A DNA stretch of 53,541 nt, taken from positions 1-53,541 of IMG/VR virus record IMGVR_UViG_3300022751_000003. One strand, written 5' to 3'. This document shows, one piece after another, positions 1 through 53,541 of the stretch; positions within the stretch are counted from its first letter, which is position 1, and each line of letters opens with the position of its first letter. The translations under genes were made by a program, and so were the position numbers. Origin of the DNA: a virus. The notes below the pieces were generated by a model, which ran no database searches, had not been told where the DNA came from, and saw nothing but the letters and a program-made list of their open reading frames with translations.

Positions 1-127
1 TCTGCAAATGTTGCAAATTGACCTTTGATTTTGTGGGCGATTTTAAATAAGCGGATTTTCATATCTTTCTCGTTTTGTATAGAACAAAGATATGACAACT
101 TTATGTCACTTCCAAATTTATTTTAAA
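1..127. repeat. Direct terminal repeat, copy 1 (identical to 53415..53541); closure overlap of a circular or terminally redundant genome
   Basis: First 127 nt (tctgcaaatgttgcaaattgacc...tttattttaaa) read identically to the last 127 nt of the window. Confidence 0.95.
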
Positions 128-292
128 GTTTTCTGAAAAATATTTTGCAATCCGTTCTTTATCGCCCTTACGCCACTTATTGCTACGGTGTTCTTTCTCT
201 TTATCGCTTATAATACGCTTTTGCCCGAACACGGCTTGAGATATGCCGGAATTATTAAAGATAGGGCTGCTTAGTATTTCGTCTACTGTCAT
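101..292 (-). CDS. hypothetical protein (63 aa, basic)
   Basis: ORF in the packaging operon. Its ATG overlaps the stop of the upstream 43-aa ORF (ATGA). Its last 27 nt lie in the terminal repeat. Confidence 0.5.
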   Translation of the reverse strand: MTVDEILSSPIFNNSGISQAVFGQKRIISDKEKEHRSNKWRKGDKERIAKYFSENFKINLEVT

Positions 293-420
293 AACGATGG
301 TGTTATTATAACATATCCCGAAACGTGTATCTTTTCGATGGGGTTGCCATTAAGGTCTAACACATCTTTTGATTTATCCTCAATCTTATTGATTTCATCT
401 ATTAGTTCTTGTACTGTCAT
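289..420 (-). CDS. hypothetical small protein (43 aa), paralog of 52260..52409
   Basis: Hand-read ORF below the 60-aa track cut-off: MTVQELIDEINKIEDKSKDV... It resembles MNMTVEEFIDKLLKIQDKSKNV... at 52260..52409. Confidence 0.4.
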   Translation of the reverse strand: MTVQELIDEINKIEDKSKDVLDLNGNPIEKIHVSGYVIITPSL

Positions 421-443
421 ATACAAATATATGACTTTATTTG

Positions 444-1982
444 TCACCAACCAAATGAAGCTGCCCGAGGTGGCGCAACAAAGCTGAATCTTTCCCGCAT
501 CATAAACATATCCATCAAATCTGGCGATTCGCCGTTAAGTTTGGTTTTCATTTCATCTTTGCCGACAATTTTTAGCTTTCCGTCCATGTCAGCTTTAGCG
601 CGCTTAACAGATTTTCGCTCAAATAAAAACCGTTGGCGTATGGTCATTTTATCATCATACATTTTATTGGCAACATGCTCTGAAACCTTATACAGCCCCT
701 TACCAACATTATCTCCGGATAGGTAATAACATTGCGTTTTAAGGTTGTAGTAATTTCCTGGTATATTTTTACCCTGCACCTTGATTTTGTCATTTGGATC
801 AATCATAGCAGCACCGCCGTTTATAAATGGCACAGCACCGACTATAAAACCATCTATAAAGCCACCCACGCCGTCATTGTCATAGCAGATATTGCGGTTT
901 TCTACTTTATATTTCTTAGCCATTTCTACTATTGCCTCAATCACTTCCTTGCCGTTAGATTTATCCATGATGATAATATCCATTAACTCCCGACCTTCCC
1001 AGTATCCAACAACAAACTTATCGGAACCTTTAAGTGCAATATCAGCCGTTATATATCTATCCCTTACATCAATAGTGTACAGGTTATTGAACATACCGGC
1101 AAAGGCATGGTAATCGTATATGTCATTATCAGACAATACAACCTTCCAATTGCCTTTAAGTAGTGCGGCTTGTGTTTCTTTATCCTGCGCCATTAAGTTA
1201 CCCAAATAGGCCGGATTAACGCTTAACAGTTCTTTGTTTTGATATATGTCCCCACTTATGAACGTTACCGACTTAATAAACTCATTAAAATCAATATCGG
1301 TTTTTTTACGAACCTCATCGAAAATATATGACGCTTTCTCAATTACTTCGGCTTTACTATCCCCCCAAATATAATTATCACCATCAACTACCAAGTATCT
1401 AACAACCCCGTTGCGTTCGGGTATAGGGTATCCGCTATCCTGATCTATCCACCACGATATAAACTCAGCCACCCAACTATCAGGGTCGGGATTGCATGTT
1501 GCTCTTACGTATGGCTTAACCCCGCATACCGAACGGTTACGGGTAAGTAGGTAGAAGAACATTTTCTTTGTAAAGTGTGTAAGCTCATCAAAACCTATGA
1601 ACGGTATTTGTGCGCCCTGCCAGTCGTAAATGTTTTTTTCATATTCAAGGTGAGAGAACTTAACCTTTGAAGTCAACTTACCATCTGCTGTAAATCCCCA
1701 CTCAAAAGAGCTTTCACGGGGTATAGAACCAGGCACATTTGAATATATACTCATCGATGTATCCCACAATGCCCCCTCGGCTTTAATCTGAGGGGATGTG
1801 CGGCGAAATATTACCGTTCCGAACCCTTTTACATCTTTGTGCCTAAGTGGCTCTAAAAGCAGCGTATACGTCTTACCAACACCGGCAGCAGCCCCCCCGA
1901 TAACAATATCTGCAGGAGATGATAGGGCTGACATTTGGTAGCCTACCTGTGGGCGTATTATTTTAACTGCTGTTTGTGTCAT
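444..1982 (-). CDS. terL: terminase large subunit
   Basis: 512 aa. Walker A GGAAAGVGKTY, Walker B-like IPFIGFDELTHF, acidic C-terminal nuclease-type half. Lies directly downstream of a terS-like gene. Confidence 0.9.
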   Translation of the reverse strand: MTQTAVKIIRPQVGYQMSALSSPADIVIGGAAAGVGKTYTLLLEPLRHKDVKGFGTVIFRRTSPQIKAEGALWDTSMSIYSNVPGSIPRESSFEWGFTADGKLTSKVKFSHLEYEKNIYDWQGAQIPFIGFDELTHFTKKMFFYLLTRNRSVCGVKPYVRATCNPDPDSWVAEFISWWIDQDSGYPIPERNGVVRYLVVDGDNYIWGDSKAEVIEKASYIFDEVRKKTDIDFNEFIKSVTFISGDIYQNKELLSVNPAYLGNLMAQDKETQAALLKGNWKVVLSDNDIYDYHAFAGMFNNLYTIDVRDRYITADIALKGSDKFVVGYWEGRELMDIIIMDKSNGKEVIEAIVEMAKKYKVENRNICYDNDGVGGFIDGFIVGAVPFINGGAAMIDPNDKIKVQGKNIPGNYYNLKTQCYYLSGDNVGKGLYKVSEHVANKMYDDKMTIRQRFLFERKSVKRAKADMDGKLKIVGKDEMKTKLNGESPDLMDMFMMRERFSFVAPPRAASFGW

Positions 1983-1987
1983 AAATT

Positions 1988-2010
1988 AAAAAAGCTACCC
2001 GAAGATAGCT
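1988..2010 (-). terminator. intrinsic-terminator-like hairpin between terS and terL
   Basis: Minus-strand RNA AGCUAUC-UUCG-GGUAGCU (7-bp stem, UUCG loop) followed by six U. Confidence 0.45.
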
Positions 2011-2071
2011 AATCCCATAATATTAACGTTATCGTGGGCTACGGTTGCAGTTCACGAGCGCAACTCCCGTT

Positions 2072-2503
2072 TTATCTCCCATTATCCGGCAACTGAAATA
2101 CTGTAACTGTTGGTATAGGGTTATCGGGATCGTTTGATAGTACAGTTTTATCGCTCCATTTATCTCTTTGCCTGTTTTTCAGCCAGTTAAGAGCCGCACC
2201 TGCATCTGGTGCCATTTCTTTTACAACTGTTTTAGTTAACTCGCCACCCTCGTAAGTTTCCTCTTCGTAGGTATAGCCAACAGCTCTTTTATGGAACGAA
2301 GTAGCCACTTCTGCATCGGCAATTGCCTTACCTCTTTTAACTGACACGGAAAATTCTTCATACTGCACCTTCCATTCGTTGATAGTATCTACGTGAACTT
2401 CAAAGAAATCGGCCAACTCTTTATCAGTAAAGCCTAATAAGCATAGTTTATAAGCTTGCTCATTGTATGAAGTTTCGTACTTAGTTGGCCTTCCTGCGCT
2501 CAT
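2072..2503 (-). CDS. terS: terminase small subunit (HTH type)
   Basis: 143 aa. N-terminal GRPTKY...FTDKELADFFEVHVDTINEWK HTH typical of small terminases. Lies immediately upstream of terL. Confidence 0.7.
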   Translation of the reverse strand: MSAGRPTKYETSYNEQAYKLCLLGFTDKELADFFEVHVDTINEWKVQYEEFSVSVKRGKAIADAEVATSFHKRAVGYTYEEETYEGGELTKTVVKEMAPDAGAALNWLKNRQRDKWSDKTVLSNDPDNPIPTVTVFQLPDNGR

Positions 2504-2541
2504 ATTTATAATCTACTTATTCTCTGCGAAGATAGCAAATG

Positions 2542-2760
2542 TTAATTAATATCCGCATACAACTGAATAAGGTTTAAATCGCCACCGGTCATATACTGGC
2601 TAAACATCATACTAAACTCATCATCGGCCTCGGTAGCCTCAATTTCGTTTTCACTGCCTATCTTTTCGTCAAGCTCGTAAAACTTGCTTTCCATTTCATT
2701 TGGTATAACGTACCAATGTCCGCTATCATCCTGTACTGCTTTTACTTTTCTCATATCCAT
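2542..2760 (-). CDS. hypothetical protein (72 aa, acidic)
   Basis: ORF in a same-strand tiling; no motif recognised. Confidence 0.5.
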   Translation of the reverse strand: MDMRKVKAVQDDSGHWYVIPNEMESKFYELDEKIGSENEIEATEADDEFSMMFSQYMTGGDLNLIQLYADIN

Positions 2761-2782
2761 TCAACTGGTTTGAAAAAGTTAA

Positions 2783-2956
2783 TTAGTTTATATGAACTTG
2801 CTTACAATTTGGTTCTTTATCAAAATAAAGACCTTCAAGCCTAAAGGATACCCCTTTTCGCCATACTTCTTTAACACAACCGCAAATAGTGCATAATTCA
2901 AATTTACAAAAGTCTGTTCCTTCACCCTCTGGATGTTTTATGAATTTATGTTTCAT
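2783..2956 (-). CDS. hypothetical Cys-rich small protein (57 aa)
   Basis: Hand-read ORF MKHKFIKHPEGEGTDFCKFELCTICGCVKE... that fills an otherwise empty gap. Confidence 0.3.
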   Translation of the reverse strand: MKHKFIKHPEGEGTDFCKFELCTICGCVKEVWRKGVSFRLEGLYFDKEPNCKQVHIN

Positions 2957-2994
2957 AATTCAAATAAAATTTCTTTTTGTTAGTGGGGTTGAAA

Positions 2995-3666
2995 TCATGG
3001 ACAAATATAAATTTGTTGCGGCAACTTATTCCCCGACTTAAAAGCTTTGTACAACTCCCTGAACTTATCAAAGTCGTTACAAAAGTACACCGGCTTGTTC
3101 TCTTTCCAAAGCTGTAGGTGCATTCGGTATTGATGCCTGTAAGCGGTCTTTACCGTTTTACCATCTTTGAGTAACCAATCTTCGCCAGGTCTTTTAAATT
3201 CAATGTATAATAAGCCCTGTGTGCTACAATTAAACTCATGGTCAGGGTATCCGTCAGAATTGTTATTAAGTGTGCTTAGAACCGCTCTATTGAATCCGTG
3301 TCTTTTACCCTCCCGTTTATGTATAATGGTTCGGTCTTCGGGGAACCATTTCTTAACCCATTTAAGGCATAGCAGTTGCAGGTTACTTTCAGCGTGTGCA
3401 GATAGTCGCTTAGCTTTATCTTCGGCTACCGTATAAACCTTGCCAGCCTTTCCCGACTTCACGCCCATCATTCGTAGTTGATCGGCTGGTGATGCTGCGT
3501 TGTATTTATCACGTAACGGGTTAAAGTCCGTCTTCCCGCTTAATATGCGTTCGGTCTGTGCATTGTAATCGTCTGCACTTTCCGGGTACTTCTCGGCAAG
3601 TTGTTTGTTGCGCTCGATGATTTCGGCGTTGATGTCGAATGGGGGTTTTGAAAAGAGGTCGCTCAT
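2995..3666 (-). CDS. VRR-NUC-like PD-(D/E)xK nuclease
   Basis: C-terminal DGYPDHEF...LLYIEFKRPG...YRHQYRMHLQLW matches the VRR-NUC GxPD...ExK...Q pattern. Start overlaps the stop of the upstream gene. Confidence 0.55.
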   Translation of the reverse strand: MSDLFSKPPFDINAEIIERNKQLAEKYPESADDYNAQTERILSGKTDFNPLRDKYNAASPADQLRMMGVKSGKAGKVYTVAEDKAKRLSAHAESNLQLLCLKWVKKWFPEDRTIIHKREGKRHGFNRAVLSTLNNNSDGYPDHEFNCSTQGLLYIEFKRPGEDWLLKDGKTVKTAYRHQYRMHLQLWKENKPVYFCNDFDKFRELYKAFKSGNKLPQQIYICP

Positions 3667-4250
3667 AAAACCATCCTAAATTTATGTTTACTAAATTTGC
3701 CTACTTCAAAAAAACCTAATTCATTCATTTCTATCGTTGTTAAATTTTTACCCGCTCTTTTCTTTCCCATCATTTTACCGTCTTTGTTTTGAAATACAGA
3801 GTAAGGTTTAGTAACTCCTAAGTACTCCCAATTGGTTGCTTTATAAATAATGCCAGTATGGTTCTGCCATGTATCAGCATATGTAACCAAACAATGCCAT
3901 TTATTTGTATCTATCATTTTTATAGATTTTGATAATAAAAAAGAAGCACTGTTTTTCGGGCATTGAGGATCTAATGCAAGTCTTGTCAAAGATAAAACTT
4001 TTCGCCACTCACCATTGAATGTTGAAATAGCAGCTACTTTTGTAGGAGGTAGCCACCATGCTACACCCATGCAATCACTATCAAAAAAATCTGAACCTCT
4101 TTTAAATAATCCATGAAAATAAACGCCTGTATTAGATGCCGAACATGAATAATGAAATTTTTCAACAAGTACACGTGCTGTTATAATAGATATTGGACGA
4201 ACCACCCATTCTTTTGACTTGAGACCAAGTGAATTGTCTATGTTATTCAT
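3663..4250 (-). CDS. Mom-like GNAT-fold protein (candidate DNA adenine modification enzyme)
   Basis: KFHYS..., LSLTRLALDPQCPKNSASFLLS, and LVTYADTWQNHTGIIYKATNWEYLG fit the HY / L.R / YAD..H.G.IY.A.NW.Y.G pattern I associate with Mom-family proteins. Confidence 0.45.
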   Translation of the reverse strand: MNNIDNSLGLKSKEWVVRPISIITARVLVEKFHYSCSASNTGVYFHGLFKRGSDFFDSDCMGVAWWLPPTKVAAISTFNGEWRKVLSLTRLALDPQCPKNSASFLLSKSIKMIDTNKWHCLVTYADTWQNHTGIIYKATNWEYLGVTKPYSVFQNKDGKMMGKKRAGKNLTTIEMNELGFFEVGKFSKHKFRMVL

Positions 4251-4447
4251 AAGGATTTTATTACTTTTTCAGCATTAATTCTTAGCGTGTTTAGTTCATA
4301 TTCAGAACAACCCATATAACAAGCTTTTATAAAAGGGTTTAATGCATTTACTAATTCTGTTATTATGCATCTTTGGTGGTTTATTTCTGTTTCTAATTTG
4401 CTAATCGTTTCATAAGCAAACTTTAGTTTTCCTGATGGTGTTTTCAT
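4247..4447 (-). CDS. hypothetical protein (66 aa)
   Basis: ORF with an ATGA-type overlap to the upstream gene. Confidence 0.5.
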   Translation of the reverse strand: MKTPSGKLKFAYETISKLETEINHQRCIITELVNALNPFIKACYMGCSEYELNTLRINAEKVIKSL

Positions 4448-4599
4448 ATCTCTAAAATAAAATTACGTAAAAAAATTATCTAATCCAGCCCACTAAAAAA
4501 CTATAACCGTACATGAGAAGGGCGGTTGCTATTAAGGCGGTTAGGAATAATGCCGAAGCTTTGATGGGGGTTAATTGGGGTTGTGGTGTGTTTTCATGT

Positions 4600-4956
4600 T
4601 TAAGCCTCCTTTACGAACTTGCCTCCGATTAACGTCCCCCGGCGATCCTTAATTTCATTATAAGCCCCCTCAAGGCATTCCACGAAATCAACACCTTGCA
4701 TAGCGCATTGGATGATGAGGGTAATGGTTATATCTCCAATAGCGTCTTTGATCTGAGCCATAGTAACATCGGTATTACCCGGTACCCCGTATTGATTGAC
4801 GGCAATATCGAAATCTCTATGAACTGCCACCGCCTCGATCAACTCCCCACATTCCTCAAGCGTCTTATAAGCCTGTTTAATCGGTGGGCAACCGTTAATA
4901 ATGTTACGGGCTTCTGCCCACTCTTGTACTTTGATGATTAATTCTTCTGTTTTCAT
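4600..4956 (-). CDS. MazG-like nucleotide pyrophosphohydrolase
   Basis: EWAEARNII...TLEECGELIEAV...DAIGDITITLI helical MazG pattern. Start moved to the internal ATG (MKTEELII) that abuts the upstream stop. Confidence 0.55.
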   Translation of the reverse strand: MKTEELIIKVQEWAEARNIINGCPPIKQAYKTLEECGELIEAVAVHRDFDIAVNQYGVPGNTDVTMAQIKDAIGDITITLIIQCAMQGVDFVECLEGAYNEIKDRRGTLIGGKFVKEA

Positions 4957-4960
4957 AATA

Positions 4961-5173
4961 CTAATATAATTTATAAGCTTTATATTTTTCTCTAAAGGCG
5001 ATACTTCCGTAATCCTCATACTCGGCTACATACTCCCAAATTTCATCAAGTATGGTTTCTTTATCATCGCTACCGTCAAGGTGGTATAAATCATCACCAT
5101 ACTTTAAATCCTCATAACTGTAACCTTTTTCAGCATACTTGCTGGCGATGTAAATTTTTTCTTCTGTTTTCAT
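4961..5173 (-). CDS. hypothetical protein (70 aa, acidic)
   Basis: ORF in a same-strand tiling. Confidence 0.5.
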   Translation of the reverse strand: MKTEEKIYIASKYAEKGYSYEDLKYGDDLYHLDGSDDKETILDEIWEYVAEYEDYGSIAFREKYKAYKLY

Positions 5174-5194
5174 GTTGTTGTTTTTTAAAAGTTA

Positions 5195-6664
5195 TCAAAA
5201 TGGTTCTTTGTCATATTGACTGTTTGCGCTAATACCCGAAGATGGATCTCTTGTATTACCGGGAGTATCTTTAAAATTAGCTTGATTCAATTTATCATTC
5301 CAATCCCTGAACTTCATATAAGCCCCATTGAACTCAAGTTTTACAGTATCACAGACACCGTTTCTATTCTTTGCAAAGATGATTTCGGTTAAGCCCTGTA
5401 CGCTATCATTATTCTCATCTACCTGAATGCCGTAATATTCTGGCCTGTATAAGAATAACACCTGATCGGCATCCTGTTCAATTGCTCCAGATTCCCGTAA
5501 GTGGGACAAATTAGGCCGCTTGGATGTTCCGGCTTGACTTTCAACAGCCCTGTTCAATTGGCTCAATGCAATAACAGGAATGTCTAAATCTTTTGCTATG
5601 CCCTTTAAACCCCGACTGATTGATGCTATTTCTTGCTCCCTATTACCATTTCTATCTTTCAGACCAGTCATAAGTTGCAAGTAGTCTATTACAATCAATC
5701 CTATACCGAATTGTTGTTTAACTCGTCGTGCTTTAGCTTTTAGTTCAAGTAAACCTATACCTGCTGTATCATCAATAAATAATTTATTTGAAAGTAGTAA
5801 TTTATTAGATGCGTGTTGTAGTTTTTCTTTTTGATTTATAGTAAGTCGCCTTTTTAAAATATCATCCTGAAATATCGTACACTCAGAAGATAATAAACGT
5901 TCGGTTAATTGCCTTTTTGACATTTCAAGACTAAAGACCAAAGCCGGTGCATCAAATTCGATCGCTGCGTTTCTTGCTAATTGCATAGCAAAAGCTGTTT
6001 TACCCATTGATGGACGTGCTGCAACAATTATTAAATCCGATTTACGCCATCCATTTGTAAATTCATCAAGGCATTGGTACCCTGTTCCAACTCCTACTAA
6101 TCCATGTATTTCGGGCTGGTTTAATTCCGATATTGTTTCAGCTGCCAATGCGCTAATATCCGTTACCTGGTTTCCATGTTTATCGTTTAGCAATGAAAAT
6201 ACACTTGCCTGGTTTTTTTCAATTATCTCATAAGCATTACCGGTATCTTCATATGCTTCTGAAATGGTTTGAGTTGAAATCCTTATTGCTTCCCTTTGTA
6301 GGTACTTTTCAATTATAATTTCTGAGTGGTATTTTATATCAACTATGGAATGAGTTGTTAATGTGCTAATGTAATAACTACCGCCCACCATTTCAAGTTC
6401 GCCAATTGACCTCAATTCCTGAGATACAGTAAGCATATCAATCGGATTATTCTTTGCAAATAGTTTTATGATCGCGGAAAATATTTTTTGATTTGATTCT
6501 ACATAAAACATTTCAGGCTTAAGTTTTTCTATTACGTCATACAAAACATTTTTATTTGACATGACAGAGCCCAATACAGCCTCCTCCATATCTCTGGCCT
6601 GAGGAGGTAATTTGCCATGGATGTTTAAATTTGTATTTAATTTTTTACGGCGATCTACTTCCAT
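5195..6664 (-). CDS. dnaB: replicative DNA helicase DnaB
   Basis: 489 aa. N-terminal PPQARDMEEAVLGSVM, Walker A AARPSMGKTAF, Walker B LIVIDYLQLM, arginine-finger region SQLNRAVE. Confidence 0.92.
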   Translation of the reverse strand: MEVDRRKKLNTNLNIHGKLPPQARDMEEAVLGSVMSNKNVLYDVIEKLKPEMFYVESNQKIFSAIIKLFAKNNPIDMLTVSQELRSIGELEMVGGSYYISTLTTHSIVDIKYHSEIIIEKYLQREAIRISTQTISEAYEDTGNAYEIIEKNQASVFSLLNDKHGNQVTDISALAAETISELNQPEIHGLVGVGTGYQCLDEFTNGWRKSDLIIVAARPSMGKTAFAMQLARNAAIEFDAPALVFSLEMSKRQLTERLLSSECTIFQDDILKRRLTINQKEKLQHASNKLLLSNKLFIDDTAGIGLLELKAKARRVKQQFGIGLIVIDYLQLMTGLKDRNGNREQEIASISRGLKGIAKDLDIPVIALSQLNRAVESQAGTSKRPNLSHLRESGAIEQDADQVLFLYRPEYYGIQVDENNDSVQGLTEIIFAKNRNGVCDTVKLEFNGAYMKFRDWNDKLNQANFKDTPGNTRDPSSGISANSQYDKEPF

Positions 6665-7377
6665 GATTCTGCCGCCTTTCTATGATCTATCTTAACGGTG
6701 CCATTGTTTTTAAAGGCTTCATTTGGCTTTAGGTTCTCAGGCTTAAACCAATTATTCAACATCGTATTTTTCCAATTTAGAATAGGCTTCCCATCCTTAT
6801 TGTGCCATGATAAATTCGAATAATACTCATAAGCTCTGCGTGCGGAGGCTTCTGTATATCCCTTGTCATCAAAATACAAAACAACCTCACTCAACAAAGG
6901 CATCGCCGTTAATACGATAGTATTAACTTTCCTTTCCTTTCCTTTCCTTTCCTTTGTTGGATTTTGTTGAACACTTGTTGACACTTGTTCAACACTTGTT
7001 GAAAGTGCAGCTCGGCGCTCAGCTGACTTTTTACCACTAAGTGCCCTTTTTTCGCTAATTTCTTGCCTTTTTTCAACGTTCCTATTAACTCTATCAGCAT
7101 AGAAAAAACCTCCCTCCTGTTCGAATAACTCATATTCATTGATACAATCAGATATAAATTTCAACACTTGTTCAGCATTTGTTGACATTTGTTGAGCAAT
7201 TGCTGAATAAGTATACTTCTTTTGGGCTAATTTATGATCCTCTGATTGATGCATTAGCTCAATTATATACCAATACATACCATATCCTTCGGCCTTGTAT
7301 TCGGCTATCATAGCCTTTATTTTAGGGTTGTTACTCGCCGTGTAATCGTGCGGAAAGTAGAATGTATCTTTAGCCAT
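6655..7377 (-). CDS. DUF4373-type replication organiser / initiator
   Basis: N-terminus FYFPHDYTASNNPKIKAMIAEYKAEGYGMYWYIIELM is typical of Lin1244/Lin1753-like DUF4373. Immediately upstream of dnaB. Contains iterons. Confidence 0.65.
   Translation of the reverse strand: MAKDTFYFPHDYTASNNPKIKAMIAEYKAEGYGMYWYIIELMHQSEDHKLAQKKYTYSAIAQQMSTNAEQVLKFISDCINEYELFEQEGGFFYADRVNRNVEKRQEISEKRALSGKKSAERRAALSTSVEQVSTSVQQNPTKERKGKERKVNTIVLTAMPLLSEVVLYFDDKGYTEASARRAYEYYSNLSWHNKDGKPILNWKNTMLNNWFKPENLKPNEAFKNNGTVKIDHRKAAESWK
6927..7206. repeat. candidate replication origin: (CTTTC)x5 tract plus two iteron clusters flanking an A/T-rich spacer
   Basis: 6971..7002 ACACTTGTTGA/CACTTGTTCA/ACACTTGTTGA with degenerate copies upstream. 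7163..7206 AACACTTGTTCA/GCATTTGTTGA/CATTTGTTGA/GCAATTGCTGA. Confidence 0.5.
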
Positions 7378-8251
7378 CGTATTCAGTTAGGTAATCTATT
7401 TTAATAGTTTTGTTGATATTAAGATTTTTATTAATGTACTCTATGCATTTTTTATAGAGCATAGTCTGCCCAACATAAATATCATGTCTATTGGTTTTGC
7501 ATTCGTAGATACAAACATATTCATCGTTACTGCAAAGAATATCAATGAAGCAATATTTGTCTTTTTTTTCTTCTTTAAGACGGTATTTAATCGGAAATTG
7601 GTATAAAACAACCGGCCATTCGTTTCTAAGAAAATCAACCTGGCGCAACTCGAATTCTTTAGATGATTTATTTATATCAGTTAACCTATTAATAACTTCA
7701 TAAGATGAGACGCTTATATGTTTATCTTGAAGGTCACTTAATCCATTATCTAAATAAAATTGGAGTAACGCTTTTGCGTGTATCTTACCTTTTAAGTTGG
7801 CGGATCTAATTATATTTGGTAACCAGTTTTTGAAAACGTCTAAAAAATAATCTTGAGGTAAGAAGTTATAAATTCTATGTTCAACTTTATCGTTTGAAAA
7901 ATTAACACATCCATTAAAATTCTCATTGAATCTGTTTGTGAATATTCTGGTTTCAGAACCGCACAAGCAACGCTTTTTATGATACGCGGTTAGTGCACGA
8001 GAATACCTATCCTTAGATATATCCAGGTTTAATGAAAGTTTCGTTTCCGCTTCTTGGTATAATTTTATCAATGTTTCTTTATTTTTATTGATCTCTACCA
8101 TAGCAGTTTCAATTTTCTGTTGCTGCTTTAGCTTTAAGAAATTATGAAAATCATCAACTTCTTTTTTACTCATCTTACAGGCATATTCAATCTCAATATC
8201 CTTAACATTTATGTAGTTTTTATTTATCTCATTTACTTCCATAGTTGACAT
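7370..8251 (-). CDS. hypothetical protein with topoisomerase-type Zn finger and a possible PD-(D/E)xK motif
   Basis: CLCGSETRIF...FNGCVNF resembles zf-C4_Topoisom. C-terminal FIDILCSNDEYVCIYECKT resembles D...E.K. Track start is TTG, so moved to the ATG at 8251. Confidence 0.35.
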   Translation of the reverse strand: MSTMEVNEINKNYINVKDIEIEYACKMSKKEVDDFHNFLKLKQQQKIETAMVEINKNKETLIKLYQEAETKLSLNLDISKDRYSRALTAYHKKRCLCGSETRIFTNRFNENFNGCVNFSNDKVEHRIYNFLPQDYFLDVFKNWLPNIIRSANLKGKIHAKALLQFYLDNGLSDLQDKHISVSSYEVINRLTDINKSSKEFELRQVDFLRNEWPVVLYQFPIKYRLKEEKKDKYCFIDILCSNDEYVCIYECKTNRHDIYVGQTMLYKKCIEYINKNLNINKTIKIDYLTEYDG

Positions 8252-8276
8252 TGTCAAAAGTTTTAAGCCTAAAAAT

Positions 8277-8432
8277 TTAACCTAAGTATATTAAAACTGC
8301 TCCATCAATAACTAATGAAGTAAGTCGCTTATCCTTAACCATCTGGTTTACGAGCTGCCTGCTCATCTTATTTTTTTTGGCGTATGCCGCCTGGGTGATA
8401 AGTTTTGTCCTATCTACCTTTAATGTTTCCAT
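8277..8432 (-). CDS. small HTH DNA-binding protein (51 aa)
   Basis: Hand-read ORF METLKVDRTKLITQAAYAKKNKMSRQLVNQMVKDKRL..., an excisionase/Cro-like helix-turn-helix pattern. Confidence 0.4.
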   Translation of the reverse strand: METLKVDRTKLITQAAYAKKNKMSRQLVNQMVKDKRLTSLVIDGAVLIYLG

Positions 8433-8496
8433 GCTGCTAATATAGTTAATACACTTTACATTGTCAAATTAATATACAAATAATCCCCCGTAAACC

Positions 8497-8742
8497 CTAC
8501 CTTTTACTATGGCTCAGCAAATAAATCTGCCTACGAATAGCATCTGGTGTACGGTTAAGTTTAGTCTGCAACTCGGCAATACTAACCAATGGGTACTGCG
8601 CCGCCAACCGCTTTTCGCCAGTAGTCCAAGGCCGCATCTTTGGCCTAATGTATGGCTTAACAGGCAATCCATCGCGTTCACGTTTCGTATTGTAGAAGTC
8701 GGTAACCTCAATGGTTATTCTGTTCAGGGTTGTTATGCTCAT
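8497..8742 (-). CDS. hypothetical protein (81 aa, basic)
   Basis: The ORF track start is TTG. The first ATG gives MSITTLNR... Confidence 0.45.
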   Translation of the reverse strand: MSITTLNRITIEVTDFYNTKRERDGLPVKPYIRPKMRPWTTGEKRLAAQYPLVSIAELQTKLNRTPDAIRRQIYLLSHSKR

Positions 8743-8878
8743 TTTCTTCAATTAATTTAAGTACAATTTCGTGGCTTTGTAGCTCCTCGCGCAACCTGTC
8801 AAGTTCGGCTTGCTTCCAGGTTATCTGCTCGGTTAAGGTGGCTACTCGAGTGGTTAGATAGGTGTAGGTTTGGGTCAT
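8708..8878 (-). CDS. hypothetical coiled-coil protein (56 aa)
   Basis: Hand-read ORF MTQTYTYLTTRVATLTEQITWKQAELDRLREELQ... Its ATG overlaps the methyltransferase stop (ATGA). Confidence 0.3.
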   Translation of the reverse strand: MTQTYTYLTTRVATLTEQITWKQAELDRLREELQSHEIVLKLIEENEHNNPEQNNH

Positions 8879-9627
8879 GCGAATAGTGAAGGAGCAGCTT
8901 GTAATTTTTCAATTCTTTTAAGAGAAGATGAATAGTAATTTACATCTTTTTCAATACAAATATAATTACGCCCTTCCATTATACAAGCTGCTGCGGTTGT
9001 TCCGCTACCTGAACAATTATCCAACACTAAATCCCCTTCGTTGGAGTAGGTTTTGATAAGATAACGGAATAAGTCAACTGGCTTTTGAGTACTATGGTCA
9101 TTTTCAGTTGTACGGTCGCCGTTGGTTATCTCTATAACTGATTGAGGAAATCTTTTACCCTCATCATCGAATGGCTCAATCCTATTTTGATTAAAATCAT
9201 TATAGCAGCCTCCATTTCTATCATTTTTTCGCATTCCTTTTTTTCTTTTACCTACTCCCATTTGAGGGTTATAACTAGGCAAAGATTTATAAAAAATGCA
9301 AATATGTTCATGGTTTCTCATTGGCATACGATTAGCATTCAAAAATCCAGTACCTAAAGGTTTATACCAAATAAGATCGTACTTAAACAACCGGCGATTA
9401 CTATTTATTAAATCCGTAGTAAAAGGCTGTGCAGCTGTTAATATTATAGCTCCATTCGGTTTTATTATTCCCTCATACTCGTTCCAAAGTTTATCAAATG
9501 GAATTATTATATCCCATTTGTTTTGAGTGGTTCCATACGGCAAATCGCATAGTATAAGGTCTATACTTTCAAATTCTATTAGCGGCATCATTTCAAGGCA
9601 ATCACCGTTTAGTATGGTGTTTATCAT
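8875..9627 (-). CDS. beta-class N6-adenine / N4-cytosine DNA methyltransferase
   Basis: Motif IV LILCDLPYG near the N-terminus and motif I DNCSGSGTTAAAC near the C-terminus (N6_N4_Mtase order). Confidence 0.85.
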   Translation of the reverse strand: MINTILNGDCLEMMPLIEFESIDLILCDLPYGTTQNKWDIIIPFDKLWNEYEGIIKPNGAIILTAAQPFTTDLINSNRRLFKYDLIWYKPLGTGFLNANRMPMRNHEHICIFYKSLPSYNPQMGVGKRKKGMRKNDRNGGCYNDFNQNRIEPFDDEGKRFPQSVIEITNGDRTTENDHSTQKPVDLFRYLIKTYSNEGDLVLDNCSGSGTTAAACIMEGRNYICIEKDVNYYSSSLKRIEKLQAAPSLFA

Positions 9628-9875
9628 CTTTTCATTTTTAAATATTCCTCAATTAAAGCGGCATCTTTCTCGCTTCGTTTTATTTTTACCGGTTCTGGTG
9701 GTGGCTTCACATCCCCCAACAAATCTACACGGCACGGAAACAACTCCCCGCCATTCCAGGAGCAGAACGCGACGTGTCCATTATAGTGGCTTATCGTTAG
9801 TTCTGCTCCTTTGGGCGCGTATAGCTTGCCTGAGTGGTGGGAGGTGATGTTGGCGATGGCGAATTTAATCGGCAT
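9624..9875 (-). CDS. hypothetical protein (83 aa)
   Basis: ORF overlapping both neighbours by a few nt. Confidence 0.5.
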   Translation of the reverse strand: MPIKFAIANITSHHSGKLYAPKGAELTISHYNGHVAFCSWNGGELFPCRVDLLGDVKPPPEPVKIKRSEKDAALIEEYLKMKR

Positions 9876-10176
9876 TAGCTAATTGTAAAAGGATATCAGC
9901 GTGACAATGCGCCCCGGGCTTGCAAAAGCAGGCAAGGTTTTTACCCTTAAGTGGTTTTAAATAATCCCGTAAAGTCCCAGCCTCTTCTTTCCCCTCTAAG
10001 TACAATTTAAATAACTGAACAGCGTGTTCTGCATCAATAGTTACATTATGATTTTGTGGAGACTTATCTCCCACCTTAAATGGATTGCCCCATTTACTTT
10101 GACGTGATACACTAACCGTATCCTCAGGCATAGACCAACCCTTGACACGTTTTCTTTGTATTCTTATCGGTTCCAT
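9865..10176 (-). CDS. DUF4326-like protein
   Basis: IQRKRVKGWSMP...SKWGNPFKV...LKGKNLACFCKPGAHCHADILL matches my memory of DUF4326. Confidence 0.5.
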   Translation of the reverse strand: MEPIRIQRKRVKGWSMPEDTVSVSRQSKWGNPFKVGDKSPQNHNVTIDAEHAVQLFKLYLEGKEEAGTLRDYLKPLKGKNLACFCKPGAHCHADILLQLANAD

Positions 10177-10183
10177 AGTTTAA

Positions 10184-10483
10184 TTATTGATAATATGCCT
10201 GTATTGACTTCCATCTTGTTTCTGTAAGCCGGTATTCTGTTAATTCATCATACACCCTTACATCATCATCAAGACATTGCTTTATAGATGTAAGATAATT
10301 TTCAGATATTTTAACCTGTGGTATATTATCAATTAATAAAAATGAAACCTCCGGCGAAATAGTGATATATGAGCCTTTATTTTTATAAAGCAAATCGATC
10401 AGATGTTTAACTCCGGGATGCAATAATTGTAAAGTTACAGGGAAGCCATGTAGCCGCCCTGTTTTGTATGGTGTTATATTCAT
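10184..10483 (-). CDS. hypothetical protein (99 aa)
   Basis: ORF in a same-strand tiling. Confidence 0.5.
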   Translation of the reverse strand: MNITPYKTGRLHGFPVTLQLLHPGVKHLIDLLYKNKGSYITISPEVSFLLIDNIPQVKISENYLTSIKQCLDDDVRVYDELTEYRLTETRWKSIQAYYQ

Positions 10484-10597
10484 TTCTTACACAAACAATA
10501 ATCACTCAATGTTACTTACAACACTGGCACACCTCGCATCGTACGCAATATTCAGCGAGGCACTTGGGGCAGGTGACGTAGACGCAGTGGTTATGTA

Positions 10598-10864
10598 CTA
10601 CTCTACCTTCCACACCCTCAAACTATTAAAGGCGGTATCCTTGTATTCCCGGCCTTCAAGGTTAAAGTGAAGCGTTACAATATCACCTGGCCGTTTACTA
10701 TCCAAAAGAGCAACCCTATCGCCGGTAAACTCAAACTTGCATATCTGCTCTTTGTTATTGCCAGACATAAAGGCTACTAATAAATCCCGTTTTTTAAAAT
10801 TATCAGTTACCTGTTCTGTTGCTTTTACTTCTTTAATTGCAACCTTTAATGAAAAACTACTCAT
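10598..10864 (-). CDS. DUF3127-like (OB-fold-like) protein
   Basis: FKKRDLLV...FEFTGDRVALLDSKRPGDIVTLHFNLEGREY...FNSLRVWKV matches the DUF3127 pattern common in Bacteroidota and their phages. Confidence 0.5.
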   Translation of the reverse strand: MSSFSLKVAIKEVKATEQVTDNFKKRDLLVAFMSGNNKEQICKFEFTGDRVALLDSKRPGDIVTLHFNLEGREYKDTAFNSLRVWKVE

Positions 10865-10865
10865 G

Positions 10866-11366
10866 TTATTTAAGTTTTATTTCGATACCGTCTTTAGCGG
10901 TTCTTATGGGTGGATTAATAGTTACTACTTCGCCTGTTTCTTCAATAATAATTGGCGTAGGCGTTTTAACGGTTTGAAGGAAGGCCTCGCGTTCTGCCAT
11001 TTCTTTTTTGTAAAACTCGAAATTTACTACGTGTTCATTCCAAAACGGATCGTTACAATTTGCATAATCCCATTTTACACCGGTTTGCTTTCGGCTTATC
11101 TCGGCATAGTAGAGGCTTATTGATTTTTCACGCTGCTTTTCTTCAACAATTGGGCGTATTAACTTTTCCAATTCAGTTCCAATAAATTTAAATTTTGCAG
11201 CATTAATCAAAGCTTTGCTTTCGTCAAATTCCCCTTCCATTACAAGGTTGTAAGCTGCAACTACCATTTCTGATAGTTGAGCTTTGGTCATTTGCATTAC
11301 GGGTTGGTATTGCTCTATACCTTCCTCCTCTTGAAGGAGCATAGCTATTTCTTTAGATAAACCCAT
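10866..11366 (-). CDS. hypothetical protein (166 aa)
   Basis: ORF abutting the recT-like gene. Confidence 0.55.
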   Translation of the reverse strand: MGLSKEIAMLLQEEEGIEQYQPVMQMTKAQLSEMVVAAYNLVMEGEFDESKALINAAKFKFIGTELEKLIRPIVEEKQREKSISLYYAEISRKQTGVKWDYANCNDPFWNEHVVNFEFYKKEMAEREAFLQTVKTPTPIIIEETGEVVTINPPIRTAKDGIEIKLK

Positions 11367-12070
11367 TAAGCTGCCTCCTCTAAAGCCTGGTTTAATGCAA
11401 GTTCTACATCTTCGGGAATTGACATACCGGCAGCTTCTGCAACGCCCCTCACTTGCTCAATAGTCTTACCGTCCTGCATAGCTTTAACGGCACTTTTAAA
11501 AGCTTTGCTACCAATCCCCATAGCAGGTAGCACTTTAACTTCTTCGTGTTCGGCATCTTCTGTTTGAGGGCTGTTATCAAATGCCATTTCCTCGGGAACA
11601 TAAACCGGTCCTGCAAAAACATCAGGGCAGTACCATTTTACACCGTTACTCATAGCACGGGCGAAAAGCATGTTCTTTGGAAATCTTTCGAGGTTTTGTG
11701 TGCCTGCTTTTTTTGCTTCTGCGATTGTGAATTTTGAATTTCCTATATTGTCTTTACCCTGGTAAAAATCAATACTACATTCGGTATCATCCAACTTTAA
11801 AACCTTATAGTCGTACTTACCGCTGCCTTTAACCCTGCTGGCTATTATGCCTGCTCCTAAAGTGGTTTTGCCTTTAATGATATGTATACCATTCATTGCC
11901 TGAAAAGGTGGTATACCAATTTCCTGCCCGGCAATAATTTTAACCATTGCCTGTCCGGCTTTACTAACATCAGGGAACATTCCCGAAGCGGCAAACGCCT
12001 CGCTCATGCTCATCACTTCTGCAAATGGCAATTTCTGAATCGCCATTAATTCATTTTTTGTTGTACTCAT
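11366..12070 (-). CDS. recT: RecT-family single-strand annealing protein
   Basis: GIPPFQAMNGIHIIKGKTTL...FTIAEAKKAG...FPKNMLFARAMSNGVKWYCPDVF is the RecT/Bet-type core. Confidence 0.7.
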   Translation of the reverse strand: MSTTKNELMAIQKLPFAEVMSMSEAFAASGMFPDVSKAGQAMVKIIAGQEIGIPPFQAMNGIHIIKGKTTLGAGIIASRVKGSGKYDYKVLKLDDTECSIDFYQGKDNIGNSKFTIAEAKKAGTQNLERFPKNMLFARAMSNGVKWYCPDVFAGPVYVPEEMAFDNSPQTEDAEHEEVKVLPAMGIGSKAFKSAVKAMQDGKTIEQVRGVAEAAGMSIPEDVELALNQALEEAA

Positions 12071-12106
12071 TTCTATCTTTTAGTTAATTGTTTGGATGGG
12101 GGTTAG

Positions 12107-12319
12107 TTAATCTTGGATGTCGAACCATCCTATTAATACTCCAAGTCCTGTTACAGTTCCTACACCGTAGATTACTTCAGCTTTATAAGGCGCTTTAAAA
12201 TCAGATGAGCATAATTTGTAAACGCACCTGCAATATCCTATCAAAAGGAATAAGTAAAACCCTACAAGCAGCAATGCTAAAAAAGAAAAATCGCTTTTGT
12301 TTCTTGATTTAAATTTCAT
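12107..12319 (-). CDS. small membrane protein (70 aa)
   Basis: Two hydrophobic segments: FSFLALLLVGFYLFLLIGY and GVGTVTGLGVLIGWF. Confidence 0.5.
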   Translation of the reverse strand: MKFKSRNKSDFSFLALLLVGFYLFLLIGYCRCVYKLCSSDFKAPYKAEVIYGVGTVTGLGVLIGWFDIQD

Positions 12320-12511
12320 TTTTTAATGTTTTTAAATAACAAAACCCTTGCAGGCCGTTCAGGGTGTCGATGCCTTACTAAGCCCACAAGGGTCTAAATT
12401 TCTTTTAATTAAGGCCAATGTCGACACGCCTTATTCAGTATTTAAATATACGCAATCCCCGCGTACGTTGGTTATCAGTTTTGCTGATGGGGTATCCAAA
12501 TTCCTGATGTG

Positions 12512-12724
12512 TTAAAATGAGTAGCTTAAATCAATGTCTATAGCTTCTTGTGGTGACTGCTCGTTTTCGTAATACTCATACCAGTTAAGCCAATCTTTAT
12601 ACGATCGTATTTTGTAACCCCAATGTTTACCATATTGGTTAAACCTCAATACCCACCTATGTCGATTGAGCGATAAGAATTTCTTTTTTAATTTCCGTGG
12701 GACACGTAATTTTTTCTTTTCCAT
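12512..12724 (-). CDS. hypothetical protein (70 aa, basic, Trp/Tyr-rich)
   Basis: ORF; its start abuts the yopX-like stop. Confidence 0.5.
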   Translation of the reverse strand: MEKKKLRVPRKLKKKFLSLNRHRWVLRFNQYGKHWGYKIRSYKDWLNWYEYYENEQSPQEAIDIDLSYSF

Positions 12725-13155
12725 TACTTTTGATCAGTTAATAAATGTGGGTGAGTGAAACGGTTGCCGATGACTTCATAATCTTCATGAATACCGCAGT
12801 ACCCACTCCCATCATTAAATTCTATACAAAATCCAGGTGTTTTATGTTCAACACCCCAATCATCTTTTCCAATACAGTGATAGCCGAACACTACTAAGTG
12901 TGACTTTTCAGAAGAATTCCCCCACCGAATTAAATCTCCCTCGTAAATCTCAACCCCGTTTTTGTCTGTAAGACCGATGAATTGCATGATTTCGAAATGT
13001 TCATAATCGCACTTGGTAAAGCCGATATGTAACTCATCCTTATCATCAACAAAAACGGTTTGTTCTGAATTAAGCCTCAACAACTCATAATCAAGAGCAT
13101 TGCTTATCATTTTTGAGTTGCGATTATCCCATGCTCTAAACTTCAAATCTCTCAT
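12724..13155 (-). CDS. YopX-family protein
   Basis: MRDLKFRAWDNRNSKMI...IMQFIGLTDKNGVEIYEGDLI is the characteristic YopX N-terminal pattern. Confidence 0.65.
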   Translation of the reverse strand: MRDLKFRAWDNRNSKMISNALDYELLRLNSEQTVFVDDKDELHIGFTKCDYEHFEIMQFIGLTDKNGVEIYEGDLIRWGNSSEKSHLVVFGYHCIGKDDWGVEHKTPGFCIEFNDGSGYCGIHEDYEVIGNRFTHPHLLTDQK

Positions 13156-13409
13156 CTCAACACCTCCTGTAATTCGTTAGAGTAAACGTAAGCAAGGCCA
13201 ATGATCGCGGCAATGGCAACTATACTTACCACCTCCCGCCATGTAATTATCCTACCGCTGTGTTCCATACCACGCAGCCAGTGCGGGCAAAACGGTTGTT
13301 CAATGGGTTCGTACTCAAACACAGGCGGGTTGAGTTTGTTAACTACTTGCCGGCGCACTTCCTGCTCAATCTCCTGAGCCTGGATATAGTTTTGTTGGGT
13401 TTGGTTCAT
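13152..13409 (-). CDS. hypothetical protein with C-terminal TM segment (85 aa)
   Basis: ORF with VVSIVAIAAIIGLAYVY near the C-terminus. Confidence 0.5.
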   Translation of the reverse strand: MNQTQQNYIQAQEIEQEVRRQVVNKLNPPVFEYEPIEQPFCPHWLRGMEHSGRIITWREVVSIVAIAAIIGLAYVYSNELQEVLR

Positions 13410-13556
13410 ATCAGTTTGCTCCTATAAATAAATGCTCTGCAAATGTTGTGTTCCAAAACTTAGCAGGCTTTTTTTCAACAGCCATTATATTATGTTTTGG
13501 CATTACTATACGTATTAGTGTTATATTTTTCATAATATCAATCGTTATTTAAAGCG

Positions 13557-13883
13557 TTAATCTTCGGCAAGCCATGCGTAGAGATCGTGGCGGGTGGTGA
13601 ATTTGAAGACCGAAACGCCATCCAATGTATCATTAACGTAATCAATGATACCCTTGATTGAATCATTTGGACCGCCCGCCAACATAGAATTAATCTGATA
13701 TTCACATCCAAGACCAATAAAGGCAAACTCATCTGGTCGGGGTTTAACTATATAAGCCTTGCCACGACTTGTAACAAATCCAATGTGAGAATAGTCGTCT
13801 ATTTCGTTAATATACACCGGCTTCGGCTTCTCTTCCGGTTTTTCCATCAGTACCGGCACTGCGTTCTTAGGTAAGTTATTCAT
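13557..13883 (-). CDS. hypothetical protein (108 aa)
   Basis: ORF. The overlapping 13538..13732 ORF is an alternative-frame shadow. Confidence 0.5.
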   Translation of the reverse strand: MNNLPKNAVPVLMEKPEEKPKPVYINEIDDYSHIGFVTSRGKAYIVKPRPDEFAFIGLGCEYQINSMLAGGPNDSIKGIIDYVNDTLDGVSVFKFTTRHDLYAWLAED

Positions 13884-14042
13884 TTTATCAAATGTTATCG
13901 TAAAAGTTTTTCTACTATTTCCAAATCATCACAATCCGGATGTTCTTCTTTTGCTATTTCAGCATTTACTTTATTTTGGTAAACACTTAAGACTATGTAA
14001 TCCCAGGAGGCAGCAGGGTTGTATAATACGTATACTTCCATC

Positions 14043-14279
14043 TTATTTATTTTCGTTTAAAGCGTTAATGAGGGCGTCGGCGCAGTATAAAGCAGCGGTA
14101 GCAACATCTACACACCCTCCCTGAATATAGCCGTTAATTGTTGTATCAACAGTATTTGAGGCTATAATCCCCTGCATTGCCATAGCTGCGAAATATTCGC
14201 GTTTGGTCAAGCCTGCCTCCCCCTTGATGTTTTGTGATCCTGTTATGGCAATTGCCTTATCAGTCGGTTCCGTTTTCAT
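14043..14279 (-). CDS. hypothetical protein (78 aa)
   Basis: ORF in a same-strand tiling. Confidence 0.5.
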   Translation of the reverse strand: MKTEPTDKAIAITGSQNIKGEAGLTKREYFAAMAMQGIIASNTVDTTINGYIQGGCVDVATAALYCADALINALNENK

Positions 14280-14299
14280 ATCTTAATTTTCTATGTTAG

Positions 14300-14683
14300 T
14301 TAATAAACATCTCCTTCAACGTCGTGTATGCTGATGGCGAGGCCGGATTGGATGAGCGAAAATAAATCGAACTTACCCTTAACCAAATGCAAAAAAGTTG
14401 AATATGGCAATTCTTTTGACTGAATAGCCTGAATTAGTTTTGGGCGGGTGAAGTATGGAGACAAATCTACATACTCATTTGTCAAATCCGACAGCGGCCT
14501 TAATATGGGTTTGCAAGACCTTACCTGATACCTTTTATTAAACGGCTGCATTATATCAGAAGTAGTCCAGTCGCTAATTTCGGTATAATCAGGCCTGTTA
14601 AAATCACCACGCTTGGTGATGAGTAGTTTCACCCCATAAGGCAAATAGCAGCTTAAATGCTCAATCGTTAGTTTGGTAGGCAT
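14300..14683 (-). CDS. hypothetical protein (127 aa)
   Basis: ORF in a same-strand tiling. Confidence 0.5.
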   Translation of the reverse strand: MPTKLTIEHLSCYLPYGVKLLITKRGDFNRPDYTEISDWTTSDIMQPFNKRYQVRSCKPILRPLSDLTNEYVDLSPYFTRPKLIQAIQSKELPYSTFLHLVKGKFDLFSLIQSGLAISIHDVEGDVY

Positions 14684-14685
14684 GG

Positions 14686-14883
14686 TTAGTAAATAAAGGT
14701 TTCGGTATAAGGTGTTTCTTCTGTGAACTCAACCAGTGCTTTTGCACAGTACTCTGTCATTTGACCAGAAGTTACGTAGGTGTTGTTAAGTTGCGCCATC
14801 GTACGGTCTTGTATGCCGTCGGTATAAGCCTTATGGATAAGGTCTTTTAGTTGATCTTCGGTTATTCCGCTGTATACTTTCAT
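14686..14883 (-). CDS. hypothetical protein (65 aa)
   Basis: ORF in a same-strand tiling. Confidence 0.45.
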   Translation of the reverse strand: MKVYSGITEDQLKDLIHKAYTDGIQDRTMAQLNNTYVTSGQMTEYCAKALVEFTEETPYTETFIY

Positions 14884-14911
14884 CCTTTTTGGTGTGTTTA
14901 AGGGTGGTTAG

Positions 14912-15118
14912 TTAAAGTGACTGGGAGCAATGGCCTTTCATCATGTCATGGTATTTACACCCGCAGAAATCAGGGTGTGCCTTTATATACTCAGCCCATT
15001 GATAAAATGTTGAATGTGGGTTTAATTCAGGTGATGATATGCTTTTTATAAGCACGTTATCATAATAGATGATTTTGCCATTATCGTGGCTTGATAGTTC
15101 TTTGCCGTGTATTTTCAT
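14912..15118 (-). CDS. hypothetical Cys/His-rich protein (68 aa)
   Basis: ORF ending HPDFCGCKYHDMMKGHCSQSL. Confidence 0.45.
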   Translation of the reverse strand: MKIHGKELSSHDNGKIIYYDNVLIKSISSPELNPHSTFYQWAEYIKAHPDFCGCKYHDMMKGHCSQSL

Positions 15119-15235
15119 CTCTCAATAATTTTAATCGTCTGCAAACTCTCCCCCTTCGCCGCATACAACCTTGCATGGGCGGGGCTTAATCCCATGAGGC
15201 GCGCTATTTTGTAGCGTTGGCGGGTTTCGTGGAGG

Positions 15236-15511
15236 CTACTTTGCATATTTCGCCTCCAAATATTGTTTAACAACTTCGTTTAAGTTGTCGTTAAGGTAGG
15301 TGCAAACATTATACACCCGATCACCACCGGTAGGCAGTATTTCGTGGTTAAGTTGCTCCTCTATTATATATCCCTTCAAATCGCTAACCTGTATTGGCTC
15401 CGCGTTCTTTTCTTCAATCAGCGTATCGCCTTCAAATACTTGATAGTCGGCGTACACTACTGCCTTGATGCGGATAACGTCGTATAGTTCGATTTCTTTG
15501 GTGCTGTTCAT
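15236..15511 (-). CDS. hypothetical protein, first gene of the leftward operon
   Basis: The track start at 15535 is TTG. The first ATG (MNSTKEIELYD) is at 15511. Confidence 0.5.
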   Translation of the reverse strand: MNSTKEIELYDVIRIKAVVYADYQVFEGDTLIEEKNAEPIQVSDLKGYIIEEQLNHEILPTGGDRVYNVCTYLNDNLNEVVKQYLEAKYAK

Positions 15512-15560
15512 ATCATTCCTTATTTTGTATTGCAATTGTACGGACTTTAATTTAATGGTG

Positions 15561-15568
15561 CAAATTTA
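15561..15568 (-). promoter_or_regulatory. candidate Bacteroidota -7 box (TAAATTTG) for leftward transcription
   Basis: Matches TAnnTTTG on the minus strand, about 50 nt upstream of the ATG at 15511. Confidence 0.3.
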
Positions 15569-15641
15569 TTTTATGTTTTTTTCGAAGTTTTTTTATTTGA
15601 TAATAATGTGATAATTATTTGTGTAAACCATTTTAATAATT

Positions 15642-15649
15642 TACATTTG
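15642..15649 (+). promoter_or_regulatory. candidate -7 box (TACATTTG) directly upstream of the RHH gene
   Basis: TACATTTGTTGCATG. The same string (TACATTTGTTAGCATG) precedes the portal ATG. Confidence 0.35.
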
Positions 15650-15653
15650 TTGC

Positions 15654-15845
15654 ATGTCAAAAGAAATAGTAATTATACAAACTACAATCTCATTAGATGA
15701 GGCTGTTAGGGATACCGCAAAAAGAGAAGCTAAAAAAGGGCGCAATAGTTTATCGTCTTATATAGAAATGCTTATCACCGCCGATTTAAAAAAGCGCGGC
15801 GTATCATCAATATCTAATAAGGATCTAAATAAACCTGTACAATAA
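15654..15845 (+). CDS. ribbon-helix-helix (CopG/Arc-like) DNA-binding protein
   Basis: 63 aa. ISLDEAVRDTAKREAKKGRNSLSSYIEMLITADLKKRG fits a beta-strand/helix/helix RHH layout. First rightward gene. Confidence 0.5.
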   Translation: MSKEIVIIQTTISLDEAVRDTAKREAKKGRNSLSSYIEMLITADLKKRGVSSISNKDLNKPVQ

Positions 15846-15847
15846 CT

Positions 15848-16285
15848 ATGTCATTAAGGGACTGTGCTTGGCATAATAAAACCGATGTTATAGAATTAAC
15901 ATCGGAATACATTTATACTGTTTCGTGTCCGCTAACCGGTTTTGTGGTGTATGTAGGCAAGTCTAAGAATCCAAATGCAAGACTATTGCAGCACTGTAAA
16001 AGTGCCAAATCGGAAGTGGGTAAGTGGATTAATGCTATTAAATACATTCAATTAGAACCAGTTTTTAATATAATAGATTCTACTTATGGCAACATATTTA
16101 AGATGGAGTGTTATTATATTGATTATTACAGGTCAAAAGGGATGGCAATTTATAACCACACAGTTACAACATGGTTCGATAAAACCCGTCCTTGTAAAAG
16201 GTATTTTAATGATTACAGATACCTTAATACATATTCAGGTAAACTACCGATTAGTTATTACAAAGAATTGTTCACCGAGGCTTAA
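15848..16285 (+). CDS. GIY-YIG domain nuclease-like protein
   Basis: YIYTVSCPLTGFVVYVGKSKNPNARLLQH supplies GIY / YVG / R..H elements, with a downstream Glu in KMECYYIDYY. Confidence 0.45.
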   Translation: MSLRDCAWHNKTDVIELTSEYIYTVSCPLTGFVVYVGKSKNPNARLLQHCKSAKSEVGKWINAIKYIQLEPVFNIIDSTYGNIFKMECYYIDYYRSKGMAIYNHTVTTWFDKTRPCKRYFNDYRYLNTYSGKLPISYYKELFTEA

Positions 16286-16308
16286 AACCCACTAAAATTT
16301 ATAGAGAA

Positions 16309-16485
16309 ATGGCAAAGAAAATAAGAAACCCGCATGCATTCGTGATGCTATATGTCGGCAAGATGAAACCCCTTAATCAAGGTATTTATTCTCGAAACTT
16401 CATAAACAGAAGTGATAAGCCTAAAGAAAAAATATTTGTTTATCCGCAAGACGAATATTTATTTAATAACCCCTTCCTGTACTAA
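16309..16485 (+). CDS. hypothetical small protein (58 aa)
   Basis: Hand-read ORF MAKKIRNPHAFVMLYVGKMKPLNQ... that fills the gap. Confidence 0.35.
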   Translation: MAKKIRNPHAFVMLYVGKMKPLNQGIYSRNFINRSDKPKEKIFVYPQDEYLFNNPFLY

Positions 16486-16499
16486 CACCCACATCAATC

Positions 16500-16880
16500 A
16501 TGGAAAACAACAACCAGGGAGAGGAGTACTACCTAAGTCAAGAGTTCTACAATGAAATAATGATGGAGGCATATGCGGAAGAAGAAAAACACCTTGCCAA
16601 AATAAACCGCGATACGGAACGAATATTAAAAGCGGTATGCAACGTAATGGGCAAGCGTTATTATAAGTCTATTTTGAAGCTTATAAAAGGCCTTGAATTA
16701 TCAAATTCAATTAAAATAGTTCGTAGCCATCGCGGCCAGTTAAACCATGGGGTGTATGGGGTTATAAAAAGCTACTACGTTAGTCAATCATCATGCTACC
16801 CATGTGAAGATATGTTTTATGGCGATGTTTATGTAAAACTTAATAAAGGCAAATATTTGCAAATACACTTTTCTGATTAA
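16500..16880 (+). CDS. hypothetical protein (126 aa)
   Basis: ORF in a same-strand tiling. Confidence 0.55.
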   Translation: MENNNQGEEYYLSQEFYNEIMMEAYAEEEKHLAKINRDTERILKAVCNVMGKRYYKSILKLIKGLELSNSIKIVRSHRGQLNHGVYGVIKSYYVSQSSCYPCEDMFYGDVYVKLNKGKYLQIHFSD

Positions 16881-16884
16881 ACCC

Positions 16885-17094
16885 ATGAATAACGAACTAA
16901 CCGCCACCGAACACGCCTCTTTAGATGAGGCTGATAAGGGGAAGTATGTGGAGGTTGAATACTACCAAATGTTAGATGGTAATTGCAACTGGATTTACAT
17001 AAGCAAAGGTAAATATCACGATTTGCCAAAAACATACGCCACGAGGGTATGCCAAACATTCAGGCTCAAACAAAAAGGAGAACAAGAAAGATGA
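16885..17094 (+). CDS. hypothetical protein (69 aa)
   Basis: ORF whose stop overlaps the next ATG (ATGA). Confidence 0.5.
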   Translation: MNNELTATEHASLDEADKGKYVEVEYYQMLDGNCNWIYISKGKYHDLPKTYATRVCQTFRLKQKGEQER

Positions 17095-17369
17095 TATACA
17101 TTGATGAACCCCGCTCATATCCCGGCAAAGGTGTGTTCAGCCACATGGTAGGAGGTACAATTAAAGAACTACATGATTTTGCCGGTAAGGTTGGTATTAA
17201 CCGTTGTTGGTTCAGTAATAAAAAAGGTAAATGCCAGCCTCACTATGATGTTCGAAAAGCCGACTTTGATAAGTGTTTAGCGGGTGGCGCTGTACTAATT
17301 GAGCGTAGGTTTATAGCTGAATTTCTTAAACAAAATTATAGCAACCAAATAATCCAATTTAACCCATGA
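17091..17369 (+). CDS. DUF4031-like protein
   Basis: MIYIDEP...FSHMVGGTIKELHDFAGKVGINRCWF...PHYDVRKADFDKCLAGGA matches the DUF4031 pattern. Start set at the ATGA overlap. Confidence 0.5.
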   Translation: MIYIDEPRSYPGKGVFSHMVGGTIKELHDFAGKVGINRCWFSNKKGKCQPHYDVRKADFDKCLAGGAVLIERRFIAEFLKQNYSNQIIQFNP

Positions 17370-17409
17370 AACGAGATAACCAATTAGACCACACGAAAAA
17401 TTAACAACT

Positions 17410-17883
17410 ATGAATAAAAAATATGTATTAGGTTTCGCATTCGATTGGAAGCGCGAAAAGATTGTGTTAATACACAAAGAAAAGCCAGAGTGGCAAAAAG
17501 GTAAGCTTAATGGCGTAGGTGGCAAGGTCGAGAAAGAAGACGATTGCATTCATGCCGCAATGGTTCGTGAGTTCTTTGAAGAAACGGGTGTAATAACCCG
17601 ACAAGATGACTGGACGCATTACGCTACCATGTCATTTGATAATGACATACTTGGCGGAGGTGCTCAAATATACGTGTTCAGGATGCGAAATAACGAGGCT
17701 TTACAGGCATCAACATACGAACAGGAAGTTGTGGAGGTTATTCCTATGTCAGAGGTTTACAGCAAACCACTGATGCATAATTTACATATCCTGATACCTC
17801 TTGCCCTGCAAAAAGAATTTGGTTTTACACATCTTAACCAAGCTATGAAACCACAATCACCTGTTAAACCAACCAACGCATGA
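17410..17883 (+). CDS. Nudix-like hydrolase
   Basis: GGKVEKEDDCIHAAMVREFFEETGV resembles the Nudix box (REUxEExGU is exact; the E-to-RE spacer is two residues longer than canonical). Confidence 0.6.
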   Translation: MNKKYVLGFAFDWKREKIVLIHKEKPEWQKGKLNGVGGKVEKEDDCIHAAMVREFFEETGVITRQDDWTHYATMSFDNDILGGGAQIYVFRMRNNEALQASTYEQEVVEVIPMSEVYSKPLMHNLHILIPLALQKEFGFTHLNQAMKPQSPVKPTNA

Positions 17884-18416
17884 GCCAACCATTCAACCAC
17901 CTTTCATTCCAGTGGCAGGTAATCGATAAGATAGCCACCCCGAAGAACCCCAAAGGTGACGAGCCTTACGTACGGGATTGTATTTGCAGCGACTGTTTGC
18001 AAGATAACCGGAGTGATGCCGATGAGTTTGAGGACTTCGAACAATTCGCCGCCGCTCACAAAATGGAGACGGATGCAGAGCCAGGGACGTATGAGGGGTC
18101 AAAATTCCAATTGCGTTGGCAATATAACAATACTGGTGTGGCTGATGGTTTTTGGAGTTATGCAACTAATCCAAGCAACTATAAATCGTTTGAAAACTAT
18201 GCTGAAAACACATACTACCCTACCCGCCAGTTTCTCGAATACATAGGGGAAGCGAAAGGGGAAGAATTTTCAATAATAGCTACCGAAAGCCAAATAAAGC
18301 AGATGGGCGATGCCGTTACAGTATTAGCTGACTTTATTGCTGCCGGTATTCATATAGAGGACCTGCCGCCTGATGTAAAGCATATTGTATTACTTCACGC
18401 TAACAAAATTTATTAA
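17880..18416 (+). CDS. hypothetical protein (178 aa, acidic)
   Basis: ORF with an ATGA overlap to the Nudix-like gene. Confidence 0.55.
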   Translation: MSQPFNHLSFQWQVIDKIATPKNPKGDEPYVRDCICSDCLQDNRSDADEFEDFEQFAAAHKMETDAEPGTYEGSKFQLRWQYNNTGVADGFWSYATNPSNYKSFENYAENTYYPTRQFLEYIGEAKGEEFSIIATESQIKQMGDAVTVLADFIAAGIHIEDLPPDVKHIVLLHANKIY

Positions 18417-18419
18417 CCC

Positions 18420-19463
18420 ATGAACATACAAGTTGAAAAGCCAGCACTTTCCAAAATGGAAACTACTGAAAAGCCTATAGAGGTTAAGGGGGAAGAAAAA
18501 CACCTTCTTGATTTAGGAATTGAAGCCATATCGCTCATTAAAGCAGATGGTTTATATAATCAAGATATTGAAGCAGGCCGTGCTGATGCCTTATCGGACA
18601 CAGAGCCTGTAACCCATGAAGAATTAGCCGCAATAGATGGTGTAGAACCCGACCCTGAGCACCTAAAGTTCTATAATGAAACGCTGGTGCCTAAAGAAAG
18701 GGCAAGGCTACACAAGCAAGCTTTATACGTAGCTAAGGGCATTATTGAGTGGCAAAAACAGTATCCGGCTATCACTCCCCCAACCCATCCTGTTAAAGAG
18801 GGGGAGGGGGAAACGTACAGGGTTAGCGGAAGCCGAACAGGTGTTATTATCCTGAATAGCGGCGATCTTGATGCAGTAGCTACCTTTCATAGGAACCCGA
18901 ATATTGAACCAACCGAGGCCGCTATAAAGGTGTGTGAGTTTATGAACCAACTACATGCTAAAGTCAGTGTGTCTCATACAGAGCTAAAATATTACGATGA
19001 ATTAGCGGATAATATTCTCAATATTTCAGATGTGGGAGAAGCTTCTGTAAAGTTTGTTGTTGAACGCGGTTTGAATAGCATGTGTGCTGTAATATTTCAA
19101 AAAGGCTCACAATGGCAATCCCAAAAAACAGCCGCCGCCATAGAGGAAATAAAACAACTATCTGATAAAATTAAACAGTTGCAGGTCAAGTATGACGAAA
19201 ACGGTTACGACTTAAACCCTCTTATTCAATTGCAACGAATAGAACAGCATATTGACGCAGGTTTTGATATTTGGGCTAATAGATCTAAAACCCAAAAGGA
19301 TGAGTTAGAGGAACTGAAAGCGGAGAATGAACGGTGGCGCGAAGCGTATATGCAAATAAATAACCTTTGGAAAAACGAAACGAATATTACCGAGGCAAGC
19401 GGTTTGTTTCAATCGATGGAGGTTTTTGTAAAATTAAACCTACCTGTGCCTAACAGTATTTAA
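18420..19463 (+). CDS. hypothetical protein (347 aa, acidic, C-terminal coiled coil)
   Basis: Longest rightward ORF; no motif recognised. Confidence 0.6.
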   Translation: MNIQVEKPALSKMETTEKPIEVKGEEKHLLDLGIEAISLIKADGLYNQDIEAGRADALSDTEPVTHEELAAIDGVEPDPEHLKFYNETLVPKERARLHKQALYVAKGIIEWQKQYPAITPPTHPVKEGEGETYRVSGSRTGVIILNSGDLDAVATFHRNPNIEPTEAAIKVCEFMNQLHAKVSVSHTELKYYDELADNILNISDVGEASVKFVVERGLNSMCAVIFQKGSQWQSQKTAAAIEEIKQLSDKIKQLQVKYDENGYDLNPLIQLQRIEQHIDAGFDIWANRSKTQKDELEELKAENERWREAYMQINNLWKNETNITEASGLFQSMEVFVKLNLPVPNSI

Positions 19464-19475
19464 CCCCTATAAACC

Positions 19476-19763
19476 ATGAGCGATAACACCGTAGCATACA
19501 ACACAGCACTATCAGACCAACAAAAGATTGAGGATATTCAAAATTCTTGCGGTAAGGATAAGGATTTAACCTATACGCCATTTTGCTTTGCAAGAATTAT
19601 AAAACGATGGGCTTGTAAGTCGCCACGGATGATAAGTAAACCTTACGGGTTTAAATGCCCTGAGTGCGGTAATATGTTAGGCTTTAATTCAGAGCGACTG
19701 GTAGAAAGTCCATTAAACAAAATCAATCCCGAAACTTATAAATACCCATACCCTAACGATTAA
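19476..19763 (+). CDS. hypothetical protein (95 aa) with CxxC pair
   Basis: ORF containing KCPECGNMLGF. Confidence 0.5.
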   Translation: MSDNTVAYNTALSDQQKIEDIQNSCGKDKDLTYTPFCFARIIKRWACKSPRMISKPYGFKCPECGNMLGFNSERLVESPLNKINPETYKYPYPND

Positions 19764-19768
19764 CCACA

Positions 19769-19999
19769 ATGACCAATAACCCAACAGAGCAGTCAGCGGA
19801 AGACCTGAAAACATGCAATGAGGCATTCAAAACACTTTCAGATTATTGCAACTGGCAGAAATCAGAACGCACAAAGCAGAAGGAGCTTATCAACCAACTC
19901 CAAGAGGAATGTGAAACAATGACAAACTACTTAAAATATCTTAAGCTCGGAACAGGATTTAAACTGTTTAAGGATTCATTCAAATCACCCACAAAATAA
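19769..19999 (+). CDS. hypothetical protein (76 aa)
   Basis: ORF in a same-strand tiling. Confidence 0.5.
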   Translation: MTNNPTEQSAEDLKTCNEAFKTLSDYCNWQKSERTKQKELINQLQEECETMTNYLKYLKLGTGFKLFKDSFKSPTK

Positions 20000-20005
20000 C
20001 AAGAG

Positions 20006-20140
20006 ATGAAAATAGCTAAACCAAAAATCAAGGTAATATTTTCACATCAATGCCATGCCTGCAACAGGCATATGCAGGGTGCTAATAGAACTTATAATTA
20101 CTGCCCTTATTGTGGTACTCGAACTACTATAGCAAATTAA
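20006..20140 (+). CDS. small zinc-ribbon protein (44 aa)
   Basis: Hand-read ORF with CHACN...x...CPYCG (two CxxC pairs). Confidence 0.35.
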   Translation: MKIAKPKIKVIFSHQCHACNRHMQGANRTYNYCPYCGTRTTIAN

Positions 20141-20158
20141 CCCCCTCACGCAATAACA

Positions 20159-20413
20159 ATGAAAAGTAAAGAAGAAATTGAACAGGTTGCGGCAGAATAT
20201 CAAAACGGATTCCCATCAGGCACAGCGCGTAAATCAAGCTACATAGCAGGTTATAACGCTGCCATGGAAGACGCTATTGCGTTAGCTGAACAATGCGTAA
20301 AGGTCGCGCTGGAGAAGGCTATGAAGGTTGCATTAGACAACGGAGCGTTCAGCACGATGTCAGGCATTGAATCCCTTTCCCCATCCGAAATAGTTAAGGA
20401 GGTGGCGGGATGA
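20159..20413 (+). CDS. hypothetical protein (84 aa)
   Basis: ORF in a same-strand tiling. Confidence 0.5.
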   Translation: MKSKEEIEQVAAEYQNGFPSGTARKSSYIAGYNAAMEDAIALAEQCVKVALEKAMKVALDNGAFSTMSGIESLSPSEIVKEVAG

Positions 20414-20562
20414 AAACACCAAAGAGCGAACTACTAATAATTGGACTGTTATTAATCAATATATCTAAAGACAAAGGCAATATATTTTTTAGCTATACAT
20501 TAGGCGTTCTTCTTATTGTTATTTGGATGTTAAAATGGTTGCATTATATACTTAACAAATGA
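20410..20562 (+). CDS. small membrane protein (50 aa)
   Basis: Hand-read ORF MKTPKSELLIIGLLLINIS...LGVLLIVIWMLKWL with ATGA overlaps on both sides. Confidence 0.35.
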   Translation: MKTPKSELLIIGLLLINISKDKGNIFFSYTLGVLLIVIWMLKWLHYILNK

Positions 20563-20897
20563 AAAAACACATATTAACCCTAATCGCCGTAGTAGCTATG
20601 GCGGTGGGAGCGAAGGGGCAGAGTAGAACCTTAAGCGGAGGCGGTAAGACATACACGTTCCCAGATGCATCGAATAATGAACCATGGGAAAAGCGAGACA
20701 CCATACCCGTATACTATTGGCTTTTAAAGTTCGATGAGTTTGGGAAGCCTGTTATACCATGGGTTGGCGAAAAGGGCTTTAAGGTAGTAGATAACATCAG
20801 TGCCGTTTACTTAATGACACCTCATGCAACGTATTACCTGAAAGAAGATAAAAAAACTTTAATTAAAGACAGTATTGTAATACAAATCGAAAGATGA
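20559..20897 (+). CDS. exported protein (Sec signal peptide)
   Basis: N-terminus MKKHILTLIAVVAMAVGAKGQ: basic n-region, hydrophobic core, small-residue cleavage region. Confidence 0.55.
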   Translation: MKKHILTLIAVVAMAVGAKGQSRTLSGGGKTYTFPDASNNEPWEKRDTIPVYYWLLKFDEFGKPVIPWVGEKGFKVVDNISAVYLMTPHATYYLKEDKKTLIKDSIVIQIER

Positions 20898-21154
20898 AAG
20901 CAACCATTTTAACCATCCTCGCCTTAATAGTTTTGGCGGGGTGCAAACAAGGTGAGCCGGTTAAAAACGTCACCAACAGTAAAGATGATTTTGCAGTTCA
21001 ACTACTTTTCGAAGTGGATGGATGCAAGGTGTATCGATTTACAGATTACCGAACTGTATATTTCAGTGATTGCAGGGGCAAGATTGAAAGCACATATACG
21101 ACAAGATCTGGCAAGACAACCACTACTCATCAACAAGATACTTTAAACAATTAA
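20894..21154 (+). CDS. lipoprotein (lipobox LAGC)
   Basis: N-terminus MKATILTILALIVLAGCKQ has a signal peptide ending in an L-A-G-C lipobox. Confidence 0.55.
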   Translation: MKATILTILALIVLAGCKQGEPVKNVTNSKDDFAVQLLFEVDGCKVYRFTDYRTVYFSDCRGKIESTYTTRSGKTTTTHQQDTLNN

Positions 21155-21188
21155 CCCGCGCCGTTCGGATAAAACGGAATAGAGAAAG

Positions 21189-21392
21189 ATGACAGTAAAT
21201 TATGATAAAGAACATGATGCTATTATAGCTGAAATGGAGCCAAGTGAGGTAAATGTTATTGCCGGCCTTTTAGATAACGCTATTATTTCATACAAAGAAA
21301 AGTATGGTGATGAGCATCCATCTATGGCACACGAGGCATTTTTAATAAACCTAAAAAACATAACAGCAGTCCTTAAACCTTTTTTAACCTAA
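21189..21392 (+). CDS. hypothetical protein (67 aa)
   Basis: ORF preceded by a TAACCC-plus-hairpin spacer. Confidence 0.5.
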   Translation: MTVNYDKEHDAIIAEMEPSEVNVIAGLLDNAIISYKEKYGDEHPSMAHEAFLINLKNITAVLKPFLT

Positions 21393-21426
21393 CCCCCGCC
21401 GCTCACGGTATTGAGCAAGAAAGAAG

Positions 21427-21645
21427 ATGAAAGAAATACACTTGACCACCGAAGACGGATTTAGGTTCAAAATTGTAAAAGAACCTAACGACCCCATGAC
21501 AAACCGATTGTCTGTTGGAGGCTCAAAAGAAGAGGGTTGTTACATTGTTTATCGTGGCGATACACAAGTATGCCTTGATGTGCTTGAACAGTCTGTAGAA
21601 GCAATGAAACGTGCTTCTAATCAAAATAAAATTCAAAACAACTAA
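21427..21645 (+). CDS. hypothetical protein (72 aa)
   Basis: ORF preceded by a TAACCC-plus-hairpin spacer. Confidence 0.5.
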   Translation: MKEIHLTTEDGFRFKIVKEPNDPMTNRLSVGGSKEEGCYIVYRGDTQVCLDVLEQSVEAMKRASNQNKIQNN

Positions 21646-21646
21646 C

Positions 21647-21931
21647 ATGAAAACACTACAAGAAAAAATAAATTTTGTAAAAGGGCTATTACCCAACCAT
21701 TACACGATTAAAGAAAGTAAACAGCAGGGCAACATACATTGCAAATCTGAAATAGGCTTGCGTAAGGAACCATATCCTAATTCTAAAGGTCGAATGATTG
21801 ACGACGATGAAGATGAAGAAGCATGGTCTTTATTTATGAACAGTATAAAAACTGAGTTCAGCCCTGGTTTTAAAGAAGTGTTTCATAATACTTGTTTTTG
21901 CCACGTGGATTTCACCATTTACATTAACTAA
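21647..21931 (+). CDS. hypothetical protein (94 aa)
   Basis: Start moved to the ATG (MKTLQEK) one nt after the upstream stop. Confidence 0.5.
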   Translation: MKTLQEKINFVKGLLPNHYTIKESKQQGNIHCKSEIGLRKEPYPNSKGRMIDDDEDEEAWSLFMNSIKTEFSPGFKEVFHNTCFCHVDFTIYIN

Positions 21932-21964
21932 CCCCATCCCTGTAGGTAACAGGTAAAAAGAAAT

Positions 21965-22195
21965 ATGAACACAGTAACATTAAATTGGCGGCAAACTACA
22001 ATACATGGCATACCCGCACGTAAAGAAGAGACCGCATATTCGCAAGTGCCGTGCTTGGTTATCAAGCAAAAACAAATACTTATCTTAGTATTAAATCATG
22101 AGCATATGTGCTGGTATGATGAATCTGGAGACGATCACGATTGTGAAATAGGAGAAGTACAATATTGGTGCCCACTATCAGAATTAGAACTTTAA
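21965..22195 (+). CDS. hypothetical protein (76 aa)
   Basis: ORF preceded by a TAACCC-plus-hairpin spacer. Confidence 0.5.
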   Translation: MNTVTLNWRQTTIHGIPARKEETAYSQVPCLVIKQKQILILVLNHEHMCWYDESGDDHDCEIGEVQYWCPLSELEL

Positions 22196-22236
22196 CCAAA
22201 ACCGCCCGGCACAATAGGTCAGCCGGGGTAAATATT

Positions 22237-22626
22237 ATGAGTTTTATAACAAAAGCATGGGCATGGCTCACCGGAGCAGCTAAAAAAGTTAAAGCTGCAT
22301 TAAATATTGGCCGTGATGTAGCGAACGATATTAAGAAAGTTGTTGATAGCCCTTTATTAGACGTGGCAGTCAATCTAACAAAATCAGATTTAGACAATAA
22401 AGCACTGGCATGGATAAGGGCTGGTCTTGGCGTATTGATCGAGAATATTGGATGGGCTGATAAAAAGCTATCTGATTTTACAGATGAATCAAAGCCTTAT
22501 GTTTTAGCGACTATTGCAGCGGAAGCATCTGTACTTATAGCACAAGCCGCTAACATCGACCTTACCAGGCAGCAAGCAATAACAGCGGGTCAATTGGTGT
22601 ATGATGAAAAGTCGGTGCTGAAATGA
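22237..22626 (+). CDS. hypothetical protein (129 aa)
   Basis: Start set at the ATG (MSFITKAW) after the conserved spacer architecture. The longer track ORF overlaps the upstream gene. Confidence 0.5.
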   Translation: MSFITKAWAWLTGAAKKVKAALNIGRDVANDIKKVVDSPLLDVAVNLTKSDLDNKALAWIRAGLGVLIENIGWADKKLSDFTDESKPYVLATIAAEASVLIAQAANIDLTRQQAITAGQLVYDEKSVLK

Positions 22627-22799
22627 ACTTAGTAGATTGTTACGTAACTGCCATTTTAGGCAAGCCATATTTTAAGTATAAGAAGTATTGGCTCGATGTA
22701 GAGTATAATAGCTACGGACAAACCGACGTTACACAATTAATGTTTAACACAAAGGCCGAAGCCGAGCAGATAACAGTCGGCTATAAATTCTTAGCATAA
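22623..22799 (+). CDS. hypothetical small protein (58 aa)
   Basis: Hand-read ORF MNLVDCYVTAILGKPYFKYKKYW... with an ATGA overlap. Confidence 0.35.
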   Translation: MNLVDCYVTAILGKPYFKYKKYWLDVEYNSYGQTDVTQLMFNTKAEAEQITVGYKFLA

Positions 22800-22926
22800 T
22801 GATTAACCACTTCACCACCCACAGATACGCCTACATATTCCTCATAACCGTGTTGGCATTAGTTATAGGGCATTGGCTGATGTGGGAATAACATAGCGCG
22901 CCTCGGGTTCCGTGTAAGTCGCTGCT

Positions 22927-23199
22927 TTACTTATCCTCATTCGGCACTATACCAAACAGCTTACTAAAACCAAACGCCAAAGCATCGGCCATTTTAAGTA
23001 GTAGCATCCATTCAACCTTTGCGCCTTTGCTGATTAACTCAGTACCGGCAATCCAAATAGTAACCGCTGATGTTAAGATAAACACCGACCGGAACAGCCA
23101 GCTTGCCCAAACAGGAGTAGGCGCGCTTACTGCACCGAATTGAACTTTAGTTTCTGATACTGGTACCGCGGCGTTGTCAATTAGTATTTGCTTTTCCAT
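22927..23199 (-). CDS. two-TM membrane protein, holin candidate
   Basis: 90 aa. Hydrophobic segments WASWLFRSVFILTSAVTIWIAG and WMLLLKMADALAFGFSKLFGIV, with a charged C-terminal end. Last gene of the late strand, near the endolysin. Confidence 0.35.
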   Translation of the reverse strand: MEKQILIDNAAVPVSETKVQFGAVSAPTPVWASWLFRSVFILTSAVTIWIAGTELISKGAKVEWMLLLKMADALAFGFSKLFGIVPNEDK

Positions 23200-23256
23200 A
23201 ATTCGAATTTACGAAATAAAATTATAACTTAGTAACTCATTAAAATCTCACATAAA

Positions 23257-24219
23257 ATGAATGTATTGTCAGTTTTTGACGGCATGTCTTGCGGTCGCAT
23301 TGCTCTTGAAAGAGCCGGAATTAAAGTAACAAGTTATGTTGCTTCTGAAATAGAGGAAAACGCAATTAAGATCAGTAAAAAAAACTATCCTGACATAATG
23401 CATGTGGGCGATGTAAATCAAGTACATGTAACAAGATTAGGCATAGAGGTTGATAAAAGCGAATCCCATATGCGTGTTATTACTGTAAAGCCTGATATAT
23501 TAATTGGCGGCAGTCCATGTCAGGACGTTAGTTCATTGGCCGCTCTCCATGGGGATTTAGGATTGGCAGGTAAAAAATCGGGATTATTTTTTCAGTTTTT
23601 CAGGTTGTTAAAAGAATGTAGAGACGAAAACCCAAACGTGTTATTCCTGTTGGAAAATGTTGTAATGAAAGATGTACATGCAGCGGAAATAACAAAGCTA
23701 TTAGGAGTGCAACCTATTGTAATTAATAGCGGTATTTTTACAGCTCATAATCGTAAAAGAATGTACTGGACTAACATTCCCAATGTAAACCAACCAAGGA
23801 GCAATGAGGTTTACTTATCAAGCATTTTAGAATATGGATATGTTGACCGGGATAAAGCATATTGTTTAACCGCAACATACAATAATGCTTGCGTGCAGAA
23901 CTATTTTCTTAAATCTGAAAGGCAGCACAAGTTTTTAGTTCCATTTACTAAGGAGGGGAATAAATATATTATACATGACCCACAGGTTGGAGATGTTACT
24001 GTAAACCTACGTAAAGGCGTAAAAGCCGCTGAACAGCGAGAAGAATTATCTGTACTAAACAAATACACTTCTAAGCTATCCCCTGTTGAGTGCGAACGAC
24101 TGCAGGGAGTACCTGATAATTATACAGAAGGGGTTGCTAAAGCCTGGCGTTACCATATGCTAGGCAATGGATGGGAGTGTAAAACAATTACTCACTTATT
24201 TAAGCACATACCTCACTAA
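23257..24219 (+). CDS. DNA (cytosine-5)-methyltransferase, DNMT3-like motif set
   Basis: Motif I VLSVFDGMSCG, IV GGSPCQDVS, SGLFFQFFRLL, VI FLLENVV, AHNRKRMYWTN, QGVPDNYT, X LGNGWECKTITHLF. Confidence 0.9.
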   Translation: MNVLSVFDGMSCGRIALERAGIKVTSYVASEIEENAIKISKKNYPDIMHVGDVNQVHVTRLGIEVDKSESHMRVITVKPDILIGGSPCQDVSSLAALHGDLGLAGKKSGLFFQFFRLLKECRDENPNVLFLLENVVMKDVHAAEITKLLGVQPIVINSGIFTAHNRKRMYWTNIPNVNQPRSNEVYLSSILEYGYVDRDKAYCLTATYNNACVQNYFLKSERQHKFLVPFTKEGNKYIIHDPQVGDVTVNLRKGVKAAEQREELSVLNKYTSKLSPVECERLQGVPDNYTEGVAKAWRYHMLGNGWECKTITHLFKHIPH

Positions 24220-24246
24220 GTTAGTGAGATCATCTTGGTCGAGGCT

Positions 24247-24278
24247 AAAGCGGCTTACCCTAAACGGTGGCCGCTTTT
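24247..24278. terminator. hairpin between the convergent methyltransferase and endolysin genes
   Basis: AAAGCGGC-N15-GCCGCTTT followed by T-rich sequence on the plus strand. Confidence 0.5.
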
Positions 24279-24279
24279 A

Positions 24280-24699
24280 TTATGACAACTCAAAGTGTGG
24301 CTTATCCCAGCTACCCTTCCAATCACCGCCCCATCCAATCTTCACACCTAACTTACGGGCAACGAATTTAATATGGCTGGCAATAACGGATAACTTACCG
24401 TATTCATCGTTAAAATCAATCTTGCCATCAATATAAGGGTATAGGTCAACGGCATGATAATATCCGTCGGATTTGGCTTGGTGGTTAGACTTATTGCGCA
24501 CACCATCAGCATTGGTTACTTTTCCACCAGGAGCCGTACGCCCCTTAGCATACAATGCTTGTTGCTGAGCCGTAGTTCTACCTCCATCGGTTATAGTGAA
24601 GTCCACAGGCGTGTCTTTAATTGCCTCTTGCATAACTTTGATTAAGTTTGGGTGTACGCCTTTTAAGCTGTCTAAGCTACGTTTACCGAATTGTGCCAT
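24280..24699 (-). CDS. endolysin, peptidase M15 (VanY / L-Ala-D-Glu peptidase-like)
   Basis: SNHQAKSDGYYHAVDLYPY and WGGDWKGSWDKPHFEL are the M15 zinc-peptidase signatures. The track start is TTG; the ATG (MAQFGK) is at 24699. Confidence 0.8.
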   Translation of the reverse strand: MAQFGKRSLDSLKGVHPNLIKVMQEAIKDTPVDFTITDGGRTTAQQQALYAKGRTAPGGKVTNADGVRNKSNHQAKSDGYYHAVDLYPYIDGKIDFNDEYGKLSVIASHIKFVARKLGVKIGWGGDWKGSWDKPHFELS

Positions 24700-24728
24700 G
24701 TTGGTAAAGTTAAACAATCCCTGCCTAA

Positions 24729-24752
24729 TAAAAAAGCCCCGGTTAGGGGGCT
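24729..24752 (-). terminator. intrinsic terminator after the 619-aa fibre gene
   Basis: Minus-strand AAGCCCC-UAACC-GGGGCUU followed by a U run. Confidence 0.55.
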
Positions 24753-26611
24753 TAAATTACTGTCATTCTAACCTGAATATAATTAAAGTTCACTGGAGTA
24801 TTTTGCCATGCGCTCGGTACTACATTTCCCCAATCAGAATACACCGTAACGAATTGCTCGTTATTGGCAGTCAATGTAGGAGCCGAGTTGCTACCCCTAT
24901 ATTCAAAAGACACCGTCCTACCGACCGCGTCCACGATTGGTGCGTTGCCCATGTAATCAGATTTGCCATTTAGGAAAATAACCGGGCTGATACCATAACC
25001 TGTACCAAATAGGCCAAAACCCATTGGCGTTAACTTGCCGGTAAATTTCCATGTATCCCATCCATAGGTATAAGGGAATCGTATATCTTGTTTGTAGGTG
25101 CCGAACGGGTTAACCATTTTAGCCATATTCCCGTTGGGATTGAAACCATGCAAGTAAGCATCACCCTGTATCATCAAACCACGCGTCGCCTCGTCGTATG
25201 CCATACCCTCAATTTCCTGACCTAATACAGGGTTTGCACCGCTCCAAATCTGGGTATGTGGCGAACTATGACTGTATAGATATATGGTCGCGCCTGGACA
25301 CGTAAAAATACCTGGAGTACCAACCGCAAGCCCCTCAGCCGCACCAGGCGTTACAAAGCTATCTATCGGGTTTTTAGTAACAAGATCGTAAATGTATAAC
25401 GTTACAATATTATTGAACTTAATATAAAGCTTTTTATCATAAACCGCAATCATGCCCGCTTCTCCGGCAACAGCAGGGAAATAATCAGTTTTTACTTTTT
25501 GCCCCTGCCTGTTTACGCATATAATAACGCGGTTCCCATTATTGGCAGAGTCTGCGCCCTTAATTGTTCCAAACACATAAATATATCCCTCTTCCGCATC
25601 GTAAGCATTCCCTTGAATGTGATCAAGATATGGCGTTACATCTATAATTCTCGTGTAGTTGGGCGTTATAGTTCCTGTAGGTGAATATGGGGACAATTCA
25701 TTTTGTCTCGCCAAAGCCATTCTCGAACTGGCGGCATAATTATAAAGTGAAAATATAAACATACGCGACACGGGATCAACAGACATACCCGTGTTGCCGG
25801 AAATATACCCGTTTGCAGCACTGCCATTAACAGTGTCGGTATTGGGCGCTATAGTATACGCCTCGTTTTCATATGGTAATACAGTATTGCTTATTTTAAA
25901 ACTCGTCTCATAGACCCCATCTGCCCTTGTAACCCGTAGAAAACCGGCAGATGACAACGTAGCTGTAAGATTTACAGATCCGCGCATCGTTATGAATATA
26001 TTGCCAGTTACATCAACATTTGTATAACTGTACTTTGCGCTCACATTCGCGCCAACCATACAGTATATGGTAACGGTATTTGCATTAACGCGTTCAATAA
26101 ATATTTTCAACCTTGCACCGGCAGATAAAGCCAAACTGGCATTCGCGCCTGCAAATGAAGCCACTGCCGCCTGTGGACCCCTTAACAGTGTTCCATTCTG
26201 AGCTACCTGAAAAAAGGAAATCGGATTAACCAACGTAGTACCGAATCCTATACCGATTTGATAAGAACTTGTAACGACACTGTTAATCAGTAAATCGAGC
26301 TGCGTTATCCGACTATTTAAAGGCCAAAACTTACCAGTATTAAAGTAAGTAACATATGAACTTGTTCCGGCATCGGTTGGACCTGTTAAAACCACTGACT
26401 GGCCAGAGGCATTTTGTGTTATTCCGGCTATGGTAGCAGGTGGTACGGGGCTTTGTGTAGAGCCAGAAGAAAAACGCACGTATGGCATGGGTAGCACTAC
26501 TGATTCGTTTTCAAAAACGGTATTATCAGAAAAGAAAGGCACCGGACCCTTTAACATAGCTGTCACCTTTTTCCCATTAGCAATAAGCGATGGTGTATCT
26601 GAAATTATCAT
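24752..26611 (-). CDS. tail fibre / receptor-binding protein candidate (619 aa)
   Basis: Large beta-rich S/T/N/G-rich ORF at the distal end of the tail module. Start overlaps the upstream fibre gene. Confidence 0.45.
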   Translation of the reverse strand: MIISDTPSLIANGKKVTAMLKGPVPFFSDNTVFENESVVLPMPYVRFSSGSTQSPVPPATIAGITQNASGQSVVLTGPTDAGTSSYVTYFNTGKFWPLNSRITQLDLLINSVVTSSYQIGIGFGTTLVNPISFFQVAQNGTLLRGPQAAVASFAGANASLALSAGARLKIFIERVNANTVTIYCMVGANVSAKYSYTNVDVTGNIFITMRGSVNLTATLSSAGFLRVTRADGVYETSFKISNTVLPYENEAYTIAPNTDTVNGSAANGYISGNTGMSVDPVSRMFIFSLYNYAASSRMALARQNELSPYSPTGTITPNYTRIIDVTPYLDHIQGNAYDAEEGYIYVFGTIKGADSANNGNRVIICVNRQGQKVKTDYFPAVAGEAGMIAVYDKKLYIKFNNIVTLYIYDLVTKNPIDSFVTPGAAEGLAVGTPGIFTCPGATIYLYSHSSPHTQIWSGANPVLGQEIEGMAYDEATRGLMIQGDAYLHGFNPNGNMAKMVNPFGTYKQDIRFPYTYGWDTWKFTGKLTPMGFGLFGTGYGISPVIFLNGKSDYMGNAPIVDAVGRTVSFEYRGSNSAPTLTANNEQFVTVYSDWGNVVPSAWQNTPVNFNYIQVRMTVI

Positions 26612-27321
26612 ATAGTCGTTGTTATTGCATAGTTAATAGTTGGGTCGAAATCGCCCGGTAACATAGCGTTTGCCTGCGCCCTCGTCAGGTTAATTTGCTT
26701 AGGCCGTAATGCCAGTTCGTCAAAAACACCATTACTCGACACGGGGTTATTGCTCCCGTCTGTGGGGGTTGCATCGACTGTGATGTTTGCGCCGTCGCCG
26801 GGGTCGCCTTTATCTCCTTTTGCGCCGACTAAAGAAGCAAGCCACTGGTTAATATTTCCAGAGAAACCAGCCTGAACCGCAACTTGATAAGCACTCAATC
26901 CATTCGCGCCAGGCTGACCATCTTCGCCAACTAATGATGCTAACCATTGTTGCTCTGTACCTACAAAGCCGTTATCTACAGCAATTTCGTATGCAGATTT
27001 ACCGTCCGCGCCTGTACCGACGCCTCCCTGCGAAGCTTCTCCAATTCCCAACGATTCAAAGTAGGCCTGTACATCAGCCAACACACCAATCCTTTCGCCC
27101 TCTTCATCACAAACAAGACTTGGGTAAACATCCGTAAAGCCAAGCGCAGGCAGCCCAACCACAAGCAGCGTAACCCGGTCGTCTTCCGGCACATCATTAT
27201 CGAGGGTAAAATATTTTGCCGCTAAATTCTCCGGAGCCGCTACAACTGTGCCGCGTCCGTTGTTAATGTGTATGGAATTGTCTTCTTTCCATACTTTTTG
27301 TTTTGGTAATTCGTAAGCCAT
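26608..27321 (-). CDS. tail fibre protein with short collagen-like runs and an internal repeat
   Basis: GADGKSAYEIAVDNGFVGTEQQWLASLVGEDGQPGANGLSAYQVAVQAGFSGNINQWLASLVGAKGDKGDPG, the SAYE.AV..GF.G....WL.SL.G motif common in phage fibres. Confidence 0.65.
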   Translation of the reverse strand: MAYELPKQKVWKEDNSIHINNGRGTVVAAPENLAAKYFTLDNDVPEDDRVTLLVVGLPALGFTDVYPSLVCDEEGERIGVLADVQAYFESLGIGEASQGGVGTGADGKSAYEIAVDNGFVGTEQQWLASLVGEDGQPGANGLSAYQVAVQAGFSGNINQWLASLVGAKGDKGDPGDGANITVDATPTDGSNNPVSSNGVFDELALRPKQINLTRAQANAMLPGDFDPTINYAITTTI

Positions 27322-27346
27322 TTGGTCAAAGTTTTATAAAACCAAA

Positions 27347-27376
27347 AATAGCTAAAATGTGATTATTTTAGCTATT
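27347..27376. other. perfect 12-bp inverted repeat (AATAGCTAAAAT-gtgatt-ATTTTAGCTATT)
   Basis: Read directly. On the minus strand it is followed by TTTTGGTTTT, so it could be a weak terminator or an operator. Confidence 0.5.
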
Positions 27377-27403
27377 GTAACGTATTTTTAACAGAATGGT
27401 AAT

Positions 27404-27778
27404 CTAACTCATTGTATCTACAAAAACTTTAGGCACGCGCTTATATGTTACAGACCATGTGAGAAACATAACAAGGATATAAGTAAGGAAATGATTCAAC
27501 CTGTCCCATGTAGTTAGTATATAAAGCGACTCCGGAATGGTCATGTGGTATTCGTAATACGCTTTAAACCTTGCCCAAAAAGCCGGTATCTCTGATGCTG
27601 TAGCAGATATATAGTAAAGAACAATTATTATTTGCACCCACCAATCATTCGATTTATGTTCCAGCCTGCGTAAGTACCGGACATGAAACCACGCCCAAAA
27701 GGGTAACATAGCTACAATTAGTATATTGATTGCAGTAATTATTAGTTGATTACTACTGACTGCTGTTTGTTGATCCAT
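27404..27778 (-). CDS. polytopic membrane protein (124 aa)
   Basis: Several hydrophobic segments: LIITAINILIVAMLPFWAWF, VQIIIVLYYISA, FLTYILVMFLTW. Confidence 0.55.
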   Translation of the reverse strand: MDQQTAVSSNQLIITAINILIVAMLPFWAWFHVRYLRRLEHKSNDWWVQIIIVLYYISATASEIPAFWARFKAYYEYHMTIPESLYILTTWDRLNHFLTYILVMFLTWSVTYKRVPKVFVDTMS

Positions 27779-28115
27779 TACCTTTAATATTAGTGAGGAA
27801 CGTTCCTCCTGTTATTATACCGTACCATAATGCCGCTAATAGCATGCCAGCATTTACAATAGCGTATAATTGAATTGGGAAACCATAGAAATCAAAGTCT
27901 AAAGTAGATTTTGCATAAGGTATTTGAAGAAATATAAAAGCGGCTGTACAACCTGCGGCCTTAACCCGTGCTGTAACTTTATTACTTTTCGGCTGGGTAT
28001 TAAGGCTCATTTTTATACTTCTATCTATATATTTCCATAATACAATGACTACACCAATAACAAAAATCACAATTTTAGCAAGTGCGAACCATTGCTCTTG
28101 GCAGCCTATATTCAT
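27753..28115 (-). CDS. polytopic membrane protein (120 aa)
   Basis: Hydrophobic segments FALAKIVIFVIGVVIVLW, AAGCTAAFIFLQI, LYAIVNAGMLLAALWYGIITGG. Confidence 0.55.
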   Translation of the reverse strand: MNIGCQEQWFALAKIVIFVIGVVIVLWKYIDRSIKMSLNTQPKSNKVTARVKAAGCTAAFIFLQIPYAKSTLDFDFYGFPIQLYAIVNAGMLLAALWYGIITGGTFLTNIKGNGSTNSSQ

Positions 28116-28119
28116 TATA

Positions 28120-28482
28120 TTATTTAAATAATCCGTTTCTCCATGAACTAATAAATACTAAAGTACAAATCAATATCCAAAAGCAGTTGTATGCTGTAAT
28201 CTGTATAATTGGGTGGTTTAGTATTCCGTGGTGCGTTAAAATTATTAATAAAAAGTTACAAATCACACATATTGCAGTAAATCTTCCTATAAGTTCCCGC
28301 ATAAACGTGCTATAGCCGTTCCAGCTATCAACAACATAATAAGTTAAAATTAAAGCCGTGGTGTATGAATACCACAGCTTCTTAGTCTCGGGCAAATACG
28401 CCGGATTGGTTAAATTACATACGTAAGCATTGAACGACAATAGATAGGCTACTAAAGCCAATATTGAACTGGCTAATCTCAT
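28120..28482 (-). CDS. polytopic membrane protein (120 aa)
   Basis: About four hydrophobic segments: SSILALVAYLLSF, TTALILTYYVV, FTAICVICNFLLIIL, CFWILICTLVFISS. Confidence 0.55.
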   Translation of the reverse strand: MRLASSILALVAYLLSFNAYVCNLTNPAYLPETKKLWYSYTTALILTYYVVDSWNGYSTFMRELIGRFTAICVICNFLLIILTHHGILNHPIIQITAYNCFWILICTLVFISSWRNGLFK

Positions 28483-28661
28483 GGATGGCCACCAATATCA
28501 AGAACGCATTTTTGTAGAGTTTCGCTCCAATAGTACCCAGTATCGCAATCATGATCTCTCTGCGTTTCTGATCCTGGCTTAATAAGCCCCATTAATTCAA
28601 AACCCTCAATTACTTTTTCTTTGCCGATTTTATCGACTAATTTTTTAACGATTTGTTCCAT
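28479..28661 (-). CDS. hypothetical soluble protein (60 aa)
   Basis: ORF with an ATGA overlap to the next gene. It shares a 15-nt start context with the gene at 27321. Confidence 0.45.
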   Translation of the reverse strand: MEQIVKKLVDKIGKEKVIEGFELMGLIKPGSETQRDHDCDTGYYWSETLQKCVLDIGGHP

Positions 28662-28804
28662 TTGGTCAAAGTGTTTTTATTTACCCGAATATACGATTTT
28701 GAAAAGAAACAGAAAACCAGAATAAAGGTCACAACCAAGAATATTTCTATTTTAATAATAGCTACTCCACATAGTGTTTTTATTTCTGATTCTGTTGGTT
28801 TCAT
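28637..28804 (-). CDS. single-TM small membrane protein (55 aa)
   Basis: The ATG (MKPTESEIK) overlaps the stop of the upstream gene by 1 nt (TAATG). TM segment IEIFLVVTFILVFCFF. Confidence 0.4.
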   Translation of the reverse strand: MKPTESEIKTLCGVAIIKIEIFLVVTFILVFCFFSKSYIRVNKNTLTKWNKSLKN

Positions 28805-29397
28805 TAGAATGCATCCCTGTAAAGCCAAAAATTAGTTAGTGAACTTGTTCCCAAACCGACACCAGTAAACTGCAAAGATACACTCAATGTATTGTCTGTA
28901 GAACCGGTAGCCGCGAACGCTCCGACAGGCGTAGCGGAAGCGGTAGTTAAGTTAATAATCGTTCCGTTAGGCTGTCTTATTTCAGCAAAGGGTATCTGAG
29001 TATTCATGCCGGTAGCAATCATATAAAACTCAACCGTGAACAACTGGTTTGCAGCGCCGCCTGTGAGAGGCGTACTGCTTAATAGGTTGAACGTTTGACC
29101 CCCATATTGAAATGTTATTGAAAGCCCTGGTATACTAATAAGAGGGGTTGTAAGTCTAAAGGTCATATACAATCTGTACCAACGCGTAGGGATAAAAGTA
29201 TTGGCGGGGATGACTTCGCTATAGAAAACAGTTGAGGGGCTTGATTGCGTAATCGTGGTTCCAGGCGACATAGATATTATGCCGCCCATTGGTGTAACAA
29301 TCTTATTGGATTGCCCCTGAGCCTTGCCAATATTCCCGTGGGATATTTGCCAGAATAAAAACAACAACGAAGTGGTGTAGAATAATATTCGCTTCAT
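28804..29397 (-). CDS. exported protein (197 aa, Sec signal peptide)
   Basis: N-terminus MKRILFYTTSLLFLFWQISHGNIGKAQG. The rest is S/T/G-rich and beta-rich. Confidence 0.55.
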   Translation of the reverse strand: MKRILFYTTSLLFLFWQISHGNIGKAQGQSNKIVTPMGGIISMSPGTTITQSSPSTVFYSEVIPANTFIPTRWYRLYMTFRLTTPLISIPGLSITFQYGGQTFNLLSSTPLTGGAANQLFTVEFYMIATGMNTQIPFAEIRQPNGTIINLTTASATPVGAFAATGSTDNTLSVSLQFTGVGLGTSSLTNFWLYRDAF

Positions 29398-29398
29398 T

Positions 29399-32300
29399 TT
29401 AGTAAACTGTTATTGTGCCGTTAAGCGGTTGTAGATAATATGAGTTAGTTCCGGTTGGAATAAGTTGAACCTTTTGACCTTGTGTAAGAGTTGCTCCGCC
29501 TGTACCCGCAGTTGTAGCGAAAGTAGTACCGCTTTGCATAGAATAACCGGATGGTACAACTATTTTAGCGCCGCCTGTGCCTGTTACAAGTATGGTGATA
29601 ATCTTAGTGCCATCAGATGTAAAACCATTACATGGGGGCAAAGTAAGGTTATACTGCGTAGCGGATGTATTTATATAATCCCCGTTCAATAGCATGGTTG
29701 CATTAGCGGAAACGTTATAAGGCGTACGATACATCGGGTCATTCCCCTTAACCAACGTATACCTTGTACCATCACAATAAAACATTGCACTATTTAGCAC
29801 ATTGTACGTTGTCGAAGTTGTTTTTGTGTTTGGATCCCAAATATTGCCCCCTGACGAAATACTTACTTGAATGGTATTTGCGCTTGCATCTGTTTTAACA
29901 ACCGTAAAGTAACTCCCCCTGCTTAACTCCGAGTCGAACCCATCGGTTAATGCCGGCAATGAAAACGGGATATTACCAGATGTACAATCGTACTGTACTA
30001 TCCTATCGTATACGGTTGCACTATAACTTGCTGTTTTTGGCGTTGCGTTTACGCGTAGCTGGTTAACTTGCCTGAACCCTGCTAATGTATCGGTGTTTTG
30101 CGTAAGTGTTTTTTGGTATATGCTATTACTGTTTGGGCTGGTAGTTCTCAACTGAACACCGCCCAAGCCTGTATTCCCGTTTCTAACCTGCGCGTATGCT
30201 CCGAATAAACCACCAGAGCCTATTATGTTTATTCCATTAATATTCCCGCTTACGTTTAACGTCCCCGTTATTGTTTGAGGATTAACCTTATTAAGCTTGT
30301 CGTAGTAATAGCTTGTTAAAGCCAGGGTGTCGTTCGCGTTACCGTTTACAGGTAGTACATATGCGCGTGTTCCGGTTGTAAAAGTGCTTGGTACTCTAAG
30401 GCTTACCGTTCCAGTTGCATTACTATCTACCCTTAACGTCCATGCACCGCTGGTTGTAACGGCGTTTCTTATCTCTACTGAACTGGTGAAAAAAGCAGGA
30501 GCTTTCCATCTTTTAGACCCAGTAACATCTTGGCTCGTTGTACGAGTTACCGCATCCCCTACGTTAGTTGTATAAGTCCTGTTAGCGCTTAAATCTTGAG
30601 TTACACCATCAATAGTAATGGTTCGAGTTGTTGGAACACCTGCCGTAACGTCGCTTAAATAGGCTAATTGATTTTCTGTTGTTCCGTCCAAGTACCTCAA
30701 GCGCGTGTTAGCAGTGCTTACGTATAATGAGTACGCGTTGTTTGTTGTAGGTGTTATAGCCGCTTGGTTTTTAAATTGCAAAGGTGGCAAAGTACTGCCG
30801 TTGGGATCAATCAAAAATAAAGAATATGGGTTAACCGATTTATTAACATCCATAAAATTAACGCCGTGGTATCTTAAAAGCATGTTGCCATCAGCGCCTA
30901 TTTGCCATGGTTTATACCCCCCTATATCAGCATTCAAATATTGGCCTTTAAGAACAACTTGGGATGAGCCAACCCCACGAGTAATAACATTAGCTTCCCC
31001 GTATGATTGACCGTCGGTAACTTGGTCTATGGTGTTTGAAATAACCGTACCCGCAGATGCCGACGGTACACGTCCACTATTATCAACTGTATTACCTGCT
31101 GTATTAAACAAATTCAACGTAACAGCATTGCCCGATAAATCGGCGCGGGTTGTTCCAGATGTTTCGTCTAACTCATACCTTACAACTAAATTTCCAGTAT
31201 ATGGCGGGTTGGTTCCTAATCCACTGTTATAGTTAACCGCTACATTGGCAGCTGAAATATTTGCATTGCCGAATTTAACCTGGTCGAAGCTACCGCTACA
31301 ATATAAACCCGGTGTTAAATCCCTTCCTATAAAAAAGCCAGCGCCGTTTCCAATATCTAAAGTTACTGTTTGAGTTGCTTTAGCAACACCGTCTAAATAG
31401 GTACGTATTATAGTACCGTCATATGTTACGTCAATATGGTGCCATTGTTGATCTGTAACTATATCGCCTGCTATGTTAACAGATACGTTACCACCTACAC
31501 TATTTATTGCTCCAAACCTGGCGTTGCCACCTACAATTGATATACCTGCGGATTTAGCCACCGATCCCCATTTAACCATAACACCCTGAGTGCCTGAACC
31601 TGTATACCTATACCAGTAATCCACATAAAACGGTGACGCCCCTGATGGGAACAATGCATCGGAGGCGCTCGCATATTGTGTAGAGGACGCAAGCAAATTC
31701 AATGCGCGGCCTGCATTCCCAGCTGGTTTATTGCCATTGAATATGGTGAAGTTATTCAGCAACGCATCTAACTGCATCCCGCCTGAACCGCCAGTAGTAG
31801 TTAGACTGAATTTGGGTAGTGTTTTACTAATGGTCTGATCTGCCGTAAAAATATTGGCCAATTCCAAGCCAGGTACCGTGTAAGAAGCATCTACGAAGTT
31901 GTAAACCCGGTCGGCTGTTAAAGCGGGGCTACCAAGTGTCCGCGTAAACCCCAACGGCGACTTCCATGAAAAACGCCCCGTAGCATCAGCGAATAGGTTA
32001 AAGCCGCCTGTGGGCGTTGCTGGCATAGTGCTTTGCGACGGGAAGAATGAATAACCGTTGCCGCCTGTACCGGTAACATCAAATCCTAAAGCCGAAATTC
32101 GTAAAGTAGTTGCGTTGCCTCTGTTTGTTACGGCCTGTAAGTTCTCTAAGCCAAATTTGGTTTGTAGTTGTGCTAATGATAAACTGTTTGCCGTGGTTCG
32201 GATAAGGGTTGTATCTACAAAGAACTGTGTGCCGGTCAACCCAAGCCCGTAGCCATTGGTATAAGTTAGTCCGTAGCTAACAGTATTCCAAGCCGATGTA

Positions 32301-32572
32301 CTGTTGTTCCAACGGTAGGTTAAATCGGTAGCCCTAACATAAACCTCCATACCATCCCTTAATAATTGAGGATAGTAAGTGTTTAATGAATCGCGCCCGG
32401 CCAATGTAGCGTATGAATGCCTGCCTCCATTTAGCAGCACACTGTAACCAGTTGGGTAAGCATCGCCCGAGGCATTACGGATGATTGGCGCGCCTACCTT
32501 TATACCATTTGTATAAATTTGCGCGTTTGCCAAAAATGGCAGTAAGAAAAGTATGTGTAATAGTTTTTTCAT
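29399..32572 (-). CDS. large exported fibre-like protein with LamG/concanavalin-like segment (1057 aa)
   Basis: The start at MKKLLHILFLLPFLANAQ is 1 nt after the upstream stop. LamG_3-like ...YVDYWYRYTGSG...WHHIDVTYDGTIIRTYLDGV... Fibre-like LENLQAVTNRGNATT. Confidence 0.55.
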   Translation of the reverse strand: MKKLLHILFLLPFLANAQIYTNGIKVGAPIIRNASGDAYPTGYSVLLNGGRHSYATLAGRDSLNTYYPQLLRDGMEVYVRATDLTYRWNNSTSAWNTVSYGLTYTNGYGLGLTGTQFFVDTTLIRTTANSLSLAQLQTKFGLENLQAVTNRGNATTLRISALGFDVTGTGGNGYSFFPSQSTMPATPTGGFNLFADATGRFSWKSPLGFTRTLGSPALTADRVYNFVDASYTVPGLELANIFTADQTISKTLPKFSLTTTGGSGGMQLDALLNNFTIFNGNKPAGNAGRALNLLASSTQYASASDALFPSGASPFYVDYWYRYTGSGTQGVMVKWGSVAKSAGISIVGGNARFGAINSVGGNVSVNIAGDIVTDQQWHHIDVTYDGTIIRTYLDGVAKATQTVTLDIGNGAGFFIGRDLTPGLYCSGSFDQVKFGNANISAANVAVNYNSGLGTNPPYTGNLVVRYELDETSGTTRADLSGNAVTLNLFNTAGNTVDNSGRVPSASAGTVISNTIDQVTDGQSYGEANVITRGVGSSQVVLKGQYLNADIGGYKPWQIGADGNMLLRYHGVNFMDVNKSVNPYSLFLIDPNGSTLPPLQFKNQAAITPTTNNAYSLYVSTANTRLRYLDGTTENQLAYLSDVTAGVPTTRTITIDGVTQDLSANRTYTTNVGDAVTRTTSQDVTGSKRWKAPAFFTSSVEIRNAVTTSGAWTLRVDSNATGTVSLRVPSTFTTGTRAYVLPVNGNANDTLALTSYYYDKLNKVNPQTITGTLNVSGNINGINIIGSGGLFGAYAQVRNGNTGLGGVQLRTTSPNSNSIYQKTLTQNTDTLAGFRQVNQLRVNATPKTASYSATVYDRIVQYDCTSGNIPFSLPALTDGFDSELSRGSYFTVVKTDASANTIQVSISSGGNIWDPNTKTTSTTYNVLNSAMFYCDGTRYTLVKGNDPMYRTPYNVSANATMLLNGDYINTSATQYNLTLPPCNGFTSDGTKIITILVTGTGGAKIVVPSGYSMQSGTTFATTAGTGGATLTQGQKVQLIPTGTNSYYLQPLNGTITVY

Positions 32573-32573
32573 A

Positions 32574-33482
32574 TTATTGTGTAACCATTGTTGTGTTCCC
32601 GGCTGTTGCATTTTGCTGAGTGTATACCCTTAACGTTACACTGGCTCCGTCTACGTTATTCAAAGTCCTGCTAGTTGGCGTATATGACGTTAGCCCCTCC
32701 AATCCATTGGCATCTTTGATACTTGTTAAAGCTCCTGCGGCTGACCTATAAGCCAAAAATGGGTAGTTTGTGCCACTTGCAACTATAACAAAGGTGCCAT
32801 TCCTTGCATTATTCAATTCAATACCGCCGCCCGATGCTGCTAATATCTCAGCATCTGTTGGAACCAACCCCGCCGACCTTCCCCAAAAACGTTCATTTAC
32901 ATAATTAACCGTTGCACTCGCACTGGCTGATTTGCTCCCCGCCGTTGCCGTGAAAGTTATAGTAGTGCTTGTGTTAGTAGGATAGCTTGCGTTGTACGTA
33001 TCGCTACCACCTGCCGGGTTAGCCCCGCTTGTTTGACCGCCGCCGCTTGAATTGGTAAATTGCAAGCCGGTAAAATTCGGTGTGCCTGTTTGCTTTGAAT
33101 ACGTGCCTGTAAAAGTTGTACTTTGCGTAGTGGCTGCTGTTAACCTACGCGTTACACTCGTTGGGGATATGCTTACAATAGGATTTTGCGCCTGACTAAT
33201 ATCCTCCACCAAGTCCGTAAAGCTGTTAATTACCTTGCCAACCGTAAAAGTACTACGCGTAATGGTAAATGGGAACTGATTTGTAGCGGTTGTAAGCGGG
33301 TATCCGAACCTGTACAGTCCTGCATATTGCCCGAAGTAAGTAACAGGATAGTTACCGTCCATCCTTGCCGTATTCTGGCTCTGTGTGGTGCCGGGAGGGG
33401 GTGTTGCGCTGTTGGTGACTTGTGCACTCGCCACCACGCTCCAGCAACACAATATATATAAGAACATTTTCCTGATGGTCAT
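32574..33482 (-). CDS. exported protein (302 aa, Sec signal peptide)
   Basis: N-terminus MTIRKMFLYILCCWSVVASAQ. The rest is S/T/N-rich. Confidence 0.55.
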   Translation of the reverse strand: MTIRKMFLYILCCWSVVASAQVTNSATPPPGTTQSQNTARMDGNYPVTYFGQYAGLYRFGYPLTTATNQFPFTITRSTFTVGKVINSFTDLVEDISQAQNPIVSISPTSVTRRLTAATTQSTTFTGTYSKQTGTPNFTGLQFTNSSGGGQTSGANPAGGSDTYNASYPTNTSTTITFTATAGSKSASASATVNYVNERFWGRSAGLVPTDAEILAASGGGIELNNARNGTFVIVASGTNYPFLAYRSAAGALTSIKDANGLEGLTSYTPTSRTLNNVDGASVTLRVYTQQNATAGNTTMVTQ

Positions 33483-33554
33483 AACATTTCCTGATAGGTT
33501 GGGTTAAAGTTATATAATTTTCTGATAACGGCAAAATTGTGATAGAATGGGGTG

Positions 33555-33562
33555 TATGTTTG
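33555..33562 (+). promoter_or_regulatory. candidate -7 box (TATGTTTG) for the antisense gene
   Basis: TAnnTTTG match about 40 nt upstream of the ATG at 33602. Confidence 0.3.
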
Positions 33563-33601
33563 TGTAATGCCAGTGGTTGGCAGGATAAAACAGCGACAAA
33601 A

Positions 33602-34045
33602 ATGAAAAAGGAAACAATTTACGAAAACGATGATGTTATCATTAATGTAGAATACCCGGAAAAAGAAGAAAAAAAAGCTACGCAAAGTAGTTGGTTGCTT
33701 GTTTTACCTGTATTTATGTTTGCATTTATAATATCAATTGTTTTTCTACTGATTGATACAACAGCTTTACATAATGCTTATGAAAATAAGCTATTCTTGC
33801 CAAAGTGCGACTGTAAAGAAAAGCTACCAAAAACAGTTAGTATTGTATATAACGGTAGTTATTACGCAGTTAAAAGACAACATGAAAAATATGGAGAACA
33901 ATATTTATGGTCTGGTAGCCATGGATTTGACTGGATGTATCCGTCAATTGCAAAAGGAGATTATTTTTTAGATACTTGCAATGCTAAAGCAGCCTTGTTT
34001 TATAATAAAAAAATTCATAGAAATAAGATGAAAGACTTTCGTTAA
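33602..34045 (+). CDS. single-pass membrane protein encoded antisense to the late operon (147 aa)
   Basis: The track start is GTG; the first ATG gives MKKETIYEN... TM segment SSWLLVLPVFMFAFIISIVFLLI. It has its own terminator. Confidence 0.5.
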   Translation: MKKETIYENDDVIINVEYPEKEEKKATQSSWLLVLPVFMFAFIISIVFLLIDTTALHNAYENKLFLPKCDCKEKLPKTVSIVYNGSYYAVKRQHEKYGEQYLWSGSHGFDWMYPSIAKGDYFLDTCNAKAALFYNKKIHRNKMKDFR

Positions 34046-34071
34046 GTTTCGTCGCTGTACTTAGCGATATA

Positions 34072-34107
34072 AGCGCGATTTCAGAATAACTCTGGTCGCG
34101 CTTTTTT
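34072..34107 (+). terminator. intrinsic terminator for the antisense gene
   Basis: AGCGCGA-N17-TCGCGCT followed by TTTTT on the plus strand. No U run in the minus orientation. Confidence 0.5.
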
Positions 34108-34543
34108 ATGCAACAAAGTTAACTTTCCTAACCGCAAACGGCACATAGCCACCATCCCAAAACATGCCGGTGACAGCGCCGCCGCCATCGTAAATGTACT
34201 GTGGATTGGCACCACTCACAAGTCCGTCATTAATTAAGAATGCAACAGGCTCAAAACCATCAAGTAGCGTACTCAGATCAGAGCCAAACATTACAGTTAC
34301 GGTGCTAAATCCATCGTCTGTAATTGTAGCATCGGGGTATTCTGTAGATGGGATGGATACTCTTGTACCGCCCGAAGGAGCCGCACCAATCAACTCCAGC
34401 AACACCCTGTAAGGCACCGCCGTATCAAGATCCATATCAGCCGCTAAATATGGAGTAGCATATTTTACCTTACTACGCGCTTCAATACTTTGCGTCCTGC
34501 CTGGTGCAACAATTACATCTACAACTTCTATATTCTTTCCCAT
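34106..34543 (-). CDS. hypothetical tail/fibre-associated protein (145 aa)
   Basis: ORF abutting the fibre gene. Confidence 0.5.
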   Translation of the reverse strand: MGKNIEVVDVIVAPGRTQSIEARSKVKYATPYLAADMDLDTAVPYRVLLELIGAAPSGGTRVSIPSTEYPDATITDDGFSTVTVMFGSDLSTLLDGFEPVAFLINDGLVSGANPQYIYDGGGAVTGMFWDGGYVPFAVRKVNFVA

Positions 34544-35604
34544 TATTCTACGGCTATAAAATATAAAACGGTTAACGAATCGGGTTGAATATCCATTTCA
34601 GTGCCATTACCTAAGTTTTGAGACTTTCCTACAAATGTGGTTCCGGATCCTACTGACTTGGTTAGCTCATAGTTTAGCGTTTTAGCAAAAGCATCTCCAC
34701 CAGAATAGCCAAGCGCACGGGCAACTTTATCATTGGTGGTTGGTATGTTACCATTAGCATTACCAACTTCATCAACAAACAAACCTATGCCCTCCGCAGG
34801 AAGGTTGGTTTTCAATATTGGTGCTGTATTATCTGTATTGCCTACGCGAACACCTACATTCTGGCCGGTTTCGTAGCCCACTGGGTATTTGCCCTCCATA
34901 TTGGGAGTTCCGTTCGTGCCCATGATAACGCAATTATCATAGCCGCTTTCTGGTTTACCGTATCCCGTTACAAAATCCCACGCTTCATTCAAGTGTCCAT
35001 CATAAAGCGGAACAAACATGCCCATTGTCCCTTTATTGTATAGGCGTGTCCCACTTGCCGGGCTTGGCACACTTGCCGGGCTTTCATCATGCTGATACCA
35101 AAGGATGAATAAACTGTAATTATTGCCGTTCAGACCGGTCAAATAAAGCGTTTCAGGTTGCGTGAAAGGGAAGTTTCGCTCAATAAACACCGCCCCTAAA
35201 TCAACATCAATGTCCAGTATTTCACCGCCGCCGTTAGTAGTGCCTACTTTGAGAGGTATCGAACCACCGCTATTGTTCACAATGGCTATGCCGTACAGGT
35301 TAGAATAGTTACGGAATGTAGCCGAAATCGTAATGTCTGACGATTGGTTGATGTAAGAAGCCTTCCTAAGCGACTGAACCGAATCTAAGTAAGTAATGAA
35401 GTATGGTAGTTCTGAAAACTTCTTTGTTCCATCGCCAATTTTGAAATTTACCGGCAACCTATCGCCCTCACTAACAACAAAAGCTTGTTCCCCCTCGAAA
35501 ATCAGCCCCAATTCATCCTCTACCAATAGCCACTCAGCCTCAGTAGCAATTTTTTGCTTTACCCTGGCTAATATTACCTGATAATCTGCTTCGGTTAGTG
35601 GCAT
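34543..35604 (-). CDS. tail fibre protein
   Basis: N-terminal ATEAEWLLVEDELGLIFEGEQAFV...FKIGDGTKKFSELPYF matches the T.AEW...GE...K.GDG...W.ELPY motif of phage fibre/hyaluronidase N-termini. The C-terminal part is collar-like. Confidence 0.6.
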   Translation of the reverse strand: MPLTEADYQVILARVKQKIATEAEWLLVEDELGLIFEGEQAFVVSEGDRLPVNFKIGDGTKKFSELPYFITYLDSVQSLRKASYINQSSDITISATFRNYSNLYGIAIVNNSGGSIPLKVGTTNGGGEILDIDVDLGAVFIERNFPFTQPETLYLTGLNGNNYSLFILWYQHDESPASVPSPASGTRLYNKGTMGMFVPLYDGHLNEAWDFVTGYGKPESGYDNCVIMGTNGTPNMEGKYPVGYETGQNVGVRVGNTDNTAPILKTNLPAEGIGLFVDEVGNANGNIPTTNDKVARALGYSGGDAFAKTLNYELTKSVGSGTTFVGKSQNLGNGTEMDIQPDSLTVLYFIAVE

Positions 35605-35605
35605 C

Positions 35606-37591
35606 TTAGTTACTTAGGATATTGGCATTGCTGCCGTAAAACTTTTCTGTAAATATAGCATTTACGTTTCTACATTCAATAGCGTTTAGGTTCACTTCGC
35701 ATTTTTCAATATTGTATGATGACGATAGTGGCATAAACGTTGTATCCTGCATAGAATCTATTAAATAGATCTCGTCAAATTGATACTCCTTTTTACGAAC
35801 TGACATACTACCAGTATATATTTCTGACGGATCTTTTCTGAAACGCATCATGGCGTTAGCAGTAAGTCCTGTCAGTGAACCTGTGTAGAAATTTCCGTCC
35901 TTAAAGTGAAACTCATTAGGGGAGTTTTGGTAAGCAGTCATGTAATTACTCACCATGTACCCGCCAAAAGAACTACTAATGCCTAATTCTACAGTTTCAA
36001 CAAGGGTGTTATTAGTGTTATCAAATGTGTTTTCGTAAATATCGTTATTTTTCTCTGCTGAAATGGTAACGTTGTCAAGGGTGTAAATGGCGGTGTAGGG
36101 ATATGCGGGATCGGGGTATACCAAGCCTAACGCGCCAATCTTTACCGAAATATCGCATACATCGCCGGGTTGCAACTCACCTGATGGTTGTGGAAGAACT
36201 ATACCCTGAAACTTATCAAACTTTACTTGTGCAATTTCCCCCAATTTCAAGCCCGGTATGTTTATTTTAATAGTTGTATCTATTGACGTCCAAAAACCAA
36301 ACTCATTTAAATAATAAGTGTTGCTATTGCACCTGTAAACCACTTGCAAATACAATGGGGAAGCTTCCATGTTCATAGTTTCGCCGTCATCACGAGGCGA
36401 ACCATCCGGATTGGTAAATTGAGTGTACCAACTTTGAGCTGAAAAAAGAAAGTTTAAGTCTATTTTCTTAAGTAAAACATACCCATCTACTGGAAGCGGA
36501 TTGAATAAGCCAACATATGAAATCTGATCTGAACTAACCACCCCTAAAGGCGTAACCTTTAATGCATATCCACCCCTGCCATCCAAAGATGATACTTGCT
36601 CAATATTTATCGGGTTGCTTCCTATCTGTCCCCAGTATAAAGGGGATGCTAAACTCCAAAGGTCAAAGTTCCCATTCGGTAATATATTCTCCCGAACATC
36701 GGCTTCGTATTCAACCTTTACGGTTTTTAAACCTGGCTTGTTGATCATTAACTGATCTTCATTAACCATTGGGTACCCATCACGGCCAATTTTTCGCCTT
36801 ATGTTTTCTGTACCTGTAGAAATCACAAGTTGCCCCAATCCATCTCCCACACGCTTGAAGTCCATTGCCCCAGTTACGCTATCATTCACGCGCCGTATTA
36901 CCCATGTGCCATTACTTTGATAGATACGGCACTGCATAGATTTTAGCAAATTAGAGATAATATACCCGCAACTATTCCCTGTAAATCCCTCGCCCCGGGT
37001 TGACCACTGCACAGCGCCCGTAAACACGTCCTGGTCGGGGAATGCATTACACTCTAAATTATTTGTCCATTTAATTGGCAATGGCAATCCTAAGTTGCTC
37101 CCGGCAAACAATATTTGCCTGAAATAATTCATAGGGCATCTTGACCCCTCATTGCCTGTTCCGAATAAATTATCATGCACATAAGGCATATCGTCAAGAA
37201 ATGTTAACCCATCTTTAGCGGCAAGTGTGAACTGCTTTGCCACCCCTACCAATCGCCGTTGTGTATCCTTTGAATCCAAGTAACCAGTCCAGAATAGAGA
37301 TGAATTTCGGTAAACATTTACCTTATATTGCCTATCCGTAGCGCGCTGAAACTCCTTAATATCAACCTGCCCCTGATTGTATAGGTTCATGGTTAGAGTT
37401 GATGTAACAGCCCAGCTATACGGGTTGTCCTGATCTACAGAAGCCCACGACAAAACAGCACATTGCCCCTCGACTGCACGAATGGTAATCGTAGGGCTTG
37501 TGGGCGTTACGGTATAGGTTGACAACAATATATCAACCTTCCATGAAACATCGTCTATAGCCTTAAATGGTATGGTATATTTTACGCCCAT
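35606..37591 (-). CDS. distal tail / baseplate hub protein candidate (661 aa)
   Basis: Immediately downstream of the tape measure (TAATG overlap), the usual Dit/Tal position in siphoviruses. Confidence 0.45.
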   Translation of the reverse strand: MGVKYTIPFKAIDDVSWKVDILLSTYTVTPTSPTITIRAVEGQCAVLSWASVDQDNPYSWAVTSTLTMNLYNQGQVDIKEFQRATDRQYKVNVYRNSSLFWTGYLDSKDTQRRLVGVAKQFTLAAKDGLTFLDDMPYVHDNLFGTGNEGSRCPMNYFRQILFAGSNLGLPLPIKWTNNLECNAFPDQDVFTGAVQWSTRGEGFTGNSCGYIISNLLKSMQCRIYQSNGTWVIRRVNDSVTGAMDFKRVGDGLGQLVISTGTENIRRKIGRDGYPMVNEDQLMINKPGLKTVKVEYEADVRENILPNGNFDLWSLASPLYWGQIGSNPINIEQVSSLDGRGGYALKVTPLGVVSSDQISYVGLFNPLPVDGYVLLKKIDLNFLFSAQSWYTQFTNPDGSPRDDGETMNMEASPLYLQVVYRCNSNTYYLNEFGFWTSIDTTIKINIPGLKLGEIAQVKFDKFQGIVLPQPSGELQPGDVCDISVKIGALGLVYPDPAYPYTAIYTLDNVTISAEKNNDIYENTFDNTNNTLVETVELGISSSFGGYMVSNYMTAYQNSPNEFHFKDGNFYTGSLTGLTANAMMRFRKDPSEIYTGSMSVRKKEYQFDEIYLIDSMQDTTFMPLSSSYNIEKCEVNLNAIECRNVNAIFTEKFYGSNANILSN

Positions 37592-40500
37592 TATCTGCCT
37601 GTTGCTCTATTAATAACTGTTACTAAATCTTTCCCCTCAACCTTCAGCTTTATTTCTCCAAATGCGTTTACATCAACGCCTGAAACTATACCGTTTACTG
37701 TCATCCGGCCAATTATAGAAGATGTGTAAGCAATTGACTGGCGCAATAGTTCGGTTTGCTTTTGTGCCTCTGCTAGTTGCTGTTCTTGTAGTTTTTTTCG
37801 CTCTGCCGATGCTCCAAAAATACCCCCTAATGCACCTGCTATACCTCCTACTGCTGCGCCTATCGCTGTGCCGATGCCGGGTATCACACTACCCACTGCC
37901 GCCCCCGCAGCGGCACCGCTTAATGCGCCACCTAACCCCTGACCAACGCTTGAGGTTTTAGGTGTCAATCCACTTATTAAACCACCGGCAATAGCTAATC
38001 CTGCTATTTGTGCCTGCAGGGCTTTGCTTAAACCTCCTGTACCTTTATCAATCCCCTCTTGGAGTTTCTTTTCAAGCTGAGATTGTAACACAGAAAACAC
38101 ACCCTGCTCAACTGTTTGAGAAAACGATGCAGTTATAGATGAAAATACAGATGCAAAGTTGGCTCCAGCCTGTGATGTTGCGTTAAAAAGTCCCTGTCTT
38201 AAATTATCAACAAAGCCACGAGTAACACCCTTTAATGCATTGTTAAAGTCCTTATTTAGGTAGTTGTTTAATTCTTTTGCAAATCCCGAATCAATATTAC
38301 TATTGTCTTTGCCCTGCTGGTTCTTTAGCAACCCGCTTACAAAATCAGATGAACCACCAACGCCAGGAATAATAAAATTACCATCAACAGTAGTTATTTT
38401 TAATAAGTCAGCATAGTATTTATTAAGCGCGGCACGTCTATTTTCCCATTCCTTATCAATCTTATTGGTATAATCTTCTTCCCTGCCTGTTAATTTAGCA
38501 ATAGTTGTTTCCTGAATACCAAGTATTTTCGATTGAAGGTCATTTTGTATAGCCTCATACTTATCATTAACCGCCTGCACAGCAGCAACGCGCCCCTCAT
38601 CTATGGCTGATAGGATCTCGGAATTGCCTTTAGCTTTGACTACTTCCGAGTCATACCTCGCTTGAATTGCCAGCAACTCTTTTGCTTTATCTTCCGCTAC
38701 CTTAACACCGAAGTCATTGCGGATTCGGGTTATTTCATTGGCAACTCGCTTTTCTTCTTTTATTCGGGCATCTGAAATTTCTTTATTAAACGGGTCGACT
38801 AAACCCGCTTTTGTTGATTTGGCTTCATCAATTAGAGAAGCGCTTAAAGTGGGGTTTAATCCCTGTTTCCCTCCTGTTTTTTTATAAAGTCTCTCCTGTG
38901 CCTGCACATTTGAGATAAATAAATTTATCTCTTTGTTAAGAGCAAGGTAGGTGTTTTGAATTGATTTTAAGTCTAACGCATACCCTTCTAACCCAGATTC
39001 AGATGCTGTTTTTTTACTTTTGCTAATTATATCATCTAATTGTTGCCTTAGATTTACCTCTTTCACTAAACTAAAATTAGCTTGTTTAGGAGATGAATCT
39101 AATCCCATCGCGGCCTTCAGCTCGGCCTTAAACGCTTTTAACTGCAATACATATTCTTTGTACTGCTTAGATGCTACATCTAAAGGTCGTTTGAGTTCGG
39201 TTACCCTTTTTATATCAGCCTTAATATCATCAATGGTTCTGATCCCGTCATCAATTATACCGGTTTCTACACCATCCCCGACTATGGTTTGCTGAACTTT
39301 TTTAGGCTTTCTTTGCTGGTCTAACTTTTCAAAATAGTTTATTACATCTTGTTGGGACTTAGTTAATTTACCACCTATATCACGAATAGTTTTAGCTAAT
39401 TCGTACTGCCTCCCTAAAACTTGGATTAGCTCATCTCTTAAACGACCCTTATCTGTTTCTCCAAACGCGCCAGCAAGAGAGGCCTGAATAAGTCTCTTGG
39501 GCTGCTCTTGAACATTGAATTCCTGATTCGCTTTTTTAAGCACATCCCTATTTTGAGCCAATAACAACTCGCGTTGCGCCTTAGTAAGGTCTGTTATTTT
39601 TTTACGGTTAATATCTAAAGAATTCCCATACTCATCGAACCTTGTGGTTACATTTGGAAGTAAAGCCCCTATCTTTGCCGTAATATCTCTTAACTCGGTT
39701 TGCTCGATGGTAGTGAGGCTGCTTTTGCCTTTTAATTCGTCATATCGCTTTACAAGCGGATTCAACGAAGCTTCTAATTGTTCATTGGCGTGTTTATTCT
39801 TTTGTAATACTTCAGCTAATTCGGCGGCCTCTGTCTTTGTAGAGGTGATGCCATTTAGAAAAGTAGCAAGAGAACGGGCAAACGATGAACTTGTAAACGC
39901 ATTGCTAATAGAATTACCTATTTTATCTATACTCGCCGATAAGCTATTATTTGCTAATTCAAAGTTATGAGCAACACTCGTACCCTCCGCATTAGCTTTA
40001 TTGGCAAGGGCTGTTTTTTGGAATAAAGAATCTTGGTTTTCAGCGAGAGCAATTACCGCGTTCTTTGCTGCGCCGGTAGTTAAACTAAGTGTTTTAAGTC
40101 TATCAGAAAACTCTGTCTGTGTTGGATTACCAGCTTTTAAGCCCTTAAAAAATAACTCTAATGCACTTTTTGTATCTCTGTTTATTAGGTCAGTAAACTT
40201 TTGTAATGTTAAAGTGCTGTCAGCTAATTGAGCAATAGCAAAAAAGTCCTGCCTTTTAGTTGAAAGATTAGATATAAGCCTTGTAAGAGACGTTCCCGCT
40301 ACCTGCGCCGAAATACCGGCCTGAGACAAAACTGCGCCATATGCCAGCATTGTAGGTAAGGTTATTTTTGCTACTTGGGCTATACCCGCAGTACGTAAAG
40401 CAAAATCCTGTAAATACTGAACATTAACTTGGCCGCTATGGGCTAATTCAAGAAACGTAGAACCTGTATTTTTTAGAGCCTGATCGAGCGATATACCTTC

Positions 40501-41325
40501 GCGTTGTGTAATTTTATAAACTGATATTATTTTACCTAAAGCAGTAGCAACTGCATCCGCGCCTCCTGGGAATTCCTTTTTTAAAACAACAGAAAGTTGA
40601 TCTACTGTTGTGACAAAACCCACTAAGTCATTTTTTGCAACACCAAGCCTGCCACCGATGAAAGCAATATCAAGCAAACCTGATAATGGGGTTCTTGTAT
40701 CTATCCTTTTTAGGGCTTCGCCTAACCCATCTACTTCCTCGGCTGAAAGTTTAGCTGTTCTTTGAACGTCTACAAATTCGTCTGATAAGTTAACGTTGTT
40801 TGAAAATACAGCTTTTGCCGCGGCTAAACCCGCTGTCAATAATGCTAATGGAGCTAATGAACTAATTATCCCACCACTTAGGCTTGAAAATATCCCATTA
40901 AGTCCAGATACACTACTTGTTGTTGCTTTAATTTCATTAGAAAGGTTATTAAAAGACGATGGATCGTATATCTTTCTTAACTTTTCTCTTGTCTTTTCCG
41001 CTTCCGTTCCGGTGTTTTTAATGGCGACACCAACGTTATCAAAACCGATCTTCCCTATGTTGTCAGCTCGCTTTAATTCGGCTTCTAATTCTTGTATCAG
41101 TTTGTTTTGACGGGCTAATTTAGCCTCATCAACAAAATTTACCTTTTGCTTATTAAGCTCAACAATATCTCTTTTTAATTGAGTTATAGAGGTAATTTCT
41201 TTTGAAATTGCAGAGTTTGATCTTGTGGCCGACTGTTCTAATGAATAAAGATTTGCTGTAGCTTGTTTTGTAGCTTGCAACAATCCCGTTACATTACCAG
41301 TAATTTCATAAACCAACCTTGCCAT
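37591..41325 (-). CDS. tail tape measure protein
   Basis: 1244 aa, mostly helical and coiled-coil, with a Gly/Ala-rich hydrophobic stretch near the C-terminus. Follows the frameshifted chaperone pair. Confidence 0.9.
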   Translation of the reverse strand: MARLVYEITGNVTGLLQATKQATANLYSLEQSATRSNSAISKEITSITQLKRDIVELNKQKVNFVDEAKLARQNKLIQELEAELKRADNIGKIGFDNVGVAIKNTGTEAEKTREKLRKIYDPSSFNNLSNEIKATTSSVSGLNGIFSSLSGGIISSLAPLALLTAGLAAAKAVFSNNVNLSDEFVDVQRTAKLSAEEVDGLGEALKRIDTRTPLSGLLDIAFIGGRLGVAKNDLVGFVTTVDQLSVVLKKEFPGGADAVATALGKIISVYKITQREGISLDQALKNTGSTFLELAHSGQVNVQYLQDFALRTAGIAQVAKITLPTMLAYGAVLSQAGISAQVAGTSLTRLISNLSTKRQDFFAIAQLADSTLTLQKFTDLINRDTKSALELFFKGLKAGNPTQTEFSDRLKTLSLTTGAAKNAVIALAENQDSLFQKTALANKANAEGTSVAHNFELANNSLSASIDKIGNSISNAFTSSSFARSLATFLNGITSTKTEAAELAEVLQKNKHANEQLEASLNPLVKRYDELKGKSSLTTIEQTELRDITAKIGALLPNVTTRFDEYGNSLDINRKKITDLTKAQRELLLAQNRDVLKKANQEFNVQEQPKRLIQASLAGAFGETDKGRLRDELIQVLGRQYELAKTIRDIGGKLTKSQQDVINYFEKLDQQRKPKKVQQTIVGDGVETGIIDDGIRTIDDIKADIKRVTELKRPLDVASKQYKEYVLQLKAFKAELKAAMGLDSSPKQANFSLVKEVNLRQQLDDIISKSKKTASESGLEGYALDLKSIQNTYLALNKEINLFISNVQAQERLYKKTGGKQGLNPTLSASLIDEAKSTKAGLVDPFNKEISDARIKEEKRVANEITRIRNDFGVKVAEDKAKELLAIQARYDSEVVKAKGNSEILSAIDEGRVAAVQAVNDKYEAIQNDLQSKILGIQETTIAKLTGREEDYTNKIDKEWENRRAALNKYYADLLKITTVDGNFIIPGVGGSSDFVSGLLKNQQGKDNSNIDSGFAKELNNYLNKDFNNALKGVTRGFVDNLRQGLFNATSQAGANFASVFSSITASFSQTVEQGVFSVLQSQLEKKLQEGIDKGTGGLSKALQAQIAGLAIAGGLISGLTPKTSSVGQGLGGALSGAAAGAAVGSVIPGIGTAIGAAVGGIAGALGGIFGASAERKKLQEQQLAEAQKQTELLRQSIAYTSSIIGRMTVNGIVSGVDVNAFGEIKLKVEGKDLVTVINRATGR

Positions 41326-41334
41326 GCTTCAAAC

Positions 41335-41595
41335 TTACTGAAAATCTTTAAATAATCGCATAGCCTGTTTCATGCTTCTTATAGGCTGTTTAGTGTTTTC
41401 TAAATCGGAATGCAGTTCAATCACTCTTTCTGGTGGTATATAGTCTTTTGCGCCCCATCCTGCGTAATTAATAACGGCTGTCATTATATGCCTGGTTTGG
41501 TTCCATTCGTGGTCTCTGCGGCGTTGATAGCCAGTTAGGATTAACTGAAACTGAGAAAGGGTTACAGCAGCAACCTCAAGCGGCTTGTAACCCAT
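41335..41595 (-). CDS. tail assembly chaperone, T-frame segment (expressed as G-T fusion by -1 frameshift)
   Basis: This frame is open from 41643 downstream and is reached by a -1 slip from the 41628..41993 frame. Confidence 0.6.
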   Translation of the reverse strand: MGYKPLEVAAVTLSQFQLILTGYQRRRDHEWNQTRHIMTAVINYAGWGAKDYIPPERVIELHSDLENTKQPIRSMKQAMRLFKDFQ

Positions 41596-41627
41596 TTCAT
41601 AAAGGAGTAATATAATTTTAGCGAGTG

Positions 41628-41993
41628 TTAACTTGCTTTTTTTTTATCATCTGGCTCAATAGACGCGGCGAAATACTCCTGAATTGTTCGCCCTAAGTAT
41701 TTACTTTTGGCGAAATTCTCCATGATGGCCTTGAAGTCGTCTTGCTCCATTTCCTCTAAAGCAACCTGCAAATCACGATAAGAAATATCGAATGGCACGC
41801 GATTTAACTCGCATCCGTTTTGCACAGCAGACAATACAAGGGTTGTGATCGCTTTCATGGTATTGATTCCCGGGTTGGGATCGTCAATCATAGCCAAGCC
41901 CTCAATATCACATCCCATATTATTGCAATATATTTCAATTGCACCCATGCCAAAGTGATACGGGTATTCTTTACCTTTTATTAAAATCCTCAT
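41628..41993 (-). CDS. tail assembly chaperone (G-like)
   Basis: 121-aa acidic protein between the tube gene and the tape measure. It ends ...EPDDKKKAS within an A9 run. Confidence 0.65.
   Translation of the reverse strand: MRILIKGKEYPYHFGMGAIEIYCNNMGCDIEGLAMIDDPNPGINTMKAITTLVLSAVQNGCELNRVPFDISYRDLQVALEEMEQDDFKAIMENFAKSKYLGRTIQEYFAASIEPDDKKKAS
41637..41645 (-). promoter_or_regulatory. programmed -1 ribosomal frameshift slippery site (A AAA AAA within A9)
   Basis: Nine consecutive A on the coding strand, 3 codons before the G stop. The -1 frame continues KSKLTLAKIILLLYEMGYKPLEV... into 41335..41595. Confidence 0.6.
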
Positions 41994-42147
41994 CTGCTAA
42001 TTGCTGTGCTTTGTTTTTACCGGGCTTTGCGTTTTGATTCGTGGTGAAAGTATACCTTTTTTTAGTACACCCACAACCGCAATGATGGTCATAGCTGATA
42101 TGCCATATACCATCACGAACTTTTACTATTCCTACTACCTTGTTCAT
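41971..42147 (-). CDS. hypothetical small protein (58 aa)
   Basis: Hand-read ORF MNKVVGIVKVRDGIWHISYDHHCGCGCTKK... between the tube and chaperone genes; overlaps the chaperone start by 23 nt. Confidence 0.3.
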   Translation of the reverse strand: MNKVVGIVKVRDGIWHISYDHHCGCGCTKKRYTFTTNQNAKPGKNKAQQLADEDFNKR

Positions 42148-42150
42148 TGT

Positions 42151-42624
42151 TTAGGTAGTTACTGGAACAGTGGTACGGGTTAATGTGCCGTTGCCTGTAA
42201 AAGTAGTTGAAGTAGTTGCCGCGCCAGTATCGGGAGCCGTAATGCTAAACGAAGTTAATATAGCGGGTCCTGAATAAATAGCGTCAACATCGCTTTGAGT
42301 TTGGCCGATAGCTGTTCTGAAATAAACAGCATCGATATAAACATCGCCATCAACAAACAACTTACCTAAGTCAATATCAGCGTTTGCCGAAACCATGCTA
42401 TCGCGCAGCAATGATCCATCTACATCAATACTCCAGTCGCGGCTATCTGCCGTGCGGGTTACAAATGGGATACCGCTTGCATCGCCGGTTCCGTCAAGAA
42501 CTTTACAGGGCGCATCTTCGCTTACGTTTACTGTGGTATTTAGGGTTGCGCTGGTTTGGCAATCAAGCCATTCACCGTTTACCTGAACGCCGAAAATATT
42601 GCCCGTTAATTTACCGTCTGCCAT
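42151..42624 (-). CDS. major tail (tube) protein, paralog B
   Basis: 157 aa in the canonical position upstream of the chaperones. Shares ...C.TS...W...G.LL...F.T...SG.A..TS..ITAP.TGAA...G.G.L with 42964..43443. Confidence 0.6.
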   Translation of the reverse strand: MADGKLTGNIFGVQVNGEWLDCQTSATLNTTVNVSEDAPCKVLDGTGDASGIPFVTRTADSRDWSIDVDGSLLRDSMVSANADIDLGKLFVDGDVYIDAVYFRTAIGQTQSDVDAIYSGPAILTSFSITAPDTGAATTSTTFTGNGTLTRTTVPVTT

Positions 42625-42628
42625 GATT

Positions 42629-42967
42629 TTAATTTTTGAATGTAATATTACTTAATATTTCTGAAATTTCTTTAGTTGATGAAAATATTTTTATGATGGT
42701 GTGTTCTTTGGTAATGGTTTGCACCTGCCCAATGAAGCCGTATTGTTTGTCATCTGATTCGTTTTTAAATACCAATTTGCAATCGTCGCCAATATCTGGG
42801 GCTTTAGTAGCGTGGAATATATGTTTTACGATTAATTGCCAGCCTTGTGTAAGGCTTACTATTTCGTTTGTGCCTGGTTTGAACACCGGTGTTCGAGTAA
42901 CATCATACATGCAATCATTACTGCATGACCATGTGTTATTATGGGTTATGAATGCGTCGCCTGTCAT
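42629..42967 (-). CDS. hypothetical protein (112 aa) between the two tube paralogs
   Basis: ORF; no motif recognised. Confidence 0.5.
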   Translation of the reverse strand: MTGDAFITHNNTWSCSNDCMYDVTRTPVFKPGTNEIVSLTQGWQLIVKHIFHATKAPDIGDDCKLVFKNESDDKQYGFIGQVQTITKEHTIIKIFSSTKEISEILSNITFKN

Positions 42968-43443
42968 ATTACTTGCTCATTAACAATTGTTGGGTAGTCC
43001 GCAGATGGCGGCATCGCATCAATTAAAATACTATACTCCTGCAAATTATAATCTAACTTCCCAGTCCCTTTTAAAACCACATTCCAGTTAGCCGCACCAG
43101 TAGATGGTGCCGTAATATCGCCGCTCGTAAACAAAGCCAATCCTGAAAACACCAACTGAATATCAGACGACGGGCGAGTTGCGAATTGAATGTAAATAGG
43201 GTTATCATTAAAATATCCCGCTACCAACATTTTCTTAATATCCGAACCAACCGCTTCAAGTAGCAAGTTCCCCGCCACAGTTACCTGCCATTCACGCAGC
43301 CCGTTTATAAACTCTCGCCATCCACCACTATCAACCGCCGTAGCAGGCAGGTTTTCACGACCGAAGCTAATCGAGCATGACGTTTCACATGAGGTAAACG
43401 TCCCATTGAAATTAGCCCCTATTAAACGTCCTGCTGCTGGCAT
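42964..43443 (-). CDS. major tail (tube)-like protein, paralog A
   Basis: The track start is TTG; the ATG gives MPAAGRLIGANFNGTFTSCETS... Alignable over its length with 42151..42624. Confidence 0.55.
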   Translation of the reverse strand: MPAAGRLIGANFNGTFTSCETSCSISFGRENLPATAVDSGGWREFINGLREWQVTVAGNLLLEAVGSDIKKMLVAGYFNDNPIYIQFATRPSSDIQLVFSGLALFTSGDITAPSTGAANWNVVLKGTGKLDYNLQEYSILIDAMPPSADYPTIVNEQVI

Positions 43444-43877
43444 AACCAATGTTGATATGTAACCATCCTACGTTCAATATATTGTGTTTGAGTAGCAATG
43501 TCAAGATCTACACTTGAAAAGAATTGGTAAGACTTAACAGTAAACCCAGATACTTGTATTCCCTCTTGTATCGCCGCCACAATTAATTCTTCAATGCCAT
43601 CGTTCTTTTCAGGTTTAGCGAAACCATTTTCCGAAACATAATTAATATCGATTGTGATAGTGCATAACCATTCGAATTTATTAGCCTCTAAAGGTGCGCC
43701 CGTCAGGTTTTTACTTTCCTCGGTAATGTTTTTAGTCTGACTTGATATAAGCACATACTGTTTAGGTACGGGCTTAATGTCTTTTGGTAACAACATCGCA
43801 TAAACCGGCAAATTAGTAGCGGTACGTAATTTATTTACGTATGCTGTTCTTAGTGGTTTATTAGGGTTAGTTACCAT
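43422..43877 (-). CDS. tail completion / terminator protein candidate
   Basis: 151 aa positioned between the gp10-like and tube genes, with a DUF3168-like N-terminus. Confidence 0.4.
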   Translation of the reverse strand: MVTNPNKPLRTAYVNKLRTATNLPVYAMLLPKDIKPVPKQYVLISSQTKNITEESKNLTGAPLEANKFEWLCTITIDINYVSENGFAKPEKNDGIEELIVAAIQEGIQVSGFTVKSYQFFSSVDLDIATQTQYIERRMVTYQHWLCQQQDV

Positions 43878-43892
43878 AGTGCTAAATTACGA

Positions 43893-44303
43893 TTATTTAC
43901 CAATCTTTTGCAACTCCGCTTCAACAGCCGGAACAATATCATTAACGTGCCTCATTACAGCAGGTGTAATGAATGGTTTTGGCGGCGTACGGCCTTTACC
44001 ACTAACAAAGAATTTCCGAGCTTCTTCAACCACTTCGGGGGGCTGAGTTGATAAGTATGCGGCAGCATGGTCACCTGTGCCATATTCGGCATAGGCTGCC
44101 AATTCACTACCCGCATCTATAATTGTGCTTTCCTGTGTTTGGCTTACTGTAATGCCGCTACTTAAACTCCCTGGTGCCGCTTGTCTTGCCTCTGCTGCAA
44201 TAATATCAGCCACTTTCTTTTCGCCTGCACGTTGCGCTTTTCTTACCTGCTCACGTAGTGTTGCAAGTTCTCTGTTTGCCTGTTCGTAGCCGCGTAAACT
44301 CAT
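43893..44303 (-). CDS. HK97 gp10-family head-tail protein
   Basis: Size, position and the ...IIAAEARQAAPGSLSSGI... pattern. Confidence 0.5.
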   Translation of the reverse strand: MSLRGYEQANRELATLREQVRKAQRAGEKKVADIIAAEARQAAPGSLSSGITVSQTQESTIIDAGSELAAYAEYGTGDHAAAYLSTQPPEVVEEARKFFVSGKGRTPPKPFITPAVMRHVNDIVPAVEAELQKIGK

Positions 44304-44653
44304 GTGCTTTTAATACAAAGTAATTTCCAATAATCAACTGGCTGGTTAAGTTCCACAATGGCCGCTATGGTGTACGTATTACCGTCGCATTTCAATACTT
44401 GCGGTTTATCAGGATATACCCAACTACGCGAACGTATCACATACCACCTATCCTCATTCAAATAAGAAGCCCCGGCCGCAATAGCCAATTGAGACCCTTC
44501 CCGAATATCCACCCTAACAGCAAACGTGCTAAAGAAACCTTCCTCCACAACATTAACACCCCCCGATTCATCCGGTTCGGATACCTGCTTATAAAAAGCA
44601 ACCCTATGCCGAAATTGTCCGGGGTCATATATTTTGCGCTTATATAATGCCAC
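44300..44653 (-). CDS. head closure / head-tail joining protein
   Basis: FRHRVAFYKQVSEPDESGG...FFSTFAVRVDIREGSQ resembles the phage head-closure family. Confidence 0.55.
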   Translation of the reverse strand: MALYKRKIYDPGQFRHRVAFYKQVSEPDESGGVNVVEEGFFSTFAVRVDIREGSQLAIAAGASYLNEDRWYVIRSRSWVYPDKPQVLKCDGNTYTIAAIVELNQPVDYWKLLCIKST

Positions 44654-45107
44654 GGCGGTACTGGTTTAATAGTAATTGAATATCGTTCGGCAACTGCGAG
44701 GCGTATGCATCACGGTTTTGGTATAAATACGTTATGATTTTATAACATGCATCGATTAGCGGGGCGGGTATTTCTGTGCGGTCGGTGTAGCCTATGGTTG
44801 CTGCGATTGTGGAATATGGCGCACACTCGACGTATGTTTTCAACGCTCCTTTTCTGACCTTGTACTCTACTTCGTTTCCGTCATTCGTAACGCCTGTAAT
44901 TTCTATCGGGAATGTTGACAGTGAATTTTCTCGGTTACAATTAGATGTTATTTCCACATCTCGCGCATACAATGTATAGCAAGTATACTGCTCAACTCTT
45001 GCAACCGAAGTTTGTATAAGCCGCATAATAAAGTCGTTCTGGTCTGGGAAGTCCACCACCAACGCCTGCTTTGCCTCTTCTAATGTTATAACATCAAGTG
45101 CTGTCAT
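44640..45107 (-). CDS. head-tail connector (gp6-like adaptor)
   Basis: N-terminus DVITLEEAKQALVVDFPDQNDFIMRLIQTSVARVEQYT is typical of gp6-like connectors. First gene after the capsid gene. Confidence 0.6.
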   Translation of the reverse strand: MTALDVITLEEAKQALVVDFPDQNDFIMRLIQTSVARVEQYTCYTLYARDVEITSNCNRENSLSTFPIEITGVTNDGNEVEYKVRKGALKTYVECAPYSTIAATIGYTDRTEIPAPLIDACYKIITYLYQNRDAYASQLPNDIQLLLNQYRRGII

Positions 45108-45134
45108 AGTGTAAATGTACTAACTATTGTGGGT

Positions 45135-45168
45135 AAAACAAAAGCCGCTACATTTCTGCAACGGCTTT
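45135..45168 (-). terminator. intrinsic terminator after the major capsid gene
   Basis: Minus-strand AAAGCCG-N14-CGGCUUU followed by UUGUUUU. Confidence 0.55.
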
Positions 45169-45194
45169 CTACAAAACTATATGAAAACTAACAA

Positions 45195-46490
45195 TTAGGT
45201 AGTAATAGTGAACAACAAACGTTTGAAAGATTCAGGGTAGAATATCGGCAAAGCGATACGGCCTTCAAGGCGTATAGTTATAATATTTTTCTCCACGTTA
45301 TCCTTGTTTTGATCAAAATAACCAATCTGCATCGATTTACGTTGGAAAATCGCAGTACCGCGGGCAAAGTCACCTACCAGACCTTCGTTATCGGTGAAAA
45401 CGTTAGACCAGAAGATAGGCACACCGCCGATACGCATTACTCCGTTAGCATCAAGCACGATCGGGTATGTGTACTCCTTAGTAGTGCTTTTGTTGATTAA
45501 AATTTCCTGCCATTGTACCGCAGAAATAACTACGGCAGAAGTGGCGCGTTTTAATTTACGAACCTCAGTAATACCTGCAACTATTTTATCGATGGTGTTT
45601 GAAGCGGCAGTAACAGTTCCCTGTGGGAAGGACTGGTTACCCGCTTGAGTCCATAAACCTAAAATGTTCTCGCCAGTGCCATTACCTTTGTAGATTTGCA
45701 AATCTTCGGCATCCATGTAAGCTTTTGGCAACTCGTAAGCAATCCAAGCGCGGAAACCTACAACGTCATCCATTAATTCATCAGGCACGTCAAGCAAACC
45801 GGCAATTTTGCGTACAGCAGCATCTTTAACGGTTGGAATATAACCGGTAGATGGTTTTTGTGCGCCTACAGCAACGGTAGCAAAACCAGTAGCTGAACCA
45901 TCAACCACATATTGAATGAAGCGAATAAGGTTACTTTGTGTAGGGAATACCGGGATGATCTGGCGTGCATGGAACTCGTCGTGACCAGGGCCAACAATCG
46001 GGGTAAATTCAGGGGCAACACCGTTTACTGGTACACCCAATGCTTTTACCGCTCCGTCAAAGTCTTTATCTTCGTCGTCGCCTAATTTAACCGAGAATGA
46101 CTTGTGCTGGCCGGTGAAAAATGCCTTAATCATTTTTTCGCCCTCTTCGGTAGATAGGCGTTCGATGATATGCTGGCTAAAGCCTTTCATGCGAATGTTA
46201 GCCTCGCCTATTTTAGCGCGCTTCATGGCGGCTTCAACCTCTTCTAATTTAGCTTTGTTGGCATCTGATAAATCGGCTAATGCCTTTTCATTTTGAGACT
46301 TCAAAGCGTCAATCAGTTTTTGATTTTCTGCTTTTAGTTCCTCCATTTGGGCATCAATCGATTCTTTTACCAATCGTTTTTGCTCGGCCTCTTTATAAGC
46401 CTCCAAATTAATTTCGTACTTTACTTGTTCTCTTTCCGAGAGAGCCTCGTACTGCTCTTTTGAGAGCACTTTAAAATCTTTTAAGTTCAT
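45195..46490 (-). CDS. major capsid protein, HK97 fold with N-terminal coiled-coil (delta-like) domain
   Basis: 431 aa with about 100 aa of E/K-rich coiled coil at the N-terminus. Follows the prohead protease. Confidence 0.85.
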   Translation of the reverse strand: MNLKDFKVLSKEQYEALSEREQVKYEINLEAYKEAEQKRLVKESIDAQMEELKAENQKLIDALKSQNEKALADLSDANKAKLEEVEAAMKRAKIGEANIRMKGFSQHIIERLSTEEGEKMIKAFFTGQHKSFSVKLGDDEDKDFDGAVKALGVPVNGVAPEFTPIVGPGHDEFHARQIIPVFPTQSNLIRFIQYVVDGSATGFATVAVGAQKPSTGYIPTVKDAAVRKIAGLLDVPDELMDDVVGFRAWIAYELPKAYMDAEDLQIYKGNGTGENILGLWTQAGNQSFPQGTVTAASNTIDKIVAGITEVRKLKRATSAVVISAVQWQEILINKSTTKEYTYPIVLDANGVMRIGGVPIFWSNVFTDNEGLVGDFARGTAIFQRKSMQIGYFDQNKDNVEKNIITIRLEGRIALPIFYPESFKRLLFTITT

Positions 46491-46492
46491 TT

Positions 46493-47335
46493 TTAGTGAA
46501 TTAGTGAGTAATAATTTGATTTTTTAGTAGAACTGCTCTCTGCGGGTTCTGACTTATTTTCATCAGAAGTGGATTTATCTTCCGGCTTCCGGTTCAATAC
46601 ATTTCCTGTTACGGGGTTACTTCCGTATACAACTAAGCTGCTTTCCCGTACGTTTTTAGCCTCTTTTATAGGGAAAAAGTAAGGGATATATTCAAAGTCT
46701 TCCTTATTAGCTACTTGACCAATGTAGTCATCGTAGTTTTTCTTTAATTCTTTGTCGGCTGGATCGTTGCTATCCATTGCGAAAAGAACGTTTACATATA
46801 GCATTCTTACTGATGCCTGTATTTCGTCGCCACTTTCAAGCCACTGCTTAGCTTTATCATGGATTACTTTATCCTTTGGCACCTTGTAAATCAATGCCTC
46901 CGTTTCGCCTTCGTATGATTTCCCAAGCATTGCAAACGGCAGCTTAACTACCATTATTTGTACGTACTCTTTTTTTACAATAACGTCAGCAATTTTTAAT
47001 TCGTGGTCAGCAACCAAATAATTTTGACCTTGTTGCTCTTTTGCCGACTTATTCCAAATCCCCTCAACGTGTAAATCCTCGTGGCTGTCAAGTATTTTAG
47101 TAGTGTTGACAACTATGTAGTAATAGTTATCATCTGCCTCGATTGCTTTATTTACATCATGAAGTTTAGAAGCAGACAAAGCGCGACATGTTACCGCAGC
47201 CCCTTTTTCATAGCTTTTTTGTATGTCGCCTTTCTTAAATGATATGAAGTCCTGATAATTCTTTCTAAACTCAGCAAAAAGTTCTTCCTTGCTGGCAAAT
47301 TCTTTATCAGGAAAATAAGCGGTTTTCAATATCAT
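46493..47335 (-). CDS. prohead serine protease (HK97 / S78-like)
   Basis: LDSHEDLHVEGIW, IQASVRMLYVNV and ESSLVVYGSNPVTG resemble the S78 conserved blocks. Lies between portal and capsid. Confidence 0.65.
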   Translation of the reverse strand: MILKTAYFPDKEFASKEELFAEFRKNYQDFISFKKGDIQKSYEKGAAVTCRALSASKLHDVNKAIEADDNYYYIVVNTTKILDSHEDLHVEGIWNKSAKEQQGQNYLVADHELKIADVIVKKEYVQIMVVKLPFAMLGKSYEGETEALIYKVPKDKVIHDKAKQWLESGDEIQASVRMLYVNVLFAMDSNDPADKELKKNYDDYIGQVANKEDFEYIPYFFPIKEAKNVRESSLVVYGSNPVTGNVLNRKPEDKSTSDENKSEPAESSSTKKSNYYSLIH

Positions 47336-47454
47336 TTTTTAACTTCTTTCTGATGACCTTTTAGCTTTTCGTTTATTGCCTTACGTGCTTTTTCAGGCAA
47401 TGGTTTACTTTGCAATTCCTTCAACTTCTCGAAATCCTTGTTTTTATCTTGCAT
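47332..47454 (-). CDS. hypothetical small basic protein (40 aa)
   Basis: Hand-read ORF MQDKNKDFEKLKELQSKPLPEKARKAINEKLK... with an ATGA overlap to the protease start. Confidence 0.3.
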   Translation of the reverse strand: MQDKNKDFEKLKELQSKPLPEKARKAINEKLKGHQKEVKK

Positions 47455-47535
47455 GGTGGTGTAAAAATAAACTATCGGATTACAATAGTTCGGGTTCGAT
47501 TTGTTTTTGCGAATTATAATGAGTTATTTTGAAGC

Positions 47536-47715
47536 ATGAATCACTGGGATGTTATTATGGATGTGTTAAAGCAGGTCGAGCAAGTTCAATACCAATCACC
47601 ATGGTCAATAATTGTACTTAACCCCAAGGACAGAAAAATGATACACGTAAATAAAGTTTCGATTAAGGTCTTGGAATTAATCAAATATAATAGGAAACAC
47701 AAATATGGCAAGTAA
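47536..47715 (+). CDS. hypothetical small protein (59 aa), first gene of the plus-strand island
   Basis: Hand-read ORF MNHWDVIMDVLKQVEQVQYQ... Confidence 0.35.
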   Translation: MNHWDVIMDVLKQVEQVQYQSPWSIIVLNPKDRKMIHVNKVSIKVLELIKYNRKHKYGK

Positions 47716-47878
47716 ATACAAATACCCCCTAAAGCCAAAGATTCAGTTCTATCCTGATGAATTAACGCTAAAGAAATTCAAGCAGCTATGTAAAGTTGAC
47801 AATAGATCGCAAAGTAGCATGGCCAATCATATAATTTATCAGGCTGTTAAAGATGTAAAATTGGAGGATGGGCAATGA
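47705..47878 (+). CDS. ribbon-helix-helix-like protein (57 aa)
   Basis: Hand-read ORF ...IQFYPDELTLKKFKQLCKVDNRSQSSMANHIIYQAVKDV, with the same layout as the RHH at 15654. Confidence 0.4.
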   Translation: MASKYKYPLKPKIQFYPDELTLKKFKQLCKVDNRSQSSMANHIIYQAVKDVKLEDGQ

Positions 47879-48171
47879 GAGACACAGAAAGGATAAATAA
47901 ATACATAAGCTCATCTGAAAAGAACCGTTGTAATATAAATGGGTGTGACCTGTTTTTGAGTAAATCGCCTAAAGAATGGATTGCTATATTTTCATCTTCT
48001 TGGGTTAATAAAAAACTCAGGAAAAAACTTTATACACTTTATCAGTTAGAAATATTACCCATTAAGAGGGCTGTTTTCATTGGCCTGTATGATAATGAGC
48101 CGTGGCTGAAAGACTTTAAATTAGAGCTTGCGAAACAATATTTAGATGCCGAAGATAGGGCGATATTATGA
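47875..48171 (+). CDS. hypothetical protein (98 aa)
   Basis: ORF with an ATGA overlap. Confidence 0.5.
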   Translation: MRDTERINKYISSSEKNRCNINGCDLFLSKSPKEWIAIFSSSWVNKKLRKKLYTLYQLEILPIKRAVFIGLYDNEPWLKDFKLELAKQYLDAEDRAIL

Positions 48172-48180
48172 GGAGGGGCA

Positions 48181-48648
48181 ATGAAATATTCTAAACAATT
48201 TGAAGAAACATATAATTTCTATTTAAGAAATATTAATGTTTTTGTTTTTTGCGGAACACTTAATCCTAAACATGAAGCAATATACTCTAAGCAAGGACTG
48301 TCAGCGAAAGAATGCTTCTATTGTATAGAGAGCAATGGAGTTAATAAGCCTTGTTGCGAACCTGAATTATTAAACTCGCTTTTACTTTGTAAGGCAAGCG
48401 TTAACTTCCAAATAAAACAGTGGGCAGAAAGTAGAGCTGAGGGTACTCTCCCATTGGCTGAATTTTCAAAAACGGAGTGTATTTCAAAAAACACAAATAT
48501 TACCAAAGAAGATTTGAATCCCATATATGTTATTGATTGGCAATTTGGAGAACCTGTAAAGTATTCTGATATACAAACGCAGTATAATTTGCCGAGTTGG
48601 GTAATATCTGCTGTAGAAAAACAAAAATATAAGTTTTATAAAATATGA
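48181..48648 (+). CDS. hypothetical protein (155 aa, Cys-containing)
   Basis: ORF with an ATGA overlap to the glycosyltransferase gene. Confidence 0.5.
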   Translation: MKYSKQFEETYNFYLRNINVFVFCGTLNPKHEAIYSKQGLSAKECFYCIESNGVNKPCCEPELLNSLLLCKASVNFQIKQWAESRAEGTLPLAEFSKTECISKNTNITKEDLNPIYVIDWQFGEPVKYSDIQTQYNLPSWVISAVEKQKYKFYKI

Positions 48649-49958
48649 AAATAGGAATCGCCTACACCGTACACGACCGCCACCCACAGGCGAAAAAAGC
48701 AATTGCCAACGCAAAGAAATTTTTACCCCCTAACGCATTTCTGGTAATCGTCGACGATGCAAGCAAAACACCCTACCCCGGCGCAACATACAGATTTGAA
48801 AAGAATGTAGGCATAGCAGTTGCTAAGAACAAATGTCTTGAACTTCTGACAAATGCAGGATGCACTGATATATTTCTTTTTGATGATGATACATGGCCGA
48901 AAGTGGATAAATGGTGGGAGCCATACGTAAACTCACCGGAGCAACATCTGATGTTCACGTTTTCAGAATTGAAAGACGGCAGGCAAAACGGCAACCGGAT
49001 AGTTGTATCTACTGGTGAATTGGTAGAGCTGCAAAACCCGTGCGGCTGTATGTTGTACGTAACTAAGTCAGTGCTTGACGTTGTTGGCGGCTTCGATACC
49101 CGTTTTGTAAAATATGCTCACGAGCATGTCGAATGGAGCAACCGCATACACAACGCCGGATTAACTAAGTTCAGATTCCAGGACGTTCCAAACTCTATCA
49201 ACCTATTCCACTCTATGGACTGGGCTTGTGAAACGCTATCATCAGTACTTGAAAAACGGGAGGTGTATATTGCAGTTAACTACGCCCACCTGTCACGCGT
49301 AAGGGATAGTAAGGAGTTTATACCATACAAGACAATGAAACACTATGTGGCTACGTGTGCTATAACTTCTTTGTTAGATCCGCAACATGGAAATCGGCGA
49401 AGCGAGGTTGATACACGTGAGTGGCAGGAAAGTATATCACAAAATAGCGACGCGGTAAGCGTAGTGATTTCAGATTCAGACATTGCCCCAAAACACATCA
49501 ACCCATACTTTGCCAGGTGGTTTTATTACCGTGATTTCGTTTCGACGCTCGATGCTTGCTCATTCGTTTGGCTGACGGACGGTACAGATGTTACAATGTT
49601 ACGCAATCCGTTCCCGCATATGAAATTCGGAACCATGTATGTTGGGGATGAACGGGGCAGCACATTGCAAAGCGAATGGTTAAGTAAATATCACTATCAT
49701 GATTTCTACGCTGGGATGTTTTCAACTCCGTTGCCGTTGCTTAACGCGGGTATATGCGGTGGCGACAGAAATACTGTCTTAGAATTTTGCGAAATAATGT
49801 GCCAACGAGCCGGTCTGGAGAACCAATTAACCGATATGGCTATGTTTAATTACACGGCCTATATCGATTTTAAAGGAAGGTTTTTACATGGGGAACGGGT
49901 TAATACTGATTTCAAGGCGTATGTGGATAACCGTATTGCTTGGTTTATGCATAAATGA
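48645..49958 (+). CDS. two-module glycosyltransferase (N-terminal GT2/GT-A, plus a second nucleotide-sugar-transferase-like C-terminal half)
   Basis: LVIVDDAS, GIAVAKNKC, IFLFDDDTWP, CGCMLYVTKSVLDVVGGFDTRF are GT2 blocks. The C-terminal half carries VWLTDGTDVTMLRNPFP. Confidence 0.7.
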   Translation: MKIGIAYTVHDRHPQAKKAIANAKKFLPPNAFLVIVDDASKTPYPGATYRFEKNVGIAVAKNKCLELLTNAGCTDIFLFDDDTWPKVDKWWEPYVNSPEQHLMFTFSELKDGRQNGNRIVVSTGELVELQNPCGCMLYVTKSVLDVVGGFDTRFVKYAHEHVEWSNRIHNAGLTKFRFQDVPNSINLFHSMDWACETLSSVLEKREVYIAVNYAHLSRVRDSKEFIPYKTMKHYVATCAITSLLDPQHGNRRSEVDTREWQESISQNSDAVSVVISDSDIAPKHINPYFARWFYYRDFVSTLDACSFVWLTDGTDVTMLRNPFPHMKFGTMYVGDERGSTLQSEWLSKYHYHDFYAGMFSTPLPLLNAGICGGDRNTVLEFCEIMCQRAGLENQLTDMAMFNYTAYIDFKGRFLHGERVNTDFKAYVDNRIAWFMHK

Positions 49959-50503
49959 TTATGAAGATTCATTATATACAGCCGTATAGCACATCAAAAA
50001 ATCTTGGCGGTGCTATAAACGAAGCCATTGCCCAACTTTGTGCAGAACCCGAAGATTGGATTGTTCTAACAGACCATGATGTACTATGGTTACTGCCAAA
50101 CAGTAAAGCGCAAGTTGAAGAAATATTAACCGAAACTAACTTTGATATTTTAGGAGCAGTAACAAACCGTTTAGCAATGACGCACCAGCTACATCAGGGC
50201 ATGTTTGATGTTTACGATATTCGGCATCATATTGAGGTGGCTAAGTCACGTCAGGATATGTGCGCAAACCATGTTCAGGAATGCGACAATATACTTGCTG
50301 CATTTTGCTTATGCTTTAGGGTCTCAACCTGGAATAAATTAGGCCGATTTGAGGAAAACTCTATCCAGTTTGATACGATGTTTAGTTACAAGGCTCAACG
50401 TATGGGCATGAAATTGGGATTGATGCTGGGAGTATATTTGTATCATCTGTATAGGACGGGGAGTGATAACCCGACTAAGGATATTAAACACTTGCTCCCG
50501 TAG
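49955..50503 (+). CDS. GT-A-fold glycosyltransferase (182 aa)
   Basis: KNLGGAINEAI, WIVLTDHDVLW (DxD-like), CLCFRVSTWNKLGRFEE, YLYHLYR. Confidence 0.55.
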   Translation: MIMKIHYIQPYSTSKNLGGAINEAIAQLCAEPEDWIVLTDHDVLWLLPNSKAQVEEILTETNFDILGAVTNRLAMTHQLHQGMFDVYDIRHHIEVAKSRQDMCANHVQECDNILAAFCLCFRVSTWNKLGRFEENSIQFDTMFSYKAQRMGMKLGLMLGVYLYHLYRTGSDNPTKDIKHLLP

Positions 50504-51869
50504 CACTACCGGCACCGTTATTCGTAGCGGTGCCTTCATAAACACTTTTAAGGGTAACTAAGCCCGATTCTACATAATGCTCATTCATATACGCCTCTGA
50601 CTTCTCCCCGTACTTCAGCACAACACGCATTTCATTATAAGTCAACACTCCTTTAGGCAGCGCACTCAAATAAGAGGCAACATCTTTCATGTTAACAGCC
50701 ATTTCAGGCAGTTGTGTGTAGTCTAACTCAATAGCATCGATTCCATATCCCTCGGCTAACAACGCGGTCAAGTTTTCCCCGAACACATCACACACCGGTG
50801 CAACCGCATCATAAATAGCCTGCTTAACAGCTGTTTGCTGGTTATTACTTGTTGATGCTTTTTGGTTATGGAATTGTAGCGGCCAATGATATGCTCTGTA
50901 AATATCCTCGGCATTGGCTGACAACATTTCCAACAGCTTCAAATCGCCAACAGACAAACCGATACTCAGCCAGTCCAGCGGAACAGACACGGGGAATATA
51001 CGCGCCATTTCGTCGTTTGACTTGCGCGATTCATCCAGCTTTTCTTTCAGTCCCCTACGCTGATCGTCGTCGAACTGGTCTTCTTTATTCTTTGGCGTAA
51101 GTATTCCAAACTCACCACCGTTTTTAAGTTGCTTACTGGCCTGTATTTGGCCTTCTTTGATACCTCGCAATGATTCTAAGTAAGCACGTAATGCAGATAC
51201 CCCGTACAGGTACTGCATAGTATTATCAACTGGCGCAGGTGTACCCGTCTTAACGTGCTGTATTTCTTCTTTCTCAAACGATTTTCGCGTGTTATCAAGC
51301 AGGGTGTAGCCACGTATTGGGTCAAGTAAATCAGTAGGGTCTACTTTAATCTCCATATTAGGAAAACAGAATACCTCCTTTGCTTTCTTACCACTTCGCG
51401 TTGGGTGCAGGTATGTATTGCCCCCAATCAGGAAAGACAATACCGAACTTGCAAGCATTTGCGAACCGCTTTGATAAGGATTCGCTTTACCGGTTGTAAG
51501 CATCTTTCTAAGATCATCAATATCAACCTCCTCAATTGCCTGGGCTTTTAAAATGTAGGCTTGTATCGGGTCTTGCTTTTGAATTGCTTTGGAGCGTTGC
51601 AACTTACCCTTATCCTTAATCTTGTAAAAGATTATAGGGCAATTAAGCACTTTGTTTTTTATGGAATCGGTAACCTCGTAAACCGCGCCAACAGTTTTAA
51701 AGAAGTTGTAGTAGTTAGCATCGTCGAAGTTTATCGCTGGTAATGCGTTATTTAGTTGTGAGTTAAGCAAAGCCACATTATCAGCCATCATTAGCGCAGC
51801 CTTTTGTGCAATAGCTTTATCCGCCTTTTCATTAATGACTTTACCGAATACAAAATCTACTAATCCCAT
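50484..51869 (-). CDS. portal protein (HK97-family type)
   Basis: 461 aa upstream of the protease and capsid genes. Blocks GGNTYLHP, YGVSALRAYLES, LKLLEMLSANAEDIYRAYHWP resemble Phage_portal. Confidence 0.8.
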   Translation of the reverse strand: MGLVDFVFGKVINEKADKAIAQKAALMMADNVALLNSQLNNALPAINFDDANYYNFFKTVGAVYEVTDSIKNKVLNCPIIFYKIKDKGKLQRSKAIQKQDPIQAYILKAQAIEEVDIDDLRKMLTTGKANPYQSGSQMLASSVLSFLIGGNTYLHPTRSGKKAKEVFCFPNMEIKVDPTDLLDPIRGYTLLDNTRKSFEKEEIQHVKTGTPAPVDNTMQYLYGVSALRAYLESLRGIKEGQIQASKQLKNGGEFGILTPKNKEDQFDDDQRRGLKEKLDESRKSNDEMARIFPVSVPLDWLSIGLSVGDLKLLEMLSANAEDIYRAYHWPLQFHNQKASTSNNQQTAVKQAIYDAVAPVCDVFGENLTALLAEGYGIDAIELDYTQLPEMAVNMKDVASYLSALPKGVLTYNEMRVVLKYGEKSEAYMNEHYVESGLVTLKSVYEGTATNNGAGSATGASV

Positions 51870-51874
51870 GCTAA

Positions 51875-51882
51875 CAAATGTA
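51875..51882 (-). promoter_or_regulatory. candidate -7 box (TACATTTG) just upstream of the portal ATG
   Basis: Minus strand TACATTTGTTAGCATG, nearly identical to 15642..15656. Confidence 0.35.
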
Positions 51883-51899
51883 TGAAATTACTTTACAAA

Positions 51900-51934
51900 T
51901 AAAAATATCCCCTTTGCATCGCGCATCGGGGATA
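51900..51934 (-). terminator. intrinsic terminator upstream of the portal gene
   Basis: Minus-strand UAUCCCC-N15-GGGGAUA followed by UUUUUAUUU. Confidence 0.5.
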
Positions 51935-51956
51935 ACTACAAAACTTAGAGATAAAT

Positions 51957-52253
51957 TTAATCATCGTAAGCCCACCGGTTACTATTAAAGTGAGGTAGGC
52001 AACTTATTACAGCCAGAGCATCGTTTATATTGTAACACATAAAATCATCTTCGAAAATATCAGCAACAATACCATCTGGTAGTTTGACTTTACTCCAATC
52101 TGGAAAGCAATAATCGTTATCATCAACTATAACACCAATAGTCCACCCACCTTCACGACCTGTTGAATAATATTTAATTGGTTCAAAATCGATTGTGCCG
52201 GGCGTGTAGCCTTTTGCCATTAATGTATTACGTATTCTGTCTTTATTTTTCAT
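51957..52253 (-). CDS. hypothetical protein (98 aa)
   Basis: ORF in a same-strand tiling. Confidence 0.5.
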   Translation of the reverse strand: MKNKDRIRNTLMAKGYTPGTIDFEPIKYYSTGREGGWTIGVIVDDNDYCFPDWSKVKLPDGIVADIFEDDFMCYNINDALAVISCLPHFNSNRWAYDD

Positions 52254-52259
52254 GAGATG

Positions 52260-52409
52260 CTACTCTTCTTCAAAATCTAACAATAAAACATACTTACTGT
52301 ATTCAGTTATATTAATTTCGCCTACTGAATCTCTTGTTAAAATTACATTTTTTGATTTGTCCTGTATTTTCAGGAGTTTATCGATAAATTCCTCTACTGT
52401 CATGTTCAT
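52260..52409 (-). CDS. hypothetical small protein (49 aa), paralog of 289..420
   Basis: Hand-read ORF MNMTVEEFIDKLLKIQDKSKNVILTRDSVGEINITEYSKYVLLLDFEEE. Confidence 0.35.
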   Translation of the reverse strand: MNMTVEEFIDKLLKIQDKSKNVILTRDSVGEINITEYSKYVLLLDFEEE

Positions 52410-52483
52410 TTTTTAGTTATTCCTTTCCAAATCAAGCCGCCAAGTCTCGCACCCGGCGGCTTTAACCTAAACCTATCACAATG

Positions 52484-53170
52484 TTACCATCCCTCCATCG
52501 GGAACTCTAAATACACTTGAGCTTGTTGCCTTATTTCGTTGGTGATTTTATTAACACGATCAGTGTTTCTACTAACACGGCCAAACCAGCGCCAACCGTT
52601 TGCTACGGCAACATTACCTTGATGAAAAGTTTGCCAATCAAACTTTAATAGCTTTCTATCTGGTGCTTTTTTTAGTTCTAAAGCGCCATTTTGTATTAAA
52701 GAACATACTTCTTTATGCCACTGACGGTAGATTAATTCACCATCAGGAACTTGAGACATAGTACAATCCCCAATCGCAAATTCAGTAGGACATATATCAG
52801 CATTAACTAACCCTAAAATATGTTCCGATTTATAACGTGGGTTATCATAATCGGGTTGACCTGCGGTAATAAAGTGCTGCCCTGTTGGTATTTCAGGCCG
52901 TGGTACATCATCATGGTGCCAACCTGGGATTGCAGGATACCATCCCGGCATCAACATATGGCAACGGCTATCAAACACTAAATTACTATCTAGCCAATCT
53001 GAGGGCAAGTTTTCAAGGAAAGAACGCGTTATTGCACCGCCGTGTGTATATGCGTATCTAAAGCTACTATTAAAAAACATAGGTTCTGTTTTAATAGCAT
53101 CGTTTGAAATTGTTGTTGCGAATTCTCCTACTTCGCTAATTTTCGAATTGAATTGTTTTGGTGAGTTCAT
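52484..53170 (-). CDS. candidate Fe(II)/2-oxoglutarate dioxygenase (double-stranded beta-helix)
   Basis: MLMPGWYPAIPGWHHDDVP (HxD) ... FDWQTFHQGNVAVANGWRWFGRVS (distal His followed by Arg and RxS), in the order expected for the 2OG-Fe(II) facial triad. Confidence 0.4.
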   Translation of the reverse strand: MNSPKQFNSKISEVGEFATTISNDAIKTEPMFFNSSFRYAYTHGGAITRSFLENLPSDWLDSNLVFDSRCHMLMPGWYPAIPGWHHDDVPRPEIPTGQHFITAGQPDYDNPRYKSEHILGLVNADICPTEFAIGDCTMSQVPDGELIYRQWHKEVCSLIQNGALELKKAPDRKLLKFDWQTFHQGNVAVANGWRWFGRVSRNTDRVNKITNEIRQQAQVYLEFPMEGW

Positions 53171-53179
53171 TTGCTGCTA

Positions 53180-53476
53180 TTAAAAAATTAAATTCTCAAC
53201 CTTAGCACATCTCCAATCCTGCTGCTGCAAATCAAAGTAATTCAGCACACCGTAGTTAACAGCACGTTCACCACCTTTAGGAGCCGGTGCATTCAATAAT
53301 GTACCAACAGCCTCGCGGATAGAACCGTCAACTTTTTTGAATGTAAATGTTACAACTTTCTTTGTGCGCAACTCCATCCAAAGTTTAATAACTTTCCAGG
53401 CTTGCACTAATGCTTCTGCAAATGTTGCAAATTGACCTTTGATTTTGTGGGCGATTTTAAATAAGCGGATTTTCAT
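53180..53476 (-). CDS. DUF2693-like (SH3 beta-barrel) protein
   Basis: VTFTFKKVDGSIREAVGTLLNAP...VLNYFDLQQQDWRCAKVENLI resembles F.K.DG..R...GT...yD.....WR. Start set at MKIRLFK. The 5' end lies in the terminal repeat. Confidence 0.4.
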   Translation of the reverse strand: MKIRLFKIAHKIKGQFATFAEALVQAWKVIKLWMELRTKKVVTFTFKKVDGSIREAVGTLLNAPAPKGGERAVNYGVLNYFDLQQQDWRCAKVENLIF

Positions 53477-53541
53477 ATCTTTCTCGTTTTGTATAGAACA
53501 AAGATATGACAACTTTATGTCACTTCCAAATTTATTTTAAA
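53415..53541. repeat. Direct terminal repeat, copy 2 (identical to 1..127)
   Basis: See copy 1. Confidence 0.95.

Follow-up and report, generated by a model that had tools for sequence, protein, structure and literature searches.

A block of genes within the tail-fibre region of this phage is conserved and exchangeable between phages, and three of its products carry predicted signal peptides for export. The window analysed here, i.e., the whole stretch of 53,541 nucleotides, derives from an uncultured phage whose hosts are probably Bacteroidota. The block, or cassette, encodes three exported proteins of 302, 1057 and 197 residues, a 60-residue protein with a pair of cysteines, and three conserved polytopic membrane proteins. 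Our preferred reading, to which we assign a probability of roughly 0.4, is that it specifies a non-virion lectin/fibre complex, targeted to the periplasm, by which the host envelope is remodeled or masked in the late phase of infection.

Signal peptides of the exported proteins

The genes for the 302-, 1057- and 197-residue products occupy the minus strand from 28804 to 33482 in the list of open reading frames (ORFs), and the N-termini of all three are predicted to be Sec-type signal peptides cleaved by signal peptidase I. This call draws on a check against signal-peptide rules and on conservation across families, for which 41 sequences of the three exported families were drawn from different contigs. 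In all 41, Lys or Arg occurs in the n-region, a hydrophobic core follows, positions -3 and -1 are occupied by small residues, and position +1 is Gln. The segment preceding this Gln is free to vary in sequence and length (16-33 residues), and Gln accounts for only 4.2% of residues overall. The Gln is nonetheless invariant, as Q21 in the 302-residue family (nine sequences) and Q29 in the 197-residue family (14 sequences), and it occupies position +1 in 15 of 15 large proteins; in the alignments of the first two families, conservation of the mature protein begins exactly at this residue. The n/h/c pattern, together with a Gln that is invariant in 41 of 41 sequences despite such variable peptides, puts these signal peptides beyond chance. 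The sequence-only reading, which had proposed signal peptides on three consecutive late genes, is thus borne out by this conservation; every relative found keeps a hydrophobic N-terminus, contrary to the refuting case named with that reading, and the description of export signals on fibre-like proteins inside a fibre region is factually right.

A Gln at +1 after the predicted cleavage is the Bacteroidetes 'Q-rule', which applies only to substrates of signal peptidase I in that group (PMC5837995); the Q-rule, with its pyroglutamate, stabilises extracytoplasmic proteins (PMC10653852). The rule-based check revealed no lipobox in the three exported proteins, position +1 being Gln and not Cys. Likewise, these proteins gave no NCBIfam match at E<=1 to the C-terminal sorting domains of type IX secretion (T9SS; TIGR04183 and TIGR04131), and their C-termini are without the basic terminal motif of type IX cargo, so that assignment to this pathway was rejected. 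With neither a T9SS C-terminal domain nor a lipobox, the periplasm is the default location of the exported proteins, and the earlier suggestion of an exported adhesin, taken as surface display, lacks a route.

Products and layout of the block

The 302-residue protein (32574-33482, minus strand) has a signal peptide at residues 1-20, with predicted cleavage between ASA and Q, a low-confidence N-terminal segment, and two Ig-like beta-sandwich domains. Its AF2 model has a pLDDT of 67, with residues 100-200 at about 85-92. Foldseek returned only generic tandem Ig-like matches for this model, and no match was found in Pfam, PHROG, NCBIfam or PADLOC. The tandem Ig-like domains, as modeled, fit an extracytoplasmic role.

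The 1057-residue protein (29399-32572, minus strand; counted from MKKLL, the longest ORF there being 1070 residues) is an exported mosaic tail-fibre-like protein. Its signal peptide (residues 1-17, cleaved between ANA and Q) and the Gln are kept in all 15 relatives, and the proteins of this family span 700-1400 residues. After the signal peptide come an N-terminal domain that varies between relatives, the fibre core (about residues 150-260), which is conserved, the LamG domain, a shaft that is again variable and, last, a C-terminal domain that is conserved. The LamG-like segment claimed previously is real: residues 297-445 (31238-31684, minus strand) match the LamG/concanavalin-A-like lectin family Laminin_G_3 (Pfam PF13385; E=5.2e-13; 49.8 bits against a cutoff of 27.6). 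This is the sole family match of the window protein, besides a weak one to a PHROG of unknown function (E=0.024). One relative, P0124, carries a Peptidase_S74 chaperone domain (E=1e-11), and ATTAFV-type motifs are found in relatives. The C-terminal domain of about 95 residues (29402-29695, minus strand), delimited by family alignment, is kept across otherwise unrelated shafts and is 100% identical to that of L001, a locus described below. A T9SS C-terminal domain was ruled out for this region by the lack of an NCBIfam match; it may be the docking site of the 197-residue protein.

The latter (28804-29397, minus strand) has a signal peptide of about 26-28 residues, ending in KA before QGQ. The AF2 model is a beta-sandwich jelly-roll (pLDDT 74), which matches the C-terminal domains of phage tailspikes and fibres in BFVD (Foldseek, E about 1e-7, TM about 0.5) and, weakly, legume lectins in the PDB. 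The fold is therefore predicted to resemble the tip domains of phage receptor-binding proteins (RBPs). An outer-membrane beta-barrel of the Lom/Ail type was rejected, since the model is a jelly-roll sandwich and Pfam yielded no match. LamG and the lectin-like jelly-roll, the latter taken from the model, point to glycan binding by the 1057- and 197-residue proteins. The exported proteins have low charge, a high Ser/Thr content and 0-4 Cys each, with no enrichment of the Bacteroidetes O-glycosylation sequon.

The 60-residue protein (28479-28661, minus strand) begins with a helix, carries the conserved motif C-x-x-GYY...C and has neither a signal peptide nor a transmembrane segment; its family was found in six loci, with weak, sub-threshold CBM_14 matches in three members. 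The three membrane proteins, all on the minus strand, have 2-4 hydrophobic segments each as counted by Kyte-Doolittle hydropathy. Membrane protein 1 (28120-28482, 120 residues) has about four such segments and a conserved NF...H...RNGLFK motif, with no family match in searches of Pfam, PHROG, NCBIfam and PADLOC profiles. Membrane protein 2 (27753-28115, 120 residues) has an N-terminal transmembrane segment and a conserved ITGGTYLTNIKGNG C-terminus. Membrane protein 3 (27404-27778, 124 residues) has 3-4 hydrophobic segments and conserved EIPAFW and TWDR motifs. It matches DUF6541 below threshold (E=0.018, 13.8 bits against a cutoff of 29), and its L001 copy matches EpsG, again below threshold (E=0.002, 17.6 bits against 30.1). 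These matches may reflect just the composition of membrane proteins; as a weak lead, part of the Wzy-like, glycan-polymerase-type EpsG and DUF6541 families might resemble membrane protein 3. GtrA, GtrB and acyltransferases had no match among the membrane proteins.

The ORFs of the sequence-only reading were recovered at their coordinates on the minus strand, and its 60-residue soluble and three polytopic proteins stand, but the single-transmembrane protein that it also listed is doubtful. This ORF (28637-28804, minus strand; 55 residues from ATG 28804, or 63 from TTG 28828) is confined to two loci, the window and L001, which is near-identical here; outside the overlap it differs between them by four non-synonymous and no synonymous changes, whereas the 197-residue gene, compared with the same locus, shows 16 synonymous and two non-synonymous differences. 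Elsewhere among the loci the equivalent site is empty or taken by another gene, and the ORF is possibly a non-coding spacer.

The tight coupling reported earlier was also found: gaps of 1 nt separate the 302-, 1057- and 197-residue genes from one another, a TAATG overlap lies at 28802-28806 and an ATGA overlap at 28479-28482, and the genes for membrane proteins 2 and 3 overlap by 26 nt. The flanks are as described, with tape-measure and tail-tip genes upstream and a collagen-like fibre and a putative RBP downstream. Between the tail-tip genes and the cassette is a gap (33483-34105) that contains a 168-residue transmembrane ORF on the opposite strand (33539-34045, plus) and a stable hairpin (34071-34103; dG -24.9 kcal/mol, z -4.1), after which the plus strand has a U-run; in L003 the equivalent site contains two genes on the opposite strand. 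The downstream neighbor is a signal-less, collagen-like tail fibre of 237 residues (26608-27321, minus strand), with PHROG tail-fibre and tail-assembly matches down to E=2e-21; it is co-inherited with the cassette, and its C-terminal part is common to L001. Then comes the signal-less, putative RBP of 619 residues (24752-26611, minus strand; 70% identical to a 622-residue protein of L001), with a strong intrinsic terminator 3' of its gene (24734-24753) and an M15-type endolysin beyond.

Inheritance of the block

Seven distinct loci of related phages from metagenomes carry the cassette, located directly 3' of tail-tip or baseplate genes and 5' of signal-less fibre or RBP genes. Its place in the tail module, 3' of the tail-tip or baseplate genes, was seen by synteny in the window, L001-L003, L005, L006 and L010. 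No match to a cultured phage was found. In L002, L005 and L006 it adjoins the tail-tip genes directly, with reading frames that overlap or abut. A further comparison is with L001, an otherwise unrelated phage with a Baseplate_J/Mu-hub tail, whereas the window phage has a tape-measure tail. The two share a DNA block with 86.5% identity (27321-32087, minus strand; blastn), whose upstream edge falls inside the 1057-residue gene, past its N-terminal ~160 codons, as judged from per-gene and sliding identity. The blastn comparison also indicates that the cassette was co-transferred with the neighboring RBP genes.

The 197-residue, 60-residue and three membrane proteins are 73-99% identical to those of L001. 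Relative to L006 they are 38-68% identical (55-68% if the 60-residue protein is excluded), against about 21% for the tail genes. Relative to L002 the order is reversed, i.e., 27-40% for these five proteins against 62-64% for the 661- and 353-residue tail-tip proteins, with 38% for the tape measure and 29% for a 145-residue protein. Judged by protein identity, the five thus vary together as a single unit, and do so without regard to the tail genes. The term 'cassette' is apt, in that the block passes as a whole, by descent and by exchange between phages with unrelated tails; it is an ancestral part of the late region of this lineage, and not a recent insertion in this phage.

Proposed role and relation to known systems

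In the mechanism that we propose, the host Sec machinery would translocate the 302-, 1057- and 197-residue proteins late in infection, and signal peptidase I would cut them; the new N-terminal Gln would probably become pyroglutamate, as in secretory proteins of Bacteroidota. In the periplasm they would fold into a fibre/lectin complex, with the Ig-like 302-residue protein at the N-terminal end of the LamG-bearing fibre and the 197-residue jelly-roll on the conserved C-terminal domain of this fibre. The 60-residue protein and the three small inner-membrane proteins would cooperate with this complex, which, working from the periplasm, would bind or block a glycan or receptor of the envelope. In this way the surface recognized by the co-inherited virion RBP would be masked or remodeled. 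If true, the outcome would be superinfection exclusion, with progeny kept from adsorbing to debris. Against this reading, a trimeric-fibre architecture of 700-1400 residues, with an S74 chaperone in one relative, is an odd design for a blocker, the known masking proteins Llp and Cor being small lipoproteins. The genes in L002, L005 and L006 occupy the slot where siphoviruses normally encode the main fibre, and the breakpoint of the exchange falls past the N-terminal domain, in the manner of the anchor/shaft mosaics seen in real virion fibres. Further, the tip, i.e., the C-terminal domain with the 197-residue protein, is more conserved than the shaft, which is unexpected if it tracks a variable receptor, and the outer face of the outer membrane is out of reach for a periplasmic protein. 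Lastly, the cassette proteins have no homology to known exclusion or seroconversion proteins in Pfam, PHROG, NCBIfam or PADLOC, and the PADLOC defence models gave only chance-level matches (E>0.01).

A rival reading takes the proteins as virion fibres that mature in the periplasm: they would be exported, trimmed, capped with pyroglutamate and joined to finished tails only when holin and endolysin mix the compartments at lysis, the membrane proteins helping to anchor or release them. Fibre, Ig-like adaptor and tip lectin would then trimerise in the periplasm and dock on cytoplasm-built tails after lysis begins. The position directly after the tail-tip or baseplate genes in three loci, the tail-fibre modules of relatives (Peptidase_S74, ATTAFV-type motif) and the RBP-tip-like folds all argue for such a route, as does the N-terminal domain: it differs between tape-measure and Baseplate_J carriers, as a virion anchor would, and identity elsewhere in the protein reaches 100%. 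In T4, fibres can join fibreless particles in lysates. The stabilisation of extracytoplasmic proteins by pyroglutamate (PMC10653852) is likewise in its favor. Fibre maturation via the envelope, an option raised from the sequence, thus gains some support, notably from the S74 domain of P0124, but we consider it unlikely. To our knowledge, no tailed phage has a two-compartment assembly pathway or assembles a virion part from the periplasm; every locus also has separate signal-less fibre and RBP genes, which can serve the virion; and the inheritance of the 197-residue and membrane proteins does not follow that of the tail genes. Nor is there an obvious chemical reason for export, given the few Cys and the sequon content, or a place in the tail for small polytopic membrane proteins. 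Somewhat less probable still is that the products are soluble lectins or adhesins that act extracellularly, stored in the periplasm and freed at lysis or in vesicles to bind polysaccharide or neighboring cells, e.g., to saturate the receptors on debris, clump host cells or attach to a biofilm matrix. Lectin-type folds, low charge and high Ser/Thr are consistent with this, as are late co-expression with the structural genes up to the terminator after the RBP gene and a Q-rule that stabilises exposed proteins (PMC10653852). However, there is no recognized outer-membrane route before lysis, release at lysis makes a signal peptide unnecessary, and the inner-membrane proteins that travel with the 197-residue gene are left unexplained.

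An accessory device for lysis or its timing, with holin- or antiholin-like membrane proteins and periplasmic sensors or outer-membrane disruptors, would suit three holin-sized polytopic proteins with periplasmic partners in one late transcription unit, ~3 kb from the endolysin. The T4 protein RI is a periplasmic sensor of lysis inhibition. We find this improbable, since no cassette protein has a PHROG or Pfam match to holin, spanin or RI families, and lysis needs no proteins of 700-1400 residues with fibre modules. Moreover, a conserved holin candidate adjoins the endolysin in relatives and has a window homologue at 22927-23199, and a spanin-like pair (a signal-anchor protein and a lipoprotein) is found at 20559-21154, outside the cassette. 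With better candidates thus elsewhere in the genome, the cassette is not needed for lysis, and its proteins were rejected as spanins or holins. Least credible, to the point of being nearly negligible, is that the hydrophobic N-termini are uncleaved structural or membrane-insertion helices of ordinary tail proteins assembled in the cytoplasm. The AF2 models do show just an N-terminal helix, and the genes are within the tail module, but AxA-like residues at -3/-1 and Gln at +1, invariant in all 41 sequences though the 16-33 residues before them vary, are expected from selection for signal peptidase I and the Q-rule, not for a packing helix, and conservation starts exactly at the Gln.

Among known systems, the classical pairs of fibre and tip adhesin or chaperone (T4 gp37/gp38, lambda Stf/Tfa, T5 pb1, and the K1F endosialidase with its S74 chaperone) resemble the cassette in that a long fibre gene of mosaic make-up has a small partner gene behind it, and in an N-terminal domain that is swapped with tail type; the cassette in turn has an S74 intramolecular chaperone in one relative and an RBP-tip-like jelly-roll partner. 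Those pairs, however, are built in the cytoplasm from proteins that lack signal peptides, whereas the cassette has predicted cleavable signals on three proteins in all relatives, and membrane proteins follow. Seroconversion modules (GtrABC, Oac, D3 Iap/Wzy-beta) also place small polytopic inner-membrane proteins near tailspike or fibre genes, and change the surface glycan used as receptor. In contrast, the cassette has only weak, sub-threshold EpsG/DUF6541 similarity, no integrase was recognized among ORFs of at least 240 residues in this phage, and the known modules are without the exported lectin/fibre proteins found here. Lambda Lom and Bor are signal-peptide proteins encoded between tail and side-fibre genes and are non-virion proteins, as in our preferred reading; Lom differs in being a prophage-expressed, 8-stranded outer-membrane barrel, whereas coupling to late structural genes is seen for the cassette, whose 197-residue protein is modeled as a jelly-roll.

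Phages of Porphyromonas gingivalis, another case from Bacteroidota, encode Q-rule proteins of unknown function (Matrishin et al. 2023, PMC10367356), which likewise carry signal peptides for signal peptidase I that expose an N-terminal Gln; its authors proposed that they modify the outer membrane of the host. They differ in being five unnamed genes of temperate phages, for which the text consulted describes no fibre architecture or conserved cassette. Turning to T5 Llp and the Cor proteins of T1, phi80 and N15, the strict analogy fails: these are lipoproteins of about 60-80 residues with a lipobox Cys, whereas the cassette proteins have Gln at +1, 197-1057 residues in the window and 200-1400 across relatives, and no match to these families. 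The cassette also has fibre, lectin and Ig folds and three inner-membrane proteins, with no sequence relation to Llp or Cor. In T5-like phages, Llp types go with pb5 types, much as the cassette is co-transferred with the RBP genes. The T5 mechanism itself is described in PMC9586334. Although the defining features of Llp and Cor are absent, the broader idea of envelope or receptor remodeling beside RBP genes stays the best fit: Llp, Cor and the cassette proteins are phage-encoded, Sec-exported (by prediction for the cassette), and encoded beside and co-inherited with a receptor-binding gene, and Llp and Cor act on the host envelope, with a presumed role in superinfection exclusion and in the protection of progeny, much as we propose for the cassette.

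Signal peptides, relatives and probable host

The open reading frames of the cassette (27404-33482) proposed by the sequence-only reading are all present on the minus strand, with the coordinates and the tight coupling it had described. Three of them, encoding proteins of 302 aa (32574-33482), 1057 aa (29399-32572) and 197 aa (28804-29397), had been read as carrying Sec-type N-termini, and this pattern is kept in all family sequences: in 41 of 41, one or two Lys/Arg in the n-region precede a hydrophobic core free of charged residues, positions -3 and -1 are occupied by small residues, and +1 is Gln. No relative lacking a hydrophobic N-terminus was found. The 16-33 residues that precede the Gln show free variation of both sequence and length, and it is from the Gln onwards that the mature protein is conserved. 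The signal peptides are of host type and under selection. The relatives of the 1057-aa protein comprise six close or moderate ones from 5.8 billion proteins, seven from an exhaustive profile search and two from fetched loci. The output of the exhaustive search, an HMM built from the alignment of this protein, was dominated by giant LamG-repeat proteins, among which at least seven further true relatives were identifiable. The 197-aa family has at least 14 sequences, and the 302-aa family at least nine, plus a homologue at 24% identity in L001, one of the related metagenomic phage loci.

Gln at +1 in signal peptidase I substrates is known as the Bacteroidetes Q-rule (PMC5837995; PMC10653852). 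Because the N-termini follow this pattern, they argue for genuine cleavage of the predicted signal peptides and for a Bacteroidota host. A search of GTDB, with one genome per species, gave no match to the 197-aa family, and very few contigs came out of metagenome and IMG/VR scans, and most of these belong to a small number of JGI samples whose identifiers (Ga02477xx-Ga02478xx) are adjacent; thus, it is from the Q-rule pattern alone that we infer the host. Signal peptides are absent from the tail fibres of Bacteroides phage B40-8, so that their presence here is a lineage trait rather than a habit of the whole phylum, and the literature searched contained no paper on signal peptides in tail-fibre proteins of Bacteroidota phages. 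In the related locus L003, a fourth signal-peptide protein (16615-17748, 377 aa, MKKLLTVLLLLCYAFTVWA with Q at +1) lies between a GDSL-esterase fibre gene and a GH19 endolysin gene; that is, exported proteins of the fibre region extend beyond the three families studied. The invariant Q-rule signal also provides a sequence-only marker of host phylum for uncultured phages.

The window covers one complete phage genome (53,414 bp), whose assembly is circularly closed, since an exact 127-nt direct repeat stands at both ends (1-127 = 53415-53541). Among its products are a large terminase subunit, a portal protein, a DnaB helicase, DNA methylases, a tape-measure-sized protein of 1244 aa and an HK97-type capsid protein with at most ~28% identity to that of any cultured phage. 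There are no tRNAs in the window, and no ORF of at least 240 aa matches an integrase. Searches of 50,697 GenBank phages by blastn and tblastn found no cultured relatives of the cassette, the 1057-aa protein, its conserved core, the 197-aa protein or the 661-aa tail protein; only the capsid protein gave a match, a distant one. A 437-aa protein (48645-49958, plus strand) has a sub-threshold match to a TET-associated glycosyltransferase (TAGT, E=2e-4), and an N6/N4 DNA methylase gene (8875-9627) and a methyltransferase-like ORF (23257-24219) are present as well; together, these genes may point to DNA hypermodification.

Gene order and exchange of the cassette

The same gene order is found in seven distinct related metagenomic loci (L001, L002, L003, L005, L006 and L010 among them), besides duplicate copies. 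Tape-measure and tail-tip genes (baseplate genes in L001) are followed in some loci by an opposite-strand insert and in some by a gene for a ~300-aa signal-peptide protein; then come the big signal-peptide fibre and a ~190-aa signal-peptide protein, in some loci a 115-121-aa protein, the 60-aa protein with the three membrane proteins, a signal-less fibre with RBP or esterase genes, and finally the endolysin with small TM proteins. The full order was read in L001, L002, L003 and L006; the L005 sequence ends after the 60-aa gene, and BLAST did not recover the genes for the 60-aa and membrane proteins of L010.

In L002, L005 and L006 there is no gap between the last tail-tip gene and the first signal-peptide gene, which abut or overlap. 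At this junction the window has a 624-bp gap containing an opposite-strand, 168-aa single-TM ORF (33539-34045, plus strand) with its own terminator (hairpin 34071-34103 plus U-run, dG -24.9 kcal/mol, z -4.1), and in L003 the junction is occupied by two opposite-strand genes, of which one matches Pfam GP17 (PF17420). The junction looks like a hotspot for moron insertion. A TTTG-N19-TAACTTTA motif upstream of the 302-aa gene (33505-33535) was considered as the cassette's own promoter, but it occurs 9 times in the window versus 6.6 +/- 2.6 in shuffled sequences, that is, with no enrichment, and is retained as a lead only. At the other end, a strong intrinsic terminator (24734-24753, minus strand) stands directly after the gene for the 619-aa putative receptor-binding protein (RBP, 24752-26611), and thus between it and the downstream M15-type endolysin gene (24280-24717, minus strand; phrog_465, E=9e-46), which is therefore probably transcribed separately from the fibre genes.

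To what extent the block moves as a unit is seen from identity comparisons. L001 (JGI sample 3300022750) is a phage of a different kind, with Baseplate_J (E=9e-24) and a Mu gp44-like hub (E=5e-44); its baseplate-type tail (L001 603-9080) is unrelated to that of the window (34106-41325), which has a tape measure and tip proteins of 661, 353 and 145 aa. DNA similarity between the two is limited to window 32087-27321 (86.5%) and 26775-24730 (68%), with a boundary inside the big gene, past roughly its first 160 codons. Identity reaches about 100% over the C-terminal 400 residues of the big protein and 99% for the 197-aa protein, which suggests that the exchange of the cassette between the two phages was very recent. 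Relative to L002, the 661- and 353-aa tail-tip proteins are 62-64% identical and the cassette 27-40%; relative to L006, the tail genes are about 21% identical, and the 197-aa and membrane proteins 55-68%. Because these identities diverge from those of the tail, we conclude that the 197-aa protein, the 60-aa protein and the three membrane proteins are inherited together, independently of the tail. The conserved unit, inner-membrane proteins included, is co-transferred with the virion RBP genes; it is also independent of tail type, and every locus has a separate set of signal-less fibres.

Domain organization of the encoded proteins

The LamG-like segment noticed earlier in the 1057-aa protein is indeed a LamG/ConA-like domain (E=5e-13). 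The protein is strongly mosaic, consisting of a variable N-terminal domain, a highly conserved core of ~80 aa, the LamG domain, a variable shaft and a C-terminal domain of ~95 aa that is retained on unrelated shafts. Its relatives contain ATTAFV-type fibre motifs, and one of them, P0124, ends in a Peptidase_S74 intramolecular chaperone (E=1e-11); both are genuine building blocks of trimeric tail fibres. The model of the 197-aa protein (pLDDT 74) shows a signal helix and a jelly-roll sandwich, which resembles legume lectins weakly and, in BFVD, the distal domains of tailspikes and fibres of phages (E about 1e-7, TM about 0.5); an outer-membrane barrel was thus rejected. In the model of the 302-aa protein (pLDDT 67), a signal helix and an uncertain N-terminal part are followed by two Ig-like sandwiches. 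Residues 1-34 of the big fibre of L006 (7761-7862), which take in the signal peptide and the beginning of the mature protein, share 59% identity with the start of the ~300-aa family member in L005 (2334-2435). The N-terminal module can therefore belong to a separate Ig-like protein or be part of the fibre itself.

None of the three exported proteins has a lipobox or, beyond LamG, a match in Pfam, PHROG, NCBIfam or PADLOC, and no meaningful sequence relatives were found in the PDB. Known defence or exclusion systems were rejected on the negative PADLOC result, and T9SS cargo was rejected because no such C-terminal domain is found in any of the three. Each of the three membrane proteins, like the 60-aa protein, represents a family that is conserved across loci, has distinctive motifs and gives no significant family match; sub-threshold matches are to CBM_14 for the 60-aa family and to EpsG and DUF6541 for membrane protein 3 (27404-27778). 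No paralogy was detected among the membrane proteins. The single-TM protein of the sequence-only reading corresponds to an existing ORF (28637-28804, or to 28828 from TTG), found only in the window and the near-identical L001 sequence, but it is doubtful as a coding gene: outside the overlap it has four non-synonymous and zero synonymous changes (2 and 16 in the neighbouring 197-aa gene), and at its site other loci have a different 115-121-aa gene, or nothing.

Proposed function and comparison with known systems

The reading we favor, with a probability of about 0.4, is that the cassette is an envelope module that masks or remodels the surface recognized by the co-inherited RBP. The three signal-peptide proteins would be exported late and, for want of an outer-membrane route, would stay periplasmic or envelope-bound. 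There they would assemble into a complex in which the fibre has the Ig-like protein at its N-terminal end and the jelly-roll at its conserved C-terminal domain. Acting from the inside with the membrane proteins, this complex would bind or block a receptor or glycan of the envelope, so that the surface seen by the RBP is masked or remodeled.

The position of the genes, the fibre modules and an N-terminal swap that tracks tail type would also fit virion fibres that mature in the periplasm and are attached at lysis. However, topology speaks against this, the cassette is inherited independently of the tail, and the signal-less fibres would make such fibres redundant. Nor is there a rationale in cysteines or glycosylation sequons: export for disulfides or Bacteroidetes O-glycosylation was rejected, as each exported protein has 0-4 Cys and D[ST][AILVMT] is not enriched. 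We thus regard virion fibres of this kind as unlikely, and lectins or adhesins that work after release as quite unlikely. A role as lysis accessory is very improbable, and lysis candidates are located outside the cassette. These are a holin-like 90-aa protein (22927-23199), whose homologues adjoin endolysins, and a pair made up of a signal-anchor protein and a lipoprotein (20559-21154). The pair belongs to a set of three coupled small genes (20410-21154, plus strand), whose products are a TM protein of 50 aa, a protein of 112 aa that starts with a Q-rule signal peptide or signal anchor (MKKHILTLIAVVAMAVGAKG with Q at +1) and, from an overlapping gene, a lipoprotein of 86 aa (lipobox LAGC; phrog_6360, of unknown function, E=4e-11). 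The layout of these genes resembles an i-spanin/o-spanin pair or an exclusion lipoprotein. That the cassette proteins are not exported at all is scarcely credible; the remaining probability falls to a function of some other kind.

If masking or remodeling is correct, superinfection exclusion or progeny protection would here have a new architecture, in a phylum, the Bacteroidota, about whose phage biology little is known. If instead the fibres reach virions, they would be an exception to the rule that tailed-phage particles assemble wholly in the cytoplasm. The three new families of exported proteins and three of membrane proteins are concrete targets for experiment, and the cassette, its three uncharacterized membrane proteins included, moves as a unit between differently tailed phages.

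P. gingivalis phages are reported to encode Q-rule proteins of unknown function (PMC10367356). B40-8 is without such a cassette, and no mobile conserved cassette combining full-length fibre-type proteins that carry export signals with dedicated membrane proteins was found in the literature searched. Sec-exported phage proteins encoded within the tail-fibre region, beside receptor-binding genes, are already known, namely Llp, Cor and Lom, which are small lipoproteins or barrels; there is a minority chance that the cassette is something categorically new. The Llp/Cor-like receptor masking suggested by the sequence-only reading holds as an analogy, in that the proposed action would be alike, as it would be for seroconversion modules; nevertheless, the cassette lacks the defining features of Llp/Cor, it matches glycan-modifying membrane families below threshold at best, and it is classed with neither kind. 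Unlike Llp, Cor and Lom, it encodes full-size mosaic proteins of tail-fibre type, with tip-domain-like and Ig-like partners.
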